Origin: Podarcis liolepis
Taxonomy: Eukaryota
Length of the DNA stretch: 64,000 bases
NCBI GenBank assembly: GCA_965112155.1
Contig: OZ218102.1
Reading direction: 5' to 3' (one strand)
Part shown: positions 1-64,000 of the stretch, in pieces
Layout: every line of letters begins with the position of its first letter
Numbering within the stretch: position 1 is the stretch's first letter
Position numbers and translations under genes: made by a program
The notes under the pieces: model-generated
Told to the model about the DNA's origin: nothing
Database searches by the model: none
Seen by the model: only the letters and a program-made list of their open reading frames with translations

Positions 1-74
1 GTTGTATGGAAGAGCATTCAGTCATGTGAGCTCTCAAGCTGCAGTGGGACAGCCTAGACTCAGATTTACCAGTA

Positions 75-299
75 CAGTGGTACCTCAGGTTAAGAACTTA
101 ATTCATTCTGGAGGTCTGTTCTTAACCTGAAGCACCACTTTAGTTAATGGGGCCTCCTGCTGCCGCCGCGCCGCTGGAGCACGATTTCTGTTCTCATCCT
201 GAAGCAAAGTTCTTAACCTGAGGTACTATTTCTGGGTTAGTGGAGTCTGTAACCTGAAGCGTATGTAACCTGAAGCGTATGTAACCCGAGGTACCACTG
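75..299. mobile_element. Tc1/mariner-type MITE
   Basis: TIR CAGTGGTACCTC(A/G)GGTTA, TA target duplication; same family at 8216-8674. Confidence 0.9.
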
Positions 300-1822
300 T
301 ACCAGTTTGGGGAGAACGCTAAGCCCTTCCACAGGATTGGGGACCCTGTAGCCTTCCAGATGTTGTTGGACCCCCAACTCCCACCAGCCCCAGTGAGCAG
401 AATCAGAGGTCACAGGGGTTGGGAGCCCATAGTCCAGCAACATCCAGAGGGAAGCAGGTTCCTTATCCCTGGCATTCATAATACAGTGCTGGCTTGGGAC
501 CAGAAGTCAGCATGGTTGAGCACCTGTTGACTGCCTCCCCTCAAAGAGAAGGAGTGGCTGCTGCCACCTGTACATTTAACCTCTCCTTCACCTCGGCAGA
601 AGGCCGATGACCATGTGGATCATGTCCTGCTACTCTGCTCTTTCTCCACCTTGCCTCCACTTACCTGTCTTCTCCTGCAGAGGGTGGACAAGTGAAGACA
701 CTGGCAATTTTGAGGAGGAGCAGTAGAGGAACAGCAACAAAATTTGGGCAGACCCACACCATGCATTTAAAGCACATGACCCTCCCACCAAAGGAGGGAA
801 CTGTGGTTTGTTAAGGATGCTGGGAATTGTAGCTCTGTGAGAAGGAAAACTACACAAGTCACCTGGAACACTTTCCCTGCTGAAATCAATCAGGCACCCA
901 CAGTTCTGATATGTTGTCACATGCAGAAAACATTTTTTTGCCCACTGTTTTTAGAGAATGACTTTGATTCAGTGCTGGTCGTTTGCTTCTTACTTTTTCA
1001 TGCTATGGTTTTATGATGTTTGAATGGTTTTTTTTTGTACACTGTCACAATATTTTTATGAGTAGGTGGTTATTATAAATACATACATAAATAGAACAGC
1101 AGCAGCAGCAGCTGCACACTAATGTGCTGCCCCCCTATGGCTACTGGGAGAGGAGAGGATGAACCATGGACAGGGGCCCTTGCAACCCGTAGTTAAAGGG
1201 GTCCATTAAGGTCCACTTACATGAAGCCTCCCTGCCCCAACCTTGGAGCTGACCCAGATTCAGTGATCACTAGAGTGATTGACGTAGGGGTTGATTTTCC
1301 CTATGATCCAGCTCAAACGCCATATTACTTGCTTTTACTAGCTACATGGCAGGCAGAAGTTCATTAGCTGAAGTTTTCCCAGCCCTGCATCTCAGAGAGA
1401 GGGGTGGGGAGAGGGGGCAATGTACTGTACACACTGTACTGCATTTTAGGGCACACCTACTTACTTACCCCTTCTGCGCCCTTGTGCATACCTTGGCCCC
1501 CTACCTTCCCTCTGTTTCCCGAAGGCATTCATGCAAACACAGTGGCAGGTACCCTGCCCTGCTAATCATACGTTGCAGAGTAATATGCGCAGCTATTCTG
1601 TTCTTCCTGCTGTGCAGGATTTTCCCATTCCACAACAAAGAGCGAAATGGCTATTATCTCCATGCCGTGGTCTAAGAAAATAGCCCCTAAACAGTGGAGA
1701 ATTGAAGGTTCTGAGAGCAGGGGTGGGAAACCTGCAGCCTCAGGGCCACTTCCAGTCTTTGCCTTAATTAATTGTGTGCAATTCTTCTTGACTACGTTTT
1801 GCATGGGGGAGGAAGCAGGGAA

Positions 1823-1824
<2 letters not shown>

Positions 1825-1883
<59 letters not shown>
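1825..1883. repeat. (GA)n microsatellite
   Basis: Read directly. Confidence 0.95.
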
Positions 1884-1885
<2 letters not shown>

Positions 1886-2354
1886 AGAAGGTTCTCACTT
1901 TTGGCTCTGGTCTGCTCACCCCCCAAGCAGGTTACTTCAAAGGGAATGTGGCCCTCAATGGGGAAAAGTGTCTCTATTCTTGTCTGAGAGGGATAGGCAT
2001 TACTACTCCATTGAGAAACACTTAGATCTGCATCTTGGCTTCCCTCCAGGTGCAGAGCTTCCTTAATGCATGGGTTAATTCTCCTTGATGTGGCTGTCTT
2101 GGCAAAAGTAAATTAGGCAGGGACACCTGGGAAGGAGACCATCTGCCAGGTGTTTTCAAAGCCAGCTCACAGGGTACAAAAAAGAGCAGTCTCTTGCCAG
2201 CAATTCTTCATGGAAGCACGGACTCCCCTTCGCTCCAGATTAGGAGACGTGTTATATTTTCTCAACACAGAGTTGTTTGGATAGGGGAGCATGGGGAAAT
2301 GTATGTACATCATCAGGTGTGACAAATAGACCTGGCCGCCCTCCTTTTCACTGT

Positions 2355-2512
2355 GGCTGTGTACACACCATGCATTAAAAGCACATTTCCTCCCCCCAAA
2401 AGAGAACTGTAGTTTGTTAAAGGTGCTGGAGATTGCTACTCTATGATGGGTAAACTTCCCAAGATTCTTTTTCGGTGGGAGGGGTGTGTGCATTAAATGT
2501 ATGGTGTGTACT
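2355..2512. mobile_element. Degenerate MITE-like repeat family (also ~750-880 and ~11200-11365)
   Basis: Inverted ends GTACACACCATGCATT...AAATGTATGGTGTGTAC; three diverged copies in the window. Confidence 0.55.
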
Positions 2513-2642
2513 ATATGCATGCTGGGAAGACACAGGGAATTGCATCTTCCGAGATTGTGCATGAAAAGAAGATACGATCATTGCATGTGGCTATCTAGAT
2601 GGAGATGCCATGCAATTACATAAGCAGAAGCCTTCCCTGTAA

Positions 2643-2731
2643 CATAGCTGTCAACTTTTCCCTTTTCTTGCGAGGAATCCTATTGGAATAAGGGAATTTC
2701 CCTTAAAAAAAGGGAAACGTTGACAGCTATG
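2643..2731. mobile_element. 89-bp hAT-type MITE
   Basis: Perfect 13-bp TIR CATAGCTGTCAAC and perfect 8-bp TSD CCCTGTAA. Confidence 0.9.
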
Positions 2732-3026
2732 CCCTGTAAGGGGCAAAACATGTAACCGGTGGAGTGACCGTCAGGTACGAATAGCAATGTGCTTGGTGAA
2801 CGTGACCATGGCCAGGAACTTCTAAGGTGTGTTTTTGTTGCTCTAGTAAGGGAAGAGTGATGTCATCTCTGTTCCTTTAGGGCCTGCAAAGCTGTGCTGG
2901 GAGCAATTTAGTAAGCTCTGAGACTTCTCTAGCCTCAGCACATTCTTCCTTCGCTCCTTCCCTCTCCACCTGCTTTGTAGAGCATCCATGTGCTGCTGTG
3001 TCCCAGAAGATAGGGAGCTCTTTGAA

Positions 3027-3027
<1 letters not shown>

Positions 3028-3076
<49 letters not shown>
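3028..3076. repeat. (GA)n microsatellite
   Basis: Read directly. Confidence 0.95.
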
Positions 3077-3078
<2 letters not shown>

Positions 3079-4329
3079 CAGAAGCGACAATATGCTTTTG
3101 AGGCCAAACAGGCAGACACGTTTAATTATACACTGTACAGCACAATATATTTTAACTAACTGCTAGCTATTTCCCTAAGTACCCCCTTATCTCTCAGAGC
3201 AATATAAAACCTGGGATGGATTATACTGCAATTCTGGAATCTCTGTATATATTATCGGCTGGGATTACGGAACACATCCTGCATAAACACTCCACTGAGT
3301 CAGAACAGCACCAGGTCTAAAAATAGCTCAGCACTGTCGAAACCCAACAACCTGTGAACACCCTCTCCCCCAGTACATATGGGGTGACAAATTCCAGCTC
3401 CCTGGCTTGAGAAGGATCCAGCCATTCAGGAAGAAGCCGAAGCACAGAGATTAAAGGCAACACAGCTTCTTAGTTTTATCATAGGCACGTCCCTGTCTTA
3501 TGAGTGGAGAGGGGATGTCTCAGCTGACCTGTCTACCCACAACCCACAGGACTGCTGCTAGACTCATACAGTGCTTATACCAAATGAATATAGAGTTGGA
3601 AGGGGACCAAAATAGAGTTGGAGGGGGACCAAAGGGTCATCTAGTCCAACCCCCTGTGGTGCAGGACTATTACAAAGAAGCTCCTTATATGCCAAGCAAA
3701 AGCTCAGTAATCACCAAAATAAACTTCTGGCAAAATGAGTGTGCAATAATGTATCTTGTTGGCAAGGAGTGAATTGTACTGCATTGCTGGGGCTGCAGGA
3801 AAAATGAGTCCAGTTTCCAAATTTGATACTGGCGAGTTTGTGAAGAGGGGTGGGAGAGATGGTCTGTTTGGATTAAATGGTCTTATGCCTTTCCTGCCCC
3901 AAAGCCCTGAAGAAACACAATTGCTGCACTTCATCAGTACTTTTCCAGGGACATTTTGTAGTATGTTTAATACAGGCAGTCTCAGCCATGCCCATTCAGA
4001 CCACACCTGGAACACTGTGCCCATTTCTGAGCTCCACCATTTAAGAAGGATATTGACAAGCTGGTATGTGTACAGAGAAGGGCAACCAAGATGCTCAAGG
4101 GTCAGGAAAGCAAGGCAAAATCACTCGGGGGCCACAGAAAGGTTCTGGTGAAGGAGAGTGTGGCCTGGAAGGGGGATCTGGTTTGGGAAAATCCCAGAAG
4201 GCCTGAGAGAGAAACCTGGAAAGAAGGCCACATTCAAAGCCCTGGCCTGATGTTCCCTACCACTCTTGTTATTTGCATATTTTAATTGATTATTGATTGT
4301 TGATTCCTTGTCAGCAACCCTGGGGGCTT

Positions 4330-4970
4330 GTTGAAGGACATGGTAAAAAATCTCTTAGTAAAGCAGAAAAGCAAGCAAGCAAACAGATTTCCCAAATTCT
4401 CTGAACGTTCTTAGGGTGTGGCTTCTTCTTCTTCTTCTCTTTGGTGATCCACCAGGTGTTCTTTAGTTCTCTGGTTCTTCTTTGACCCTCAGCCTTAGAG
4501 TTGGCATAGGTTTTTTTTCTTAGTGGTGCAGTTTCTATCTCTTTGCTAGATCTGAAAGGCCTTTCTTTTCTTGTCAATAATGCATTCAATCTCACTGTCA
4601 TTCTCATCAAACCAGTCCTGGTGTTTCCTGGTTTGGTACCCAAGTTTGTTCACAGGCTGCAAAAATGGATGATTTTAGCTTGGTCCAGTGTTGTCAGGGT
4701 CCTTAAGAGTCTTTTGGAAGCAATCCCACTTAATAGGACCTTGAAGGGCTTGCATGTTCATTTTGCACCTTGGTTTCATTCCTCGAAGCCTTCGTTGAGG
4801 TATAATCTTGATAGCCATTATGGAGTGTATTAATCGGTGATCTGTCCAGCAATTGTTGGCACTGTCATAGCTCTGGTAAGGAGCACGTCACAGTGATTTT
4901 CAGCTCGGGCAATTACATAGTCGAAGAGGTGCCAGTGGTTCGACTGAGGGTGCCTCCATTATGCTTTTTA
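4330..4970 (-). mobile_element. RTE-clade LINE fragment (end of endonuclease domain)
   Basis: Minus strand reads WRHPQSNHWHLFDYVIAR...CWTDHRLI...RKHQDWFDEND, with frameshifts and stops. Confidence 0.85.
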
Positions 4971-7900
4971 TTTATTTATTTTTGTTGAAAGTGTGTGTTG
5001 GTGATAACAAGGGTGTGTGACACCCTGCTACTAGTAATGTTAAGAAAAGACGTTTTTAAAGGAGTTAAAGAAACAGGATACAATTCAAACTTAATTTTTA
5101 ATACATCCCAAACCTCAGACCAGCTAAACCTGAAACAATAATCCTTATTCACCATCTCTCAGATTAACCTGCCTCACAGGAATGTTGTGTTAATACGGAG
5201 TTAATACAGAGAAGGGAAGAGCCATGGTATGGCCCTTGAGCTCCTTAGAGGAAAGGGTTTTTTTTTTAAAAAGCAAAATAAAATAAATAAACAAGCATTC
5301 ACTTATACCAGGAGCCCAAACACTGAAATCACTTCCAGTTAATGTGCTGAGACCAGTTTGAGAGGCTGGTAATAAATGATTATTTCAACACACCCCTCCC
5401 AAGAGCTGAATTCAACTTAAAAGAGAGAGCAATGCTTAGTTCTGTACACTCAGCTCTCTTTTGCCTCTGGTATACAAGTTTAAAGATTTATGTTTAACCC
5501 CTATTAGTGCTTTTGTTCGAACAGGCTTTGCAGGTTTTTGAAACAATTAAAAACATTTGCAAGATTTAATCAGCTCATGGGACAAATGGAACAAAGGAAA
5601 TAAGCATGTAAGTCATAGGTGCTGACGTCTCTCTCTCTCAAACCACTTTTAACTCTTGTCTCTTTCTCTCCAGCTACCTGAATTTCTTCTACTAGCATTG
5701 CAAAAGCATGGTTGAGACTGTTTTCACAAGTTATCGTTTCTGGCTATGGTGCCTACTTGCATTCTGAACTCCATACCTTAAGCTCAGTGGATCATCTTCA
5801 CCTCAGATAATTACATCTCTCCTTTCCTTCCATAAACTCTTTGAGACATTTACACTTATCTTCAACCATCATGTCCTCTGTCTTGGCTTTTAGGAAAGGT
5901 ACATAGATGGATTTGCTGTCTTGAAGGTATCAGGAAGGGAATTAGATCGTGTCAGATGGAATCCACATTGCTGATGACAGAAGGCAGTGGAAATTTGCCT
6001 TTGTCTTTGCTCAGCCCCTCAGCTCATTCCCACTCTCTGGGCAACTTGGCAGCCCTGAACAGAAGGGGGTCATTAGGCATTGCTAGTGAGATGTGCCAGT
6101 CAGGAGCATCCTTTAAGGACAGTGCCTGACACTGGTACAGTGTGAGTCTTTGTCATGGGCCTCCATATCTGTCTAGCAGATGGATGGGGAGTGGGGAGGG
6201 GAACTTGTGAGCAATAGTTGAATGAGTGCCTTGGTCAATCTGTCTCTGGAGGCTTGACCAAGACTCCTTCTGTTCCCTCTGATGAATGGGTTGAATGGAC
6301 TGTTGTGTTAGGGTAGGGAGGGTCCCTCATCTGTTTGTGGCTCATTTTCACATCACCCTGCTGCCCTGTGTGTCTTGATAAGTGATGAGCCCACGGCACA
6401 GTAGTGGAATCAATAATGCACAAAACAGCTTCACTGGCTCCATCCCAGCCCTCTACAAGGCCTGACTCTTGCTTGCTTCTCTGTGCAAGTGATGGATGGA
6501 GCAATGCAGTGGAGCGATAGCTCTGGGCAGGAGGCAAGGGCACACATAGGCCTGGGAGAGCCCAGAAGGGCTTTTTCTCAGGGAAGATTCATTGCTGACT
6601 ATCCTGCTCTTTTCATTTAATGCAATCATGTTTCACAGACTCGGAGATCATACTCTGTCGAAACAGATTGTATCTGATCTAAGGCTCGAGGGGGAAATTA
6701 GTAATTAGGTGTGGGTGAACAAATGCTCCACTCATTCCTCCATTCCAGCTTTGGAAAAGGTTGGGTTGGGGTGTTTCTAGAAAACCACGGAATGAGATGT
6801 TGCCAGATGATCTACTTCAGCAAAATGCAGGTGTGGTGCACATGTTGCTGGACTCCAACTCTCATCGTCCCTGACTGTTGGCCATGCTGACTGGGGCTAA
6901 TGGGAGTTGTTGGGCCCCACAATTCCTGGAGGGCCACAAGCTCCCCATCCATGCTCTACAGCACTCTGTTAGCAGAATAAATAAGAAAGTTGAATGCAAG
7001 CAAATAAGGAAGTTGAATGCAAGGTTGAATGAAACCAATTAGATCAGGTTGGACTTGTGTATTTGTGTTTAGGACCTAGTCTCCTATGCCCGATCACTGT
7101 CAGGTTCTGGGTGACTCCAAAATCTAGAAACATCTCAAATTTCAGATGGTGCCTATTTCCCTGGGGTGCACAACTGAGAGGAACGGACACATTTCAACAG
7201 TGGAGCATACAGGTATGCCTTGCCTGCAGAAAGTGTGAGAGCCCTGGGATCTCCATAGAAAACAACAACTCTCATGTCACTGGGAAAAGCCTCAGCTAGC
7301 TTGTGTAGGGTGTATTGACTTATGTGGCCCACTTTGTAACAAGAAGCTCGATATCCTCATTTGCACTTCCCTGCTTCCTGTAGACCCAATACAGGCTTCT
7401 AATCCGCCGACTGAATATTCATGAGCTTGCATGCTATTGCCAGATCTGCTGGAAAGCTCTCCTCCCCTAAAACAACGCCTTAAGGAGGCAGCATAGATTC
7501 TCCTTGGAATTGGAATTTGGGGGCACCGTCAGTTGTTCAATGTTATTTACAGAGATGTTTGCTTTGGGGAAGCCCAGTAGTGCTTGAAGTTCAATAGGCT
7601 TGAAGTTCAATTATGTCCTTTTCCTGCACAGTCCTGCCTGTGTTGAGGACAAGCTCAAATGCAGCAGCTGATTTTGTTTCCTGAGGTGTCATCACCACTG
7701 TGCTAAAAAAGAGAGAGAGCAGCTAAGATGTGAATACAGAGGGCACAATGTTTATGTTTCCCCCTCTGCAGAAAAAGAATTGAAGGATTCAATGGCAAAG
7801 CTGTTAAGCCCTTTACTTCTGCTCCAAGAAAGGAGTGGCAGACCACAGTGAATGTGTGAGTGTGATTTTTTTTTAATTCATACATCCAAAGGCAGAAGTG

Positions 7901-8043
7901 TTGCCATAGAAACACAGCACATCCTTTTTGCCAGCTGGGGGAGATGGCTCCTGGATGACGTCATAGAGAGGATGACACACACGTGGCACAGAAAGGTGTG
8001 GACAGTGGAAGTTGAACTATTATGGGGAAACAAAAAAGGGGAG

Positions 8044-8699
8044 CATAGGAGCCAATTCCTAGGGGCTGAAGTCCCTCTGGCCCCCCCAATAAAATATTTG
8101 AAGGGGCAGACTCCCCCAAAGTTGATGGGCATTGCCATGCAAATGGTTTGTGTGTGCGCGCGCTGCATCTTTGTGATCGATGATATGGGACAGGGCTTAC
8201 CTGTCCCCTCCAATACAGTGGTACCTCGGGTTAAGAACTTACAGTGGTACCTCGGGTTGCATACACTTCAGGTGACATACGCTTCAGGTTACAGACTCTG
8301 CTAACCCAGAAATAGTACCTTGGGTTAAGAACTTTGCTTCAGGATGAGAACAGAAATCGTGCTCCGGTGGCACGGTGGCAGCAGGAGGCCCCATTAGCTA
8401 AAGTGGTGCTTCAGGTTAAGAACAGTTTCAGGTTAAGAATGGACCTCTGGAACGAATTAAGTACTTAACCCGAGGTACCACTGTAATTCGTTCTGGAGGT
8501 CCGTTCTTAACCTGAAATTGTTCTTAACCTGAAGCACCACTTTAGCTAATGGGCTGCTGCGCAGCCGCCGCCCGATTTCTGTTCTCACCCTGAAGCAATG
8601 TTCTTAACCCGAGGTACTATTTCTGGGTTAGCGGAGTCTGTAACCTGAAGCGTCTGTAACCCAAGGTACCACTGTATTTTATTCGAGTTGGCACCCTTG
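8044..8699. mobile_element. hAT-like MITE hosting nested mariner MITEs
   Basis: Imperfect TIR CATAGGAGCCAATTC / GAGTTGGCACCCTTG (11/15); TSD AAGGGGAG/AAAGGGAG (7/8). Confidence 0.6.
8216..8674. mobile_element. Mariner MITE with a second copy (8242-8483) inserted in the opposite orientation
   Basis: Four CAGTGGTACCT TIR ends; TA duplications at 8240-8241 and 8484-8485. Confidence 0.9.
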
Positions 8700-11600
8700 A
8701 AAGGGAGCATCAGGAGGTTCTGAATGGGAACCCCAATCTAGTATGTAAATTCTGTGTCAATCTGTCTCAGTGCGGTGATGGTTGATGCCCATTGGGATTG
8801 GTGAGGCAGAAGAGAGGCAGACCCAACAATAGGTGGAACCAGATCTAAATGAAAGGCAAACCCACTTCCTAACCAGTTGTAAATAAGAAAGCAGGCAGAC
8901 AGACAGAGAGTTGGTTGACGGTAGACTGAGGTTGGTGGTGCAGTGTCCAATTTGCCCATGCAATGAATGGAGTGAGGATAGCAGATAGTCCTGCTGAAAA
9001 GAGAACATTTAACACTTGTGGACAAGGGAATTCCTACTGCCTTTTGTTTGCCCTGATATTCTGGCACTTGCCAGAAGGCAGCATCTGATTTGTGACACAC
9101 AACCTCACTGGACTGCATCTTTACTGCATCACCTGATTTCACTAATTTTGAAGGCTACAACCAGGTTCTGTCTGATGCATCCGTGGGTGATTGCAGTGGG
9201 CGATGGCTGCCATGCCATGCTGGAAGGGAGAAGCTTGGCATTCTCTGAAACAAAGTAAGTATCTTAATATGAAACACTGCATACAATCATCAGTACCTAG
9301 AGTGAATGTCAGTAAAATAAAATGAATAAAGAAGTCAAATGACTCGTAGAAAAAATAAAAGCTAATCACACCCCAAAGCTGAATATCACTGGCTAGGATC
9401 CCTGTGGTGTGCAGGCATATTCCCCACCTACCCAGTTAGAGAAGATGACACAGTTTAAAAACATTTCATGGAGGGTTTATTTTTAGATTCAGAACATTTC
9501 TTTCCTATCGGACTAGTTCTCTTGTGATTCTAGGCATCTGGGTGGTGTTGGTGGTTATTATTGCTTCTTTTACTGGCTTCTCTCCATCAAGGGCGACTGA
9601 TCCCCATCAAAACTCATGCCACATACATGTGTGTGGTCATGTTGAGAAGTTGGCATTTTCTGGACAGATAAAGTTTTTTTTGCAATGGACTTCCTTGGTA
9701 GTGCATATAATACTATGATTGAAACACAGATAGTATCAGCTGGCTCCAAGCTTCTGTCTAGCCTCTGTAAGGAGCAGAAAAATGTCTGTGTTTGTTGCTG
9801 GTTTGCCACTTGTCTTAGGGCTCTTCCAGACTTCTGCTGTTTTGGGGTGGGATTCAATCACATACCAGTGAGTCCATCTTTTGCACCGCAAACCCACTTC
9901 CTCCTCCCCAAAGCTGGTTTTTGTGACAATGAGAGTGATGGGGAAATGCCCCTGAAAATGTGGAATTATACTTGCTTGACACAACTATCACATAACTTCC
10001 CCACAAACAATTCAGAATAGTCCTGTTCTTGCAAACTTGTGCCAACAAGGCAGCATGAGTGCTCAAGAAACAGGTCATCTGCAAGTGACCTTAGCTAAAT
10101 GATAATGCATTTCAGGATGCTTGTGCCAATACACCAGAGTCCTTGCCACCAGCTCTCTAATCTGGACTGAATAAACTGCTTTTATTCTGCCAGCTGTAGG
10201 TTCTAAAGTCAGCTTTTGGACTGCTCTGACCCATAAGAGAAGCAGTCCCAGGCTAGCTGCATGCATCTTAAGGTTTACAACCTCTGTTATTATTTTCCCT
10301 GCTGTATTATTTCCATTAGTACATTTTTAAAAATTCAGTGCAGAGAAGTAGCTAGGTCAGCATTGCCTCCCATTGCTTTTCCAATTGAGGTAGAAGCCAG
10401 GCCACTCATACCACATGCAAACTAAATAGGGCTGATAGTGGCTGTGTCAGTAGCAGGCAGAATTATGAGCTTCAGTCAATTTTCTTGGTAGATTAATCGA
10501 CTAAAGGAATCATCGGATTAATTAGTAGTGCTAATAGTGAAAGGTTTGTCATCGGATTAATTAGTAGCGCTAATAGTGAAAGGGAGCCACCCTGCAGACT
10601 TCAGGCACATGCCAGCTCCTCCTTCTTTGGAAAAAAACAGTTATACCAACATGTTCTGCATGCATGAGTAAACAGAGAAATATAGGATGAAGATGCCCCT
10701 TGTTGCTCATTCCCCTTATTCCCCCCCCCCCCCAATCACTGTAGTTCCACTGACGGCTGTGTCTTTGTACCCTTTGAACTGAGGACAATGCAAGATTCCT
10801 CCATGAAATTCAATGCAATTTGCTGACAGCCAGTCCCCTTCCATGGCGAGACACAGCATGTCTGACTGCAGCAATCATGACCTAAAAGGACTGGCTTGAG
10901 TCCATTAGGCAGCAGGCACAATTACTCTTCGCCATAAAGCACCGATGCTGGCAGATTCCTCTCTCCACTGAGTACCATGAGTGATTTGCGAGGCGTGCTT
11001 CCTTCCCAAAGGCAGCTCATGTCCTGCAGGGAAACTTATTTTTAGAACGCCATGGAAAAGTCCCATTGGCTTGCCTTAGGTCCTCCCAGTGATCTGAGGT
11101 GCAAGGAGATTCAGTTCCAGGGTTCTTCAGGGTTCTTCGGGGTTTCCTCACCTCTTCCTAGAAGCATTTTATAGATATTACACATGCCTGCAGACTGAGG
11201 CTGTGCACACATCATATGTTTAAAGCACATGACTTCCCCCCAGGATTCCTGGGAAGTGTAGCTTGGCAAGGGCACTGGGAACTGTAGCTTTGTGAGGGAT
11301 AAATGACAGTTGTCAGTAATCTCTGGGGGAAGTCATCTGCTGTAAATCTGTGGTGTGCATGCAGCCAGACGAGACAACATATATTGTAAGCTCCCTAAAG
11401 AAGAGACCTATCATTTTTGCTTATGCTACCCTGCGAAGCTCCAATGCACATTGACTGTGAGGTCTATCTATGATATGCCATAAAAAGCACATGGTGCATA
11501 TCACACAGTAGTAACATGTCTTCCATCCTTAAATGCATGCTATTTGTCATTTTACTCTGGATGCAATCATCCACCTTCTATCTTGTATGCAAGCAGCAAA

Positions 11601-14600
11601 TACTGTTGCTAATATTACATAAACAGAAAATGTGGCGTCTCCAAGAGCTAGAGAACTGAATCCTTTCGAAGCCATACTGCCTAATCATAATAAATAATAC
11701 TGCCAGAGACCTCACCATCATTTCCCTAGAGTGAGCACGGATGTGCTTAACCCAGTCTGCCAGGTCTTTCAATTATTGACTTATGAGTATAAGGCACTGC
11801 CTTGACCTAAGACAGTTTCCCAACTTGCTCTCCTTCCCAAACACAATTCCTTATATTGGATTCAAAGCACCCTAGCTGTGTATCACTCTTCAGCCACCCT
11901 CCCACTCTGTTTTCCCCATACTGCAGACTGTACCAATTGCCTGCATAGGTCTAATGAGCCCAGACTTTGTTCAATCTTCCAGAAGTTTTGCTCCTCTCAT
12001 TGAGCTGTAGCTAATCTTTCAGCCTTTCTTGTTGATGTGATTCTGTGCAGTGATCTCCAATGTGCAGCCTGAGTTTCCTTTCCAAATCTTCAGTTTTCGG
12101 GGGGGGGGGGGCGACACGCCATGTCTGAAGATCCGTAAATGAAATTTTAGGCTGCACTTTGGGGAGCGCTGCACAGAATGGCAATGAGAGATACTAAAAC
12201 ATTTCCAGAGCAGAACTCCTCTGCAGATAATTACAGGTTCCAAGCACTAGGCATCATCGTTGGCTTTGGGCCAGGCGTGCCCAGCATCTGCTCAGGTCAA
12301 TGCAGCATTTCTGCTCATGCCAGCAAACAGCTGGATTACCACTGGCTCTCAAACCTCCATTCTGCTCAACTGCAGGATTGAGAAGCTTCTCAGCAATCCA
12401 TATTGCTCCTTTAATTTGCCTGAATGACAAGATCCTTTGAGAAATTTTTCTTGTGCCTTTGTACAATGAATCTGACAGGGTCCTGGGTTGTATTAATTGG
12501 GAAGAGATGGGAAGAATGGAGGAGGGCCAGAATGACAGGTTTGTCTTCAGGGTGAGGCAGAAGAAGCAAGTATCCTGGCTTGAGAGTTGGGTGTGGTTCT
12601 TCTGCAGGTGTATACAGGGTTGAATTAGGCTTGCAGCTGATATTTATATGTGTGTGTCTGGGTATAAGTATGCATATCTGAAGTCTCTCTGAAGTATCAC
12701 ATAATGACACTATATTTTTAGACCTAAGCATTTATTTTTCTTCCTTCTTTCCTTTTTTTCTTAAAGGTAGCACATATATATCACAGAAACACACCCACCT
12801 AAACTATTCCTGCTATCTGCATATATCTCTGTTTCCCTTATGTTGCTGTTGTGAAGTCTTGGAACATTCAGAAACAGTCACAATTTTCAAGACAGAACAG
12901 ACAACAGTAAAAGGTTCATAAACAGGCCAATTTCTATGAGGGGCTAGAGAGCTCAGCTTGGGTGGGGGAAGATTCACATAGGGCAGAAGAAATTATACCC
13001 ATGTTGTTTATATTCCATGAAGTCTTCAGTACCCTATATAGCTTGTTGCCCCTTCTCTATGTCTGCTGAATAAATTCTGCAAACTAAGCAAAGACATGAA
13101 AATAATAAATGTGCATAATTCATAGAGATTGCAGAATCTAGCCTTTTCCTTAGCACTGAACTCCATAATTCAGAGTACATTTGAAGGCAGCAGCTGAATA
13201 GCAAGAGGCCCCAGGAGGTAAAGAAAACAAAGAGCAGATCCTGACGCAGAGTAGAGTAGGCATGGACTGAGAAACCAAAGGGAAGGATAAGTAAATAAGG
13301 CAAAATCCTAAGGCAAGGATGATGAACCTGAGGCCCTCCAGATGTTATTGGATTACAATACCAATAATTCCTGGGTTGCTAATGGTGCTGATGGCACTTT
13401 GAGCTGAACAACATCTGAAGGGGCCAGGTTCACCACCTTTGTCCTAAAGAAAGGACAAGCAGAAGAGACAGTGAATTGAGAAAAGGATTAATCAGTGAGA
13501 AAGGTGTTAGGAACAAAGCTCCCATATGGCCTCAAGCAGGTGTGGAGAACATTTGGCTCCTCCAGATACTGCTCAACTACAGCTCCCATCATGCTTGCTA
13601 GGGCTGATGGGAGTTGAGATAACAGTGACTGGTGGTCACCTGGAAGTTGCACTAAGGAGAAAGCGGAGCAGGCAAACCCCATAAAACAGGATAAGGGACC
13701 TTGTGCTGTTAGGAGAAAGGGTGAGGACAGGCAAAGATGCTTTGGAGATTAGAGGAGTGTTGGTCAAGGAGTGATATGAGAATAGGTGTCAGGAAACATC
13801 CTGTACCTTTAAAAGTACTGTAAAAGGGAAAATCCAACCAAGGGTAGAAGAAGCCACACCAGGAACTGTAATTATTATTTTAATCAAATGGTCAAAGCAA
13901 AGGTACGGAAAATCTCTCAAGGTGTGAACATTGCAAGTTTAAGGAGATAGCAAGGCCCAGAGATGCAGGGTTGAGTTTGAACTATTAACTAAGGGCACTG
14001 CATCTAAAGTTGCCCAATTGTGAACTCAGGAGAGAGGATACAAATATATTTAATTTCATGAAAAATTATGATTTATTGGTATCTTTCAGTCCTGTTTTGG
14101 GAATATCATTCCCTGGAACAGGGAGAAAACCCATTATCTTTAATTCCAAATAAATATTCAGAAATCATAAAATGCTTTTATCCACATTTCCCTCCGAAGA
14201 TGAACACTCCCTGGCCAGTTCTAGACAGTAAGCATGGAGGATCAAGTATAGTGCAGACACGCCACCCCAGGGAGGGCTATTCTGAAGGAGGCCCTTCTGT
14301 CGCTGTGCCTTAAGTGCCCATTAGTGCGGCCAATTAGTCAGTCCCACACCATATACCAGGTCTCCCTTAGGCTTGGTATGTAAGGGGTGGGTATGTGGCA
14401 GCTGGGGCCAAGCGTCCCCCATCAAAGAGAACTGCCCTGGAAGCGGAGGCAACAACACCCGCCAGCAACACCGGGACCTGAAGCTCTGCGCTATCTCTCG
14501 CTTTGAGGCTGGGGTGGCACGTGCCCCAAGTAACCCGCACGCCGGCTCTCGGAGGACAAGCAGGAAACGAGCGAGAGCCCGGTTGCTCTTTTCCTTGCTC

Positions 14601-14817
14601 TGCACAGCTCCGCCTCTCGCCGTCCCTCCCGCGAGTCAGTGCCGGAGCCCGGCGCTCCAGCGTGGGGACGCCCTGGGGGGATGCGGCTCCCACGAAGGCA
14701 ACCCGCCCCCTCCCCTTGTGGTGGAGATGCCATTCACTGAGGAAGCCTGAGCGTTGAGGCTGGGGGCGAGCGAAGCAGCTGCCGGTTGAGGAGGGGATCG
14801 CGCTGGGGGAGCGGGTC

Positions 14818-14838
14818 GTCAGCACCGCGGACAGCGCT
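14818..14838 (+). promoter_or_regulatory. RE1/NRSE (REST-binding site) 1
   Basis: GTCAGCACCGCGGACAGCGCT, 18/21 to consensus TTCAGCACCACGGACAGCGCC. Confidence 0.85.
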
Positions 14839-14876
14839 AGGCGGGGCGCTTTGCCCCCGACTCCTGCGCCTCCCAT

Positions 14877-14897
14877 TCCAGCACTAAGGACAGCGCA
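14877..14897 (+). promoter_or_regulatory. RE1/NRSE (REST-binding site) 2
   Basis: TCCAGCACTAAGGACAGCGCA, 17/21 to consensus. Confidence 0.65.
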
Positions 14898-15131
14898 GAA
14901 CTCTCCACGCCCGTTGCCCACCGCGCTTCCCCGCCGCGGACGCCGCCCCAGCCCTGCGGGTGGCAACAAGCTCCGGGGAGCCGAGCGCTTCCTCCGCCTG
15001 CGGCAACAGGGACATCGCCCTTAGGTCGGCTTCCTGGGAAAGGAGGAGCCGTCGTCACCAACCTGCTCTAGCCTCGGCTTCGGACTCCCGGGCTCCCGAG
15101 CAGCGTGGAGCAACCACGCTGGCAGCACAAC

Positions 15132-15143
15132 ATGGCAACCGAG
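15132..15143 (+). CDS. GOLGA7B: GOLGA7B coding exon 1 (MATE)
   Basis: aacATGGCAACCGAG|gtgagc: good Kozak context and donor, inside the CpG island. Confidence 0.92.
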
Positions 15144-15799
15144 GTGAGCAGCGCGGGGAAAGCAAGAAGCACAGGAGGAAGCTCTGTCGAGTCATGGCAG
15201 CCGCCGGGAAGCATCTCCTCCTGCCTTGCCTGCCTAGTTTCTGCCCGGTGCGGTAGGAGATCGCCAGACCAGGCGACCCTCACCGAGGCTGGCTGCTCCG
15301 GCACCGCATCCTCTGGGTTTGTTCTGCAGGCCCCAGAAGTCCCTTGTGCCTCCGACTTCAGCGCGGGTTAAAGAAAGGCAGCGCCGAGAGCCTCCGGCGT
15401 GTGTCTGGGGCTAGGGTGGTTGGCATGTCATGGCTCCCTCCCCCAGCTTGGCGCTTCCCCTGCTCCGCAATCCTGGGTCACTAAACAAGGCAGGGCATTG
15501 CTAATAGAGAACGAGACCTCGCTATGCTCAGTGGCTGAGGCAGCGTGTTTCTATGGGTGCAGCGCAGAGTCTCATGGCAGTACCTGCCAGCGTCAGGCAA
15601 GGGTCAGGAGGACGACAAGAGGAAGCCACAGGGCGAGGACAGCAGCACCCCGATGCTTCCCCAGGCTGTCCTTTGCATGTGGCTCTGGTGATGGAGGATG
15701 AGACCACCTGTGGCATACGACTCTCCTCTTTAAGTGTGGGTCCCATTAACCAGCTTTGTGAATCACCGGCAGCCACCCCCATTGCTCCGTGTGGAAGGT

Positions 15800-15950
15800 C
15801 TCAGTAGTAGAGCCCTGGGACCTCCAGGTAGGACTGAGAGAGACCCCTGCCTGAAATCCTGGAGAGCCATTGCCAGCCAGTGTGGGCAATACTGAGCTAA
15901 GATGGACCAATTATGTGGCACAGCATAAGGCAGCTTCCTAGGTTCCTATG
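15800..15950 (+). mobile_element. Squamate SINE fragment (Squam3-like 3' part)
   Basis: Similar to the copies at 29504-29920; tail GGCAGCTTCCTAGGTTCCTATG. Confidence 0.55.
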
Positions 15951-17299
15951 TGGGGTTCAGAGCAGAGCAGAAAGGGTGGGGGAACGGGGATCCAGCAGCG
16001 CGATCTGCCCAGGTGTCCTATAGCCAGGAGCTCTCCAAAGTCAGCTCCTTCATCTTACACCTCAAGTCCATCCCTTAGGGCTGTTCTCCACAACCTATGC
16101 TCTTCACCTTCCCCCTCCAGCGCCACAAAACAAGGTCTTGTTTACTGTCGTTGTTGTGCTGCTGCCGATGCAGCACCGAGCAGGCGAAAATGGTCTGAGC
16201 CGGAATGGGAACTACCGAAAGGTTGTTACTAGGGGAAAGGCGGCAGTTTCTAAATGCGGGTGGTGCGGCGCGCGGGGGGGGGGGGGGTTGCAGCCTGCTA
16301 CTAACGCCACAGCAAGGCATCCCTGTAAAAGGCCAAAGCATCTGAGCACACGGTGCGCCCTGAACCCCTCCCCTGTAGAGTAGACCACTTCCCCTTCCTG
16401 CTAGGAAAGTCAATAATTTTTATCCCAGCAGATCTTCAGCATCGCAACCCTTGTTGTTGAGGTTAGGACCTCGGTTGACTCCCATCTTGCACATGCTCAG
16501 ATTAAATAACCCTTGACTTGAGCCCAAACCCTCTTGGGAAAAAACGAGGGCTGTTCCAAAATCCAGGTAGAAAACAACTGCTGACTTTCTCAACATCTAG
16601 AATGATTTATGAATCTGGAGGACCCGAGATCCAATATAACAGAGCATGTGGGAAATTTAATGAGGTCAGAACCCGAGGCATACCTTTTTTGAAGTCTTGT
16701 AAGGAGACGTCTAATAGGAAGGAAAGGTGTGTGCTCCCTGCCAGACAGGGTGGGGGCTGCTTGCAAACTGGGAAGAAATATAAGATTTCATCATGCCTCT
16801 AAATAAAGCCAGCATCAGACTGCGAACAGGCAGGATGACAGATTATCCTACACTTGCTTCCCAGGGGATCTGAAATGCCTCTTGGAAGGTTTGAAACTGG
16901 GCTGAAAGGATTTCTAGATTATATATACTGGGCAGCTACAGAAGTTTAAAAAGGTAAAGGACCCCTGACAGTTAAGTCCAATTCCACAAAGCTCATTAGA
17001 AACTAAAGTCAGTGGGATGGACCCTGGAGCTAAGAGGTGTGCAGTTCCATATCGATTCTTAATCACTCTGGGATTCATCACAAATAGGAGAGGAATAGCT
17101 TGAGACACAAAATCTGCTGCCACCTCTTGGAATTATCCGTCACACAGCTCTAACTCCCAGCAATCCTATTCAGGATTTTGCAAGCTGTCAGTTGGCATAT
17201 ACTGCTGCAGTTAATTTCTGTTTTCTTTCTGTTACTCCATTCTACAGTACATCTTTCAGTGTTGGTTTTAACGTTTTGGACCTGCTATGTTTCAACTCA

Positions 17300-17850
17300 A
17301 GCTGAGTAAATTTCAATAAGTTTTTGAACTGATTTTTGAGAGCACATAACAGCTAGATAGTTGGTTTTTTAAAATAGTTTTTGCCAAAAGTGCACTTTCT
17401 TGTTCTGTTAATAGCTTATTGACTTGCCACATCCTCATTCAGCATATTCCATTATAAATAATTGGTAAACCAATGAGTCATACAACCTGGAAAATCAAGA
17501 TACAGAAGTACACCTCAATAACAACAAGGTGTTCCATACCTAACTATGTATTTTATCCTCACACTATCAAACCCTCAAAAATGACGTGTTTCCATCAAAA
17601 TATTTTTGTGAAATTGATTTTTCCAGAAGGTTATTAAATAGTTCCAATTTTCTGTATAGCTTCTAATTGTGTTAATCCTATTCCCATACTGAATCAAACA
17701 ACATGTATTAACTTTATCAATTAACAGATGTTCCATGCATTCATAACTCTTTCATAGCTTTAAGTTATTCTTCCAAATTGTTTTTGTGATTTCAATTCTT
17801 GCAGATATAATTTGGTTATTGAAAATCCTCTGGTTTTATCCATGTCCTCT
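17300..17850 (-). mobile_element. Degenerate L1/Tx1-like ORF2 fragment
   Basis: T-rich plus strand; weak minus-strand resemblance to post-RT L1 motifs. Confidence 0.4.
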
Positions 17851-18651
17851 GCTCTATAACACAGGAGAAACCTTAATGGTATTAAAGGCAATACAGAGAG
17901 AATGGGCTTTTACAGAATTGGCGTGTGTGTGTGTTTCAAAAAGATGGAAAAATAATGCATTACAATGCAGAAAAATATAGGTAGTGCCAAGCTTATTTTC
18001 TTCTGACATAATTTTTGTACATCTCCATTTCTTTAAGCTTTCTTATTTATCCCTCTTTCTGTCTGATTAACTGTGTCTTTGGGAGTCTGTGTGAAGGGCT
18101 TGGGAAGCTTCTGGAGAAAAGGCAATCTCCTTCAAAAGCAATTTAGTTCTGCTGCAGAACAAATTATAAGTATAGCTGGAAATACAGAATTAATAGGATT
18201 TTTTATTTTTATTTTGGTTACCCACAGTTTAGTTCACACTCACATATACATTACATCATTGCATGGGTCAAACACAGTGGACCTTACTCCAAATGGAACC
18301 AGGACACTTTGAAAGAATAAAGAAAAGTGTCTGGTTTTACCAGCAATTTTTCAGAACTGTTTGGATACTTCATGAAGAAGGAAACTGCATGAGGTTTTTA
18401 AAGGCTTAGATAATCTGGGTTTAGGAAATGCAAGTGTCAAGAGAACACAAAAAGTAATATGGCATGACAAAGACGAAGATGCTGAGCATAATTGTTAGGA
18501 ACAAGTGACTCAATGTATTGTTTCATGCGTCTTATGCAGTTTAATTATTACTGTGACACAATAAGGTAGGGCAGAAATGGGTCGTGAACCCAGGATTACC
18601 CACACCGAGTCTAATGCTCCAGTCATTGAGGCACACTGCTCACTGCTCAGT

Positions 18652-18674
18652 TGTGTGTGTGTGTGTGTGTGTGT
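18652..18674. repeat. (TG)n microsatellite
   Basis: Read directly. Confidence 0.9.
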
Positions 18675-20127
18675 ATACACCCCACCCCACCCCTTCTGGA
18701 TGAAATAGGACCAGAAAGGAAACACCCATTAGAATTGCCAGGGGATATTCAGCTACAAGCTGGCAGTTTATGAAGTTATATTCATATAGTCACAAATCTA
18801 GGGGCGGCTGGAACAACTCAGAGTGTTTAACAAAAATGTTTATAATGGGTTAGCCTCAGGAAGGATACACACTTTTACTCCCTAAAGTTATGTGACAGAT
18901 GTCTGCAGTGTTTATGGAGGATCTTGCTTTGGGGTTGTAGTTCTTGAGCCTACGTTAAATAAGGAGACAGATGCCAAGGCTAGACTCCATATCAGCCTGA
19001 GGCTCTTACCTTTTTACCATGCATGATCTGCTGCTCTTACTTTTTATCTGTGTCTTTGGCTGGCTGGGATTCAAACTGGAGGTGGGATGAGTCTATACAT
19101 TCAGCTCAATCCAGTCTCGGAGTTGGCTGGCAACCAGGGGAAGAAAGAGTGTTTGGGGAGCAAAAAAACCCTCTGTGGTTTATTCTGGAAGAACTTGTTC
19201 TTGCTTTGTTAGGTGTGTCTCTTCAATTGAGGTCATCCTGTGATCTTTCCTATATGTTCCTGCCAGCCCCACTCTTTGTAAGATATATAACCCCAGAGTT
19301 TCAGGTTTTCCAGTCATTGATGGTCTTGGGAACCTGCTCCATTGCTTACTACGGAGCATCTTGCCAAGTTCCATTGATAGTCCTCTTGCTCCAACAGCAG
19401 CAGGCACATGTTGCTTGTATATAGGGATAGCCCATAAAATGCAATAGGAGGGCTGATTCACACATGGAGGTTGCACAGTTCTCAGCCAATAATGTGCACT
19501 GCCTCAGTCGGAAATTACTATCTGTTGTGACATAAAAGCTTCATGGTGTTTGATCTACGATGACTGTTTTACACATCTAAGTTACTAGCTAATGAGTATG
19601 GATGTATGAATTTACTCCATGTCTAACCTTCAAACTGCATTTCCAAATCTAAAATCCTTACCAATATTCTAAGGTGATGCTCAAGAGATAAGGAACTGTG
19701 TTATAATCCACTGCAGCAGGGCTTACCAAAATTGTGAACTACAGTCTCATAGAACATATTTTCAATCAGTTTTGGGTAGGTTTGCAATGCTGAATTGGTT
19801 AAACAGCTGTTGAATGGCCTTCTGGTCAACTAAAGAGATGCCCTCCAGATAAGTAGCAGATCAAAACAACTGTTCTTTAAATGCAAGCAAGTGTCAGACG
19901 CCATCTTAGAAGAGTCATTCTTGCTTCTTGCTCACACAACTCTTGCTTCTTGCTCACACAACTCTTCTGAGATGGTACTCTCAATGAGGAGTGGCACATC
20001 ATCCAAAAAACAATGGGTGGCATCCAAACCTGTGCAAGCCATGTTCCATTTGTGCAAAGTAACTCACCTTCCTCTCCTCTTGCCCTGCACCCTGCACCCA
20101 GAGTGTTTGTGGGGATGGCTGAAGGGG

Positions 20128-20297
20128 CAGTGGCGTAGCGTGGGTTGTCAGCACCCGGGGCAAGGCAAGTAATTTGTGCCCCCTAACCCGTGGATTTGCG
20201 CCCCCTAACCCGTGGATTTGCGCCCCCTAACCCTAACCCCCAGATGTTGCGCCCGGTGCGGCCGGCCCCCCCCTGCACCCCCCATGCTACGCCACTG
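20128..20297. mobile_element. 170-bp hAT-type MITE with internal minisatellite
   Basis: TIR CAGTGGCGTAGC, perfect 8-bp TSD TGAAGGGG, intact CpGs. Confidence 0.92.
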
Positions 20298-20684
20298 TGA
20301 AGGGGAGATGAGAGAAGGGGATATTTCCAATGCACAAGCAGAAATCAGTTGCATGAGAAGAGCAGCATTGACTATAACCCAATAACAGTACTCCATAATC
20401 ATAACTATTTTTTTAAAAAAATTATTTGTATCCAAGTCCATGTAGATTCAGGGACTCTTTAGAGCAGGGGTGAAGAACCTGCAGCCCTCCAGGTGGTGTT
20501 GGGCTCCATCTTCCACCAACCCCTGCTAGCATGAACAATGGATAAAGAGAGTTGTAATCCAGCAATATTTGGAGGGCCACAAATTCCTGCCTTAGATGCA
20601 TGGCCTCAGGGTATGGTGTGAGTTTCCCCCACTGTTCTAGAAGGGACCTTTGCCTGTTGTAACCACCTGCCTCTGCTCTGCCAG

Positions 20685-20810
20685 GTCCACAATCTCCAAG
20701 AACTACGGCGGAGTGCTTCCCTGGCCACCAAGGTCTTTGTTCAGCGGGACTACAGTGACGGGACCATCTGCCAGTTCCAGACCAAATTCCCTCCAGAGCT
20801 GGACAGCCGG
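20685..20810 (+). CDS. GOLGA7B: GOLGA7B coding exon 2
   Basis: ctgccag|GTC...CGG|gtacag; [42 protein letters not shown] (126 nt). Confidence 0.97.
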
Positions 20811-21255
20811 GTACAGCCAGTTTTCTCACAGGGTTCATGCTGACTGGTGAAGTAGGTGACAAATCCTTATGTCAGACAAAGGCATTGTAGTCTGGATGCC
20901 ACTGAGAGCAAGGTGTTAGTGCACCAATGATGTTTCAGATGCTCTAGAAATCTTAAGCTGCAGAGAGTGGTTTGCTGCCTTCTTAAACACCTGGGGTATG
21001 CCTCATTTCCTTTTATGATTTATTCTAACTTGTTAGCTGTTGTGATCATATACAAAATGCATAGCAGACCATCATGCTCAAAGATGTGAACACACACTTC
21101 CATTCCACCGTACACCTGCTCTTGTTCCAATGCTCCCTTCTCCATGATAGCATCTATTATTGTGCACTGGGTGAAAGATGGGTGCCATAAACAATGGAAG
21201 GCCTCCTGTGTATACATCTTATGGCATTCTTTCTCTCTTTTTCTCCTCACCAAAG

Positions 21256-21408
21256 ATTGAGCGGCAACTTTTTGAAGAAACTGTGAAGACCCTCAACAAC
21301 TTCTATGCGGAGGCTGAGAAAATAGGGGGCAGCTCCTACCTGGAGGGATGTCTGGCCTGTGCCACAGCCTACTTCATCTTCCTCTGCATGGAGACCCGCT
21401 ATGAGAAG
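21256..21408 (+). CDS. GOLGA7B: GOLGA7B coding exon 3
   Basis: caaag|ATT...AAG|gtttgg; [51 protein letters not shown] (153 nt), includes the Cys cluster. Confidence 0.97.
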
Positions 21409-21620
21409 GTTTGGAGCCACAACATGCATTGTATTGTGATATAACAATTGACGTTGTTGCTATATAATATTGATTGGTCAATATGGAGTGTGTAAGTTAG
21501 ATGAACCACCTGATTATCCACGTTCGTAAGATGTAGATTCCTTGTTTCTGCCATATTTAACAATATCCTGTCCAACCTCTTCTTGTGCCAATAATCTCAA
21601 TTTGTGAATCATTGGAGTTA

Positions 21621-21971
21621 AAGGTAAAGGTAAAGGGACACCTGACCATTAGGTCCAGTCGTGTCTGACTCTGGGGTTGCGGCACTCATCTCGCTTTACT
21701 GGCCGAGGGAGCCGGCATACAGCTTCTGGGTCATGTGGCCAGCATGACTAAGCCGCTTCTGGTGAACCAGAGCAGTGCACGGAAATGCTGTTTACCTTCC
21801 CGCCACAGTGGTACCTATTTATCTACTTGCACTTTGACGTGCTTTCGAACTGCTAGGTTGGCAGGAGCAGGGACTGAGCAACGGGAGCTCACTCCATTGC
21901 GGGGATTCGAACTGCCGACCTTCTGATCGGCAAGTCCTAGGCTCTGTGGTTTAACCCACAGTGCCACATCC
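21621..21971 (-). mobile_element. Sauria SINE
   Basis: (ACCTTT)n tail on minus; reverse complement of the copy at 53123; TSD-like TTGGAGTTA/TTGGGGTTA. Confidence 0.92.
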
Positions 21972-23786
21972 TTGGGGTTAGGACTGAACTAAATAGGATA
22001 TAAAGGGTTACCATCCATAAATGTTGTGATCACAACTATTGTAGCAAAGCTGTAGCAAACTGATGCTATCCATCGGTGCATATGGTGCTGAAGCACCCAG
22101 AAATTAGAATGCCAAGCTGATGTTTTTATTTATATACTTGCTTTTATTTACTTAATTGTGATAGTATGTGATCTGAATCCTGAACCCACACAACGTAGGA
22201 TCATGTAGACAATGAGGTCACACTGGCAGAGTTTTTAGCTTTGTCTGATATGCTGATGGCAGGAATCCAGTGAACACTTGGCTCATGCATATGGACTGAA
22301 GGATTACTTGCACATAATGAACACCTAGAGTTTCAAGAGTGGAGAGAGAAGCCCAGTGTGGACACATCCTCATTCTTTGGTTTTGTTCTTTAGAGTCCCC
22401 CCCCTCCTGGTTGCGTCTGAAATTTGCTTATCTCTAACAGCAGGTAGGCAGGGCCTTGAATATCCTTGCCTAGTAGAGAGCTCTGGTAGAATAGAACCAG
22501 GGAGACCTGCAGCAAAATGTTGCAGTGTGGAATGTTCTTGGGCTCCTCCAGATGACCTGTTTATTGAGCACTCATCCCAGTTTACTAGCACAAAGTTTTC
22601 AGGGCAATTTTACAATACCCTCTCTTTATTGAGCATTCCTCTTGAATTGTTTGTGGGGAGGTTATATGACTTCCTGTCAACTGACCATCATCACACACTT
22701 TTTAGTGAACTTCCTCATCACTTTCCTTCCTGCAAAAAGTCTGGAACTTTTTTAAAAGTAGATTTGTTGTGCCACAGCACTTTAACTGTGACAACTAAAA
22801 ATTCTGGTATGCAATTAAATTCTTCCTGCGATATAGTGACAGTCGTTCAGTACCCTCCCCAGGATACTCCATTACATTTTCCACCCAATCAGTTTTCCTC
22901 CCCCCACCAACATGCTGCAATAGTACTGCATGGCCACTGAACATGTTCTTTTTGGGGTTCCCTATAATTTCCCCCCTAAAGATTCTTTATACTTCTGCAA
23001 AAGTTAGAGTTTCCTGAAGCCTGTTGATACTTCCCTCTTGCCCATAGCTGTCTTAGCTTCATAATCAGTGGTACTGATGTCTGAACATAAGAAACAGAGG
23101 GAATAATGAACAGGATTAAAAGGGAAAGGCACATGATTTAAACTGACAGCCTGTTTCAAGCTGTAGGGAATGCTTTCTTTGTCACAGGTTTTGCTCAAAA
23201 TGTCAGACTTGACAACTCACTATTTTCCAGGGTTGAGAAAATATTCAAAATAGCAGAGCATTCTGATACACTTAACAGCTCTCCCTTCAGGTTTTATACA
23301 TTTCATCTGAATGTAGCTCTACCTTTCTGTGAAGTCTTCAGCTAATTTAGATTGGGCTCCCATGCATTCAAGATGTGATGCAGTCATTCACAGGGGCACA
23401 TAAATAGCGTAGGAGAGAGGCTAAAATAATTCTTTTGGTTTCACTTACAAAAAATGTTCTCAGGCAGATAGTAGGGCAACATGCTCTGTGTAGGAGCACA
23501 GTTAGGCAATAGAGTGACTTGTCTTGGGAAACTTTCAAAGATTGATGGTTATCAATCAGAGATTACTGAAACTGGGAATGGGATATCTAGGTCAACACCA
23601 GCTTCTGTTATTGAGGTGTTTCATCTGTTGAGGTTTCATGAAACACCTTTTCCTTCTTGAAGTAGGTGAATCGAAGAACTTCAGAGGATCCCAGTAAATG
23701 GATCATCTTCCCTATATTTTGTGTCTCATTCTGGGGCTACATCTTCGCCAAATAGTTGCTGAACGCTTGTCCAATTATCTCACCAG

Positions 23787-23888
23787 GTTCTGAAGAAGAT
23801 CTCCAAGTACATCCAAGAGCAGAATGAGAAAATCTATGCTCCTCGAGGGCTGTTGCTGACAGACCCAGTGGAACGGGGCATGCGAGTT
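23787..23888 (+). CDS. GOLGA7B: GOLGA7B coding exon 4
   Basis: caccag|GTT...GTT|gtatccttcc; [34 protein letters not shown] (102 nt). Confidence 0.97.
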
Positions 23889-26616
23889 GTATCCTTCCTG
23901 GTTAGCACCAAAGGGGAAAGATATGGTCACTATATAGATCACTCTTCTTACCCATGTGGCTGACTCTCACCAACACACACACACGACCATTTCCTGTGTC
24001 CCAGTTGAGATTCTCTGCTCCAAATTCAGCATTCAAGCTCAAAAAAGAAGTTGCGGGATCGTACTACTTAGTCTACTTACTTATTTTACAGTGTTTGTTT
24101 ACTGCTTTTGAACCACAATGGCTCTCAAAGCAGTTCACAAAAATAAAATCAGATCTACAGGCAGATGATATTACTCCACACAGCAACAAATCTGGACTCC
24201 CAAGTGCTATCAGTGATATTTCGAACAATAGCATTGTGTGACTCTGCTCCCTTGACAAGAGTTGGGGGAAATGGGGCAATATAAGGCTGAAGTTTTTAGG
24301 AACATAGGAAACTGCCTTATATGGAGTCAGACCATTGTCCCATCTTGCTCAGTACCACTGAGCTATGACCCTTCCTAACTGCTGCTCACTTTTCTGCTGC
24401 TCTCAGCAGATGGGATCAGCTGGTTTGAGGCACAGTGTGTGGACAGTGATGTCTAAAGTAACCCCCCAATTCCCTTTGCTGGTGTTGCTGCCTCCCCAGG
24501 TTCACCACAGTGCCACAGGAAATGACCCTTGCTCCCAAAGGGGCTACCAGGCCTATGCTTAGCAGCCAGAGGTTTATGGTCTTTGTGAAGGCAAGCTTCT
24601 TCACCAGAGGTTGTGTCCAGCTATTGCGGCTTCTGGCTCTGCTCCCTTGAAGGGATGTGGTGGCCAAGAAGAAGTGGGTACTGAAAGGCTCATGTGTTCC
24701 CTCCAACCCACCAAGCATTCCTGCTGCCTCTAGTGCTGCCAGGACTCACAGTTTCCTGAACTCGTCAGCAAAATGTATTTTAGCCTTCAAAAACACCAGC
24801 AAAACACCGGAGGGATTATAAAGGATGTGCTTGGGATGTGTTTGTTTAGAGCTTTAAAACTTTGCTCTTCAGATGAAAAAGGCTCGCAAAGACCAGAAAT
24901 AAAACAGTCCCTGCCCTCGGGCTCACAATCTAGGGGACACAGCACAAAATGAAAGAGATTTGGGAGGGAAGAGGTAAAAGCAAAGTCAGGTGCAAGTTTT
25001 TAGTTACAAAGAACATCTCATAATGGAAGGCAGTAGCATATAACTTTAGGGCTGTGCCTGCAAGAGTGAGCATGCAATACATTCATGGGGCAACGACTAC
25101 TTTTTGTGTAAGGAAAGATTAACTGTCTTATCATGTGCCTGCTTACTCTCTCAAACATAAGTTTCACTTAGTTCAGTAATACTTACTCCCAAGTTAATAA
25201 AGCATTGCACGCTTTCAACTATTTGGCTTAGATAAGTGGTGGTTAAGGAGTGGAAGTAGACAGATATGAAACTATGACTATGGAGCAACCTTCTTTCACC
25301 TTCTGTGTGATATCATACAGCAGGAATGGAAAACCTGTCACCCCACAGATGTTCTTAGGTTCCAGCTCCCATCAGCGCCAACCAACTTGGTTGGCCAATA
25401 GACTGGGATTATGAGATGGAAGCCACAGATTAAGCGCTCGTCCACACTTCTGCTTGTCATGCCACTTTCCCTGGGGTAATGCAGCTCTTTACCGCTGAAT
25501 CGGAGCAAATGTCGATTGGGTTTTCCATGGACTGACACTTGCTCCAATTCAGCGGTAAAGAGCAGGTTTTCCTGGGGAAAGAGGTGGGGCAAACAGAAAA
25601 CCTCTGGGACCTGTTCTTTCTAGGCGAGGGATAAGTGGAAGTGAGCAGATGCTCCAGCAACACAGGATGCCAACCCCTTCTGTAGAAGAAGGCACCTGAT
25701 GTCAGATAAAAACAGATGAGGCATATTTTTACCCAGTGCATAGTTGACTTGTGGAACCACAACAACATGCATTTGAGACAAAGCAACTGCCTGAAAGGTG
25801 TGCTGTCATTTCATATTTCAGCTGCACATGCCAAACTGTCTGAGGTTGGAACAGTCAGGAACTTGCTCTTACCAGATCAGCTGATGTCTTACAACAGGGG
25901 TGAGGAAACTTCTTAAGTCTGAGGCCTCGTTTCCTTGTGGGGAACCTCCCAAGGGCTACTTGCTAGTGGTGGGTGATGCCAGAGGCAAAGCTGGGTGAAA
26001 GATCAGATGGGACTCTTCCAGCATAAATCGGAGGTTTATATACACACATCTGTCCAGCCAGGCAGAAGAACTCAAGGTGGACATACAGCAAGATTGTCCC
26101 AGGAGGGGCATGGTCTAGGGCACGGCTGTCAAACACAAGGCCCACGGGCCGAATCCAGCCTGCCAGACCTCGTCATGTGGCCCGTGTAGCCGGCCGCCAG
26201 CCTTCACCTTTTATTCTCGCTTCTTTTTTTTTTTTTTGACACAAGAAAGCCGCCTCTTCAGCGCATGCGTGGCAGCCTACAAGCCAGAGAATGTCTGCCC
26301 TCTAGCGGCGCCGGCCGTTCTACACAGGAAACCTCCACTTTACATGCATTCCTACAGATACAACTGGCCCTTTGAGGGTGACCAAACTGCTGATGCGGCC
26401 CCCGATGAATTTGAGTTTGATACCCCTGGTCTAGGGAGTTTCCTAGAGGCTGGATGGAGAGATCTGGAGGGACACAGTTGGCCCCTGGGCTGGAGGTTCC
26501 CCACCCTGTCCTACAGCATTGTCAAGCTCAATGTGCATTTGTGGCTGCTGAACAGGGGTGTGTGAGGCTACTAGCTCTCCTTGTTCCCTGTGTCCTCCTT
26601 ATCCTCTTGCCCACAG
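23889..26616 (+). other. GOLGA7B: U12-type (minor spliceosome) GT-AG intron of GOLGA7B
   Basis: 5' splice site GTATCCTTCC; branch-point-like TCCTTATC about 13 nt upstream of the acceptor AG. Confidence 0.85.
26121..26428. mobile_element. hAT (Charlie-like) non-autonomous element
   Basis: TIR CACGGCTGTCAAAC / GTTTGATACCCCTG, perfect 8-bp TSD GTCTAGGG; sibling at 35618. Confidence 0.92.
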
Positions 26617-26724
26617 ATCGAGATCTCCATCTATGAGGATCGTTGCAGCAGTTCCAGCTCTGGCAGCTCAAGCAGCAGCAACAGCAGTGCTGGCGGCGGG
26701 GGTGGGGGAGCCGGGGGCCGGTGA
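26617..26724 (+). CDS. GOLGA7B: GOLGA7B coding exon 5 (to first TGA)
   Basis: ccacag|ATC...CGG TGA; IEISIYEDRCSSSSSGSSSSSNSSAGGGGGGAGGR*. Confidence 0.96.
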   Translation: MEISIYEDRCSSSSSGSSSSSNSSAGGGGGGAGGR

Positions 26725-26814
26725 CTGGCACAGAGTCCCGGCAGGGATTTGTACTGCCGGGACGACGGTGTCTCCGAGATCCGCAGACTGCGCTACCAGA
26801 GCACCCGCTTCTGA
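26725..26814 (+). CDS. GOLGA7B: Candidate stop-codon readthrough extension of GOLGA7B (LAQSPGRDLYCRDDGVSEIRRLRYQSTRF*)
   Basis: TGA-CTG context; 10-bp stem 26735-26744/26754-26763; GC3 24/29; 8 CpGs; PDZ-ligand-like end. Confidence 0.55.
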   Translation: MAQSPGRDLYCRDDGVSEIRRLRYQSTRF

Positions 26815-28646
26815 GCAGCCCCAGGGGGGTTGGGGTGCCGGCAAGGAGGGTTGTGACACCCCTGGGGAGGGGCTTCTGACAACCAGCGGGGGGCAAAGTC
26901 CTTCTAAAGAGGATGCTTGGCCTCAGCCCCAAATGAGCCCAGTCTCCCCATGGCTCAAAACCTGGATAACCTGAATTGACACTTCCTGTGGGCTCCTGGG
27001 GACACTCCTGCCCACCCCCTCCCCGGGATGTCCAAATGTGTCATTGTCCAAGTCCTGTCCTCACAAGCTGCAGGTACACAAATACCCCGTCCGAATGCAC
27101 CCTCTTGCTCAAGGTCAAATGACCAGTAAAGATCAGCCCAGCATGGTGAGGTGGGATGGGGTGGGGTGTGGGTGAGGGAACTGGTGGTTTTGGGACCCTC
27201 TGACAAGCCTTTCCCTGAGCACCAATGTCCTCTCCCCTCCTGCATTGGCACTGACCCCCTATCCTAGCTCCTGTCTTTTGCTTGCTGCTGTGCATGCCAT
27301 TCTCCTGGCACTTTAGGCATGGTCTGAGCATTCAACGTCCACAGTGCTGTGGTGGGGCCCCTGCAAGTGCTTTGCCCACCCTCCCGTCCCTCCTGCAGGG
27401 TGCTGGTACTGGCAGAGACGTGCCCTCTCACAGATTCCAGGATGGACTCTGTACTAGGGCACATGCCTCATGCTCTGGATCCTTCTGAGGCAACAGAGGG
27501 ACAGGGGCATTGTATGGAGCCACAGGAGGAGGTGAGGCAGCACAGTCCCCCTCTGCAGCACGGATCCTGTCGAGAACTATATAGTCTTCCAAAGTTGAAA
27601 GACTGCACCTTGCCACCTCTGACCAGCTGCAACAGGTTTTCCAGTTCAACCAGGGATCGTGGAGAGCATCAGAAGATGGGAGATGTTGGAGGTGCTTTAG
27701 TGGAGAGGCCTCTGGCTCCTCAATTCCTCAGCTCATCCCAGTCCAATAAGCATCTTTGGGATTATGTATGTAAATATTTAATATAGCCCTGGCTACCAAA
27801 GCTCCACCCCTCCCTTCACCCTTACACCACATTTGGCAAACAGAAGAAAGAGGAAGGAGGATGAAAACTCCGAGGTGGGTATGGAACCCTGCAACATTTG
27901 ACCCACTTCCCTAGTGCACCTTATCACTTGCATGCACAAGTTGTCTCCTTGCTGCATGTTCCCTCTCCCTCCTTCCTGTAAATAGCTACCCGGGCCCCAC
28001 ATGCGTATGTTTGAGACCCTCTTGGTTCTGTACCTCTTCTCTGAGTCCCCAGTGCCATTCTGTGAAATGAGATGGGAAGGCAAGGGGGAGACGACTGAGC
28101 CACTGGGTCAGTGGACTGGGCCGCCCAATGAACAGGCGTCCAAACCTTGGGCGAAGCCTACCACCACTTCTGGCAATGGACAGCAGTTCCAAAAATGTTT
28201 CCAGCTTCTCACACACCACACGTCCCATGCACAGCTAGATGTCCTTGTGGGGGTCACTCAGTATAAGACTTTGTTTGCACCCAGCTGTGGAGGGGGAGAT
28301 TGTTGGAGGGTAGACACTAGGCTGTTTTGGATGCTTGGCTGGGCAAACTCAGCAGTCACTCCACTACTTCGTCAGTGCTCCAAACTTCTTGATTTCAGAA
28401 TGGGATTTCCTCCTTTTTGATGGTGGGGATGAATGTGTTTGGAGAGTGACCAGACCCTGACTGTGCTGCAGGGAAATGGGAGAGCTGCAGAGGGCATCAC
28501 AAATGCATAGAGGTTAAGCCAATGTGACCCTGGGAGGGTTTCCCTCTGTACCCAGATGCCCTGAGAAGCTGCTCCCCATGCCATATATTGGACTCATGGA
28601 TCTGGTCATAGTTGTATCCCTCTGACTCTACATGAAAATTTCTGAC

Positions 28647-28652
28647 AATAAA
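28647..28652 (+). terminator. Candidate GOLGA7B polyadenylation signal
   Basis: AATAAA about 1.9 kb after the stop, followed by a GT/T-rich tract; a second AATAAA lies at 28701. Confidence 0.45.
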
Positions 28653-29503
28653 CTAGAAGTGAGAATCTACCAGTGTTGTTTTCTTCCTATCCGTTCTCTT
28701 AATAAATAATAGACCTGGCTCCTGCACATATATTTCATTCACAGCCACCCATGCTGTTGTCTTAAGGCTGCATAACCTATTAGTAGTGATGGTTCCCATG
28801 AATTAAAATATAAAAGTATAGTATGCATTGTCTGGATGATTGAGAACTATCAGCAGGCTTACACTTTTAGGACCCTGTTCTGCTTTAATTGGACCTTTAT
28901 TCGTATGCTTGATTCTAGAGCCACTGATGCGTGGTTGAAGTATGCATTTAACATTTACCTGGTGCTAACACTGCTCTTGAAACAAACAAGACAGATGCTG
29001 GGATCATGATTGCACCAGAGATTTTGCTGGTTTCGTATGTACTATGCAGGTTTGAAGATATCAATGGAGCTGATGTTCAGCTGACCTGCTGCCTGGCTTG
29101 GTGGTACTCATACACAGGTAGGTCTGCAGGCAATTGCTCTAAGTCTAAAGCTAGCAAATGAGCTTCATCAACAGAGACAGGTTTTCACATGCAGATTGTC
29201 TCACTGATGTGACCTATGCAAAGAAACAGAGTCGGGTTTGTGTAAAAGGCCCTGTATCCTTCCAGCACTCAGAGCTTTGCCCTTGACAGAGATGACCATG
29301 TTAGCCAAAGTTAGTTTGGATTAATGTGGGAATTATCCTATAACTTTTGTGAATTAAAAAAAATGTGAACAGTCAGAAGACCTCAGACATCCCCCCCCCC
29401 AAAAAAAACCAGAGGACTCAGAAAATAGTATTTGTTCACCTACCCAGAAACTGCCCTCCATCAGCCTTCTTCCCCCCAAACAAATCTCCCCTTTCTTCCC
29501 CTT

Positions 29504-29920
29504 TAGGAACATTGGAATCTGCCTTATATTAATTAAGCCAAACCACTGGTCCATGTAGCTCACTATTGTCCACACTGGCTGGCAGCAGCTCTTTAGGGTT
29601 TCTAGCAGGAGACTCTCCCGGTGCTACCTGGAGATTCCGTGGATCGAACCTGAGACCTTCTGCTTCCAAGGCACATGCTCTGCCACTGAGCTATGGCCCT
29701 TCCCCAAGCCAGGTGTCGTCTTTTGATGGAGAAGAGCCACAGCTCCATGGCAGAGCATCTGATTTGCTTGAAGAAGGTCCCCGGTTCAACCCACAGCACT
29801 TTCAGGTAGGGCTGGGAACACACACCCTTCGCCTGAACCCTGGAAATCAGTGTAGGGAACACTGATCTAGATGGACCAACAGTCTAACTCCATTTAAGGC
29901 AGCATCCAATGTTCCTATAT
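29504..29920. mobile_element. Two head-to-head tRNA-derived SINEs (Squam3-like): ~29504-29705 (-) and ~29728-29920 (+)
   Basis: A/B-box-like heads (GCTCAGTGGCAGAGC...GGTTCGATCC) and shared tails. Confidence 0.7.
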
Positions 29921-30030
29921 TCTCTTGAAGCCATGCTGGCACTGGGAGCTTCAGGAGAGGCAGGTGGGGAGAAGAAGGTTTCCCTTCCACCTCTTCCCCA
30001 TTGCTGTACCATGCTAGGTAGCAGCATCAT

Positions 30031-30031
<1 letters not shown>

Positions 30032-30061
<30 letters not shown>
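30032..30061. repeat. (GT)n microsatellite
   Basis: Read directly. Confidence 0.9.
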
Positions 30062-30072
<11 letters not shown>

Positions 30073-30202
30073 GGAGGGAGGGAGGGAGGAGTTAGTTAGG
30101 GAAGTTTTTAATGTTTGATGTTTATTGTGTTTTTAATATTCTGCTGGAAGCCTACCAGAGTGGCTGGCGAGGCCCAGCCAGATGGGGAGGGGTATATGTA
30201 AT

Positions 30203-30246
30203 AAACAACAACAACAACAACAACAACAATAATTATTATTATTATT
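30203..30246. repeat. Compound (AAC)n/(ATT)n microsatellite
   Basis: Read directly. Confidence 0.9.
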
Positions 30247-30524
30247 TACCATCATCATCAAATCAGTAGGTTTATATTCCATTTTCTGATTGGTGTCCTT
30301 CAAGCTGCTCACACCATGTATAAAATACAAATGGGGACATTAAAAGACCCGAGTGGATGCCAACATTACATAAATAGGTTTCTGTTCGAGCTGCAGGCTG
30401 TCCCCTTCCTATCTTTCTCCCCACCCCATGCACCTCCAGAATAGATTGGTATATATATATATATATATATGCAGGTTTTGGTGTCCTCGGGTGTCTTCCC
30501 GTGTAAAAGTTGGGGTGTCTAGGC

Positions 30525-30558
30525 GACGTTTCGACGAGGTCTCACTCGTCATCTTCAG
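30525..30558 (-). ncRNA. Hammerhead ribozyme core, inverted-arm copy
   Basis: Exact reverse complement of 31259-31292. Confidence 0.7.
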
Positions 30559-31258
30559 GCTGGTGCTTTCGGCTTCTTGTTACTGGAACAGAGCGGGATC
30601 TCAGTGTTTGAGTTCCTATAAATACTGTAGAGGGGTGTGGTGTATTGCCTCAAAAGTTCTGGGCAGAGGGGAAGTTCCCAGGCTAGTGTTCTTTTCTTCT
30701 TTTGTTCCTTAATTACTTGAGGGATATCTTGAGTGATTTCTTGAGTGATATTCTGAGTACCACTTAGGTGGGTCATTAGGTGTGGATTAGTTGCTAAAGC
30801 CTTCGTGTCTTGACCTCTTGAATTTGTGAAGAGTTTTTCTGGGAAGATGGCTGTACTGCACTTAGTTGTGCTTTGGCTTGGCTTCGTGTATAGGGGCACA
30901 GGGCACAAAACCACAGCTCGCCCCTATACACGAAGCCAAGCCAAAGCACAACTAAGTGCAGTACAGCCATCTTCCCAGAAAAACTCTTCACAAATTCAAG
31001 AGGTCAAGACACGAAGGCTTTAGCAACTAATCCACACCTAATGACCCACCTAAGTGGTACTCAGAATATCACTCAAGAAATCACTCAAGATATCCCTCAA
31101 GTAATTAAGGAACAAAAGAAGAAAAGAACACTAGCCTGGGAACTTCCCCTCTGCCCAGAACTTTTGAGGCAATACACCACACCCCTCTACAGTATTTATA
31201 GGAACTCAAACACTGAGATCCCGCTCTGTTCCAGTAACAAGAAGCCGAAAGCACCAGC

Positions 31259-31292
31259 CTGAAGATGACGAGTGAGACCTCGTCGAAACGTC
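31259..31292 (+). ncRNA. Minimal type I hammerhead ribozyme core (PLE-type)
   Basis: CTGAAGA-T-GACGAG(TGAGAC)CTCGTC-GAAA-C-GTC. Confidence 0.75.
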
Positions 31293-31373
31293 GCCTAGAC
31301 ACCCCAACTTTTACACGGGAAGACACCCGAGGACACCAAAACCTGCATTCCTGTACCCGTGAAAATCTACGAA

Positions 31374-31416
<43 letters not shown>

Positions 31417-31564
31417 TGAAAAATAAAAGGTAATTGTACAACATTTTCAAATTAACACTCCATCATCCACATTTGACTTCCCATCCACCCCTCCATGGTT
31501 TCCTCAAAATTCCAATTCTGCTGCATATCATAATTATTCTATGCTTTAACTTCTTCACATAAAA

Positions 31565-31624
31565 CTCGCTTCGGCAGCACATATGCTAAAATTGGAAATG
31601 ATACAGAGAAGATCAGCATGGTCC
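31565..31624 (+). pseudogene. 3'-truncated U6 snRNA retrocopy
   Basis: CTCGCTTCGGCAGCACATATgCTAAAATTGGAAatGATACAGAGAAGATcAGCATGGtCC matches about U6 nt 4-62, including the ACAGAGA box; the 3' half is absent. Confidence 0.9.
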
Positions 31625-31989
31625 AGAGTAGATTATGAGGGTGTGCAGGGGCAGCAAGGGGAAGGAAAGAAAGATGAAGTCCCACAGCTTGTGTGAAAGT
31701 CCATTCTGCTCATCTGCAGACAGCAGTGGATATACTTTAAAACAACAACTGTGCCGCTGAAACAGGCACCTGGTGTTCTATCCCCCCCCTTTATGTTTAT
31801 TACTTAAATAACACAATTTTAATAGTACAGAACAATCCCTGCCTCATAACATAGAGGGGAAAAGGGGAGTAAAATAAATTTTAAAACATTTATCCGTCAG
31901 AATAGCCCATCAGGAAGTACCAAAATTCAAACCTACAATGTTCAAAACAGCCAGAAAATTTTGTATACTTCTGGGATATTTCTTTGCAT

Positions 31990-33060
31990 TTCATCTTTGC
32001 TTGCATAAGCAATAGAACAGTGCCAATCTGCTGCAAAAGAATCTTTATACTTCTTTAGATTATTCATTAATTTATCCACCCAAGTGACTTGCCAGCCCAT
32101 CTTATACCAATTAGCTTCTGAGGCACTCTTTCAGTCCATTGAGCAACAACTTGCCACGCAGCAGCAAGAATCTATCCAATTAGAGGTTTGGAATGGCCAT
32201 CCCCATTGTTGTTTTGAAGAAGAAGAAAAGTTTAACAAGAACAATTCTGGAGATTTCATCACTTATTGTCCAGTCATTACAGGAATTTTTGCAAAGACCA
32301 CAGTCCAAAACTGTGACACTTTTTCACAAGTCTAGCACATATGCTGGATTGACATTGGTTCCTTATATCCTCTCTAACACAGTTTCAAACTAGTATCATG
32401 GACAGGCTGGAGGCAGAGGAGTAGTGGGAGGCACCAGCTGGGGAACTCCCAAGGGAACCACCAGGGGAAGAAGGCTCAAAGCCAGGGGACTGGTGGTGGG
32501 ATGAGAATGAGTGGTCAGAGGGAGAAAGGGGAACAGACTGAAGGGAGGGGGCGTCGGAAGCTGAAAGGGTCAGAGGCTTTAGTGAGCAGGAGGAGGCTGT
32601 GGCAGAGAGCAGCCCAGAATCAGACAGAGGCAGAGGCTGGAGAGGAGGGGAGCCAAGAGGCAGAGATCAGGCAGGTTGCTGAATGAAGCCAGGGAGCCTT
32701 CCTCTCCCTCCTGGTCTCCCAGAACCCATGGAGGTATGAAAAGGAGCATCGACAGACACGGCAAAGAAGTCTCAGGTTGCATAGGAAGGAGACTTAGGGA
32801 GTTGTGGGGAAGTGGGAGCGTTCAGTCCTTGCAACTGCCTCAATGGGGCAAGATCTGCTGGAAAGAGTTGCTGTGCTCACTGGGCCTGTCTTTCTGAGCT
32901 GTTTGTTTCTTTGAATAAAGAGTTAATGTCACGGACGCCTTGTGAGTTATTGTTTATCTGCTCCCACCTCCCTCCTTGACAATTAGATATATTCATTTGA
33001 AACAGTCTCGTACCATTTCTGCACACTTTTTCATGTTCGTTCCCTCATACCAGATGATGC
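31990..33060 (-). mobile_element. L1/Tx1-like ORF2 C-terminal (zinc-finger) fragment, split by a solo-LTR-like insert
   Basis: Minus strand: ...KSVQKWYET... then C*RGYKEPMSIQHMC*TCEKVSQFW..V...I...G......PELFLL. Confidence 0.7.
32394..32981 (+). mobile_element. Solo-LTR-like element
   Basis: TATCA...TGACA ends, near-TSD ACTAG/ATTAG, internal AATAAA; related fragment at 56640-57068. Confidence 0.6.
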
Positions 33061-34028
33061 TGATTTAATGGGCAGCTTTAACCACATAGAATTCCAACTA
33101 CTGCCTTGATTCTCTTCTCCTCAGGCTAGTTGGTGTTAGGTGGCCTGGGAGTGGCAGTCTATCGGGAGTGTGAACTTGGCATTGCCCTCACTTGCTTTCC
33201 ATGGATCATTTGGTGCCAAGGCTTATGTAGGCCGGCCTTTGCTGCCCGCTGCTTGCTGGGCTACAACTCCCATCAGCCCTAGCCAGCATGGCCAATGGTC
33301 AGGAATGATGGGAGTTATAGTGCAACATCTTGAGGGCACTAGATTGGGGAAAACTGATGTTGATCTTCTGCTGTGCTAGGCCCCAGCCTCTCTGTGCCTT
33401 CACCAAGATCTCAGTTATTCAGAACTTACAGCAGTGTAATAATACATATCAGAAAAGCATGTGAACTAAGCCAGATAAGAGTTTGGGGGCTTGTAACACT
33501 TGCCTCTCATTTAAAGTGGGTTTTATGAGCCCCCAGAGTTCATTTCTGAGCCTCATATGGCTCACGAGAACTTCACCAGCATCTCTAGTCCCTGGTGGCT
33601 CTTGCTTGATCAAGTTTGTGCAAGACTTCCCTGACAGGTGATCAGCATGGTCAATGATCTACTTGCCTGGGAGCCAGAATTCTTAATCCAAGCTTTCCCT
33701 TTGCTCTGTCTCCACCCTCAAAAGCTGGTAGTTGGCATTATTAAATCAAGGAGCATTGACCACAGAGAATGTGTGCATAGGGATGCTCATTCATGGCCAA
33801 CTGTAGCATGCAGGGGTATGGGGACTGGGACCAATACTGTGGCATGGATTGCAGCGATTCAGAGAAAACCTATGTGTGAATTCATTCCCCCCCCTTGAAA
33901 TATTCTAACCATGAGGTTGCAAAGCCCTGCAGGTCTTCTGAAATTCATGTTTGTATCACAGCACCCTCAAGTGGTGAAGGATTTTAAGAGGCATAACCAG
34001 GGCTATACAGTATATTATATATATATAG

Positions 34029-34072
<44 letters not shown>

Positions 34073-34077
<5 letters not shown>

Positions 34078-34254
34078 GGTTTTGGTGTCTTCGGGTTCAG
34101 AGCTCTGTTTCAGTAACAAGAAGCCGAAAGCACCAGCCTGAAGATGACGAGTGAGACCTCGTCGAAACGTCGCCTAGACACCCCAACTCTTACACGGGAA
34201 GACACCCGAAGACACCAAAACCTGCATTCCTGTACCCGTGAAAATCTACGAAAG

Positions 34255-34258
<4 letters not shown>
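34073..34258 (+). mobile_element. Second, shorter Penelope-like insertion in (TA)n
   Basis: Same 3' sequence and tail as ~31220-31380; 24-bp inverted start; (TA)n flanks. Confidence 0.85.
34138..34171 (+). ncRNA. Hammerhead ribozyme core, third copy
   Basis: Identical to 31259-31292. Confidence 0.72.
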
Positions 34259-34302
<44 letters not shown>

Positions 34303-34799
34303 TCATAATCTCAGCTTTTGTGGTTTTTGAAAAATGAAGCCTCTAGCCCTTTTGGCTGTGAAGGTGTGCTGAAAAGCAACGTGGGCAATATCTGCTGAAA
34401 TCTCAGGACCTGGAAAGGTAGCTGTATAAGTTTAGCAGCAGCAGAGGAACAAGTCTTCCGTGTTCTTTGCCCTTCCGACGACTAGCAAAGGCAGAATAAA
34501 TTATGCAAAATATAAATAATTGAAGAATGAATTATGCAAAATAAGAGAAGTGTACACATTCCCCCAACCTGCATAATTTATATAGATTGCAGATTTCGGC
34601 ATTGGCACTAAAAATATTTATTTATTCAGTACACCAAGTCCTTGCCATAGCCATGGATTGTCTCCATGGAAAACCTTACATTATTTTAAATAACAGTAAT
34701 AGCAATAATGTAGAACCACAGATTTCTACTTTTGAATGCCCAATCTATGGATGACTCTCTTTTCCACCATGTTGGACCATGTTTACGCAAACAATTAGA

Positions 34800-34935
34800 A
34801 GGCATAATAGAATAGAGACTCTTGATCCCAGAGTCTTGGGTTCAATCCCCGTGTTGGGCACAAGATTCCTGCATGGCAGGTGATCGGACTATATGTCTCT
34901 TGTGGTCCCTTTCAACTCTACAATTCTACGATCCT
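34800..34935 (+). mobile_element. tRNA-head/CR1-tail SINE (POM-like)
   Basis: GGGTTCAATCCCC B-box followed by CR1-like tail GGTCCCTTTCAACTCTACAATTCTACGAT. Confidence 0.6.
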
Positions 34936-35617
34936 TGGAATATGGTGCAACAATATCCTTTATTGTTTGATCAGTGATTCATCATGACACTGGTTGTTGG
35001 TCCAGTAAAAGGTCTTATTGATTCTGTGCCTCTGTTTCTGTAGGACCAACACAGCAATAAACACTGCACAATAAATGCTGTAAATCCATATCAACTGTAT
35101 AAACTATGACAGGCTGTGTTTGTGTTCAGAACAGTATGAATGGATAACTATTTTGTGTTGTGTTTTTAAAATGTGGTTCTGTTAAAGGCCCACTCATCCC
35201 TTGATGAATGTAACATCAGGTGATGACTTCCACGGGTGAAACAGTCATCACAGATCAACTACAGCAAGACAGAACATTCAAACTACCTAATATAACTCTG
35301 GGCACAATATTTTTCACACATTTATCTGAGAGCCATGAAGTAATATCAGTGAGTGATGAACTATCAAATGATATATAAGGAAGTGTGAATCCATCCTATG
35401 AATCTCTTCCATCCATCTGAAGATCACACAAATGAGCTGCTGGAAAGGTCAAGACCCTTTGCCTCTGGGAGATGGATACTCTTTAGTTTTATTGACTCTT
35501 GTGTCAGTGAGAGCTGCGCTTGCTATCGCCTTCTTTTACCTATCTTCCACATCAGCTTTATTTCCTTATTTCCCATCAACTTCCACAGAAGGCATCATCC
35601 TTTTCTATCTCCTAGAA

Positions 35618-35994
35618 CACGGGTGTCAAACACAAGGCCCGCCAGACCTCGTCATGTGGCCACCGCCGGCCGCCAGTCTTCACCTTTTATTCTCACTTTT
35701 TTTTTTTTACACAAGAAAGCCGCCTTTTCAGCGCATGCGCGGCAGCCTACAAGCCAGAGAACGTCTGTCCTCTAGCGGCGCCAGCCGTTCTACACAGGAA
35801 ACCTCCACTTTACATGCATTCAGGAAACCTCCACTTGTTTTTATATTGAGCGCATGCCATCCTGTGATGTGACAGATCCAACGGCTGCCTGAACCCTTCT
35901 CTCCTGTACTGTAAGTCCTACAGATACAAACGGCCCTTTGAGGGTGACCAAACTGCTGATGCGGCCCCCGATGAATTTGAGTTAGACACCCCTG
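35618..35994. mobile_element. hAT (Charlie-like) non-autonomous element
   Basis: TIR CACGGGTGTCAAAC / GTTAGACACCCCTG, perfect TSD TCCTAGAA; same family as 26121. Confidence 0.92.
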
Positions 35995-36294
35995 TCCTAG
36001 AAAGACCAAACCTGATTTAGATAGCCCAATAGCCTGATCTGCTCTTCTGCAGCTACCAATGTACCTGGGGACCAGGCTGATGGAGCAGTTCCACATGCAC
36101 CAGAGGCTGGAGTCTAGGGTAAGGAGTGCCATTCAGTAACAGCTGATTGGAGTGTGCTTGTGTTAAAAAATGGCATGTGGCATTGCTTGTATGAATCTGA
36201 AGGAAGTGACCAAACACAGGCAGGTGCCTCAAAGGGGTTGTGTATAGTCCTGCTAACTTAGCCAGGAGTTTCTGCTGGACTCTGTCTTTATGGG

Positions 36295-36440
36295 TGGAAT
36301 GGACTCTCCGGAAAGTGATAGACTCTCCTTCCTTGCAGGTTTTTAAGCAGATGTTGGGTGGTCATCTGTCATGGATGCCTTAGTAGATATTCCTGTATTG
36401 CAGGGGGTTGAACCCTCAGGGTCCCTTCCAACTCCATGGT
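36295..36440 (+). mobile_element. CR1 LINE 3' fragment
   Basis: Similar to 42950-43180. Confidence 0.7.
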
Positions 36441-39144
36441 CCTTGACTCTTTGAGGCTTTAGATTCTGTCTTTTTACTCCCCCTCCCCATAGGTCTTCAG
36501 AGCTAATGCTGTGGTGTTTAGTGCCATCAGCTGGGGGAAAGTATTCTGCAGTCCAAAGCATGCCTAGATGAGGAATATTCTACAGTGAAGAAGATGGCAG
36601 ATATTAGGTGGGTATGAAGGTCCATTGCCTGGGAATTCAACACAATAAGAGGTGGGCAGGCCTGGGAACCATCACTTCCCTCAATTGCTGGCCTCTGTGT
36701 GTGTTCGCTGCAGAGTTGTTTGTGGAAGAAGCAGGGAATTATGGGAGTCATATGGGAAAAAGAATGAATGTGGCACCACAGAGTCTAATTTTAATGCACT
36801 ATGTGACTATGATGTAATCCAAACCTTTCTGAATATACATTACACCCTCCAGCAAATCATGTCAAAGGGGTGTGTGTGTGACAGATGAGTTGGGAAGCTT
36901 GGGCTGACATAAGATAACAAATGGCCCTGTCATTTTGTAAACATAGTGCAGGATTTGATGTTCAGGATGATTGTAAAATGCTAAATTAGAGATGCAAGAT
37001 CATGTGACATCTCTGAAACGGTATTAGCATCTTGAATCTGATCTGAGGTGTGGACCAGGCTGCCTATTCCATAGACCTCCTCAGCTCAGTTGGCTGGCAT
37101 AGATTTCATATGGTGACTAAAAGCAGTTTAGATCCAAGTGTTTGAGCTTAACTGGATTATGGATTTTGCTATTAGCAAACACAAATTATTTGTGCGATAA
37201 TCACTGAACATTCCAGACACCGTGACAGTTTCTGCATAGGGGTCTGGAGATCTAGCAATACTATCTTAACCTTCCATGATGATTCACTGCCAGCCTTAAG
37301 CCTCTTGACAATCAGTTCCATATATATCTCTCACAGAACCAACATCTGCAATTAGTAGGAAAATTGTGGTGGAAGCCTGGAAGACTGAGAAATGACAGAG
37401 GTGATTCTGATACCAACATACCAGATCAGCTATAAAATGAGATAATTACATTATTCTTATCAGTTTTCACTCTTTCTAAGGTAAAATCATCTCAGTTGCA
37501 GCTAATGATAAACCTGTCTCCCTGCAGGCCACCTCTGACTGTCATTGACCTGGGGACACAAGAGCCCCATGGTAGCCAGAAGGTAGGGAGTCCTACACCC
37601 CTCGTGCTTTCATAACCCACTCCATCAGGGGCCTGTCCAATAAAAGCTTTGACTGATGTACACTTGTGTTTCTGTGCTAGTGAAGGCTAGTGAACAGGGG
37701 TCTCTGTTTCCCATTTGTTTCTCAGCTGTGTTCATGATGAGCCACCCCCTGGGGGGGGGGCGCAGGAGTTTTAGGGACTAATCCACTACCACACCCACAT
37801 CACGGCTCAGCGCCCGCATCTTATCCAGCCTCTGTCCGCTCCTACTGCAATCCCCCTAGTTACTGCTGGTGTGATAAATCATGCAGCTGGGCTGCATGGT
37901 GGTGAAAGATAAGGGGGTGGGGGGGGGACATTGATATCATGGTCTGCTGGATTCTTAATCTGCAGACAGTGGCAATCAACCAAATGAACATGGGAGATGT
38001 AGCGGGATGAGATTAAGTGGGCTGGTAAAAATGACAGGCAGCCTGAAGCTGGTCAAAACCAGGCAAGTAGCCAAAATGGGCTATTGGTCCCTGCAGGGTT
38101 GGTGTCAGTGCTCACCACCTTTGGGCATCTTCCAGGGCCCCAGGGCCCACTGCTGACATCTGTTCTGGGCTTCACTTAGAAGAAATAAAATGCACCCACC
38201 ACCCTCTAAGCAACCACCATTCCACTTTCCTATGGCATTACTGGTGTAGCATCACTGCAGGGTATTGTGGGAAATGGAGAAGACTGTTAGGCTGCTTGGA
38301 ACATTGCCATTCACTGCTGCAAACCAGGGCCCTGACTCTTCCCCAGCAACTGATGCTTGTTTACCCAATAATAACTCCCTGAAGGATTCACCCTAGAGAC
38401 TCACCTGTCACAAAGTGCACAAAGGTGTTTTTTTTTTAATACCCAAGGAATTGTTCCGCATACGAGATGATGTGAACATCAAAACGTCTTATATAAACTA
38501 CCCACCGCTGACTGGGTGTTGTAGCAAGAAGTTGTGCCTTTCCTTTCCATTTGCGATCATTCGGCTTGTCTGCATTTGTATAAATATATCCATATTTAAG
38601 CAAACAGACATTTTTAAATATAGATTGCTCTGCAGTAGATCCTGCAAATCACCTGCTTCTGGCCTTATCTATCGATTAACTCGTTCACTACGGAAATATG
38701 CCAGAGCTGCCCAGAAAGAACTTGGAAGTTCTGGCTCCCATCAGTAACAAGGAGAGACTCCTCACCAAAGAGAAGATTTTTTCCTGGTTGTGTGTTGCTC
38801 AAGCATCATTACTTGCCTGATTATAAAATAAGCAGTAATGTGATTGTAGCATTTAAAGCTGGGATTTAAGCACAGCACTAACATTCAAGAGCCAATTTCC
38901 TTTCTAGCTCAACCTTTTAAAAAATGGGTTTTCCAGGAAACAAGTGGAGATCATTTTCTTGAGCTTGGTCTCCCAGGCGAATGATGGTGACATTGTGATA
39001 AGTAGCCTGTCACAAGGTCAGTGTCACGTAGGAATTTTGTCTGAATGGTCCCTCGATAAATTCCACTTGCTCTGACTGCTGAAAGGCATCTCATACACCC
39101 TGCACAGTGTTATGCAGGACTGCCCTGTCACAAAACCCCTAGGT

Positions 39145-40076
39145 CAGTAATGGCAAACCTTTTAGAGACCGAGTGCCCAAACTGCAACCCAAAACCAACT
39201 TATTTATTGCAAAGTGCCAACATGGCAATTTAACCTGAACTGGTGCATAATCTGCAGTAGCTGTCACTACTCCGACTCCTATTTAGCCCTGAAGAAAGAA
39301 CTACCTGGTTACCATATTGCATTGTATCTGGGGAATATGTGTGAAGTCCAGGCAAGCCCTCTCAGTGTTTGCATTGAAAGAGAAGATGCATATAGATCTT
39401 TTTGCCGTACATTAACCCAACAATTACCCATTCTCAGCACCATTGTTTGCCTTCATGAAGGTAAGTGTAGTTAATATGTTTTGACATCACCATGAGACTG
39501 GGTTTGTCTTCTCTATGAGCTACTCATCTTCTTTGTTAGGATAAAATACTTGTTTCTGCAGCAGCCAGAGCAGCTTTTATTAAAAACAGTGTTTTCTCTG
39601 CTCCCTCGCCCAGCCCCCACCGGCCCCTATACAGAGTGTCCGGTGTGGCCCTGGGCGTGCCCTCACCCACTGCCTTGGCTGTGGTTGAGCTCAGTGAAGC
39701 AGTATGCCAGCAAGTGGGAGGCGATCATGGCATGGCGAGCCCGGTGGGGCCCGGAGCACCGATGCTGGGTGAGGGGCGATGAGGACAGGGTGGAGGCGAC
39801 CCTGCCTGGCTACCTGGCACTGGAACAAAGTGGCTTCTTGAGGTTCACCAGCGATACCATCCTCCCCTGTCGGCTCCCGCATGACGCGCCCTGCCCGGCA
39901 CCTCCCACTGGCTCCGGGCAGGAGAAGGCAGCTGCTCAGCTGCCCCATTTGAGCTGAGGACTCTACACACTGCCCTCGCCTTCTGCCAGCTCTGTGCTGG
40001 GGCGACGGCACACATGCCCACAGAGGGGCCTCTTAGTGTCCCCTCTGGCACACGTGCCATAGGTTCGCCACCACTG
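39145..40076. mobile_element. 932-bp non-autonomous hAT element
   Basis: TIR CAGTAATGGCAAACCT / AGGTTCGCCACCACTG, perfect 8-bp TSD CCCTAGGT. Confidence 0.9.
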
Positions 40077-40486
40077 CCCTAGGTAGCATTTGTTACATTG
40101 TGTTGAGCTAGGAAGTCATTTTGGGCTGAACTCAAGAATGCTTTGCCTGGTCCTCAGGCTTACAAAGATGACTCCACAGCAGGACTCTCTGAACTTTGTT
40201 GCATTGCGATACCCGGGCAAAATCTGGGCAAATAAACCCCAAAGTTATTTGCGAGAGTCAGGAAAGAGCTTTATTATTATTATTCAAGAAAAGCAAGGAA
40301 AGGGTGATTCGGTTCTCCAAACAGGTCCTAGTGGGTTCGCCTGGAGGAAGTGGAATCACTAACTCGGGGGAGAGAAGTTGTCCTTTTTGCCATACAGAAG
40401 CTGGGCGTTGTCTATCGCATGAGCCACTAATGCCGGGCATGCACTTCAGCTGGCAGCGCCCACAGCGGAACACCATTGCCAATGAA

Positions 40487-40617
40487 TCAGCTCTTCACAC
40501 AGCGCCGCCTGTCTGCCCCCAAGGAGAAGCCTTGCTGGCAGTGGCAGTGGAAAGAGCCAGGCTCATTGTGGCAGATGTGATCACAGGGGCCCGGTCTTTC
40601 TCTGCACTCATTTACAT
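40487..40617 (-). CDS. CRTAC1: CRTAC1 distal terminal cbEGF exon
   Basis: ctgtttttcag|AT; DVNECRERPGPCDHICHNEPGSFHCHCQQGFSLGADRRRCVKS* (6 Cys, CxNxxxxFxCxC); AATAAA on minus at 40270-40275. Confidence 0.85.
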
Positions 40618-41005
40618 CTGAAAAACAGAAGGAAGAGACATATTTCACCCAGTGGGAGGAGCAGATGCCAGCGGGGATTTCAACAGAGTGCCCAGCAGCA
40701 AGGAAAACCAGCTCCTTGGAGCCTACTCCTTGCAGCTGAAAAAATGAAAAAATGATGCCTGCAGCAAACGGTTACCCTACTCCCTATTATTGCAAGAGGT
40801 AGTCGCTGACCCAGCTCTTCCACAGTTTTGTGCCATGAAACACCTCAGAGAGACCTAGAAGAGGACATGCTATGGCAATGCCTGCCACCATGGAAGGTCT
40901 GGGGGTCTGGCTCATTGCTTGCAGACTTTTTGGAGCAACAGCTGCTGGCCTGCTCAGTAGACATTGGCTACTATTTTTTAAAACACCCCCCCCCCAATGT
41001 ATATA

Positions 41006-41339
41006 CAGTGGTGCCCCGCAAGACGAATGCCTCGTAAGACGGAAAACTCGCTAGATGAAAGAGTTTTCCGTTTTGGAGGTGCTTCGCAAAACGAATTTCC
41101 TATGGGCTTGCTTCGCAAGACGGCAATGTCTTGTGAGTTCCTGCTGGTTTTTTCCCCTCCCCCCCTTTTTCTAAGCCGCTAAGCCGCTTATCAGCTGATC
41201 CGATCAGCCGATAAGCCGCTAAAAGCCGCTAATAGCGCTAATCCGCTAATCCGTCAATGGGCTTGCTTCGCAAGACAAAAAAACCGCTAGACGAAGAGAA
41301 TCACAGAACGGATTCTTTTCGTCTTGCGAGGCACCACTG
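41006..41339. mobile_element. Tc1/mariner-type MITE
   Basis: TIR CAGTGGTGCC(C/T)CGCAAGACGAA, TA TSD, internal AAGCCGCT repeats. Confidence 0.9.
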
Positions 41340-41419
41340 TACTACTTGTTTGTAATAAAAGCTTGCAGTGGTTTACAAAAAGGATTAAAATATTAATAAA
41401 AGACAGTTTAAAAACTTAC

Positions 41420-41545
41420 CCAGGCACTTGTTGGCATCTTGGGGATCAGTCTTGAAGCCAGGGTGGCACTGGCAGGAATGCCCACCCTGTGTGTTGACAC
41501 AGACGTGACTGCAGTTATGCAGACCATAGGTGCACTCATTTATGT
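41420..41545 (-). CDS. CRTAC1: CRTAC1 additional cbEGF exon (phase 1-1)
   Basis: ccag|AC..G|gtaagt; DINECTYGLHNCSHVCVNTQGGHSCQCHPGFKTDPQDANKCL (126 nt, 6 Cys). Confidence 0.85.
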
Positions 41546-42949
41546 CTGGGCAGAGAGGAAGGATCATAGTGAGCGCAGCAGTGGTTAAGTGTTCCTGTTC
41601 ACACACGTGTCTCCAATCTCACGAGGAGACCTCATGGGCATCTCTCAGACAGCTATTACCACTGGGGAAAACATGGTTAGATTCCCATTCCTGCTACCCT
41701 CAGGGTCAGCCTTGTAAAAAGGTGCCCCAAATTCCCATGACCATCACTACCCCCAAATTGCTGGGGTGGGGTGGGGTGGGGGGTGAAAACCTGGCCATGG
41801 CAACTAATTATGCAGACCTCATTGGGGCAGCAAACCTTTGTGACAGATGGCTCGGGTGGCACCCTATATTTAGCCATTTAGCAGGTAAGTGAAGCCTCCA
41901 AAGAGATCCAGAGGAAAGCCATTTTGCACCCAGTGGACAGTGAAGCAGTTTTATCAAGAGCATGAACTGTGCTCTATTTCCAAGGAGATGATCTGAGACT
42001 ATCCAGGCATCAGTGCTTAGCATGGGAAAGTAGTGTTTCCCCACGTCCACTACTGTACTCTGGTGTGGGGAAGCTTGCAATGATAGGCTGCTGATTCTTT
42101 CTTTTTCCCCTCCAGAGGGCACCAGTGTCCTATCTGATTGTTGCCATCTGGATATGCAGCAAAGAAGCAAGAAAAGGCTTGGTCACTCCTTCAGGTTGTG
42201 CTCTCGAACTTATCTGGCCAAGTGACACATCTCCTTATATTAATTGATCAATGGAAGCTCTATAGAACCACAGCCCAGGTGCCCAGAGTATGTGACTTTC
42301 GCAACAGAGCAAGGGGGTGATGCGGCAGATCGGGATTCCAGCCTCTACTCCAGCTGTAGGTATCTCAGTGCCCCGCTAGGTCAGGTGCACGGAAAGCAAG
42401 AGCCTCTCAAGAGTTCAGTTCCCTAGAACTAGACAAGGCACACAATCCAGACACATAGCTCACGGAGGCACATTAAAACCCAAATACACATTTGAGCACA
42501 TGGCAAAGAATGATACGGTGTGACGTGACCAACACTTATCAGCACCCTTGTGTGGCACACCAACGTTCACTCACATTTCTGGTTCATTCAGGCACACACT
42601 TGTGAACATGGGACTCACACGGCATATATGTGGACATTGTATTGCCACTGTTTATCCCCTGAGGTCTTCTTCCAATCAAACTATCATGGGATCTACATGC
42701 ATTTCTGCTTCTCCATCAGCAGCATAGGGGTATGTCAATTCTCTCTCTCAATTTTAGACATATCTGAGGACTTACCTTTCTAAGAAATATGGCCATATAA
42801 ATCAGCAGCAAAGACCTCTGAGGGTTTAAAATGGGGTCGGAAGCACAGAATCATGGAACTGGAAGCCACCTAATGAGCTACCAAATGGCCGATGTCTCCA
42901 ACCTGGACTGGAACCCAGATGAGCTGTTCAGAATCTGGAGCCCCACATC

Positions 42950-43180
42950 AAACCAATGCCTTCAAGTTACAAGAAAGGAGAAAACTTTCTGACAGCCAGA
43001 GCTGTTCGACAGTGGAACAGTCTCCCTCAGGAGGTGGTGGACTCTCCTTCCTTGGAGGTTTTTAAAAGCAAGGGTTGGATGGTCATCTGTCATGGATGCT
43101 TTGGCTCAGATTCCTGCATTGCAGGGGGTTGGACTAGATGACCCTTGGGTCCCTTCCAACTCTATCATTCTGTGATTCTT
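42950..43180 (+). mobile_element. CR1 LINE 3' end
   Basis: NFLTARAVRQWNSLPQEVVDSPSLEVFK ORF2 end, plus GGTCCCTTCCAACTCTATCATTCTGTGATTCT tail. Confidence 0.88.
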
Positions 43181-45580
43181 CCCACTCTCTACACACACTG
43201 TAAATAAAGATTTCCCAGATTCAAATTATCCCTGAACAATTGCGTCCAGCCTTTTTAGCTTCCTGCCCAAGATGTATTTCAAATGTGATCTTTAGGGCAG
43301 GTAAACCCATACCTAGTGCAGAAGACCAGGTGGGGGATTTTTTAATCAGCCATGATGTGGAGCTCTTGCTGCCCTGCCTCCTCTCTGCCTCTTATTTACT
43401 ACGTTTCTTGTGTTAGTTTCACTGATAACAGTGATGGAGAAGGTCAGGGATAGGAAGAGGCTAGGGTGGGATAGAATCATTAGTTATGTACACACCCTCC
43501 TGCAAAATTGCCCTGTGGACTCACAACTGAATGAGTCCTCAGCACAAATGCAGCATGAAGTGCATGAAAAAAAGGGAAGCTGTTCTGACCCTCATGAAAT
43601 GCAGCAAATAAATGATGTGCTGTAGCAATGGTGCTTTCTCTTGGCGACACCAGACTTTGAGGCTTGTTGTTCTGTGGCTTAGTCTGGCCAAATCGATCAG
43701 CTCCTTCTGTACAGGTGAAACGGTTGCAGAGAAAAAGCAGTCCTGCTTTTCAAGAGGACAAAGGCTTCACAGCAGTGCAAGGCCAACTGAATTTCCCATC
43801 AGGGAGATGTGGGTCCTGGCAACAATGCCAGAGATGTGACAGGACTTCAGGCAAACAAATAAAGGCTTCAGGAAACAGAATCCTCTAGAGGAGAGCCCCA
43901 AGAGGTCATGATATCTTGGATTTGATTCTACATCATATTGGAGAGAGGATTGTTAAAGCTGAAGAACCACAAAAGCTCTGTGTTCCAGAGGACAGAAGTA
44001 GACCTAATGGACGTAAATTACTGAGTGGTAGATTTTGGTTGAGCATTAGGAGAATCTTCTCAGTGCTAAGAGAACTTTGGCAATGGAACTAATCATGTCC
44101 AGTGGGGATTGGGCCCTCCTTCCCTAGACATGTTCTAAGCAGAGGCTGAATGGCTGACTGTTGGGATTTTGGGTGTAATTTTGATGTAATTTTAGATTTC
44201 CTGCATCAAGTAAGGAGTGGGGATTCTGCTAAATTGCAGCTCCCATCAGTCCCAGAAACCATGGCCAATGGCTAGATATGATGGGAATTGTAGTTAAGCA
44301 GAGAGCAATCCACAGGCTCCCCACATTAGAAGACAGCCTACGAGACCCCTTCTAGTCCTAGGATTCTACAAGCAAAAATAGCAAAGGGATCTGTTCTCTC
44401 TGCAAGAAGCATATTTAGGCTGCAAATGAGACAAAGATGTATGGAATGAAATTCTGAAACTGTATCTCTAGAAGCAGGAAGAGTAATGTCATTAGTCAAA
44501 AGAGAGCCAGATAAACTTATGAAGGGTGTTGAATGAGAAGCATCATCTTAGGTTTCAGGAACAGTCAAATGTGGTCAGGAAATAATTAACCCTCCCCAAA
44601 AGGTGTGAGTTTCTTTTCTCTCCTTAATAACAAAAAATATCGCTCATTGGTAGTGATGAATGAACTTTGAAGTTAGGTTTGGAATTGAGCTGGGTAGGGA
44701 ATGGGGAGCAGGAATGAACTATCCCACCCCTAATTCAGAAAATAGTTAAGAGGGATGCTGAACTCAGTTCCAAGCCTGTTTCAGGCACACTTGTGCCCCG
44801 AAATGACAAGATCCATAAATTTATCCAAACCCTCACAATGGCAACCCATACCCATTCACCTGTCTATGCCCTCTCAAGCCCCTTGTTCCTCTGCATGTAT
44901 CTTTGCTGCTCCTCCAACAGCAGGAAAACAGAGAGGGGTCTCTTTCTCCCCTTCCCTCTTTACTGTCTGCATGCTGCTATGGTTCTGTGTTAGACCCAAG
45001 GTGTACTGGGAAATGTAGTTTCCCAGAACTACTGGCATAGATTACTGGAGTTACACTTTCCAGTGCTTCTCACATCTGGCACACAGCATGCCAACTGCCC
45101 TCTCCCTTTGACTGCTGAAGCACACAAACAAACAAAAGCATGGAAATGAAGAGGCAGTGATGGATGGGAGGCAGGAACACGGGACATTTTTAGTCCTTCT
45201 CTGGCCTGGATTTTAATCTGAACCAATGAAGAACTTTGGGGGTTCTAGTTCTTGCAATATATTTTAACATAAGCTCATCCAGATTTGTAGTCCAAGGATA
45301 ACGGTTTGATCCCTCACAAGGGTTTGTGAAGGTATCTTCTGCCAAGTCAGGTTGATTGGTACCTACATGGATTTCTGCCTTTCCCCTTTCCCCCTCCTGG
45401 TTTGTGGCACAAATCGCTTGCCTGAGCCTTCTAGGCTTCCTTTACTGAATGCTTTTTGTAGCAACCATGTTTTTCAGTGTGTCTAAGGCAGGAGCACAAT
45501 AACTTGAGAATGGGAAATGCACAGCCATCAACACAAAGGAGAAATCATGGCCAATCAAGACACCCTGGGTAATGCCCATT

Positions 45581-45595
45581 TTTATTCATTTTATT
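45581..45595 (-). terminator. Candidate polyA signals for the CRTAC1-B-type isoform
   Basis: Two tandem TTTATT (AATAAA on minus) about 1.2 kb past the TAA. Confidence 0.5.
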
Positions 45596-46807
45596 TACAT
45601 ATGCATTGCATATTTACAAACATGCATATCCCCTTCACAGTTATGGTGTTCATAGTATAATAGGCATTGGCCATGCTGGAAACCTGTTTTCCATGTGACG
45701 CCCTTACCTTTGCCTTGTAACAATCTTTGGTATGGAGCGCTTTGCTCACTTCTGTTGTGTGCATGTTATGCATTAGAATAATCTAACAAAAAACAGTTGT
45801 TGTTGGATTACAGCTCCCATCATCCCTGACTATTGGGCCAGTAGGACTCCAACAACATCTGGAGGACCACAGATTCTGCAATCGTGATAGAAATTGCAAG
45901 GGCTTAAAGATTTTGGTTGAGCTGTTTGCATAGGGAAGAAGTCACCACAGCTCAAACAACTGAGCTACTAAATAGCAGAATGGCATGGCCTTGGCTGGGA
46001 GGCAAATAGTCAACATGCAGTTGTCTTACAAGTTGAAGCCTCCTTGTGTGTAGCCAAAGTCCCGTGCAAATGCCTGCAGTCATTCACCCTGCGGCTGTTA
46101 TGGCTACCCACCTCCCTGAAGGTTCACACATGTCTCTCACAAAAGGAAACTGGCACACAGCTTGGCACCACCTCATTCTTGGCCTATGTTGGCACCACCT
46201 CATTCTTGGCCTATCTTCTGAATATAAGTTGTGGCCCCGCATTCCCACCCATACCCCCAAGCATAGCTGCAAGCAGGTGCTTATAGACAGTGCAGAGTTT
46301 ATTGGGTGGAGTGAGCTGAGAGACCGGGTGGGTTCAAACTTCAGACACACACTGGTAAGACAAGGTCAAGGTGAATCCCGGTCCAGTCGGGCTGGGGGAG
46401 CAGGAGGAGGAGGAGGAGGGAAGGGAAGCAATCATGTCACAGGCCAAACCAGCAGGCACAGGGTAACTGTTATCAGTTTTAACCAAGCAAGCAACTACCA
46501 GCGGGAGCAGCCATCTTGGTTAAAGGCAAGCTCCTAGGAAGATGGCAGCCACTCTGAGGAGACAAAGCATTGGTGGGGCCTCCGCCCTGTCTTGTTTTCT
46601 CAGAAAACATGCAAGGGGTGTGACACTAGTGAGAGAGTGTCGTCCGCCGGGCTGCGTAGTGCCCTTTGCAAAGATGGCTGCCCCCACCTCAGTCCATGTT
46701 CCCAGGGACCACCATGAGAAGACTGGATGAGAGAGATTGGAGGGGAGGAGTACAGGGGAAGCCACTTCCATCTATAAAGGCTGCTTTGTGTCCTTTATTG
46801 GCAAGGC

Positions 46808-46926
46808 TTAAAGTGCATAGGAGTGAAAGCAGAGTCCGAGGCAAAGTGGAAGAAGAGGGGCAGAGGGCAAGATGGGGCCCAGCCAGCTCCCTGAGGAAGG
46901 GTATCCACCAAAAAAGGCCACTTGAG
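46808..46926 (-). CDS. CRTAC1: CRTAC1 proximal terminal exon (CRTAC1-B/LOTUS-type hydrophobic C-terminus)
   Basis: Long pyrimidine tract, gcag|CT; AQVAFFGGYPSSGSWLGPILPSAPLLPLCLGLCFHSYAL*, resembling the recalled mammalian CRTAC1-B tail (AQVAFLGGY...LGLCLQLYAL). Confidence 0.9.
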
Positions 46927-47559
46927 CTGCACAGAGAGGGAAACAGAAAGAGAGACAGAGAGAAGGAAAGAGAAAGACAAAGACAAGGCAAGAGTTAGTG
47001 GCAGTTGGCAAAGAGGAAGGTCTTCAGGGGCTGAACCAAATGTTTGCTGCCTGACAAGGGCCTGGTAACCCTACCTACCATTGAACATACAGAGGAAAGC
47101 AACAGGTGTGTGTGTGGGGGGGGACTAAGCACCCATTTCCACACATCCCTGCAAATTGCACTCTTTGCCCACTGCTTTGCAGCTGTTCGGCAACTATTAC
47201 GCTTTTCCAGACCCATGCCTGATGCCAGATGTCATATTTGGCCCAAAGGTATACTTTACTGCTTCTCCTCCTTTGCTCAGGCATCCTAACACAGCATACA
47301 AAGCAGGCGCTACAGTGTCCCCCACCCCACCCCATGCCATCTTCTCATTGGTCAACGTACAGAGATCGTGATTCCAAGCTCAGGACCTCACTGGCTTCAC
47401 TGCTTTCCCTTGCTCCTTCCCTTCTTGGGATTATGAAATAAAGAAAACCCAGCCTCAGGTAAACTTTTCACCGCTCGGGTGGCTTCAAGGGAGGGCTCAG
47501 CCCCTGTGGGGAGCGCCTCTCTTTCTCCCTCCCTCTGCTCTGCCAAAGCCATCACTCAC

Positions 47560-47703
47560 CAACGCAAGCTGTGCCGTCCTCGTTGGGCTCAAAGCCGCGA
47601 TTGCAGCGCTTGTTGCTGCGGCAACGGTACCCGCCATATGTGTTGATGCAGATGGGCCTGCCCCTGGGGCAGACAAAGGGGAATTCTGCACACTCATCCA
47701 TAT
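47560..47703 (-). CDS. CRTAC1: CRTAC1 exon 14 (EGF-Ca domain)
   Basis: DMDECAEFPFVCPRGRPICINTYGGYRCRSNKRCNRGFEPNEDGTACV G|gtgagt (144 nt). Confidence 0.96.
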
Positions 47704-47971
47704 CTGAGAAAGGGGGCAGAGGGCGGGGGGAGGGAGGGAGGGGGGTAAAGAGAGAGAAAGAGAGTGTGACGGAGGCCCAGGACAGGACAGAATCTAACAA
47801 CAGCCTCTTAACACCACGGTTGGGCTGTTCCTTTATCCCCAGAGACTACCGCTGTGCGGCTGTGGACGGCTGCCACAAAGAGCCCGCCTCGTGCCCCATT
47901 AAGCCCAGTTGTGGGTAGAGGAAATTGCACCCGAGCACCATTCACTGAGCTGGCCCTTGCAGGTGACTCAC

Positions 47972-48014
47972 CAACACATCGCCCGTTCTCGTGCTGAGAG
48001 AAGCCTTGGCCACA
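47972..48014 (-). CDS. CRTAC1: CRTAC1 exon 13
   Basis: cag|CGQGFSQHENGRCV G|gtgagt (43 nt; absent from the ORF track). Confidence 0.93.
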
Positions 48015-50584
48015 CTGCGGGGGAAAGAGAGAAATGTGTTATCCGTGTGCTGCCTAATTGCCTCCCAGCCTCGGCTCCCTCTCTACCTTGCCTCCTCCAA
48101 GATGCTATTTCCAGGAAATCGGGGGGTTTGTGTGGCTGCCTCAGACCATATAGCAGCTAATGTGGTAGCTCTCAGCCCTTAAGTCTCTTTTTGTTATCAT
48201 CTCAGTTCTCAAAGGTATACAGAAAGTTTCTGCTCAACACTTTAAAACAGCAGGGGAACCTAGGCTGGGCTTTCACAGCTGGCAGGAGATGAGATGAGTT
48301 CCCCAATCATTCCCCAAGGTCTCAATTGCCTTGTGCGCCTATTTCTTCACCTCCAAGTGTTTTGCAACGGGCAAATTCACTGTCCTGCAATCTGGGCAGC
48401 AAAAAAGGAAAGGGTCGGTTGCATGCTGTTCTAGACTTCTTAAGATCTGTGACGAAGGGGATGACATATTTTGCTGCAACTCCACATCTCTCCAGTATTT
48501 ATAACATTTCTGTGTAGCAGTGGGAGTAATGCTACAGCCAGACTACCCAAACCCAGACTCTGTGATTCACATATGGAACCCGTTGGACACGTGGCCTTTC
48601 CACTTCACTTCAATGGAAGGGAGAAATCCATATGTACAAATGGGTTCATATTCAGAGCCACTTCCTCTAAAAAAGAAAACGGGGCATCCTTTGCAAGTGA
48701 TTTCCTATAATGCACAGTAAAGGACCCACGTCAGATTTCTGGGTAGTGGGCTTCTTTGGGAGGATGGGCAGGAGCAAGTCATGTTCATTTCCATGGTGTA
48801 GATGCAGGTCCTCTTAACATCTAGTAAATTTGCCATTGAACACGGAGAATTCACAACTCAGCATCCACCAAACAGAGAGGTTATCTAACCTACATAGCTT
48901 GCCCTTGTCTGGCTGCCCATCCACCTGAACATGACTGGTCCAACTATCTGATGATGGTGTACAAATTCATACCCAAACCTTTCGTCAAAGCAAGTGAATA
49001 TTCAGGTTCTCTCTGCAAACTTCAGCAGCCTTTATTGGTCAACTTGACAGATGGCAGCAGAGGAAGCAGAGCAGGGGAAAGACAAAGTCTGCTCTGGACC
49101 ACTTCTCCAGGAATAACTCCAGCAATTCCTGCTGCAGCCAGAGCTGAAGAAGTCGTGTTGCAGAACTTTTTGGCACGGACTGTCTAGCCATTCTGTGCCT
49201 CCTTCCGCTGCAACTCTAGTGTTGAAATTCACTGAGCTGACGGAAGCACATTTTGTAGAAACGTCATTTCAGTTATTATCTGTCTAGCACACCAAGGCCC
49301 CTTCGGCTGGTTTACAGCCTCCCTGATCACTTGAACTGTTGCTGCCACAAATCAGGGAGCTCCAAAACAGACCACTCAAAGGGAACAGACTCAAATAACT
49401 GGTGTTATTAGTGGCATTTGTATGCCACCCCATAACACAGGAGTAGGAAATTAGGCCAGCTGATCAGCCTCAAGGAGTCCTCTAATCGACGGTCTGGTTG
49501 GTCCAAGTCCAGTTTAAAAATAAGGCACTCTAAGAAGGGGAAGTGAGCAGGGGCCCTGAACCTGTAGCTAGCATCTAAACAGCAGCCAGAGCAGATACAC
49601 AGGTTACCTGGCCAGAGTCTTCCCACCTGTATTTCTGTTTAAATGATAGTAATTGTTTTTCAGTTTGCATCTATATGTATAACTTGACATTTGCAAATTT
49701 TATGCCAACTTGTGTCCTCTTTTGGGGGGGAGGGTGTATGTGAAAGTGGACACCCTCCTGGGAAGGCTGTTGCCTAACTGGGCAAGGAAACACCAAGTTT
49801 GTCCATTAAAAGAAAATGACATTTGAAAGAGAGAGAAAACCTTGACCAATGGTAGCCAGTGAGCTTGTCCTTTTCTTTCAAACCCCAAATGTAACTTCTT
49901 CTGCAAATCTAGTGCCCCCTCCAACTACTTGGAAGTCACTGTCTTAATTTTGGGTGGCCCCATTTTACTTGACAGGCACTCAACCACCACAGTTCACTCT
50001 TAAGAAGGGAGAAGAGGCCCGTACAAAAAATATTGCAGTGCATCTTCTTTCCGTATGCTATAAGTCACAAACAGCTAAAGCAAGTCACTCTCTCCCATTT
50101 TCTGTTTGGTTTTTTTATATGACACTCTGCGAACCGCAAATCTTAGGGACCAGTGAACACACTCAGCCTTCACTTTCTTTTAAGAGGCAGTGAATTGCCC
50201 TCTTTTGATATTTTATTTTTAGATTTATTTATTTGCACTTCTGCGAAGCTCAGGATTCCCCTTTGCCTGCTGAGACACCCTCAGTGGCTCTTTTGATGTC
50301 CGTTTCTTTCAACAAGGGGGCACTGAATTTGTTATTGGAGGGAGTCCTTATTACGAAGATTCTTGACATGCCTTATGCAGGAAACACAGCTTAGGTTTGC
50401 AATTTGCCTTTCTAAGGGGACAAAAATAATACCTCTGTCAGCATAGAGGCTCCAACAGGATTTTGCATGGCCCCTTTTCTCAGTGAGATGAGAAAACGGA
50501 AAAATGTGTCAAAGAGGAAAGGGTGAAATTGAGGAGGGATCCATTCTAAGAAACATGCGCATGGCTGGCAAAGGCAGGGCTCAC

Positions 50585-50733
50585 CTCCAGAGGCAGAATG
50601 GTAAGGGGTGATCCCGGAGTGTCCCGGGGATAGGGGATCTCCAGCACTGAATTGATCTCGCTGCTTGCTATCGACCGGCTGATCACCCGGCCATCTGGCC
50701 ACGTCACCTCCAGGCTGCTAGGCTCATCCTGTC
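50585..50733 (-). CDS. CRTAC1: CRTAC1 exon 12
   Basis: GQDEPSSLEVTWPDGRVISRSIASSEINSVLEIPYPRDTPGSPLTILPLE|gtgagc (149 nt). Confidence 0.95.
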
Positions 50734-51629
50734 CTACAGGGAAGAAAAGCAAGGAAGGGTTGAGCCCAGGAGAGATAAACAAAAAAACCCTGAAGCCCAC
50801 CCAGGGACCTGAATTGCTCTGGAGAACCATCTTCCTCTCATGCGGTGGTCTGTGCTTTCCTTTCCCTCTCCCCCCTTTCAGCCATTTCTTCCTGCAGAGA
50901 TGAAAGAACTTGGGATGTGATGAGGGTCATGTCCTCCCATCAAGCACTCTGAGCCAACACTAGCATGGCTCTTGGGCACAAGGCCAGCTGTGAGCAGGGA
51001 TGTGGGGCATTGTGGGGCACGGGCCCTCTGACTTCCCGTGCCACTTGGCTTCTCAACTCACAGCGTGGTCTAACCCGGCCAGGCCCCACTAAGCTGGGCC
51101 ACCTCGGGGCTGTGGAAGAGTAATGAGGTGTGGAGACATGCCGTCCCCTCTGCAGGAACAGCTGGAGGGGGCAGGCAGGGGCCTCGCTGCAACACACGTC
51201 CGCTCTGCTTTTTAGGACGGCAAGCTCCTGCCACTTGCTTTTTAAATGAGGACAGGAAGCAGACTTTCCAAATGTTTTGAAAGAAGAGGGCTGCACACCG
51301 GGGATAGGTAGGTTTCACCAAATCTACACTGTTTTTCAGCAACATTAGCAGACTCGGGAGAAGTCAAAGATGGGGTATTATGCCTAGAGGCAGAGGTTTC
51401 AGACTGAAGGGAGTTTTGTAGAGGAAGGACAGAAACAAATGTCCGCATAGCTTGCAATGTGTTCTGGTAACGCAGGGCCGGTATTATCAGGGATGAGCGG
51501 CAGATGGGATACAGGAAGCTCAGAAGCATCATTGGGATGGCCGTGAAGATGGACAGGACGAGAAGAGACCTGGGAGGGCACACACCCCACTCAGGCTCCA
51601 AGCCCTGCTTCCAACTCCTCCACACTCAC

Positions 51630-51798
51630 CCAAGCCGAAATGGGCAACGGGCTCCATCTCGCACAAGTACCCAGACCCTCCGTCAATGATACGCAGATGG
51701 GCACCACTCTGACGTGTGAAGAGCACCACCTTGGCACCGCGAGCAAATGCCCCAAAGCGCGTACGTGGGATCACTCGCAGCCAGTTGTTGCCAGCGCC
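51630..51798 (-). CDS. CRTAC1: CRTAC1 exon 11 (ASPIC/UnbV)
   Basis: GAGNNWLRVIPRTRFGAFARGAKVVLFTRQSGAHLRIIDGGSGYLCEMEPVAHFGL G|gtgagt (169 nt). Confidence 0.96.
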
Positions 51799-51927
51799 CT
51801 GTGGAGATGGACAGACAGACTCAGCCAAGGAATGAGCAGGCACGAAAGGGAGGAAGGAGTGGACCATGCCTGCTCAGATGTGGGCTGGGATCTGAGCGCA
51901 TGGTGAGGAGCACCTCTCAGCACCCAC

Positions 51928-52028
51928 CTCGTTGACCTTGAAGACTGAAAGCGGCTGGGCCATGGACTCTCCATGTGACAGGATCAGGTCCAGCCTCCCA
52001 TCGCCATCAAAATCCACCACTGCCCCCC
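51928..52028 (-). CDS. CRTAC1: CRTAC1 exon 10
   Basis: GGAVVDFDGDGRLDLILSHGESMAQPLSVFKVNE|gtgggt (101 nt). Confidence 0.95.
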
Positions 52029-52398
52029 CTGGAATGACACAACGTCCATAAGCAAAGGTCTTGTTTAGCACCCATAGGACCATATTCACCTTCCATTTGC
52101 TTTGTAAATGGCGACATCATTTCTGCGAATGTTACTCAAGATTCCAGCGTCTTGGTGGTGGGTGGGAATTCCACACAGCCAACCCCTGGATCTTAATTTA
52201 ATTGTCGTGAAGTAAGAGTCTGGCCTGGCTTGGTTTCACCCTTTAGTGGGGTAGGAGTCATCTTGCATCTTCTTGATGGAGGCACACTTTAATTATTTTT
52301 ATGGGTTATGATATGGTATAAATTCTTACTGTTTGGTAAGTTGTTTTGTATTTTAATATTTTGAAGGTCACTTAGGGATGTTTTGCAAAAAGTGCTGA

Positions 52399-52399
52399 A

Positions 52400-52448
<49 letters not shown>
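52399..52448. repeat. (AAT)n microsatellite
   Basis: Read directly. Confidence 0.95.
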
Positions 52449-52451
<3 letters not shown>

Positions 52452-53122
52452 TGCTTTCATGCTTTGCTCTAAGAGTTGGCCGAGCATGTGCATGAGCATG
52501 AGTTGGGGCAAGAGGATATTTTGTCTCTCTCCCCTCCACCCACCAAATCATAAAGTTCTGATCTTTTCATGGGGCACCAAAGCCCCCAGCTCTGCCAATC
52601 CTCTCCTGTCTCTTTTGAGTGCCTGCTGTCTCTGCAGTGAGGAGATGCTCCCTGCATCCATCCCCCTGCTGATTATCCCTTCTTCAGATGTTGATGTAAG
52701 TTTTTTGGGACACGAGAAGTGTGTGACTTTTAAAGGAACTGCTAACGGTGAAGCCAAAAGCCGGCCAATCAGACCTCTGGATTCTTCCTGGCAGAAGAGG
52801 CAAGGAGGGTTCACCACTAGGGGAAATAGGTTGAGTGGCGGTATGAGAGAGAATCTTCACTGTGGTGACACCGCAACTTTGGAACACCTTTTCTCAACAG
52901 TTGCACCTGGCACCAACTCTGCTGTCATTCCAGCACCAAGCTAAAGCCCACCTGTTTGTTTGCCTGCCAGTCACTTTGGTGATATGTATGTAATGGTTAT
53001 GCTGGGCTTGAAGCAGATTATCTGTTCTTGCTGTTGCCTGCTATGCTGGTCTTAGATATTTATTCTGCTTTATTTTTGATTGTTTAGATGTCGTTGTTTT
53101 GTGCCTGGGTATTTATATGCAG

Positions 53123-53470
53123 GGGACGCGGGTGGCGCTGTGGGTTAAACCACAGAGCCTAGGGCTTGCAGATCAGAAGGCCGGCGGTTCGAATCCCCGT
53201 GACGGGGTGAGCTCCCGTTGCTTGGTCCCTGCTCCTGCCAACCTAGCAGTTCGAAAGCACGAAATGCAAGTAGATAAATAGGTACCGCTCCAGCGGGAAG
53301 GTAAATGGCATTTCTGTGTGCTGCTCTGGTTTTGCCAGAAGCGGCTTAGTCATGCTGGCCACATGACCTGGAAGCTGTATGCCGGCTCCCTTGGCCAATA
53401 AAGTGAGATGAGCGCTGCAACCCCAGAGTCGTCCGTGACTGGACCTAATGGTCAGGGGTCCCTTTACCTT
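53123..53470 (+). mobile_element. Full-length Sauria SINE
   Basis: GGGACGCGGGTGGCGCTGTGG head, CCTTTACCTT tail, ~14-bp TSD TATTTATATGCAGG. Confidence 0.95.
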
Positions 53471-53624
53471 ATTTATATGCAGGGTGGAGTATAAATACAA
53501 ATTTTGGAACAAGCACCCACCCCAGGCCGTCTGGTGGTTAGAGTAAGCCCTCTGTTCACTAAGCCCACTCCTTCTAAGCGAAGCCACCTGATCATTTTCC
53601 TCAAGAGACATTGTGGAGACCCAC

Positions 53625-53707
53625 CTGTGCCACGCCCCTCGGGTTCCACGGCATCACCAGGGTTCAGTTCCTCGATGGCTGGGTCAGCATGCTCTCGGCG
53701 GACCACC
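53625..53707 (-). CDS. CRTAC1: CRTAC1 exon 9
   Basis: VVRREHADPAIEELNPGDAVEPEGRGT G|gtgggt (83 nt). Confidence 0.95.
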
Positions 53708-54388
53708 CTGTGGCAGAAGGGGAGTGTGCCAGTGCAGAGAAGATGCACTTCCCTCCCACAAAAGGGCCCGTCATGGGAGTCAAGCCTACTACCACTACTC
53801 CTGAGTGGGCACCACCCTTTGCTCACACACTCTCTTGCCAAATCCTTATCTTCCCAGAAAGGGGCCCTGCCCACTCGCATAGCAACAGGTTTCCGCACGG
53901 ACTGCCCAGATTTGCCACATGCTGCTGCTATCACTTTATTAGCCTGAGAAATGTAAGCGGCTCTGTTTAACGAGCCATTGATTGCCTACAATTAATGGGA
54001 ACCGTGCATAAGTGCTAATTAGTGAAAGGCAGAACCTCCAGGGATGTGGTCTAGGCGGAACAGAACTGCTGCATTAGTAGCGGTGTAGGAAGGAGCTCAG
54101 TCACAGCTCTGTCAGCTGACCGGAGGGAGGGCAGAGCAGGATAGGACACGCCCTCCTGTGGGTCACAGCAGTGGGGGAACTAAAAGGCGCTAGATTCTGG
54201 ATGCAGAATCCAGCCCTCCCCCCTCCCTCGCCCCATATTCTCAAGTTCTGCATGCAGGACTTCCTAAGGATGCAGCGGGTTCACCACAGACTCTGGTGCG
54301 GGGGTCGCCCTCCCTGCAGTGCCCGGGAGCCTGGTAAGATGGGGAGCCCACTGCCCCAGCCTCTGGTGGCCACGTGGCTCTCACCCAC

Positions 54389-54525
54389 CGGAAGAGGCGG
54401 TTGGCGGATGAGCCGCGATAGGCGATGTTGTTGAAGAAGACCTCCAACTCCTGGTCATTGTCAAAGTCAGCAGCGATGACGGTGCGGACGGGTGATGGCA
54501 TGGACAGTTTGGGCGTGGCAATGTC
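54389..54525 (-). CDS. CRTAC1: CRTAC1 exon 8
   Basis: DIATPKLSMPSPVRTVIAADFDNDQELEVFFNNIAYRGSSANRLF R|gtgggt (137 nt). Confidence 0.96.
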
Positions 54526-55420
54526 CTGGGGGAAGGACGGGGGTTAGTGGGGCAGGGCTTGGGCTGGAGCAGGGCCAAGGGGAGGGGTCAGGAGGCATTG
54601 TGGCTGGAAGGGCCAGAATACAGGGGAGCCATGGAGTGGGGAGGGGAGGAGAGCTGGAGGAGCTGGGCGCAGCGCAGAGACTGCAGTCTCCTGCAAGGCA
54701 GCAGCTGGGGAAGGAACCAAGGAGAGGAAAAGGCTGCCTGGTCGACATGGCAGGAATAAGCAACGGTGCGGAGCCGCGGGTCTAAAAGATGAGGCAACCC
54801 TTTAAAAACAAGGAACATCTGGCGGCCCAGCTGGGGGCAAAGGCAGCAGTCTCCTTGGTGATCTGCAGTTCTGCTCTGGCTTTCCAGAATGCGGGGGGGG
54901 GGGGGGGAATAAAGCACAGAGGAAGCGCCGAGTGGCGGTGGCAGTGGAGATCCCTGCCTGCTCCAGTCCAGCCTTCGCACATTGAGCAGGAAGGTCTGAA
55001 GGGGAAGGGTTCACATATTCAGCTGAGCGCACTTGGAAGTGTGCCCGCAACTGGGAACTCTCAATTGCACAACGTTCCTGATCCTAAGCGCATCCAGCTG
55101 AACACACAAAGAATCCTCCTCCAGAACTTCAGGAGTCAATGCACGAAAGCTGGCAAGTGTTTGTGGAGCTGGGGGGGAGGGGGAGCTAGGAGTGTGGCTG
55201 GCCCACATGGCCTTGCACAAAAACACCCCCCTCACACACACATACACTGTATCTTTCCCCAACACCAAGCGTTCACTGAATGCCTGAGTAAGGCTTCTCT
55301 GTTCCACTCTTTCTTAGGCACTTCAAGGACTGGACTCTCCCTCCCTGATCCCACCACTTCCCTGCTCACAGCCCAGGCCTTTCACCATTTGGGGACCTCC
55401 CTCTTCCACGTGACACTTAC

Positions 55421-55560
55421 TCGGAAGCGCCCACCTGCACTCATCTGCAGGTAGAGCCGGTGAGGTCCATTCCAGTTACCGTAGATCAGGTCCACTTTGC
55501 CGTCGCGGTTGAAGTCGGCCAGCGCCACGCCGCGACCATGCTGGTAGGGGTCATCCAGGC
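55421..55560 (-). CDS. CRTAC1: CRTAC1 exon 7
   Basis: GLDDPYQHGRGVALADFNRDGKVDLIYGNWNGPHRLYLQMSAGGRFR|gtaagt (140 nt). Confidence 0.96.
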
Positions 55561-56185
55561 CTGTGGAAGGCAGCAGAGGAAGTCAGCAGGGCTGAGAGTG
55601 CCCTGAAGGCAAAAGGACGCTGTGGACTCAACTGAGCCTTCCCTTCTGCTGATGCCAGGCTCAGAGGTTGAGCAGCTCAGAGGTTATCAGGCAGCTCTTG
55701 CCCCAAGTGGCTCAAATTCAGCCTGTCAAGGGACAGCAGAGGATGGGACAGTGGGGGGCAGGCTACAGGGGGCAGAGGATGGCTGGTGGAGCAGGCAGTC
55801 CACAGGCAGGGGCCAGAGGACCTCTGCAGATTCCCATGGACACCTAACCCATCCTTCCCGCCTCTCCCCGCAGGTCCCCCTACTCCTATTCTCTTGCTGA
55901 CAAGGAAGGAGTGTTTCTAAAGGGAATAGGTGTCATCAGCAGCACCACAGTGATGGATGCCACCCTGACACCTCGTTAAACTCCAGTGATCAGCCAGACG
56001 CTCAATTACTGGTGGTGGCTGAGCCCTCAGGCACTCATCATCACACACACACCAGCAGGCAAGGAGAGGGACAAGGAAATGGCAGGACCCCACCAGGATG
56101 AAAGAGGGCCAAGCAGCTGCTCTGGTGAGTTCTGCCCCACAGCTAATGGCTTCCGATGACACCCTCACCCTTGCCACTCACTCAC

Positions 56186-56320
56186 CAGCAGAGGGCGCTA
56201 CGTCTATGAAGGTACCGTCACCCTGGTTCTTGAAGAGGAAGTTGGCTCCGTTCTCGTTGTCGCAAAATATGTCGGAGGCTGCTTCACTCAGGATGGGCCC
56301 CACAGCCAAGCCCCGACCCC
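56186..56320 (-). CDS. CRTAC1: CRTAC1 exon 6
   Basis: GGRGLAVGPILSEAASDIFCDNENGANFLFKNQGDGTFIDVAPSA G|gtgagt (135 nt). Confidence 0.96.
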
Positions 56321-56639
56321 CTGGGAAGAGGAACAATGAAAACCAGAAGTTAGCGCAATATGGGCATTACAAGTGGGATAGGTTCCGGTCGAGATGTTTC
56401 AAAATCATCAAGCCATCCACTTCTTGGTTCGCTCTCCTGCTCCCTTACACCTCTTTTCACAATTATTGAACTTCACTTGAATGTTGGGGTTCAGTCTTCA
56501 CCAGCGATGGTCACCACCACAATTATTACAAAAATAGTCAGTGGCAGTTCACTGCCATAGAGACTGAGAGCAAGACAAAAATGGCATATAGCTCAGCAAC
56601 ACTTCCCAATTGCCAGGACTGAAGGTGTCTGCCATCCAC

Positions 56640-57068
56640 CCCTCCTAAGGCTCCTCCTCTCCCGGACATCTCCTAGGCAGCCTCAAACTGTGTCTGGGCA
56701 CCTCTGGTCTCTGTTCTGTCCTCCTTATTATCCTGCGTGTTCTTGGGGAGTAGGGAGGGATGGGAGCTTATCGCAGCTGGGGAGGGAAACTCCCAGGATG
56801 CTTCAGTAGTCTCTTGACCACCCTCCTCTGCTTCAGCCTCAGAGTCTGAACTGCTGCCTGTCACAGGTTCCTCCTGCTCACTAAACCCTGTTGTCCCTTC
56901 AGTATCTAGCATCTCCTCCCAATTTCCCCCCTCTGATCTCACCTCAGTGTCCCACCACCAATGTCCTGGCTCTGATCCTTCCCTCTCTGGGATTTCCAAT
57001 GGGGGGGGGGAGAGGTTTCCCAGCTGGTGTCTTCCACCACACTTCACCATCCAGCCAGGACCTAACAC
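56640..57068 (-). mobile_element. LTR-like fragment related to 32394-32981
   Basis: Minus strand begins TGTTAGG..GGCTGG..CACCAGCTGGGAA; purine-rich body. Confidence 0.55.
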
Positions 57069-57324
57069 CTCCCTATACTGGAGGCTTGGGCTTAGTTGGC
57101 CAAACTTGGCTTTTGACTGCTATTTTAGTTTTCCTAATAGCTGGGATCTGTGTGATTTTCCAACAATAGAACATCTGAGGCATTGTGGGAAAACAAAATG
57201 GTGGACGGATGTGGCAGTTGCTAGAGGAGCTCTGTCACTCTTCGTAATGCCCAGCCACGTATAGGAATATAGGAAGCTACCTTATACTGGGCCAAACCAC
57301 AGGCCTATCTGGCTCAGTATTTAG

Positions 57325-57469
57325 AGTCATAGAATCATAGAATGGTATAGTTGGAAGGGACCACAAGGGTCATCTAGTCAAACCCCCTGCAGTGCAGGAA
57401 TCTTTTGCCCAACACTGGGTTCAAACCTACAACTCTGAGATTAAGAGTCTCATGCTCTACCAACTGAGT
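57325..57469 (-). mobile_element. tRNA-head/CR1-tail SINE (POM-like) inserted into a Squam3-like SINE (~57262-57572)
   Basis: (ATTCTATG)n tail and tRNA-like head on minus; the flanks join into the other SINE family. Confidence 0.7.
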
Positions 57470-57616
57470 TCAGACAGGAAACTCTTTTCCCTTCCTGAAG
57501 ATGCTGGGGGCTGAATCTAGAACTTTCTGCATTCAAAGCAGAAGCTCTACCATTGAGCTACAGCCTTTCCCCTTATGCTGGGCTAGCTCTTGGGAGACAA
57601 CCCTCTGCCCTCATAC

Positions 57617-57773
57617 CTGTGAACTTGTTGACTCCGGCATCTGCCGCCACATCATTCAGTGCCACAATGCCATTCTCCAGGTCGCTGGCAGCTGTGTCCA
57701 TCTCGATGAGGGCATGGGGCCCAACTCTCATACTGGCATAGTTAGCTATGTAGATGGAGTAGCGACCAGAGCC
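57617..57773 (-). CDS. CRTAC1: CRTAC1 exon 5
   Basis: GSGRYSIYIANYASMRVGPHALIEMDTAASDLENGIVALNDVAADAGVNKFT G|gtatga (157 nt). Confidence 0.96.
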
Positions 57774-58416
57774 CTGTAGGAAGGGACGTGGGGGCAGGTG
57801 AGAGGCCTGAGTCTTCCCTGGATTGGACCCCTCTCTTCCCAGCACGAGGATGGACGCAGAGGGTGCCACACCCAGGGCCCTGACAGGGATGAGTCTATAA
57901 AGGTAAAGCCAGTCGCAGGCACCTGAGCAGAAGCAGCGTAGTCCAGCCATGGGCTCCCAAACAGGGGGGTGCCATCCTTCACGCTCCCCTGTTTTGCCTC
58001 AGACATCTCTTCCAACCACTCCCTGTCCCCCCCCCCATTGTTTCCCTCATGGCACCCTGATTTAGCAATAATCGTTTGAAAATAAGCCACGCAAGGCAGA
58101 GGGAGAAGAAAGCGCAGGTGACAGGGGCATAAATCACCTAGACAGGCTGTGTTTATCAGCAGCACGGCACCCGCCTGGCATGGCAGTCCCTGATGGGAGT
58201 CCTGACAGTTGTGAGGGAGGCGGAGGGGGAGGCAGAGCTCGGCCTTGAGAAGTTGGGTGGAGAGCAGGCCCCTCTAAGCCCATGTCCTCCCCTCCTCCAA
58301 ACAACTGCACTGGTGCATCTTCGGCTCCCAGCTGGCCCCACCCCCCATGGGCCTGACCCACAGCCCTGAAATCACAGCCTCAAGCCAACCCACCCCAACC
58401 TGTTCCACACACTCAC

Positions 58417-58547
58417 CGTCCTGTCCACGCAGGCCACGGAGCGCCCAGCAAACCAGCTTGCCACACCCCGGTTCACCTCATCACTCAAGATGTCCTCCCA
58501 GCGCCCGTTCCGAAACTTGAACAGTTTGTCTGTATAGGTAGCTACAC
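58417..58547 (-). CDS. CRTAC1: CRTAC1 exon 4
   Basis: GVATYTDKLFKFRNGRWEDILSDEVNRGVASWFAGRSVACVDRT|gtgagt (131 nt). Confidence 0.96.
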
Positions 58548-60205
58548 CTGGGAAGGAGAGATAAGGTATCAAGACGTTTCAGGGTCTCCTGGCCAGGTCT
58601 GAATCAGCTCTCCCTTTCTCTCCTTCTCTCCCAAGACAGGAAATCAGTCTGGGTTGTGCATGACTTTCTCTGGAGCCCTAACCATGTAATTATGCCACGG
58701 GCCCTCTCTAATTGATGCTCCAGACGATCTGTTTGTTCAGCATTCATCCTGATTTGCTTGCACAAATCTTGCCTGGTTAGACTATGCATTCATTCTGATT
58801 TGTTTATGGGGAGGTTATATGACAACGGGTCCCTTCAGACTGGTGCTTTTTGTGGGTATATTCTGCAAAATGTCACTGATGCAATAATTGTGCATTAGTG
58901 GAGGGTTTACACCACCCTCAAATCTACTACTTTATGAGTTGTTCTGTGATGCCCATGGAGCACATCATCACCATCGGAAGGGGAACTTATGCTTAGTGCA
59001 ACAAAAACTGGATAAACACCCACTGACCCCGAACTTCTGTGATATGAAAAGTTGCAGGTTTTCAGCACTGAACTACAGAATACGCGCCTATTGCAAACAA
59101 AGCAGTATGTTTGTCCTGAAACCTTTTCAGGGATGAACAGGCTTGAAAGTGGGATCCTATAAAACTGTCCTGACACCATCATGAGCACAAATAATGATGA
59201 ATATTCAAGAGAAGAGACATCTGGAAGGACCCAATGAACATCCTGATTTGCTTCTGGGGTGTTTACATGTCTTCCCATTAATCATTTCTTCATGCCACAC
59301 TCTTTAGTGCATTTTGCTGTCACTTTCCAAACCATAAAAAGTCCCCTGCAAGTGGGTTTGTTGAGCTAGGGCAGCAGAGTGCTTTAATCCATTTGAATTA
59401 CACAAATCTAAATTGAATTGCTCTTGCAAAATAATGACAGTCTGGAGACACCCTAAGCCTCCAGCAACTGCAGGTTTGGTGTGCAGAGACTTGCTGCAAG
59501 CCTGGCTCTGAACTGCAGCATTACACTTTGCAAGTGTGACACCCATAGATGCAGATCTTTGCAAGTGATGAATGCACCCCCGAATCATGATCTAGATTGA
59601 ACCCTTGCGGCTGTCCCATTTGGATCGCATTCCCTCTGCCCATAGATGCCTCTTCCTGATCATCCGCCTTTTGGGGCTCCCCCTACTCTGCCGGCCTCGC
59701 CCAATGCCTAATTGCTCTCTGGTACTGCAGGGTTGCGATCAGGACTGCGCGACAATGAATGCAGCAACCCCAGCAAAGCTTAAGGGCTGGTAAGGGAGGC
59801 CCAAAAGAATAAACTCATTAAGGTAAAATGTGCCAGAGCAGCGCGGAGCCATGTTCATCATAAAGGGAAAGGGGAAAATCAATGGCAGGCACTGGCCGGG
59901 CCCTGATGCCAGGAGTAATGTGAATGGCTGATTTAGGGAGCCTTTGGCAGCTGCAAAGCAGTAATTAGGTGTGTCAGGAAGACTGATAAGTGGAGCCAAG
60001 AGCAGGTCGATGCTGCAGGTGAGGGGCCCAGCCCTACTCGGGAAGGATGCAATGGGGAAGCGGTCGCTTTTCTAGGCAGATTTCCGGAGACCCCAAGAAG
60101 TGCTTTGGACCAAAGGAAAAGCGGTGGTGGTGGTGGGTGGGCATTTATCTTTTCCAGATATATTCCGACTAGGAATGGCGTAGTTCCAGCATGGACCCAA
60201 TAGAG

Positions 60206-60341
60206 CAGTGGTGGCCAAACTTGGCCCTCCAGCTGTTTTGGGACTACAACTCCCATCATCCCTGGCTAACAGGACCAGTGGTCAGGGATGATGGGAATTG
60301 TAGTCCCAAAACAGCTGGAGGGCCAAGTTTGGCCACCACTG
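60206..60341. mobile_element. Palindromic hAT-type MITE (young member of a family with many decayed copies in the window)
   Basis: About 57-bp near-perfect inverted arms; TSD CAATAGAG/CCATAGAG. Confidence 0.9.
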
Positions 60342-61493
60342 CCATAGAGCAAGCCACAGGCTGCCAGATCTGATCAAGCAACATATTTCTAGGATTCGAA
60401 CATGTGAAACCATCCAAGCAAAGCATCTGTTGACTTGGGTGCAATTCCTAAGTAGCCCCAAGGAAGGGGCTTGGGACAGAACCAACAGTGCGTATTTTGA
60501 GGCTGGTCACACCTAGGCATTGCAAAAGCATGCCAAACACCACCTCTGCTCCTAAAGCAGCAAAGGGTCTCTTAGCAGCAGTCTAGGAATTAGGGAACCA
60601 CCTTCCCAGAGAAGAAAATATTAGACCCTCTACCATTAGGTTGCAGCATTGCCGGTGGGGGTGGGAAAGAATATGCTTTGGGGTTTCACTACTTTCTCCC
60701 TTGCGTAATCCCAATGCTGTCTCAAAGGATGTCTCCTTGCCCAGCGAGATACTTGCCTGTCCCTCAGAGATCCCAGGGCTCCTGGAGCTGCAGTCCCTGC
60801 TGGCAACTAGAGATGTGGCAAAGCCCTGAGTCAGCAGCCAAGTCTCTCCTCCCCCACTCCCCCCCCCCGCCACCCGCTGCTGCCAGAGAATCGACAAAAT
60901 CACTCAGCTGGGAAATTAACTCCAGCCTTGAAACATCCCACCCTGGTGGCCAGTGAAGGTCAGGGAACTGGAGTCAGTGGCTCGGGGCTGGCAGGTGAAG
61001 AGCCCCAAAGCCAACGGTGTGAAGGAAGGGAGCCTGCACTGACAGGACATCAGCCAAGAAAGGAGAGTGACCACTGTCCATCACCACCACAGCCACATGC
61101 CCCTCTGTGGATCACTCCCATTCCCTTTTCAGTCTGCTGTTTGCAGGATAAATGCCAGGACCTGTTAATGATAGGATCGTTTGTGAAGAAAACATCATGT
61201 TTTCATCATCAGTGAGTGAATGTGGACTGATGGGTGGGTACCACGTGTTTAATGGGTGTTATGGGATGGGTGCATCACAGCAGAGATGAATGGAGATGGC
61301 TCATGGCAGACAATGGGTAGGTGCAAGAACTTAGTAAAAGATGAAAGACTGATCAAGGTGATTCTTGAGAGGCAGGTGGGTCTTGATGGATAGATATCAA
61401 GGACAAGAAAGTTCATAGGGCACAGGAGAAGCTGGATATGCTAATTGGGTTGCCAGCAGGCAAATGTCAGGAAGGAACAGATTTCGCACTCAC

Positions 61494-61690
61494 CGGAGAA
61501 GGCGTTATTGGTGTTGAGGAAGTAGATCTCCTCCCGCCCGTCCCCATCAATGTCGCATGCTGTCACACCAATCGCATTGCCTTGGCGATCCCGCAGTGCA
61601 TAATATGGGGAGCTACGTTCATCCACTGCAAGGTTCACCAGCCGGCCCCGTATCTTGTCATACTTCAGCACCAGGTTGGGACCATTGTAC
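61494..61690 (-). CDS. CRTAC1: CRTAC1 exon 3
   Basis: cag|G YNGPNLVLKYDKIRGRLVNLAVDERSSPYYALRDRQGNAIGVTACDIDGDGREEIYFLNTNNAFS G|gtgagt (197 nt). Confidence 0.96.
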
Positions 61691-64000
61691 CTGAAGGAAT
61701 GGAGAGCAGGAAATGTGATGTGGGAGGTGCTTCAAGGTAGCAGTGACCCTTCCCACCAGATCTCCCCAAGAAAATCAAAGTCCACCATTCTCATTTTGTG
61801 GGGTTACCGGGAGACGCAGCAAAGGGCACATCCCATCATTGCTATTCCTGGGGGAAAGGGAGGGGTGTGTCACAAAGAGAGTGGAGCTTGAAGCCAAACA
61901 TGGAGGAGACTTCAGAATGTCTATATTCCACTTGTATTCTTCTCCTCCCTGCAGTTCAGGGCAGCAAACGAGGGGACTATCCCATTGAATCCCCACAACA
62001 AAAAGAACAGCAAGGCCAAGGTCATAACATGGGTTTCGTGGCTGGCTCCATTTCAGAGCACAGTATCTACTATTACTATAATCCTGCTGTAAAACCTGGC
62101 ACTGTAGATGTTCCAAATCAGGTAGATAGCACTGCAAAAAGGTTTTTGAATTCTTACTTTACTGTAAATAAAAGAAAAGGGGGAAACCATCTGCACCCAT
62201 GAACAATCCACCAACCCAGCAAATATATATATATGTGAATGAGCTATCATACCTAATTTAAACATATATTGCACATTCATATAATCCAGCCATATGCCCA
62301 AAAGGGTATCCAAGTGAGACAGATGATTGTTTGATACATGATGCTTTAGCTGACATTCCTGCACTGCAGGCAGTTGGACTGCATAACCCTGGGATCCCCT
62401 CCAGATGTACAATTCTACGGTTCTATGTTCAAATGTGCAAAGGGCAGTAAGATTTTCAGACCACCGTGCAGTAGATGGTGGGTGGTTATTCTTCTAACTG
62501 CAGGGTTAAGTTATAAGGATTTGGAGGTGGGCTTCTGGCTGTGGGGCTCCCATCTCTATGGAAGAAGAGTTCCTTTTTCTAATTCATTTCACTCAAACTG
62601 AAGGACTCTGTGATCCAGAAAGGCAGTACTGGGGCTCCCAGGAAATAAAAACCAGCTGGTAAAGCAATCCAGGGAGGTGCTTATTCGAAAGCGCTGAGAT
62701 CTGATGCCCAGAAGATTCAGGTTGAAATTCCCCTTGTCAGTTTGGGGATCAACACAACCCACTTGGAGCTTGAATGCCAAACCGGCTTATGACATTGGGT
62801 TAGTCTGGAAACCCCTGGCAGGCAACAGCTGACACTTCTAGTACAGGGATGGCACCTGCCCGTCTTCAGGACAGCTACGGCCCAGTGGCACCCTCCCACG
62901 CCAAACGTCTAGTTAATCAGCTTCTCAGAACCCTGATAGTCAGATCCAGCATGAGACCCAGATTCTTTTAGACATCCATCCATGCTAACATCACACAATG
63001 CGAAGTTGCAGAAACGCCTGAGCAGTTTCATCTGGCAGCTAATGATGTGTGACTCTAATGTGGTTAGCATGGAGTTTGCGAAGGCTGAAAATGCACAGTC
63101 TAGAGAGAGAAAATTAATACAGCAGAGGAGAAGGAGGTCAGGTAGGGAGGGAGAAACCTTGAGGCCAATGTTACAAAGCTCTGGAGAAAATAACGCTCAC
63201 CAGCACCCAAGGGGAATCAGGATTGGGGCCTGATAGTGAAGCGCAATCGATAAAAAGAGCCATAGCTGCATCGGAGGCTGAATCCTGAGCATCAGAGGTG
63301 CATCAGAGGTGAACATATCAATATATTGGCCAGATTCACCTGAAAGTGCTAGTGCCTGTGAGACTTGGGAGAAGAAAAAACTGGCTTTGGGAAATCTACC
63401 ACACCATCACTGAAGCCATCTCAGAAGCAATGAGTTCCTATAAATGTTCACACTGTCCATTTCTTCATTCTCAAACAGAACATGGATTCAGATGCTTCCC
63501 AATGATTTCAACCAGTACATGATAGCCAGATGATCTGAAGCTTTTCTCATATGACTGGCTACAATATTCCCCCTCCTCCCCATCTGTAATCATGAATAGG
63601 AAGGAGGCTTTCGTATGATGAATGCCATGTGAAAGGGTTAACAGCTGCTCTGAGTTCTTCCAGAGTCTTATTTCTATGTGACATTTTTGTGGTTGGCATA
63701 GCCTTTGCCTGATTGGACATGCACCCTACTGAAAAGCACAGTGCTGCCTAGGCTGTGGTGAAGGTCTTTCCGGAAAGGTGGCAGTCTGTGATCCAGAGCG
63801 CTCTAGATCTGAGCAGCTAAGAAACTTTATTGGATAAGACAGTTCCGCCCCTCTCTCAAGGAGCCAGACACGCATAAGGAACAAGTGCAAAAGCAAATTA
63901 GAAGTAGCTAGGCATGAGAAAGGAACTCGGCCTGCAGATGATTTTGCATAGTTCTAACTCTAGTCTCTCTTGTTAAGGAAGCACAACACCACTTCTCCTC

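What the first reader, a model, noticed from the sequence alone, without database searches (positions are those of the whole stretch)
26722..26814. Candidate programmed stop-codon readthrough in GOLGA7B adding a PDZ-ligand tail
Seen: the stop is CGG-TGA-CTG-G. After a 10-nt spacer, a perfect 10-bp stem forms (GTCCCGGCAG 26735-26744 / CTGCCGGGAC 26754-26763, 9-nt loop). The frame stays open for 29 codons, LAQSPGRDLYCRDDGVSEIRRLRYQSTRF, then TGA. G/C fills 24/29 third positions and there are 8 CpGs in 87 nt, far denser than the UTR that follows. Established: UGA-C(U) is the leakiest stop context; stem-loops about 8-12 nt 3' of a UGA stimulate readthrough (alphaviruses, SELENON SRE); C-terminal S/T-x-hydrophobic is the class I PDZ ligand; GOLGA7B partners ZDHHC5. 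From recall, the human CRTAC1-A tail GTLGQSP is encoded antisense to this spot, implying the bases just after the stop are conserved from lizard to human. Inference: a ~196-aa GOLGA7B isoform could tether the palmitoyltransferase complex to PDZ scaffolds. I do not recall this being described, but could not search.
Basis: partly seen in the sequence, partly recalled or inferred. Interest (0 to 1): 0.92.

Follow-up and report, generated by a model that had tools for sequence, protein, structure and literature searches.

The report
Conserved post-stop frame in GOLGA7B
The 29 codons after the GOLGA7B stop codon are strongly conserved between lizard and bird and probably form a stop-codon readthrough tail, which was already suspected in human in 2019; the same bases also serve the CRTAC1 gene on the opposite strand, so translation is unproven.

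Summary
These are the stop context CGG-TGA-CTG-G, a 10-nt spacer, a perfect 10-bp hairpin, 29 open codons, a second TGA, GC3 of 24/29 and 8 CpGs.

The open frame itself proves nothing. 48% of local stops are followed by at least 29 open codons, and 5 of 6 frames are open here.

The conservation is what matters. A bird contig (L002) has the same TGA-CTG-GCA, the same 29 codons without indels, the same second TGA and the identical ending YQSTRF. Alignable sequence stops 2 nt after the second stop.

The 87 nt evolve about tenfold slower than neighbouring synonymous sites, without overall codon periodicity (omega 0.77).
- Codons 1-6 follow the antisense CRTAC1-A frame (pN/pS 0.12).
- Codons 7-29 lean to the GOLGA7B frame (0.44, against 3.8 for antisense).

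The idea is not new. Mudge et al. [quoted passage not shown]

Weak points: the context is UGA-CUGG, not CUAG; the hairpin is only partly conserved; no translation data could be obtained.

Verdict: credible, unverified readthrough candidate overlapping the CRTAC1-A 3' splice region (about 45%). The scan index holds only this same stretch and a sister note, no other DNA.

The parts
15132..15143 (+). GOLGA7B exon 1 coding part (MATE), followed by a GT donor; boundary inferred
   Evidence: ORF translation; matches the N-terminus of squamate GOLGA7B proteins P0003 and P0152
20685..20810 (+). GOLGA7B exon 2
   Evidence: Pfam Erf4; tblastn with P0155; aligns to bird L002 991-1116
21256..21408 (+). 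GOLGA7B exon 3
   Evidence: Pfam Erf4, E = 7e-10; 100% identical stretch in P0003
23787..23888 (+). GOLGA7B exon 4
   Evidence: Pfam Erf4; tblastn
26617..26721 (+). GOLGA7B exon 5 coding part, after acceptor cacAG
   Evidence: 100% identical to the C-terminus of P0155; sequence
26722..26724 (+). Annotated GOLGA7B stop codon TGA, followed by CTGG. It is the reverse complement of a Ser codon (TCA) in the antisense CRTAC1-A frame
   Evidence: identical CGG TGA CTG GCA in bird L002 2082-2093
26725..26811 (+). 29-codon in-frame post-stop ORF ending in YQSTRF; the candidate readthrough extension
   Evidence: bird orthologue L002 2088-2174 has the same length, 73/87 nt identical; human counterpart listed as a PhyloCSF candidate region
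26812..26814 (+). Second in-frame stop TGA. It lies at the distal edge of the conserved block and overlaps a minus-strand ctcAG
26735..26763 (+). Hairpin: arms 26735-26744 and 26754-26763, 9-nt loop, -22 kcal/mol
   Evidence: the bird keeps 9 of 10 pairs with a central U.C mismatch (-19.1 kcal/mol)
26671..26922 (-). Open antisense frame A, with codons that are exact reverse complements of the sense codons. This is the CRTAC1-A-type tail reading, ending ...GTLCQSP... before antisense TGA 26670-26668
   Evidence: the bird's homologous frame runs on through the antisense of GOLGA7B exon 5
26739..26740 (-). Position of the bird-type CRTAC1-A acceptor: tgcAG|GGAC in the bird, but CG in the lizard, so the AG is absent. 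The same base completes the lizard's perfect stem
26753..26755 (-). Candidate minus-strand acceptor ggcAG|TA (exon start 26753), phase-1 compatible with frame A, shared with the bird
26810..26812 (-). Candidate minus-strand acceptor ctcAG|AA (exon start 26810), phase-1 compatible, shared with the bird, at the conservation boundary
47555..47704 (-). CRTAC1 EGF_CA exon; starts and ends in phase 1 (…GTT G|gtgagt)
   Evidence: Pfam EGF_CA, E = 4e-13; sequence; matches PDB 9etn_A 'Cartilage acidic protein 1'

Best explanation
The 87 nt after the GOLGA7B UGA are a deeply conserved in-frame extension. It is the lizard orthologue of the region listed in human as a suspected GOLGA7B stop-codon readthrough.

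Proposed mechanism (inferred, not shown):
- A small fraction of ribosomes decode UGA-C with a near-cognate tRNA.
- A GC-rich stem-loop about 8-10 nt downstream helps them.
- They add 29 residues and stop at the second UGA.
- The result is a protein of about 196 aa ending in QSTRF-COOH, which fits a class I PDZ-ligand pattern.

The same bases lie on the opposite strand in the 3' splice region and first codons of the CRTAC1-A terminal exon. This second layer explains why all three codon positions are conserved.

Shown here: the anatomy, the lizard-bird conservation, the sharp boundary at the second stop, and the split substitution pattern.

Inferred: translation, its level, the stimulatory role of the hairpin, and any PDZ binding.
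For: - Bird L002 keeps CGG-TGA-CTG-GCA, 29 codons without indels, the second TGA and an identical last 21 nt.
- blastn alignability runs from the exon-5 acceptor to 2 nt past the second stop. The rest of the 3'UTR is unalignable, and identity after the stop is 23/87.
- The rate in the block is about 0.18 per site, against dS 1.71 in the adjoining CDS.
- In codons 7-29, sense pN/pS is 0.44 against 3.76 for antisense.
- Mudge et al. 2019 Suppl. [quoted passage not shown] The same table lists the known readthrough genes MPZ, OPRK1 and OPRL1 at ranks 498, 742 and 752.
- UGA followed by C is a weak stop context.
- GC by codon position is coding-like: 0.59/0.52/0.83, against 0.56/0.36/0.68 in the CDS.
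- Stable local structure exists in both species.
Against: - Over all 29 codons there is no codon periodicity: differences are 6/4/4 by position, omega 0.77. Omega of 0.2 or less is rejected at p = 0.013.
- The lean toward the sense frame in codons 7-29 rests on 10 substitutions and is not significant.
- Frame preservation is expected at this level of identity (P = 0.61).
- The context is CUGG, not CUAG. PhyloCSF candidates with stem-loops but without CUAG (SACM1L, ACP2) gave little readthrough in HEK-293T cells.
- The 10-bp stem has a mismatch in the bird and no compensatory change. The bird's z-score is -0.27.
- No protein of 95-303 aa in the database carries the tail, apart from one odd Gnomon model.
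- No Ribo-seq, mass-spectrometry or reporter data are available, and only one orthologous DNA sequence was obtained.
Confidence: 0.45

Rival explanations
1. The block is conserved for CRTAC1, not for GOLGA7B. It would be the 3' splice region (branch point, pyrimidine tract, tandem AGs and a hairpin that pairs the two AG-containing arms) plus the first codons of the alternative CRTAC1-A terminal exon. It would help choose between the A and B terminal exons. The open GOLGA7B frame would be a by-product, because sense stops correspond only to the rare antisense codons TCA, TTA and CTA.
For: - On the bird minus strand, tccctgcAG|GG opens a frame that runs antisense through GOLGA7B exon 5.
- In codons 1-6, antisense pN/pS is 0.12 while the sense frame has 0 synonymous and 4 nonsynonymous changes.
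- Sense synonymous sites in codons 7-29 are still about 2.6 times more conserved than CDS synonymous sites.
- Both hairpin arms carry a candidate AG.
- The two genes overlap in human, and the A/B terminal-exon choice is regulated.
- The TGA and CTG after it are also fixed by the CRTAC1 codons Ser and Gln.
Against: - The lizard lacks that AG (it has CG), yet it keeps the block at 84% identity.
- Conservation extends 75 nt upstream of the bird acceptor and ends exactly at the GOLGA7B-frame stop.
- The published PhyloCSF signal is on the + strand and passed an antisense filter.
- Codons 7-29 lean to the sense frame.
- No canonical minus-strand poly(A) signal lies within 2.7 kb of the lizard's antisense stop.
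Confidence: 0.3
2. The block is an untranslated cis-element of the GOLGA7B 3'UTR placed directly after the stop. It would be a structured protein-binding or localisation element, and ribosomes would terminate normally.
For: - Constraint is uniform over codon positions, with omega between 0.59 and 1.05 in all six frames.
- Structure potential is present in both species.
- There is no CUAG.
Against: - Such an element has no reason to end at an in-frame stop or to keep a coding-like GC3.
- PhyloCSF scores codon substitution patterns, not conservation alone.
- There is no Rfam match.
- No covariation supports a specific fold.
Confidence: 0.12
3. The block is antisense coding only. Sauropsid CRTAC1-A would use the distal acceptor ctcAG|AA at 26812-26811, so the whole block would be CRTAC1 coding sequence.
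For: - An AG with an upstream pyrimidine-rich tract is shared by lizard and bird.
- It is phase-1 compatible with the EGF exon and sits exactly at the conservation boundary.
- Frame A is open.
Against: - Frame A shows 1 synonymous against 9 nonsynonymous changes in codons 7-29 (pN/pS 3.76).
- Its third positions differ at 6/29 against 64/141 in real CDS (p = 0.014).
- The lizard frame stops early, at 26670-26668.
Confidence: 0.08

Closest known systems
Human GOLGA7B PhyloCSF candidate coding region chr10:97865716-97865787(+) (Mudge, Jungreis et al. 2019, Genome Res, PMC6886504, Suppl. Data S1)
   Same: Same gene, same place directly after the stop, + strand. Its 72 nt equal 24 codons, which fits codons 6-29 of the 29-codon extension seen here. 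It is noted as a suspected stop-codon readthrough.
   Different: It is only a line in a supplementary table, not annotated and not tested. The human sequence itself was not examined here.
SACM1L and ACP2 readthrough candidates (Loughran et al. 2014, PMC4132726)
   Same: Conserved UGA, a PhyloCSF-positive extension, a stable stem-loop shortly 3' of the stop, and no CUAG motif.
   Different: Those gave little readthrough in HEK-293T reporters. GOLGA7B additionally overlaps a coding exon of another gene on the other strand.
OPRK1, OPRL1, AQP4 and MAPK10 UGA-CUAG readthrough
   Same: Vertebrate-wide conserved UGA followed by C, a fixed-length conserved extension, and neural expression of the host genes (established knowledge).
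   Different: Those depend on CUAG, and 12 nt 3' of the stop suffice for them. Here position +6 is G (CUGG) in both lizard and bird.
Alphavirus-type and SELENON-SRE-type 3' stem-loop stimulators of UGA recoding
   Different: There is no covariation support here and no SECIS in 9.7 kb of 3' sequence. The stem is imperfect in the bird.

Membership tests
Conserved programmed stop-codon readthrough (vertebrate, comparative-genomics type) | In-frame ORF after the stop, kept in frame and length across distant species, with a conserved second stop | tested here: met
   Lizard against bird: 29 codons, no indels, both TGAs aligned. This is weak on its own, because P(open | 14 substitutions) = 0.61.
Conserved programmed stop-codon readthrough (vertebrate, comparative-genomics type) | Protein-coding substitution signature in the extension (excess of synonymous changes, positive PhyloCSF) | tested here: inconclusive
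   Whole extension omega is 0.77. Codons 7-29 give pN/pS 0.44 for sense against 3.76 for antisense, from only 10 substitutions. The literature reports a positive PhyloCSF region in human alignments.
Conserved programmed stop-codon readthrough (vertebrate, comparative-genomics type) | Conserved leaky stop: UGA with C at +4 | tested here: met
   TGA C is present in lizard and bird. However, TGA and CTG are also fixed by the antisense CRTAC1 codons TCA and CAG.
Conserved programmed stop-codon readthrough (vertebrate, comparative-genomics type) | Evidence of translation beyond the stop (Ribo-seq, peptides, reporter) | not testable with these tools
No Ribo-seq or proteome tool was available.
UGA-CUAG efficient readthrough class | CUAG immediately 3' of UGA | tested here: not met
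   CUGG in both species. The requirement is described.
3' stem-loop-stimulated readthrough | Conserved stem about 8 nt after the stop, supported by compensatory changes | tested here: inconclusive
   The lizard has a perfect 10-bp stem with a 10-nt spacer. The bird keeps 9/10 pairs with a U.C mismatch. There are 0 compensatory pairs; an alternative two-tier fold is kept by 3 one-sided changes.
Class I PDZ-binding C-terminus | S/T at -2 and a hydrophobic residue at the C-terminus | tested here: met
   The tail ends T-R-F before the stop, and the last 7 codons are identical in the bird. This is a pattern only; binding was not tested.
Selenocysteine recoding of UGA | SECIS element in the 3'UTR | tested here: not met
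   No Rfam family reaches its gathering score in 26250-36000.
CRTAC1-A terminal exon (antisense) | AG acceptor in phase 1 with the EGF exon, opening the GT(L/P)(C/G)QSP frame | tested here: not met
   The bird has tgcAG|GG. The lizard has CG at 26740-26739. Two other shared in-phase AGs exist (exon starts 26753 and 26810), but their use is unknown.
CRTAC1-A terminal exon (antisense) | Coding-type substitution pattern in the antisense frame | tested here: inconclusive
   Met for codons 1-6 (pN/pS 0.12) and not met for codons 7-29 (3.76).

The most novel reading that the evidence does not exclude
Both strands are translated over the same 87 nt, in exact codon-for-codon reverse-complement register, and this has been kept since the bird-lizard ancestor or earlier. 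On one strand the bases give a GOLGA7B readthrough tail. On the other, they give a CRTAC1-A tail reached through an upstream in-phase acceptor. One palindrome would serve as readthrough stimulator on one transcript and as a splice-site-sequestering hairpin on the other. The lizard's AG-to-CG change would then shift CRTAC1 to the upstream acceptor while perfecting the GOLGA7B stem.
Probability: 0.1. Interest if true: 0.8.

Novelty: new member of a known kind. Interest (0 to 1): 0.5.

Why it matters
Only about a score of vertebrate genes have credible functional readthrough. A GOLGA7B extension conserved from mammals (published PhyloCSF signal) to birds and lizards (shown here) would add one in a palmitoyltransferase cofactor. 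Its tail looks like a PDZ ligand, which suggests a way to place the ZDHHC5-GOLGA7B complex at scaffolds.

The locus is also a clean example of two genes constraining the same bases from opposite strands. That overlap can mimic or mask coding signatures, so it is a useful caution for comparative readthrough screens.

The candidate has been on record since 2019 and is still untested, so the value added here is corroboration and anatomy, not discovery.

Tried and rejected
The planned set of about 12 orthologous loci could not be fetched.
There is therefore no RNA depth, strand, junction or variant evidence. Those places were sent to no search tool afterwards and were masked in local scripts. The run list showed only very close relatives (word shares 0.3-0.9).
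- A protein search with the 84-aa antisense ORF found nothing. The length window excludes full-length CRTAC1, so this says little.
- A search with the tail of P0214 found only P0214 itself.
- Scans of genome contigs and viral contigs with the exon-5 pattern and with the conserved 22-mer found nothing. L001 from the metagenome scan is a chance hit.
- Rfam found nothing and there is no SECIS, so the selenocysteine reading was rejected.
- The open frame, GC3 and CpG count were rejected as evidence of coding.
- Alternative splicing into the extension frame was rejected as a conserved route. The lizard has cacAG|AGT in phase 0, but the bird's + strand AGs are out of phase. The Calidris model P0214 joins retained intron 4 to the extension and looks like a modelling artefact.
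- Antisense-only coding is disfavoured.
- PDB entry 9etn_A (CRTAC1) lacks the A tail.
Exons were searched one by one by reference. Exon codon counts were only summed in local scripts.

Full report
**What is in the window.** The + strand carries GOLGA7B.
- Exons 2-4 (20685-20810, 21256-21408, 23787-23888) each hit Pfam Erf4.
- Exon 5 (26617-26721) is 100% identical to the C-terminus of Podarcis raffonei GOLGA7B (P0155), so the window comes from a lacertid lizard or a close relative.
- The - strand carries CRTAC1-type exons from beyond 61.7 kb down to an EGF_CA exon at 47555-47704.

The two genes converge. A paper states that the human genes overlap.

**The observation.** All sequence statements hold.
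- The stop context is CGG TGA CTG G, with TGA at 26722-26724.
- A 10-nt spacer precedes a perfect 10-bp inverted repeat (26735-26744 and 26754-26763) with a 9-nt loop.
- 29 open codons follow, then TGA at 26812-26814.
- GC3 is 24/29 and there are 8 CpGs in 87 nt, falling to 0-3 per 87 nt downstream.

Their weight as evidence differs.
- An open run of at least 29 codons follows 48% of stops in this GC-rich 2 kb and 27% window-wide.
- Five of the six frames are open across these 93 nt.
- The hairpin folds better than shuffles in a 69-nt context (z = -2.24) but not in 181 nt (z = -0.80).

**Register with the opposite strand.** The minus-strand frame that reads ...GTLCQSP... is open from 26922 to 26671. 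Its codons are the exact reverse complements of the sense codons. Three things follow from this.
- The GOLGA7B TGA is an antisense TCA (Ser) and the following CTG is CAG (Gln).
- A sense stop can only arise from the antisense codons TCA, TTA or CTA.
- Sense GC3 is simply antisense GC1.

A degenerate exon-5 pattern scanned against metagenome contigs gave L002. This is a non-human contig with all of GOLGA7B exons 2-5 within 1.2 kb. Its exon peptides match bird GOLGA7B proteins.

In L002 the stop is TGA at 2085-2087 and is followed by CTG GCA. There are then 29 codons without any indel and TGA at 2175-2177. The last 21 nt (the last six sense codons, YQSTRF, plus the stop) are identical to the lizard.

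blastn aligns the two species only over the four exons. The exon-5 block runs from 3 nt before the acceptor to 2 nt past the second stop (window 26614-26816). The next 87 nt are 26% identical, which is background.

**How the block evolves.**
- In 141 aligned CDS codons, the lizard and bird differ at 5, 5 and 64 sites at codon positions 1, 2 and 3. This gives dS 1.71, dN 0.03 and omega 0.018.
- In the 29 extension codons the differences are 6, 4 and 4. This gives dS 0.22, dN 0.17 and omega 0.77.
- Third positions are more conserved than CDS third positions (p = 0.0015). First and second positions are less conserved than in the CDS (p = 0.0005).
- No frame among the six shows a coding signature over the whole block (omega 0.59-1.05).
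- Omega of 0.2 or less is rejected for the sense frame (p = 0.013) and for the antisense frame (p = 0.004).

The block is therefore under strong nucleotide-level selection, about tenfold slower than neighbouring synonymous sites. Neither reading frame alone explains this.

Splitting the block is informative.
- Codons 1-6 show 3 synonymous and 1 nonsynonymous change in the antisense frame (pN/pS 0.12). In the sense frame they show 0 synonymous and 4 nonsynonymous changes.
- Codons 7-29 show 4 synonymous and 6 nonsynonymous changes in the sense frame (pN/pS 0.44). In the antisense frame they show 1 and 9 (pN/pS 3.76).

The numbers are small, but the pattern fits two layers: CRTAC1 coding over the first few codons, and a sense-frame constraint plus something else over the rest.

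**The CRTAC1 side.**
- On the bird minus strand, tccctgcAG|GG opens the frame GTPCQSP.... This frame continues antisense through the whole GOLGA7B exon-5 coding region.
- That exon start is in phase 1, like the end of the EGF exon.
- The lizard has CG instead of AG at this site (26740-26739). This same base makes its hairpin perfect.
- The lizard's antisense frame meets a TGA at 26670-26668.
- Two other in-phase AGs are shared by both species: ggcAG|TA (exon start 26753) and ctcAG|AA (exon start 26810). The latter lies exactly at the conservation boundary and overlaps the second TGA.
- Which AG the lizard uses, if any, could not be determined without reads.
- There is no canonical minus-strand poly(A) signal between 23900 and 26668.

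**The hairpin.**
- In the bird, the 5' arm has T where the lizard has G. This gives a central U.C mismatch (-19.1 against -22.0 kcal/mol).
- An alternative two-tier fold is compatible with both sequences through three one-sided changes, but no pair shows a compensatory double change.
- The like-for-like 69 nt of the bird are not unusually stable (z = -0.27).
- Structure potential is thus retained, but a specific conserved stem is not demonstrated.

**Prior art.** No paper text links GOLGA7B with readthrough. However, Supplemental Data S1 of Mudge, Jungreis et al. 2019 (PMC6886504) lists a 72-nt + strand PhyloCSF candidate coding region at human chr10:97865716-97865787.
- It ranks 929 of 73,812 candidate regions.
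- Among the examined regions only three others carry readthrough notes, all known cases: MPZ (rank 498), OPRK1 (742) and OPRL1 (752).
- The pipeline removed regions judged more likely coding on the other strand.
- 72 nt equal 24 codons. This fits codons 6-29, the part not covered by the bird-type CRTAC1-A exon. That match is my inference, because the human sequence was not examined.

The candidate is absent from the supplements held for Loughran 2014, Schueren 2014 and Loughran 2018.

**Other traces.**
- A Gnomon model for Calidris pugnax (P0214) ends in the extension peptide, joined to a read-into intron 4. This is most likely a modelling artefact. It shows the same tail in a third species.
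- A Strigops isoform (P0029) reads the same DNA in the +1 frame.
- A database search with the P0214 tail found no other protein of 95-303 aa carrying it.
- Rfam has no match and there is no SECIS.

**Assessment.** The most likely reading (about 45%) is a real, low-level UGA readthrough extension of GOLGA7B. It would be conserved from mammals to sauropsids and superimposed on the CRTAC1-A 3' splice region, which supplies the extra nucleotide-level constraint.

Points against this reading:
- The context is CUGG rather than the CUAG shown to be needed for efficient vertebrate readthrough.
- Earlier stem-loop candidates without CUAG performed poorly in reporters.
- The codon evidence obtained here is weak.
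- There is no translation evidence.

The main rival (about 30%) is that the block serves CRTAC1 terminal-exon definition and the open frame is incidental. A pure 3'UTR element (about 12%) and antisense-only coding (about 8%) follow.

The PDZ-ligand idea rests only on the conserved T-R-F-COOH pattern.

**Procedural notes.**
Exons were searched separately by reference, and exon codon counts were only summed locally.
- No contig taken for human was kept or compared.

Noticed in passing
window 41388-41618 (-) and 40490-40771 (-): Two further EGF_CA exons (Pfam E = 3e-10 and 2e-10) lie on the CRTAC1 strand between its EGF exon and GOLGA7B. Each begins with a D-x-N-E-C motif. They would keep phase 1 toward any terminal exon at 26.8 kb.
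   Followed up: partly
window 46811-47023 (-): An open frame just downstream of the CRTAC1 EGF exon reads AQVAFFGGYPSS... and ends in a hydrophobic stretch. From memory it resembles the membrane-anchored CRTAC1-B (LOTUS) alternative terminal exon. It has no Pfam hit.
   Followed up: partly
window 26668-26670 and 26739-26740 (-): Relative to the bird, the lizard lacks the AG of the CRTAC1-A-type acceptor (it has CG). It also has an antisense TGA, opposite a GOLGA7B TCA serine codon, that would cut the tail short. The lizard CRTAC1-A tail therefore either uses another acceptor or is not made. A sister note exists (s1-844468).
   Followed up: partly
P0214 (Calidris pugnax), P0029 (Strigops habroptila): Public gene models translate the post-stop region by odd routes. 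P0214 joins retained intron 4 to the extension frame and ends in ...LHYQSTRF. P0029 shifts frame in the poly-Gly tract and reads the +1 frame for about 130 residues.
   Followed up: partly
P0160, P0162, P0163, P0171, P0167 (mammals): Several mammalian GOLGA7B isoform models leave exon 5 inside the poly-Ser tract and continue in unrelated Pro/Ser-rich sequence. This suggests an annotated alternative donor within exon 5.
   Followed up: no
L002 987-2177: The bird GOLGA7B is extremely compact: exons 2-5 lie within 1.2 kb and intron 4 is about 120 nt, against 6 kb for the same span in the lizard. Several public bird models (P0202, P0209) mis-read the tiny intron 4 as coding.
   Followed up: no
window 14001-16000: A CpG island (GC 0.59, CpG observed/expected 0.60) surrounds GOLGA7B exon 1 (ATG at 15132). 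The alternative MGAGSSS... first exon of the Podarcis isoform X1 (P0155) was not found in the window by tblastn.
   Followed up: partly
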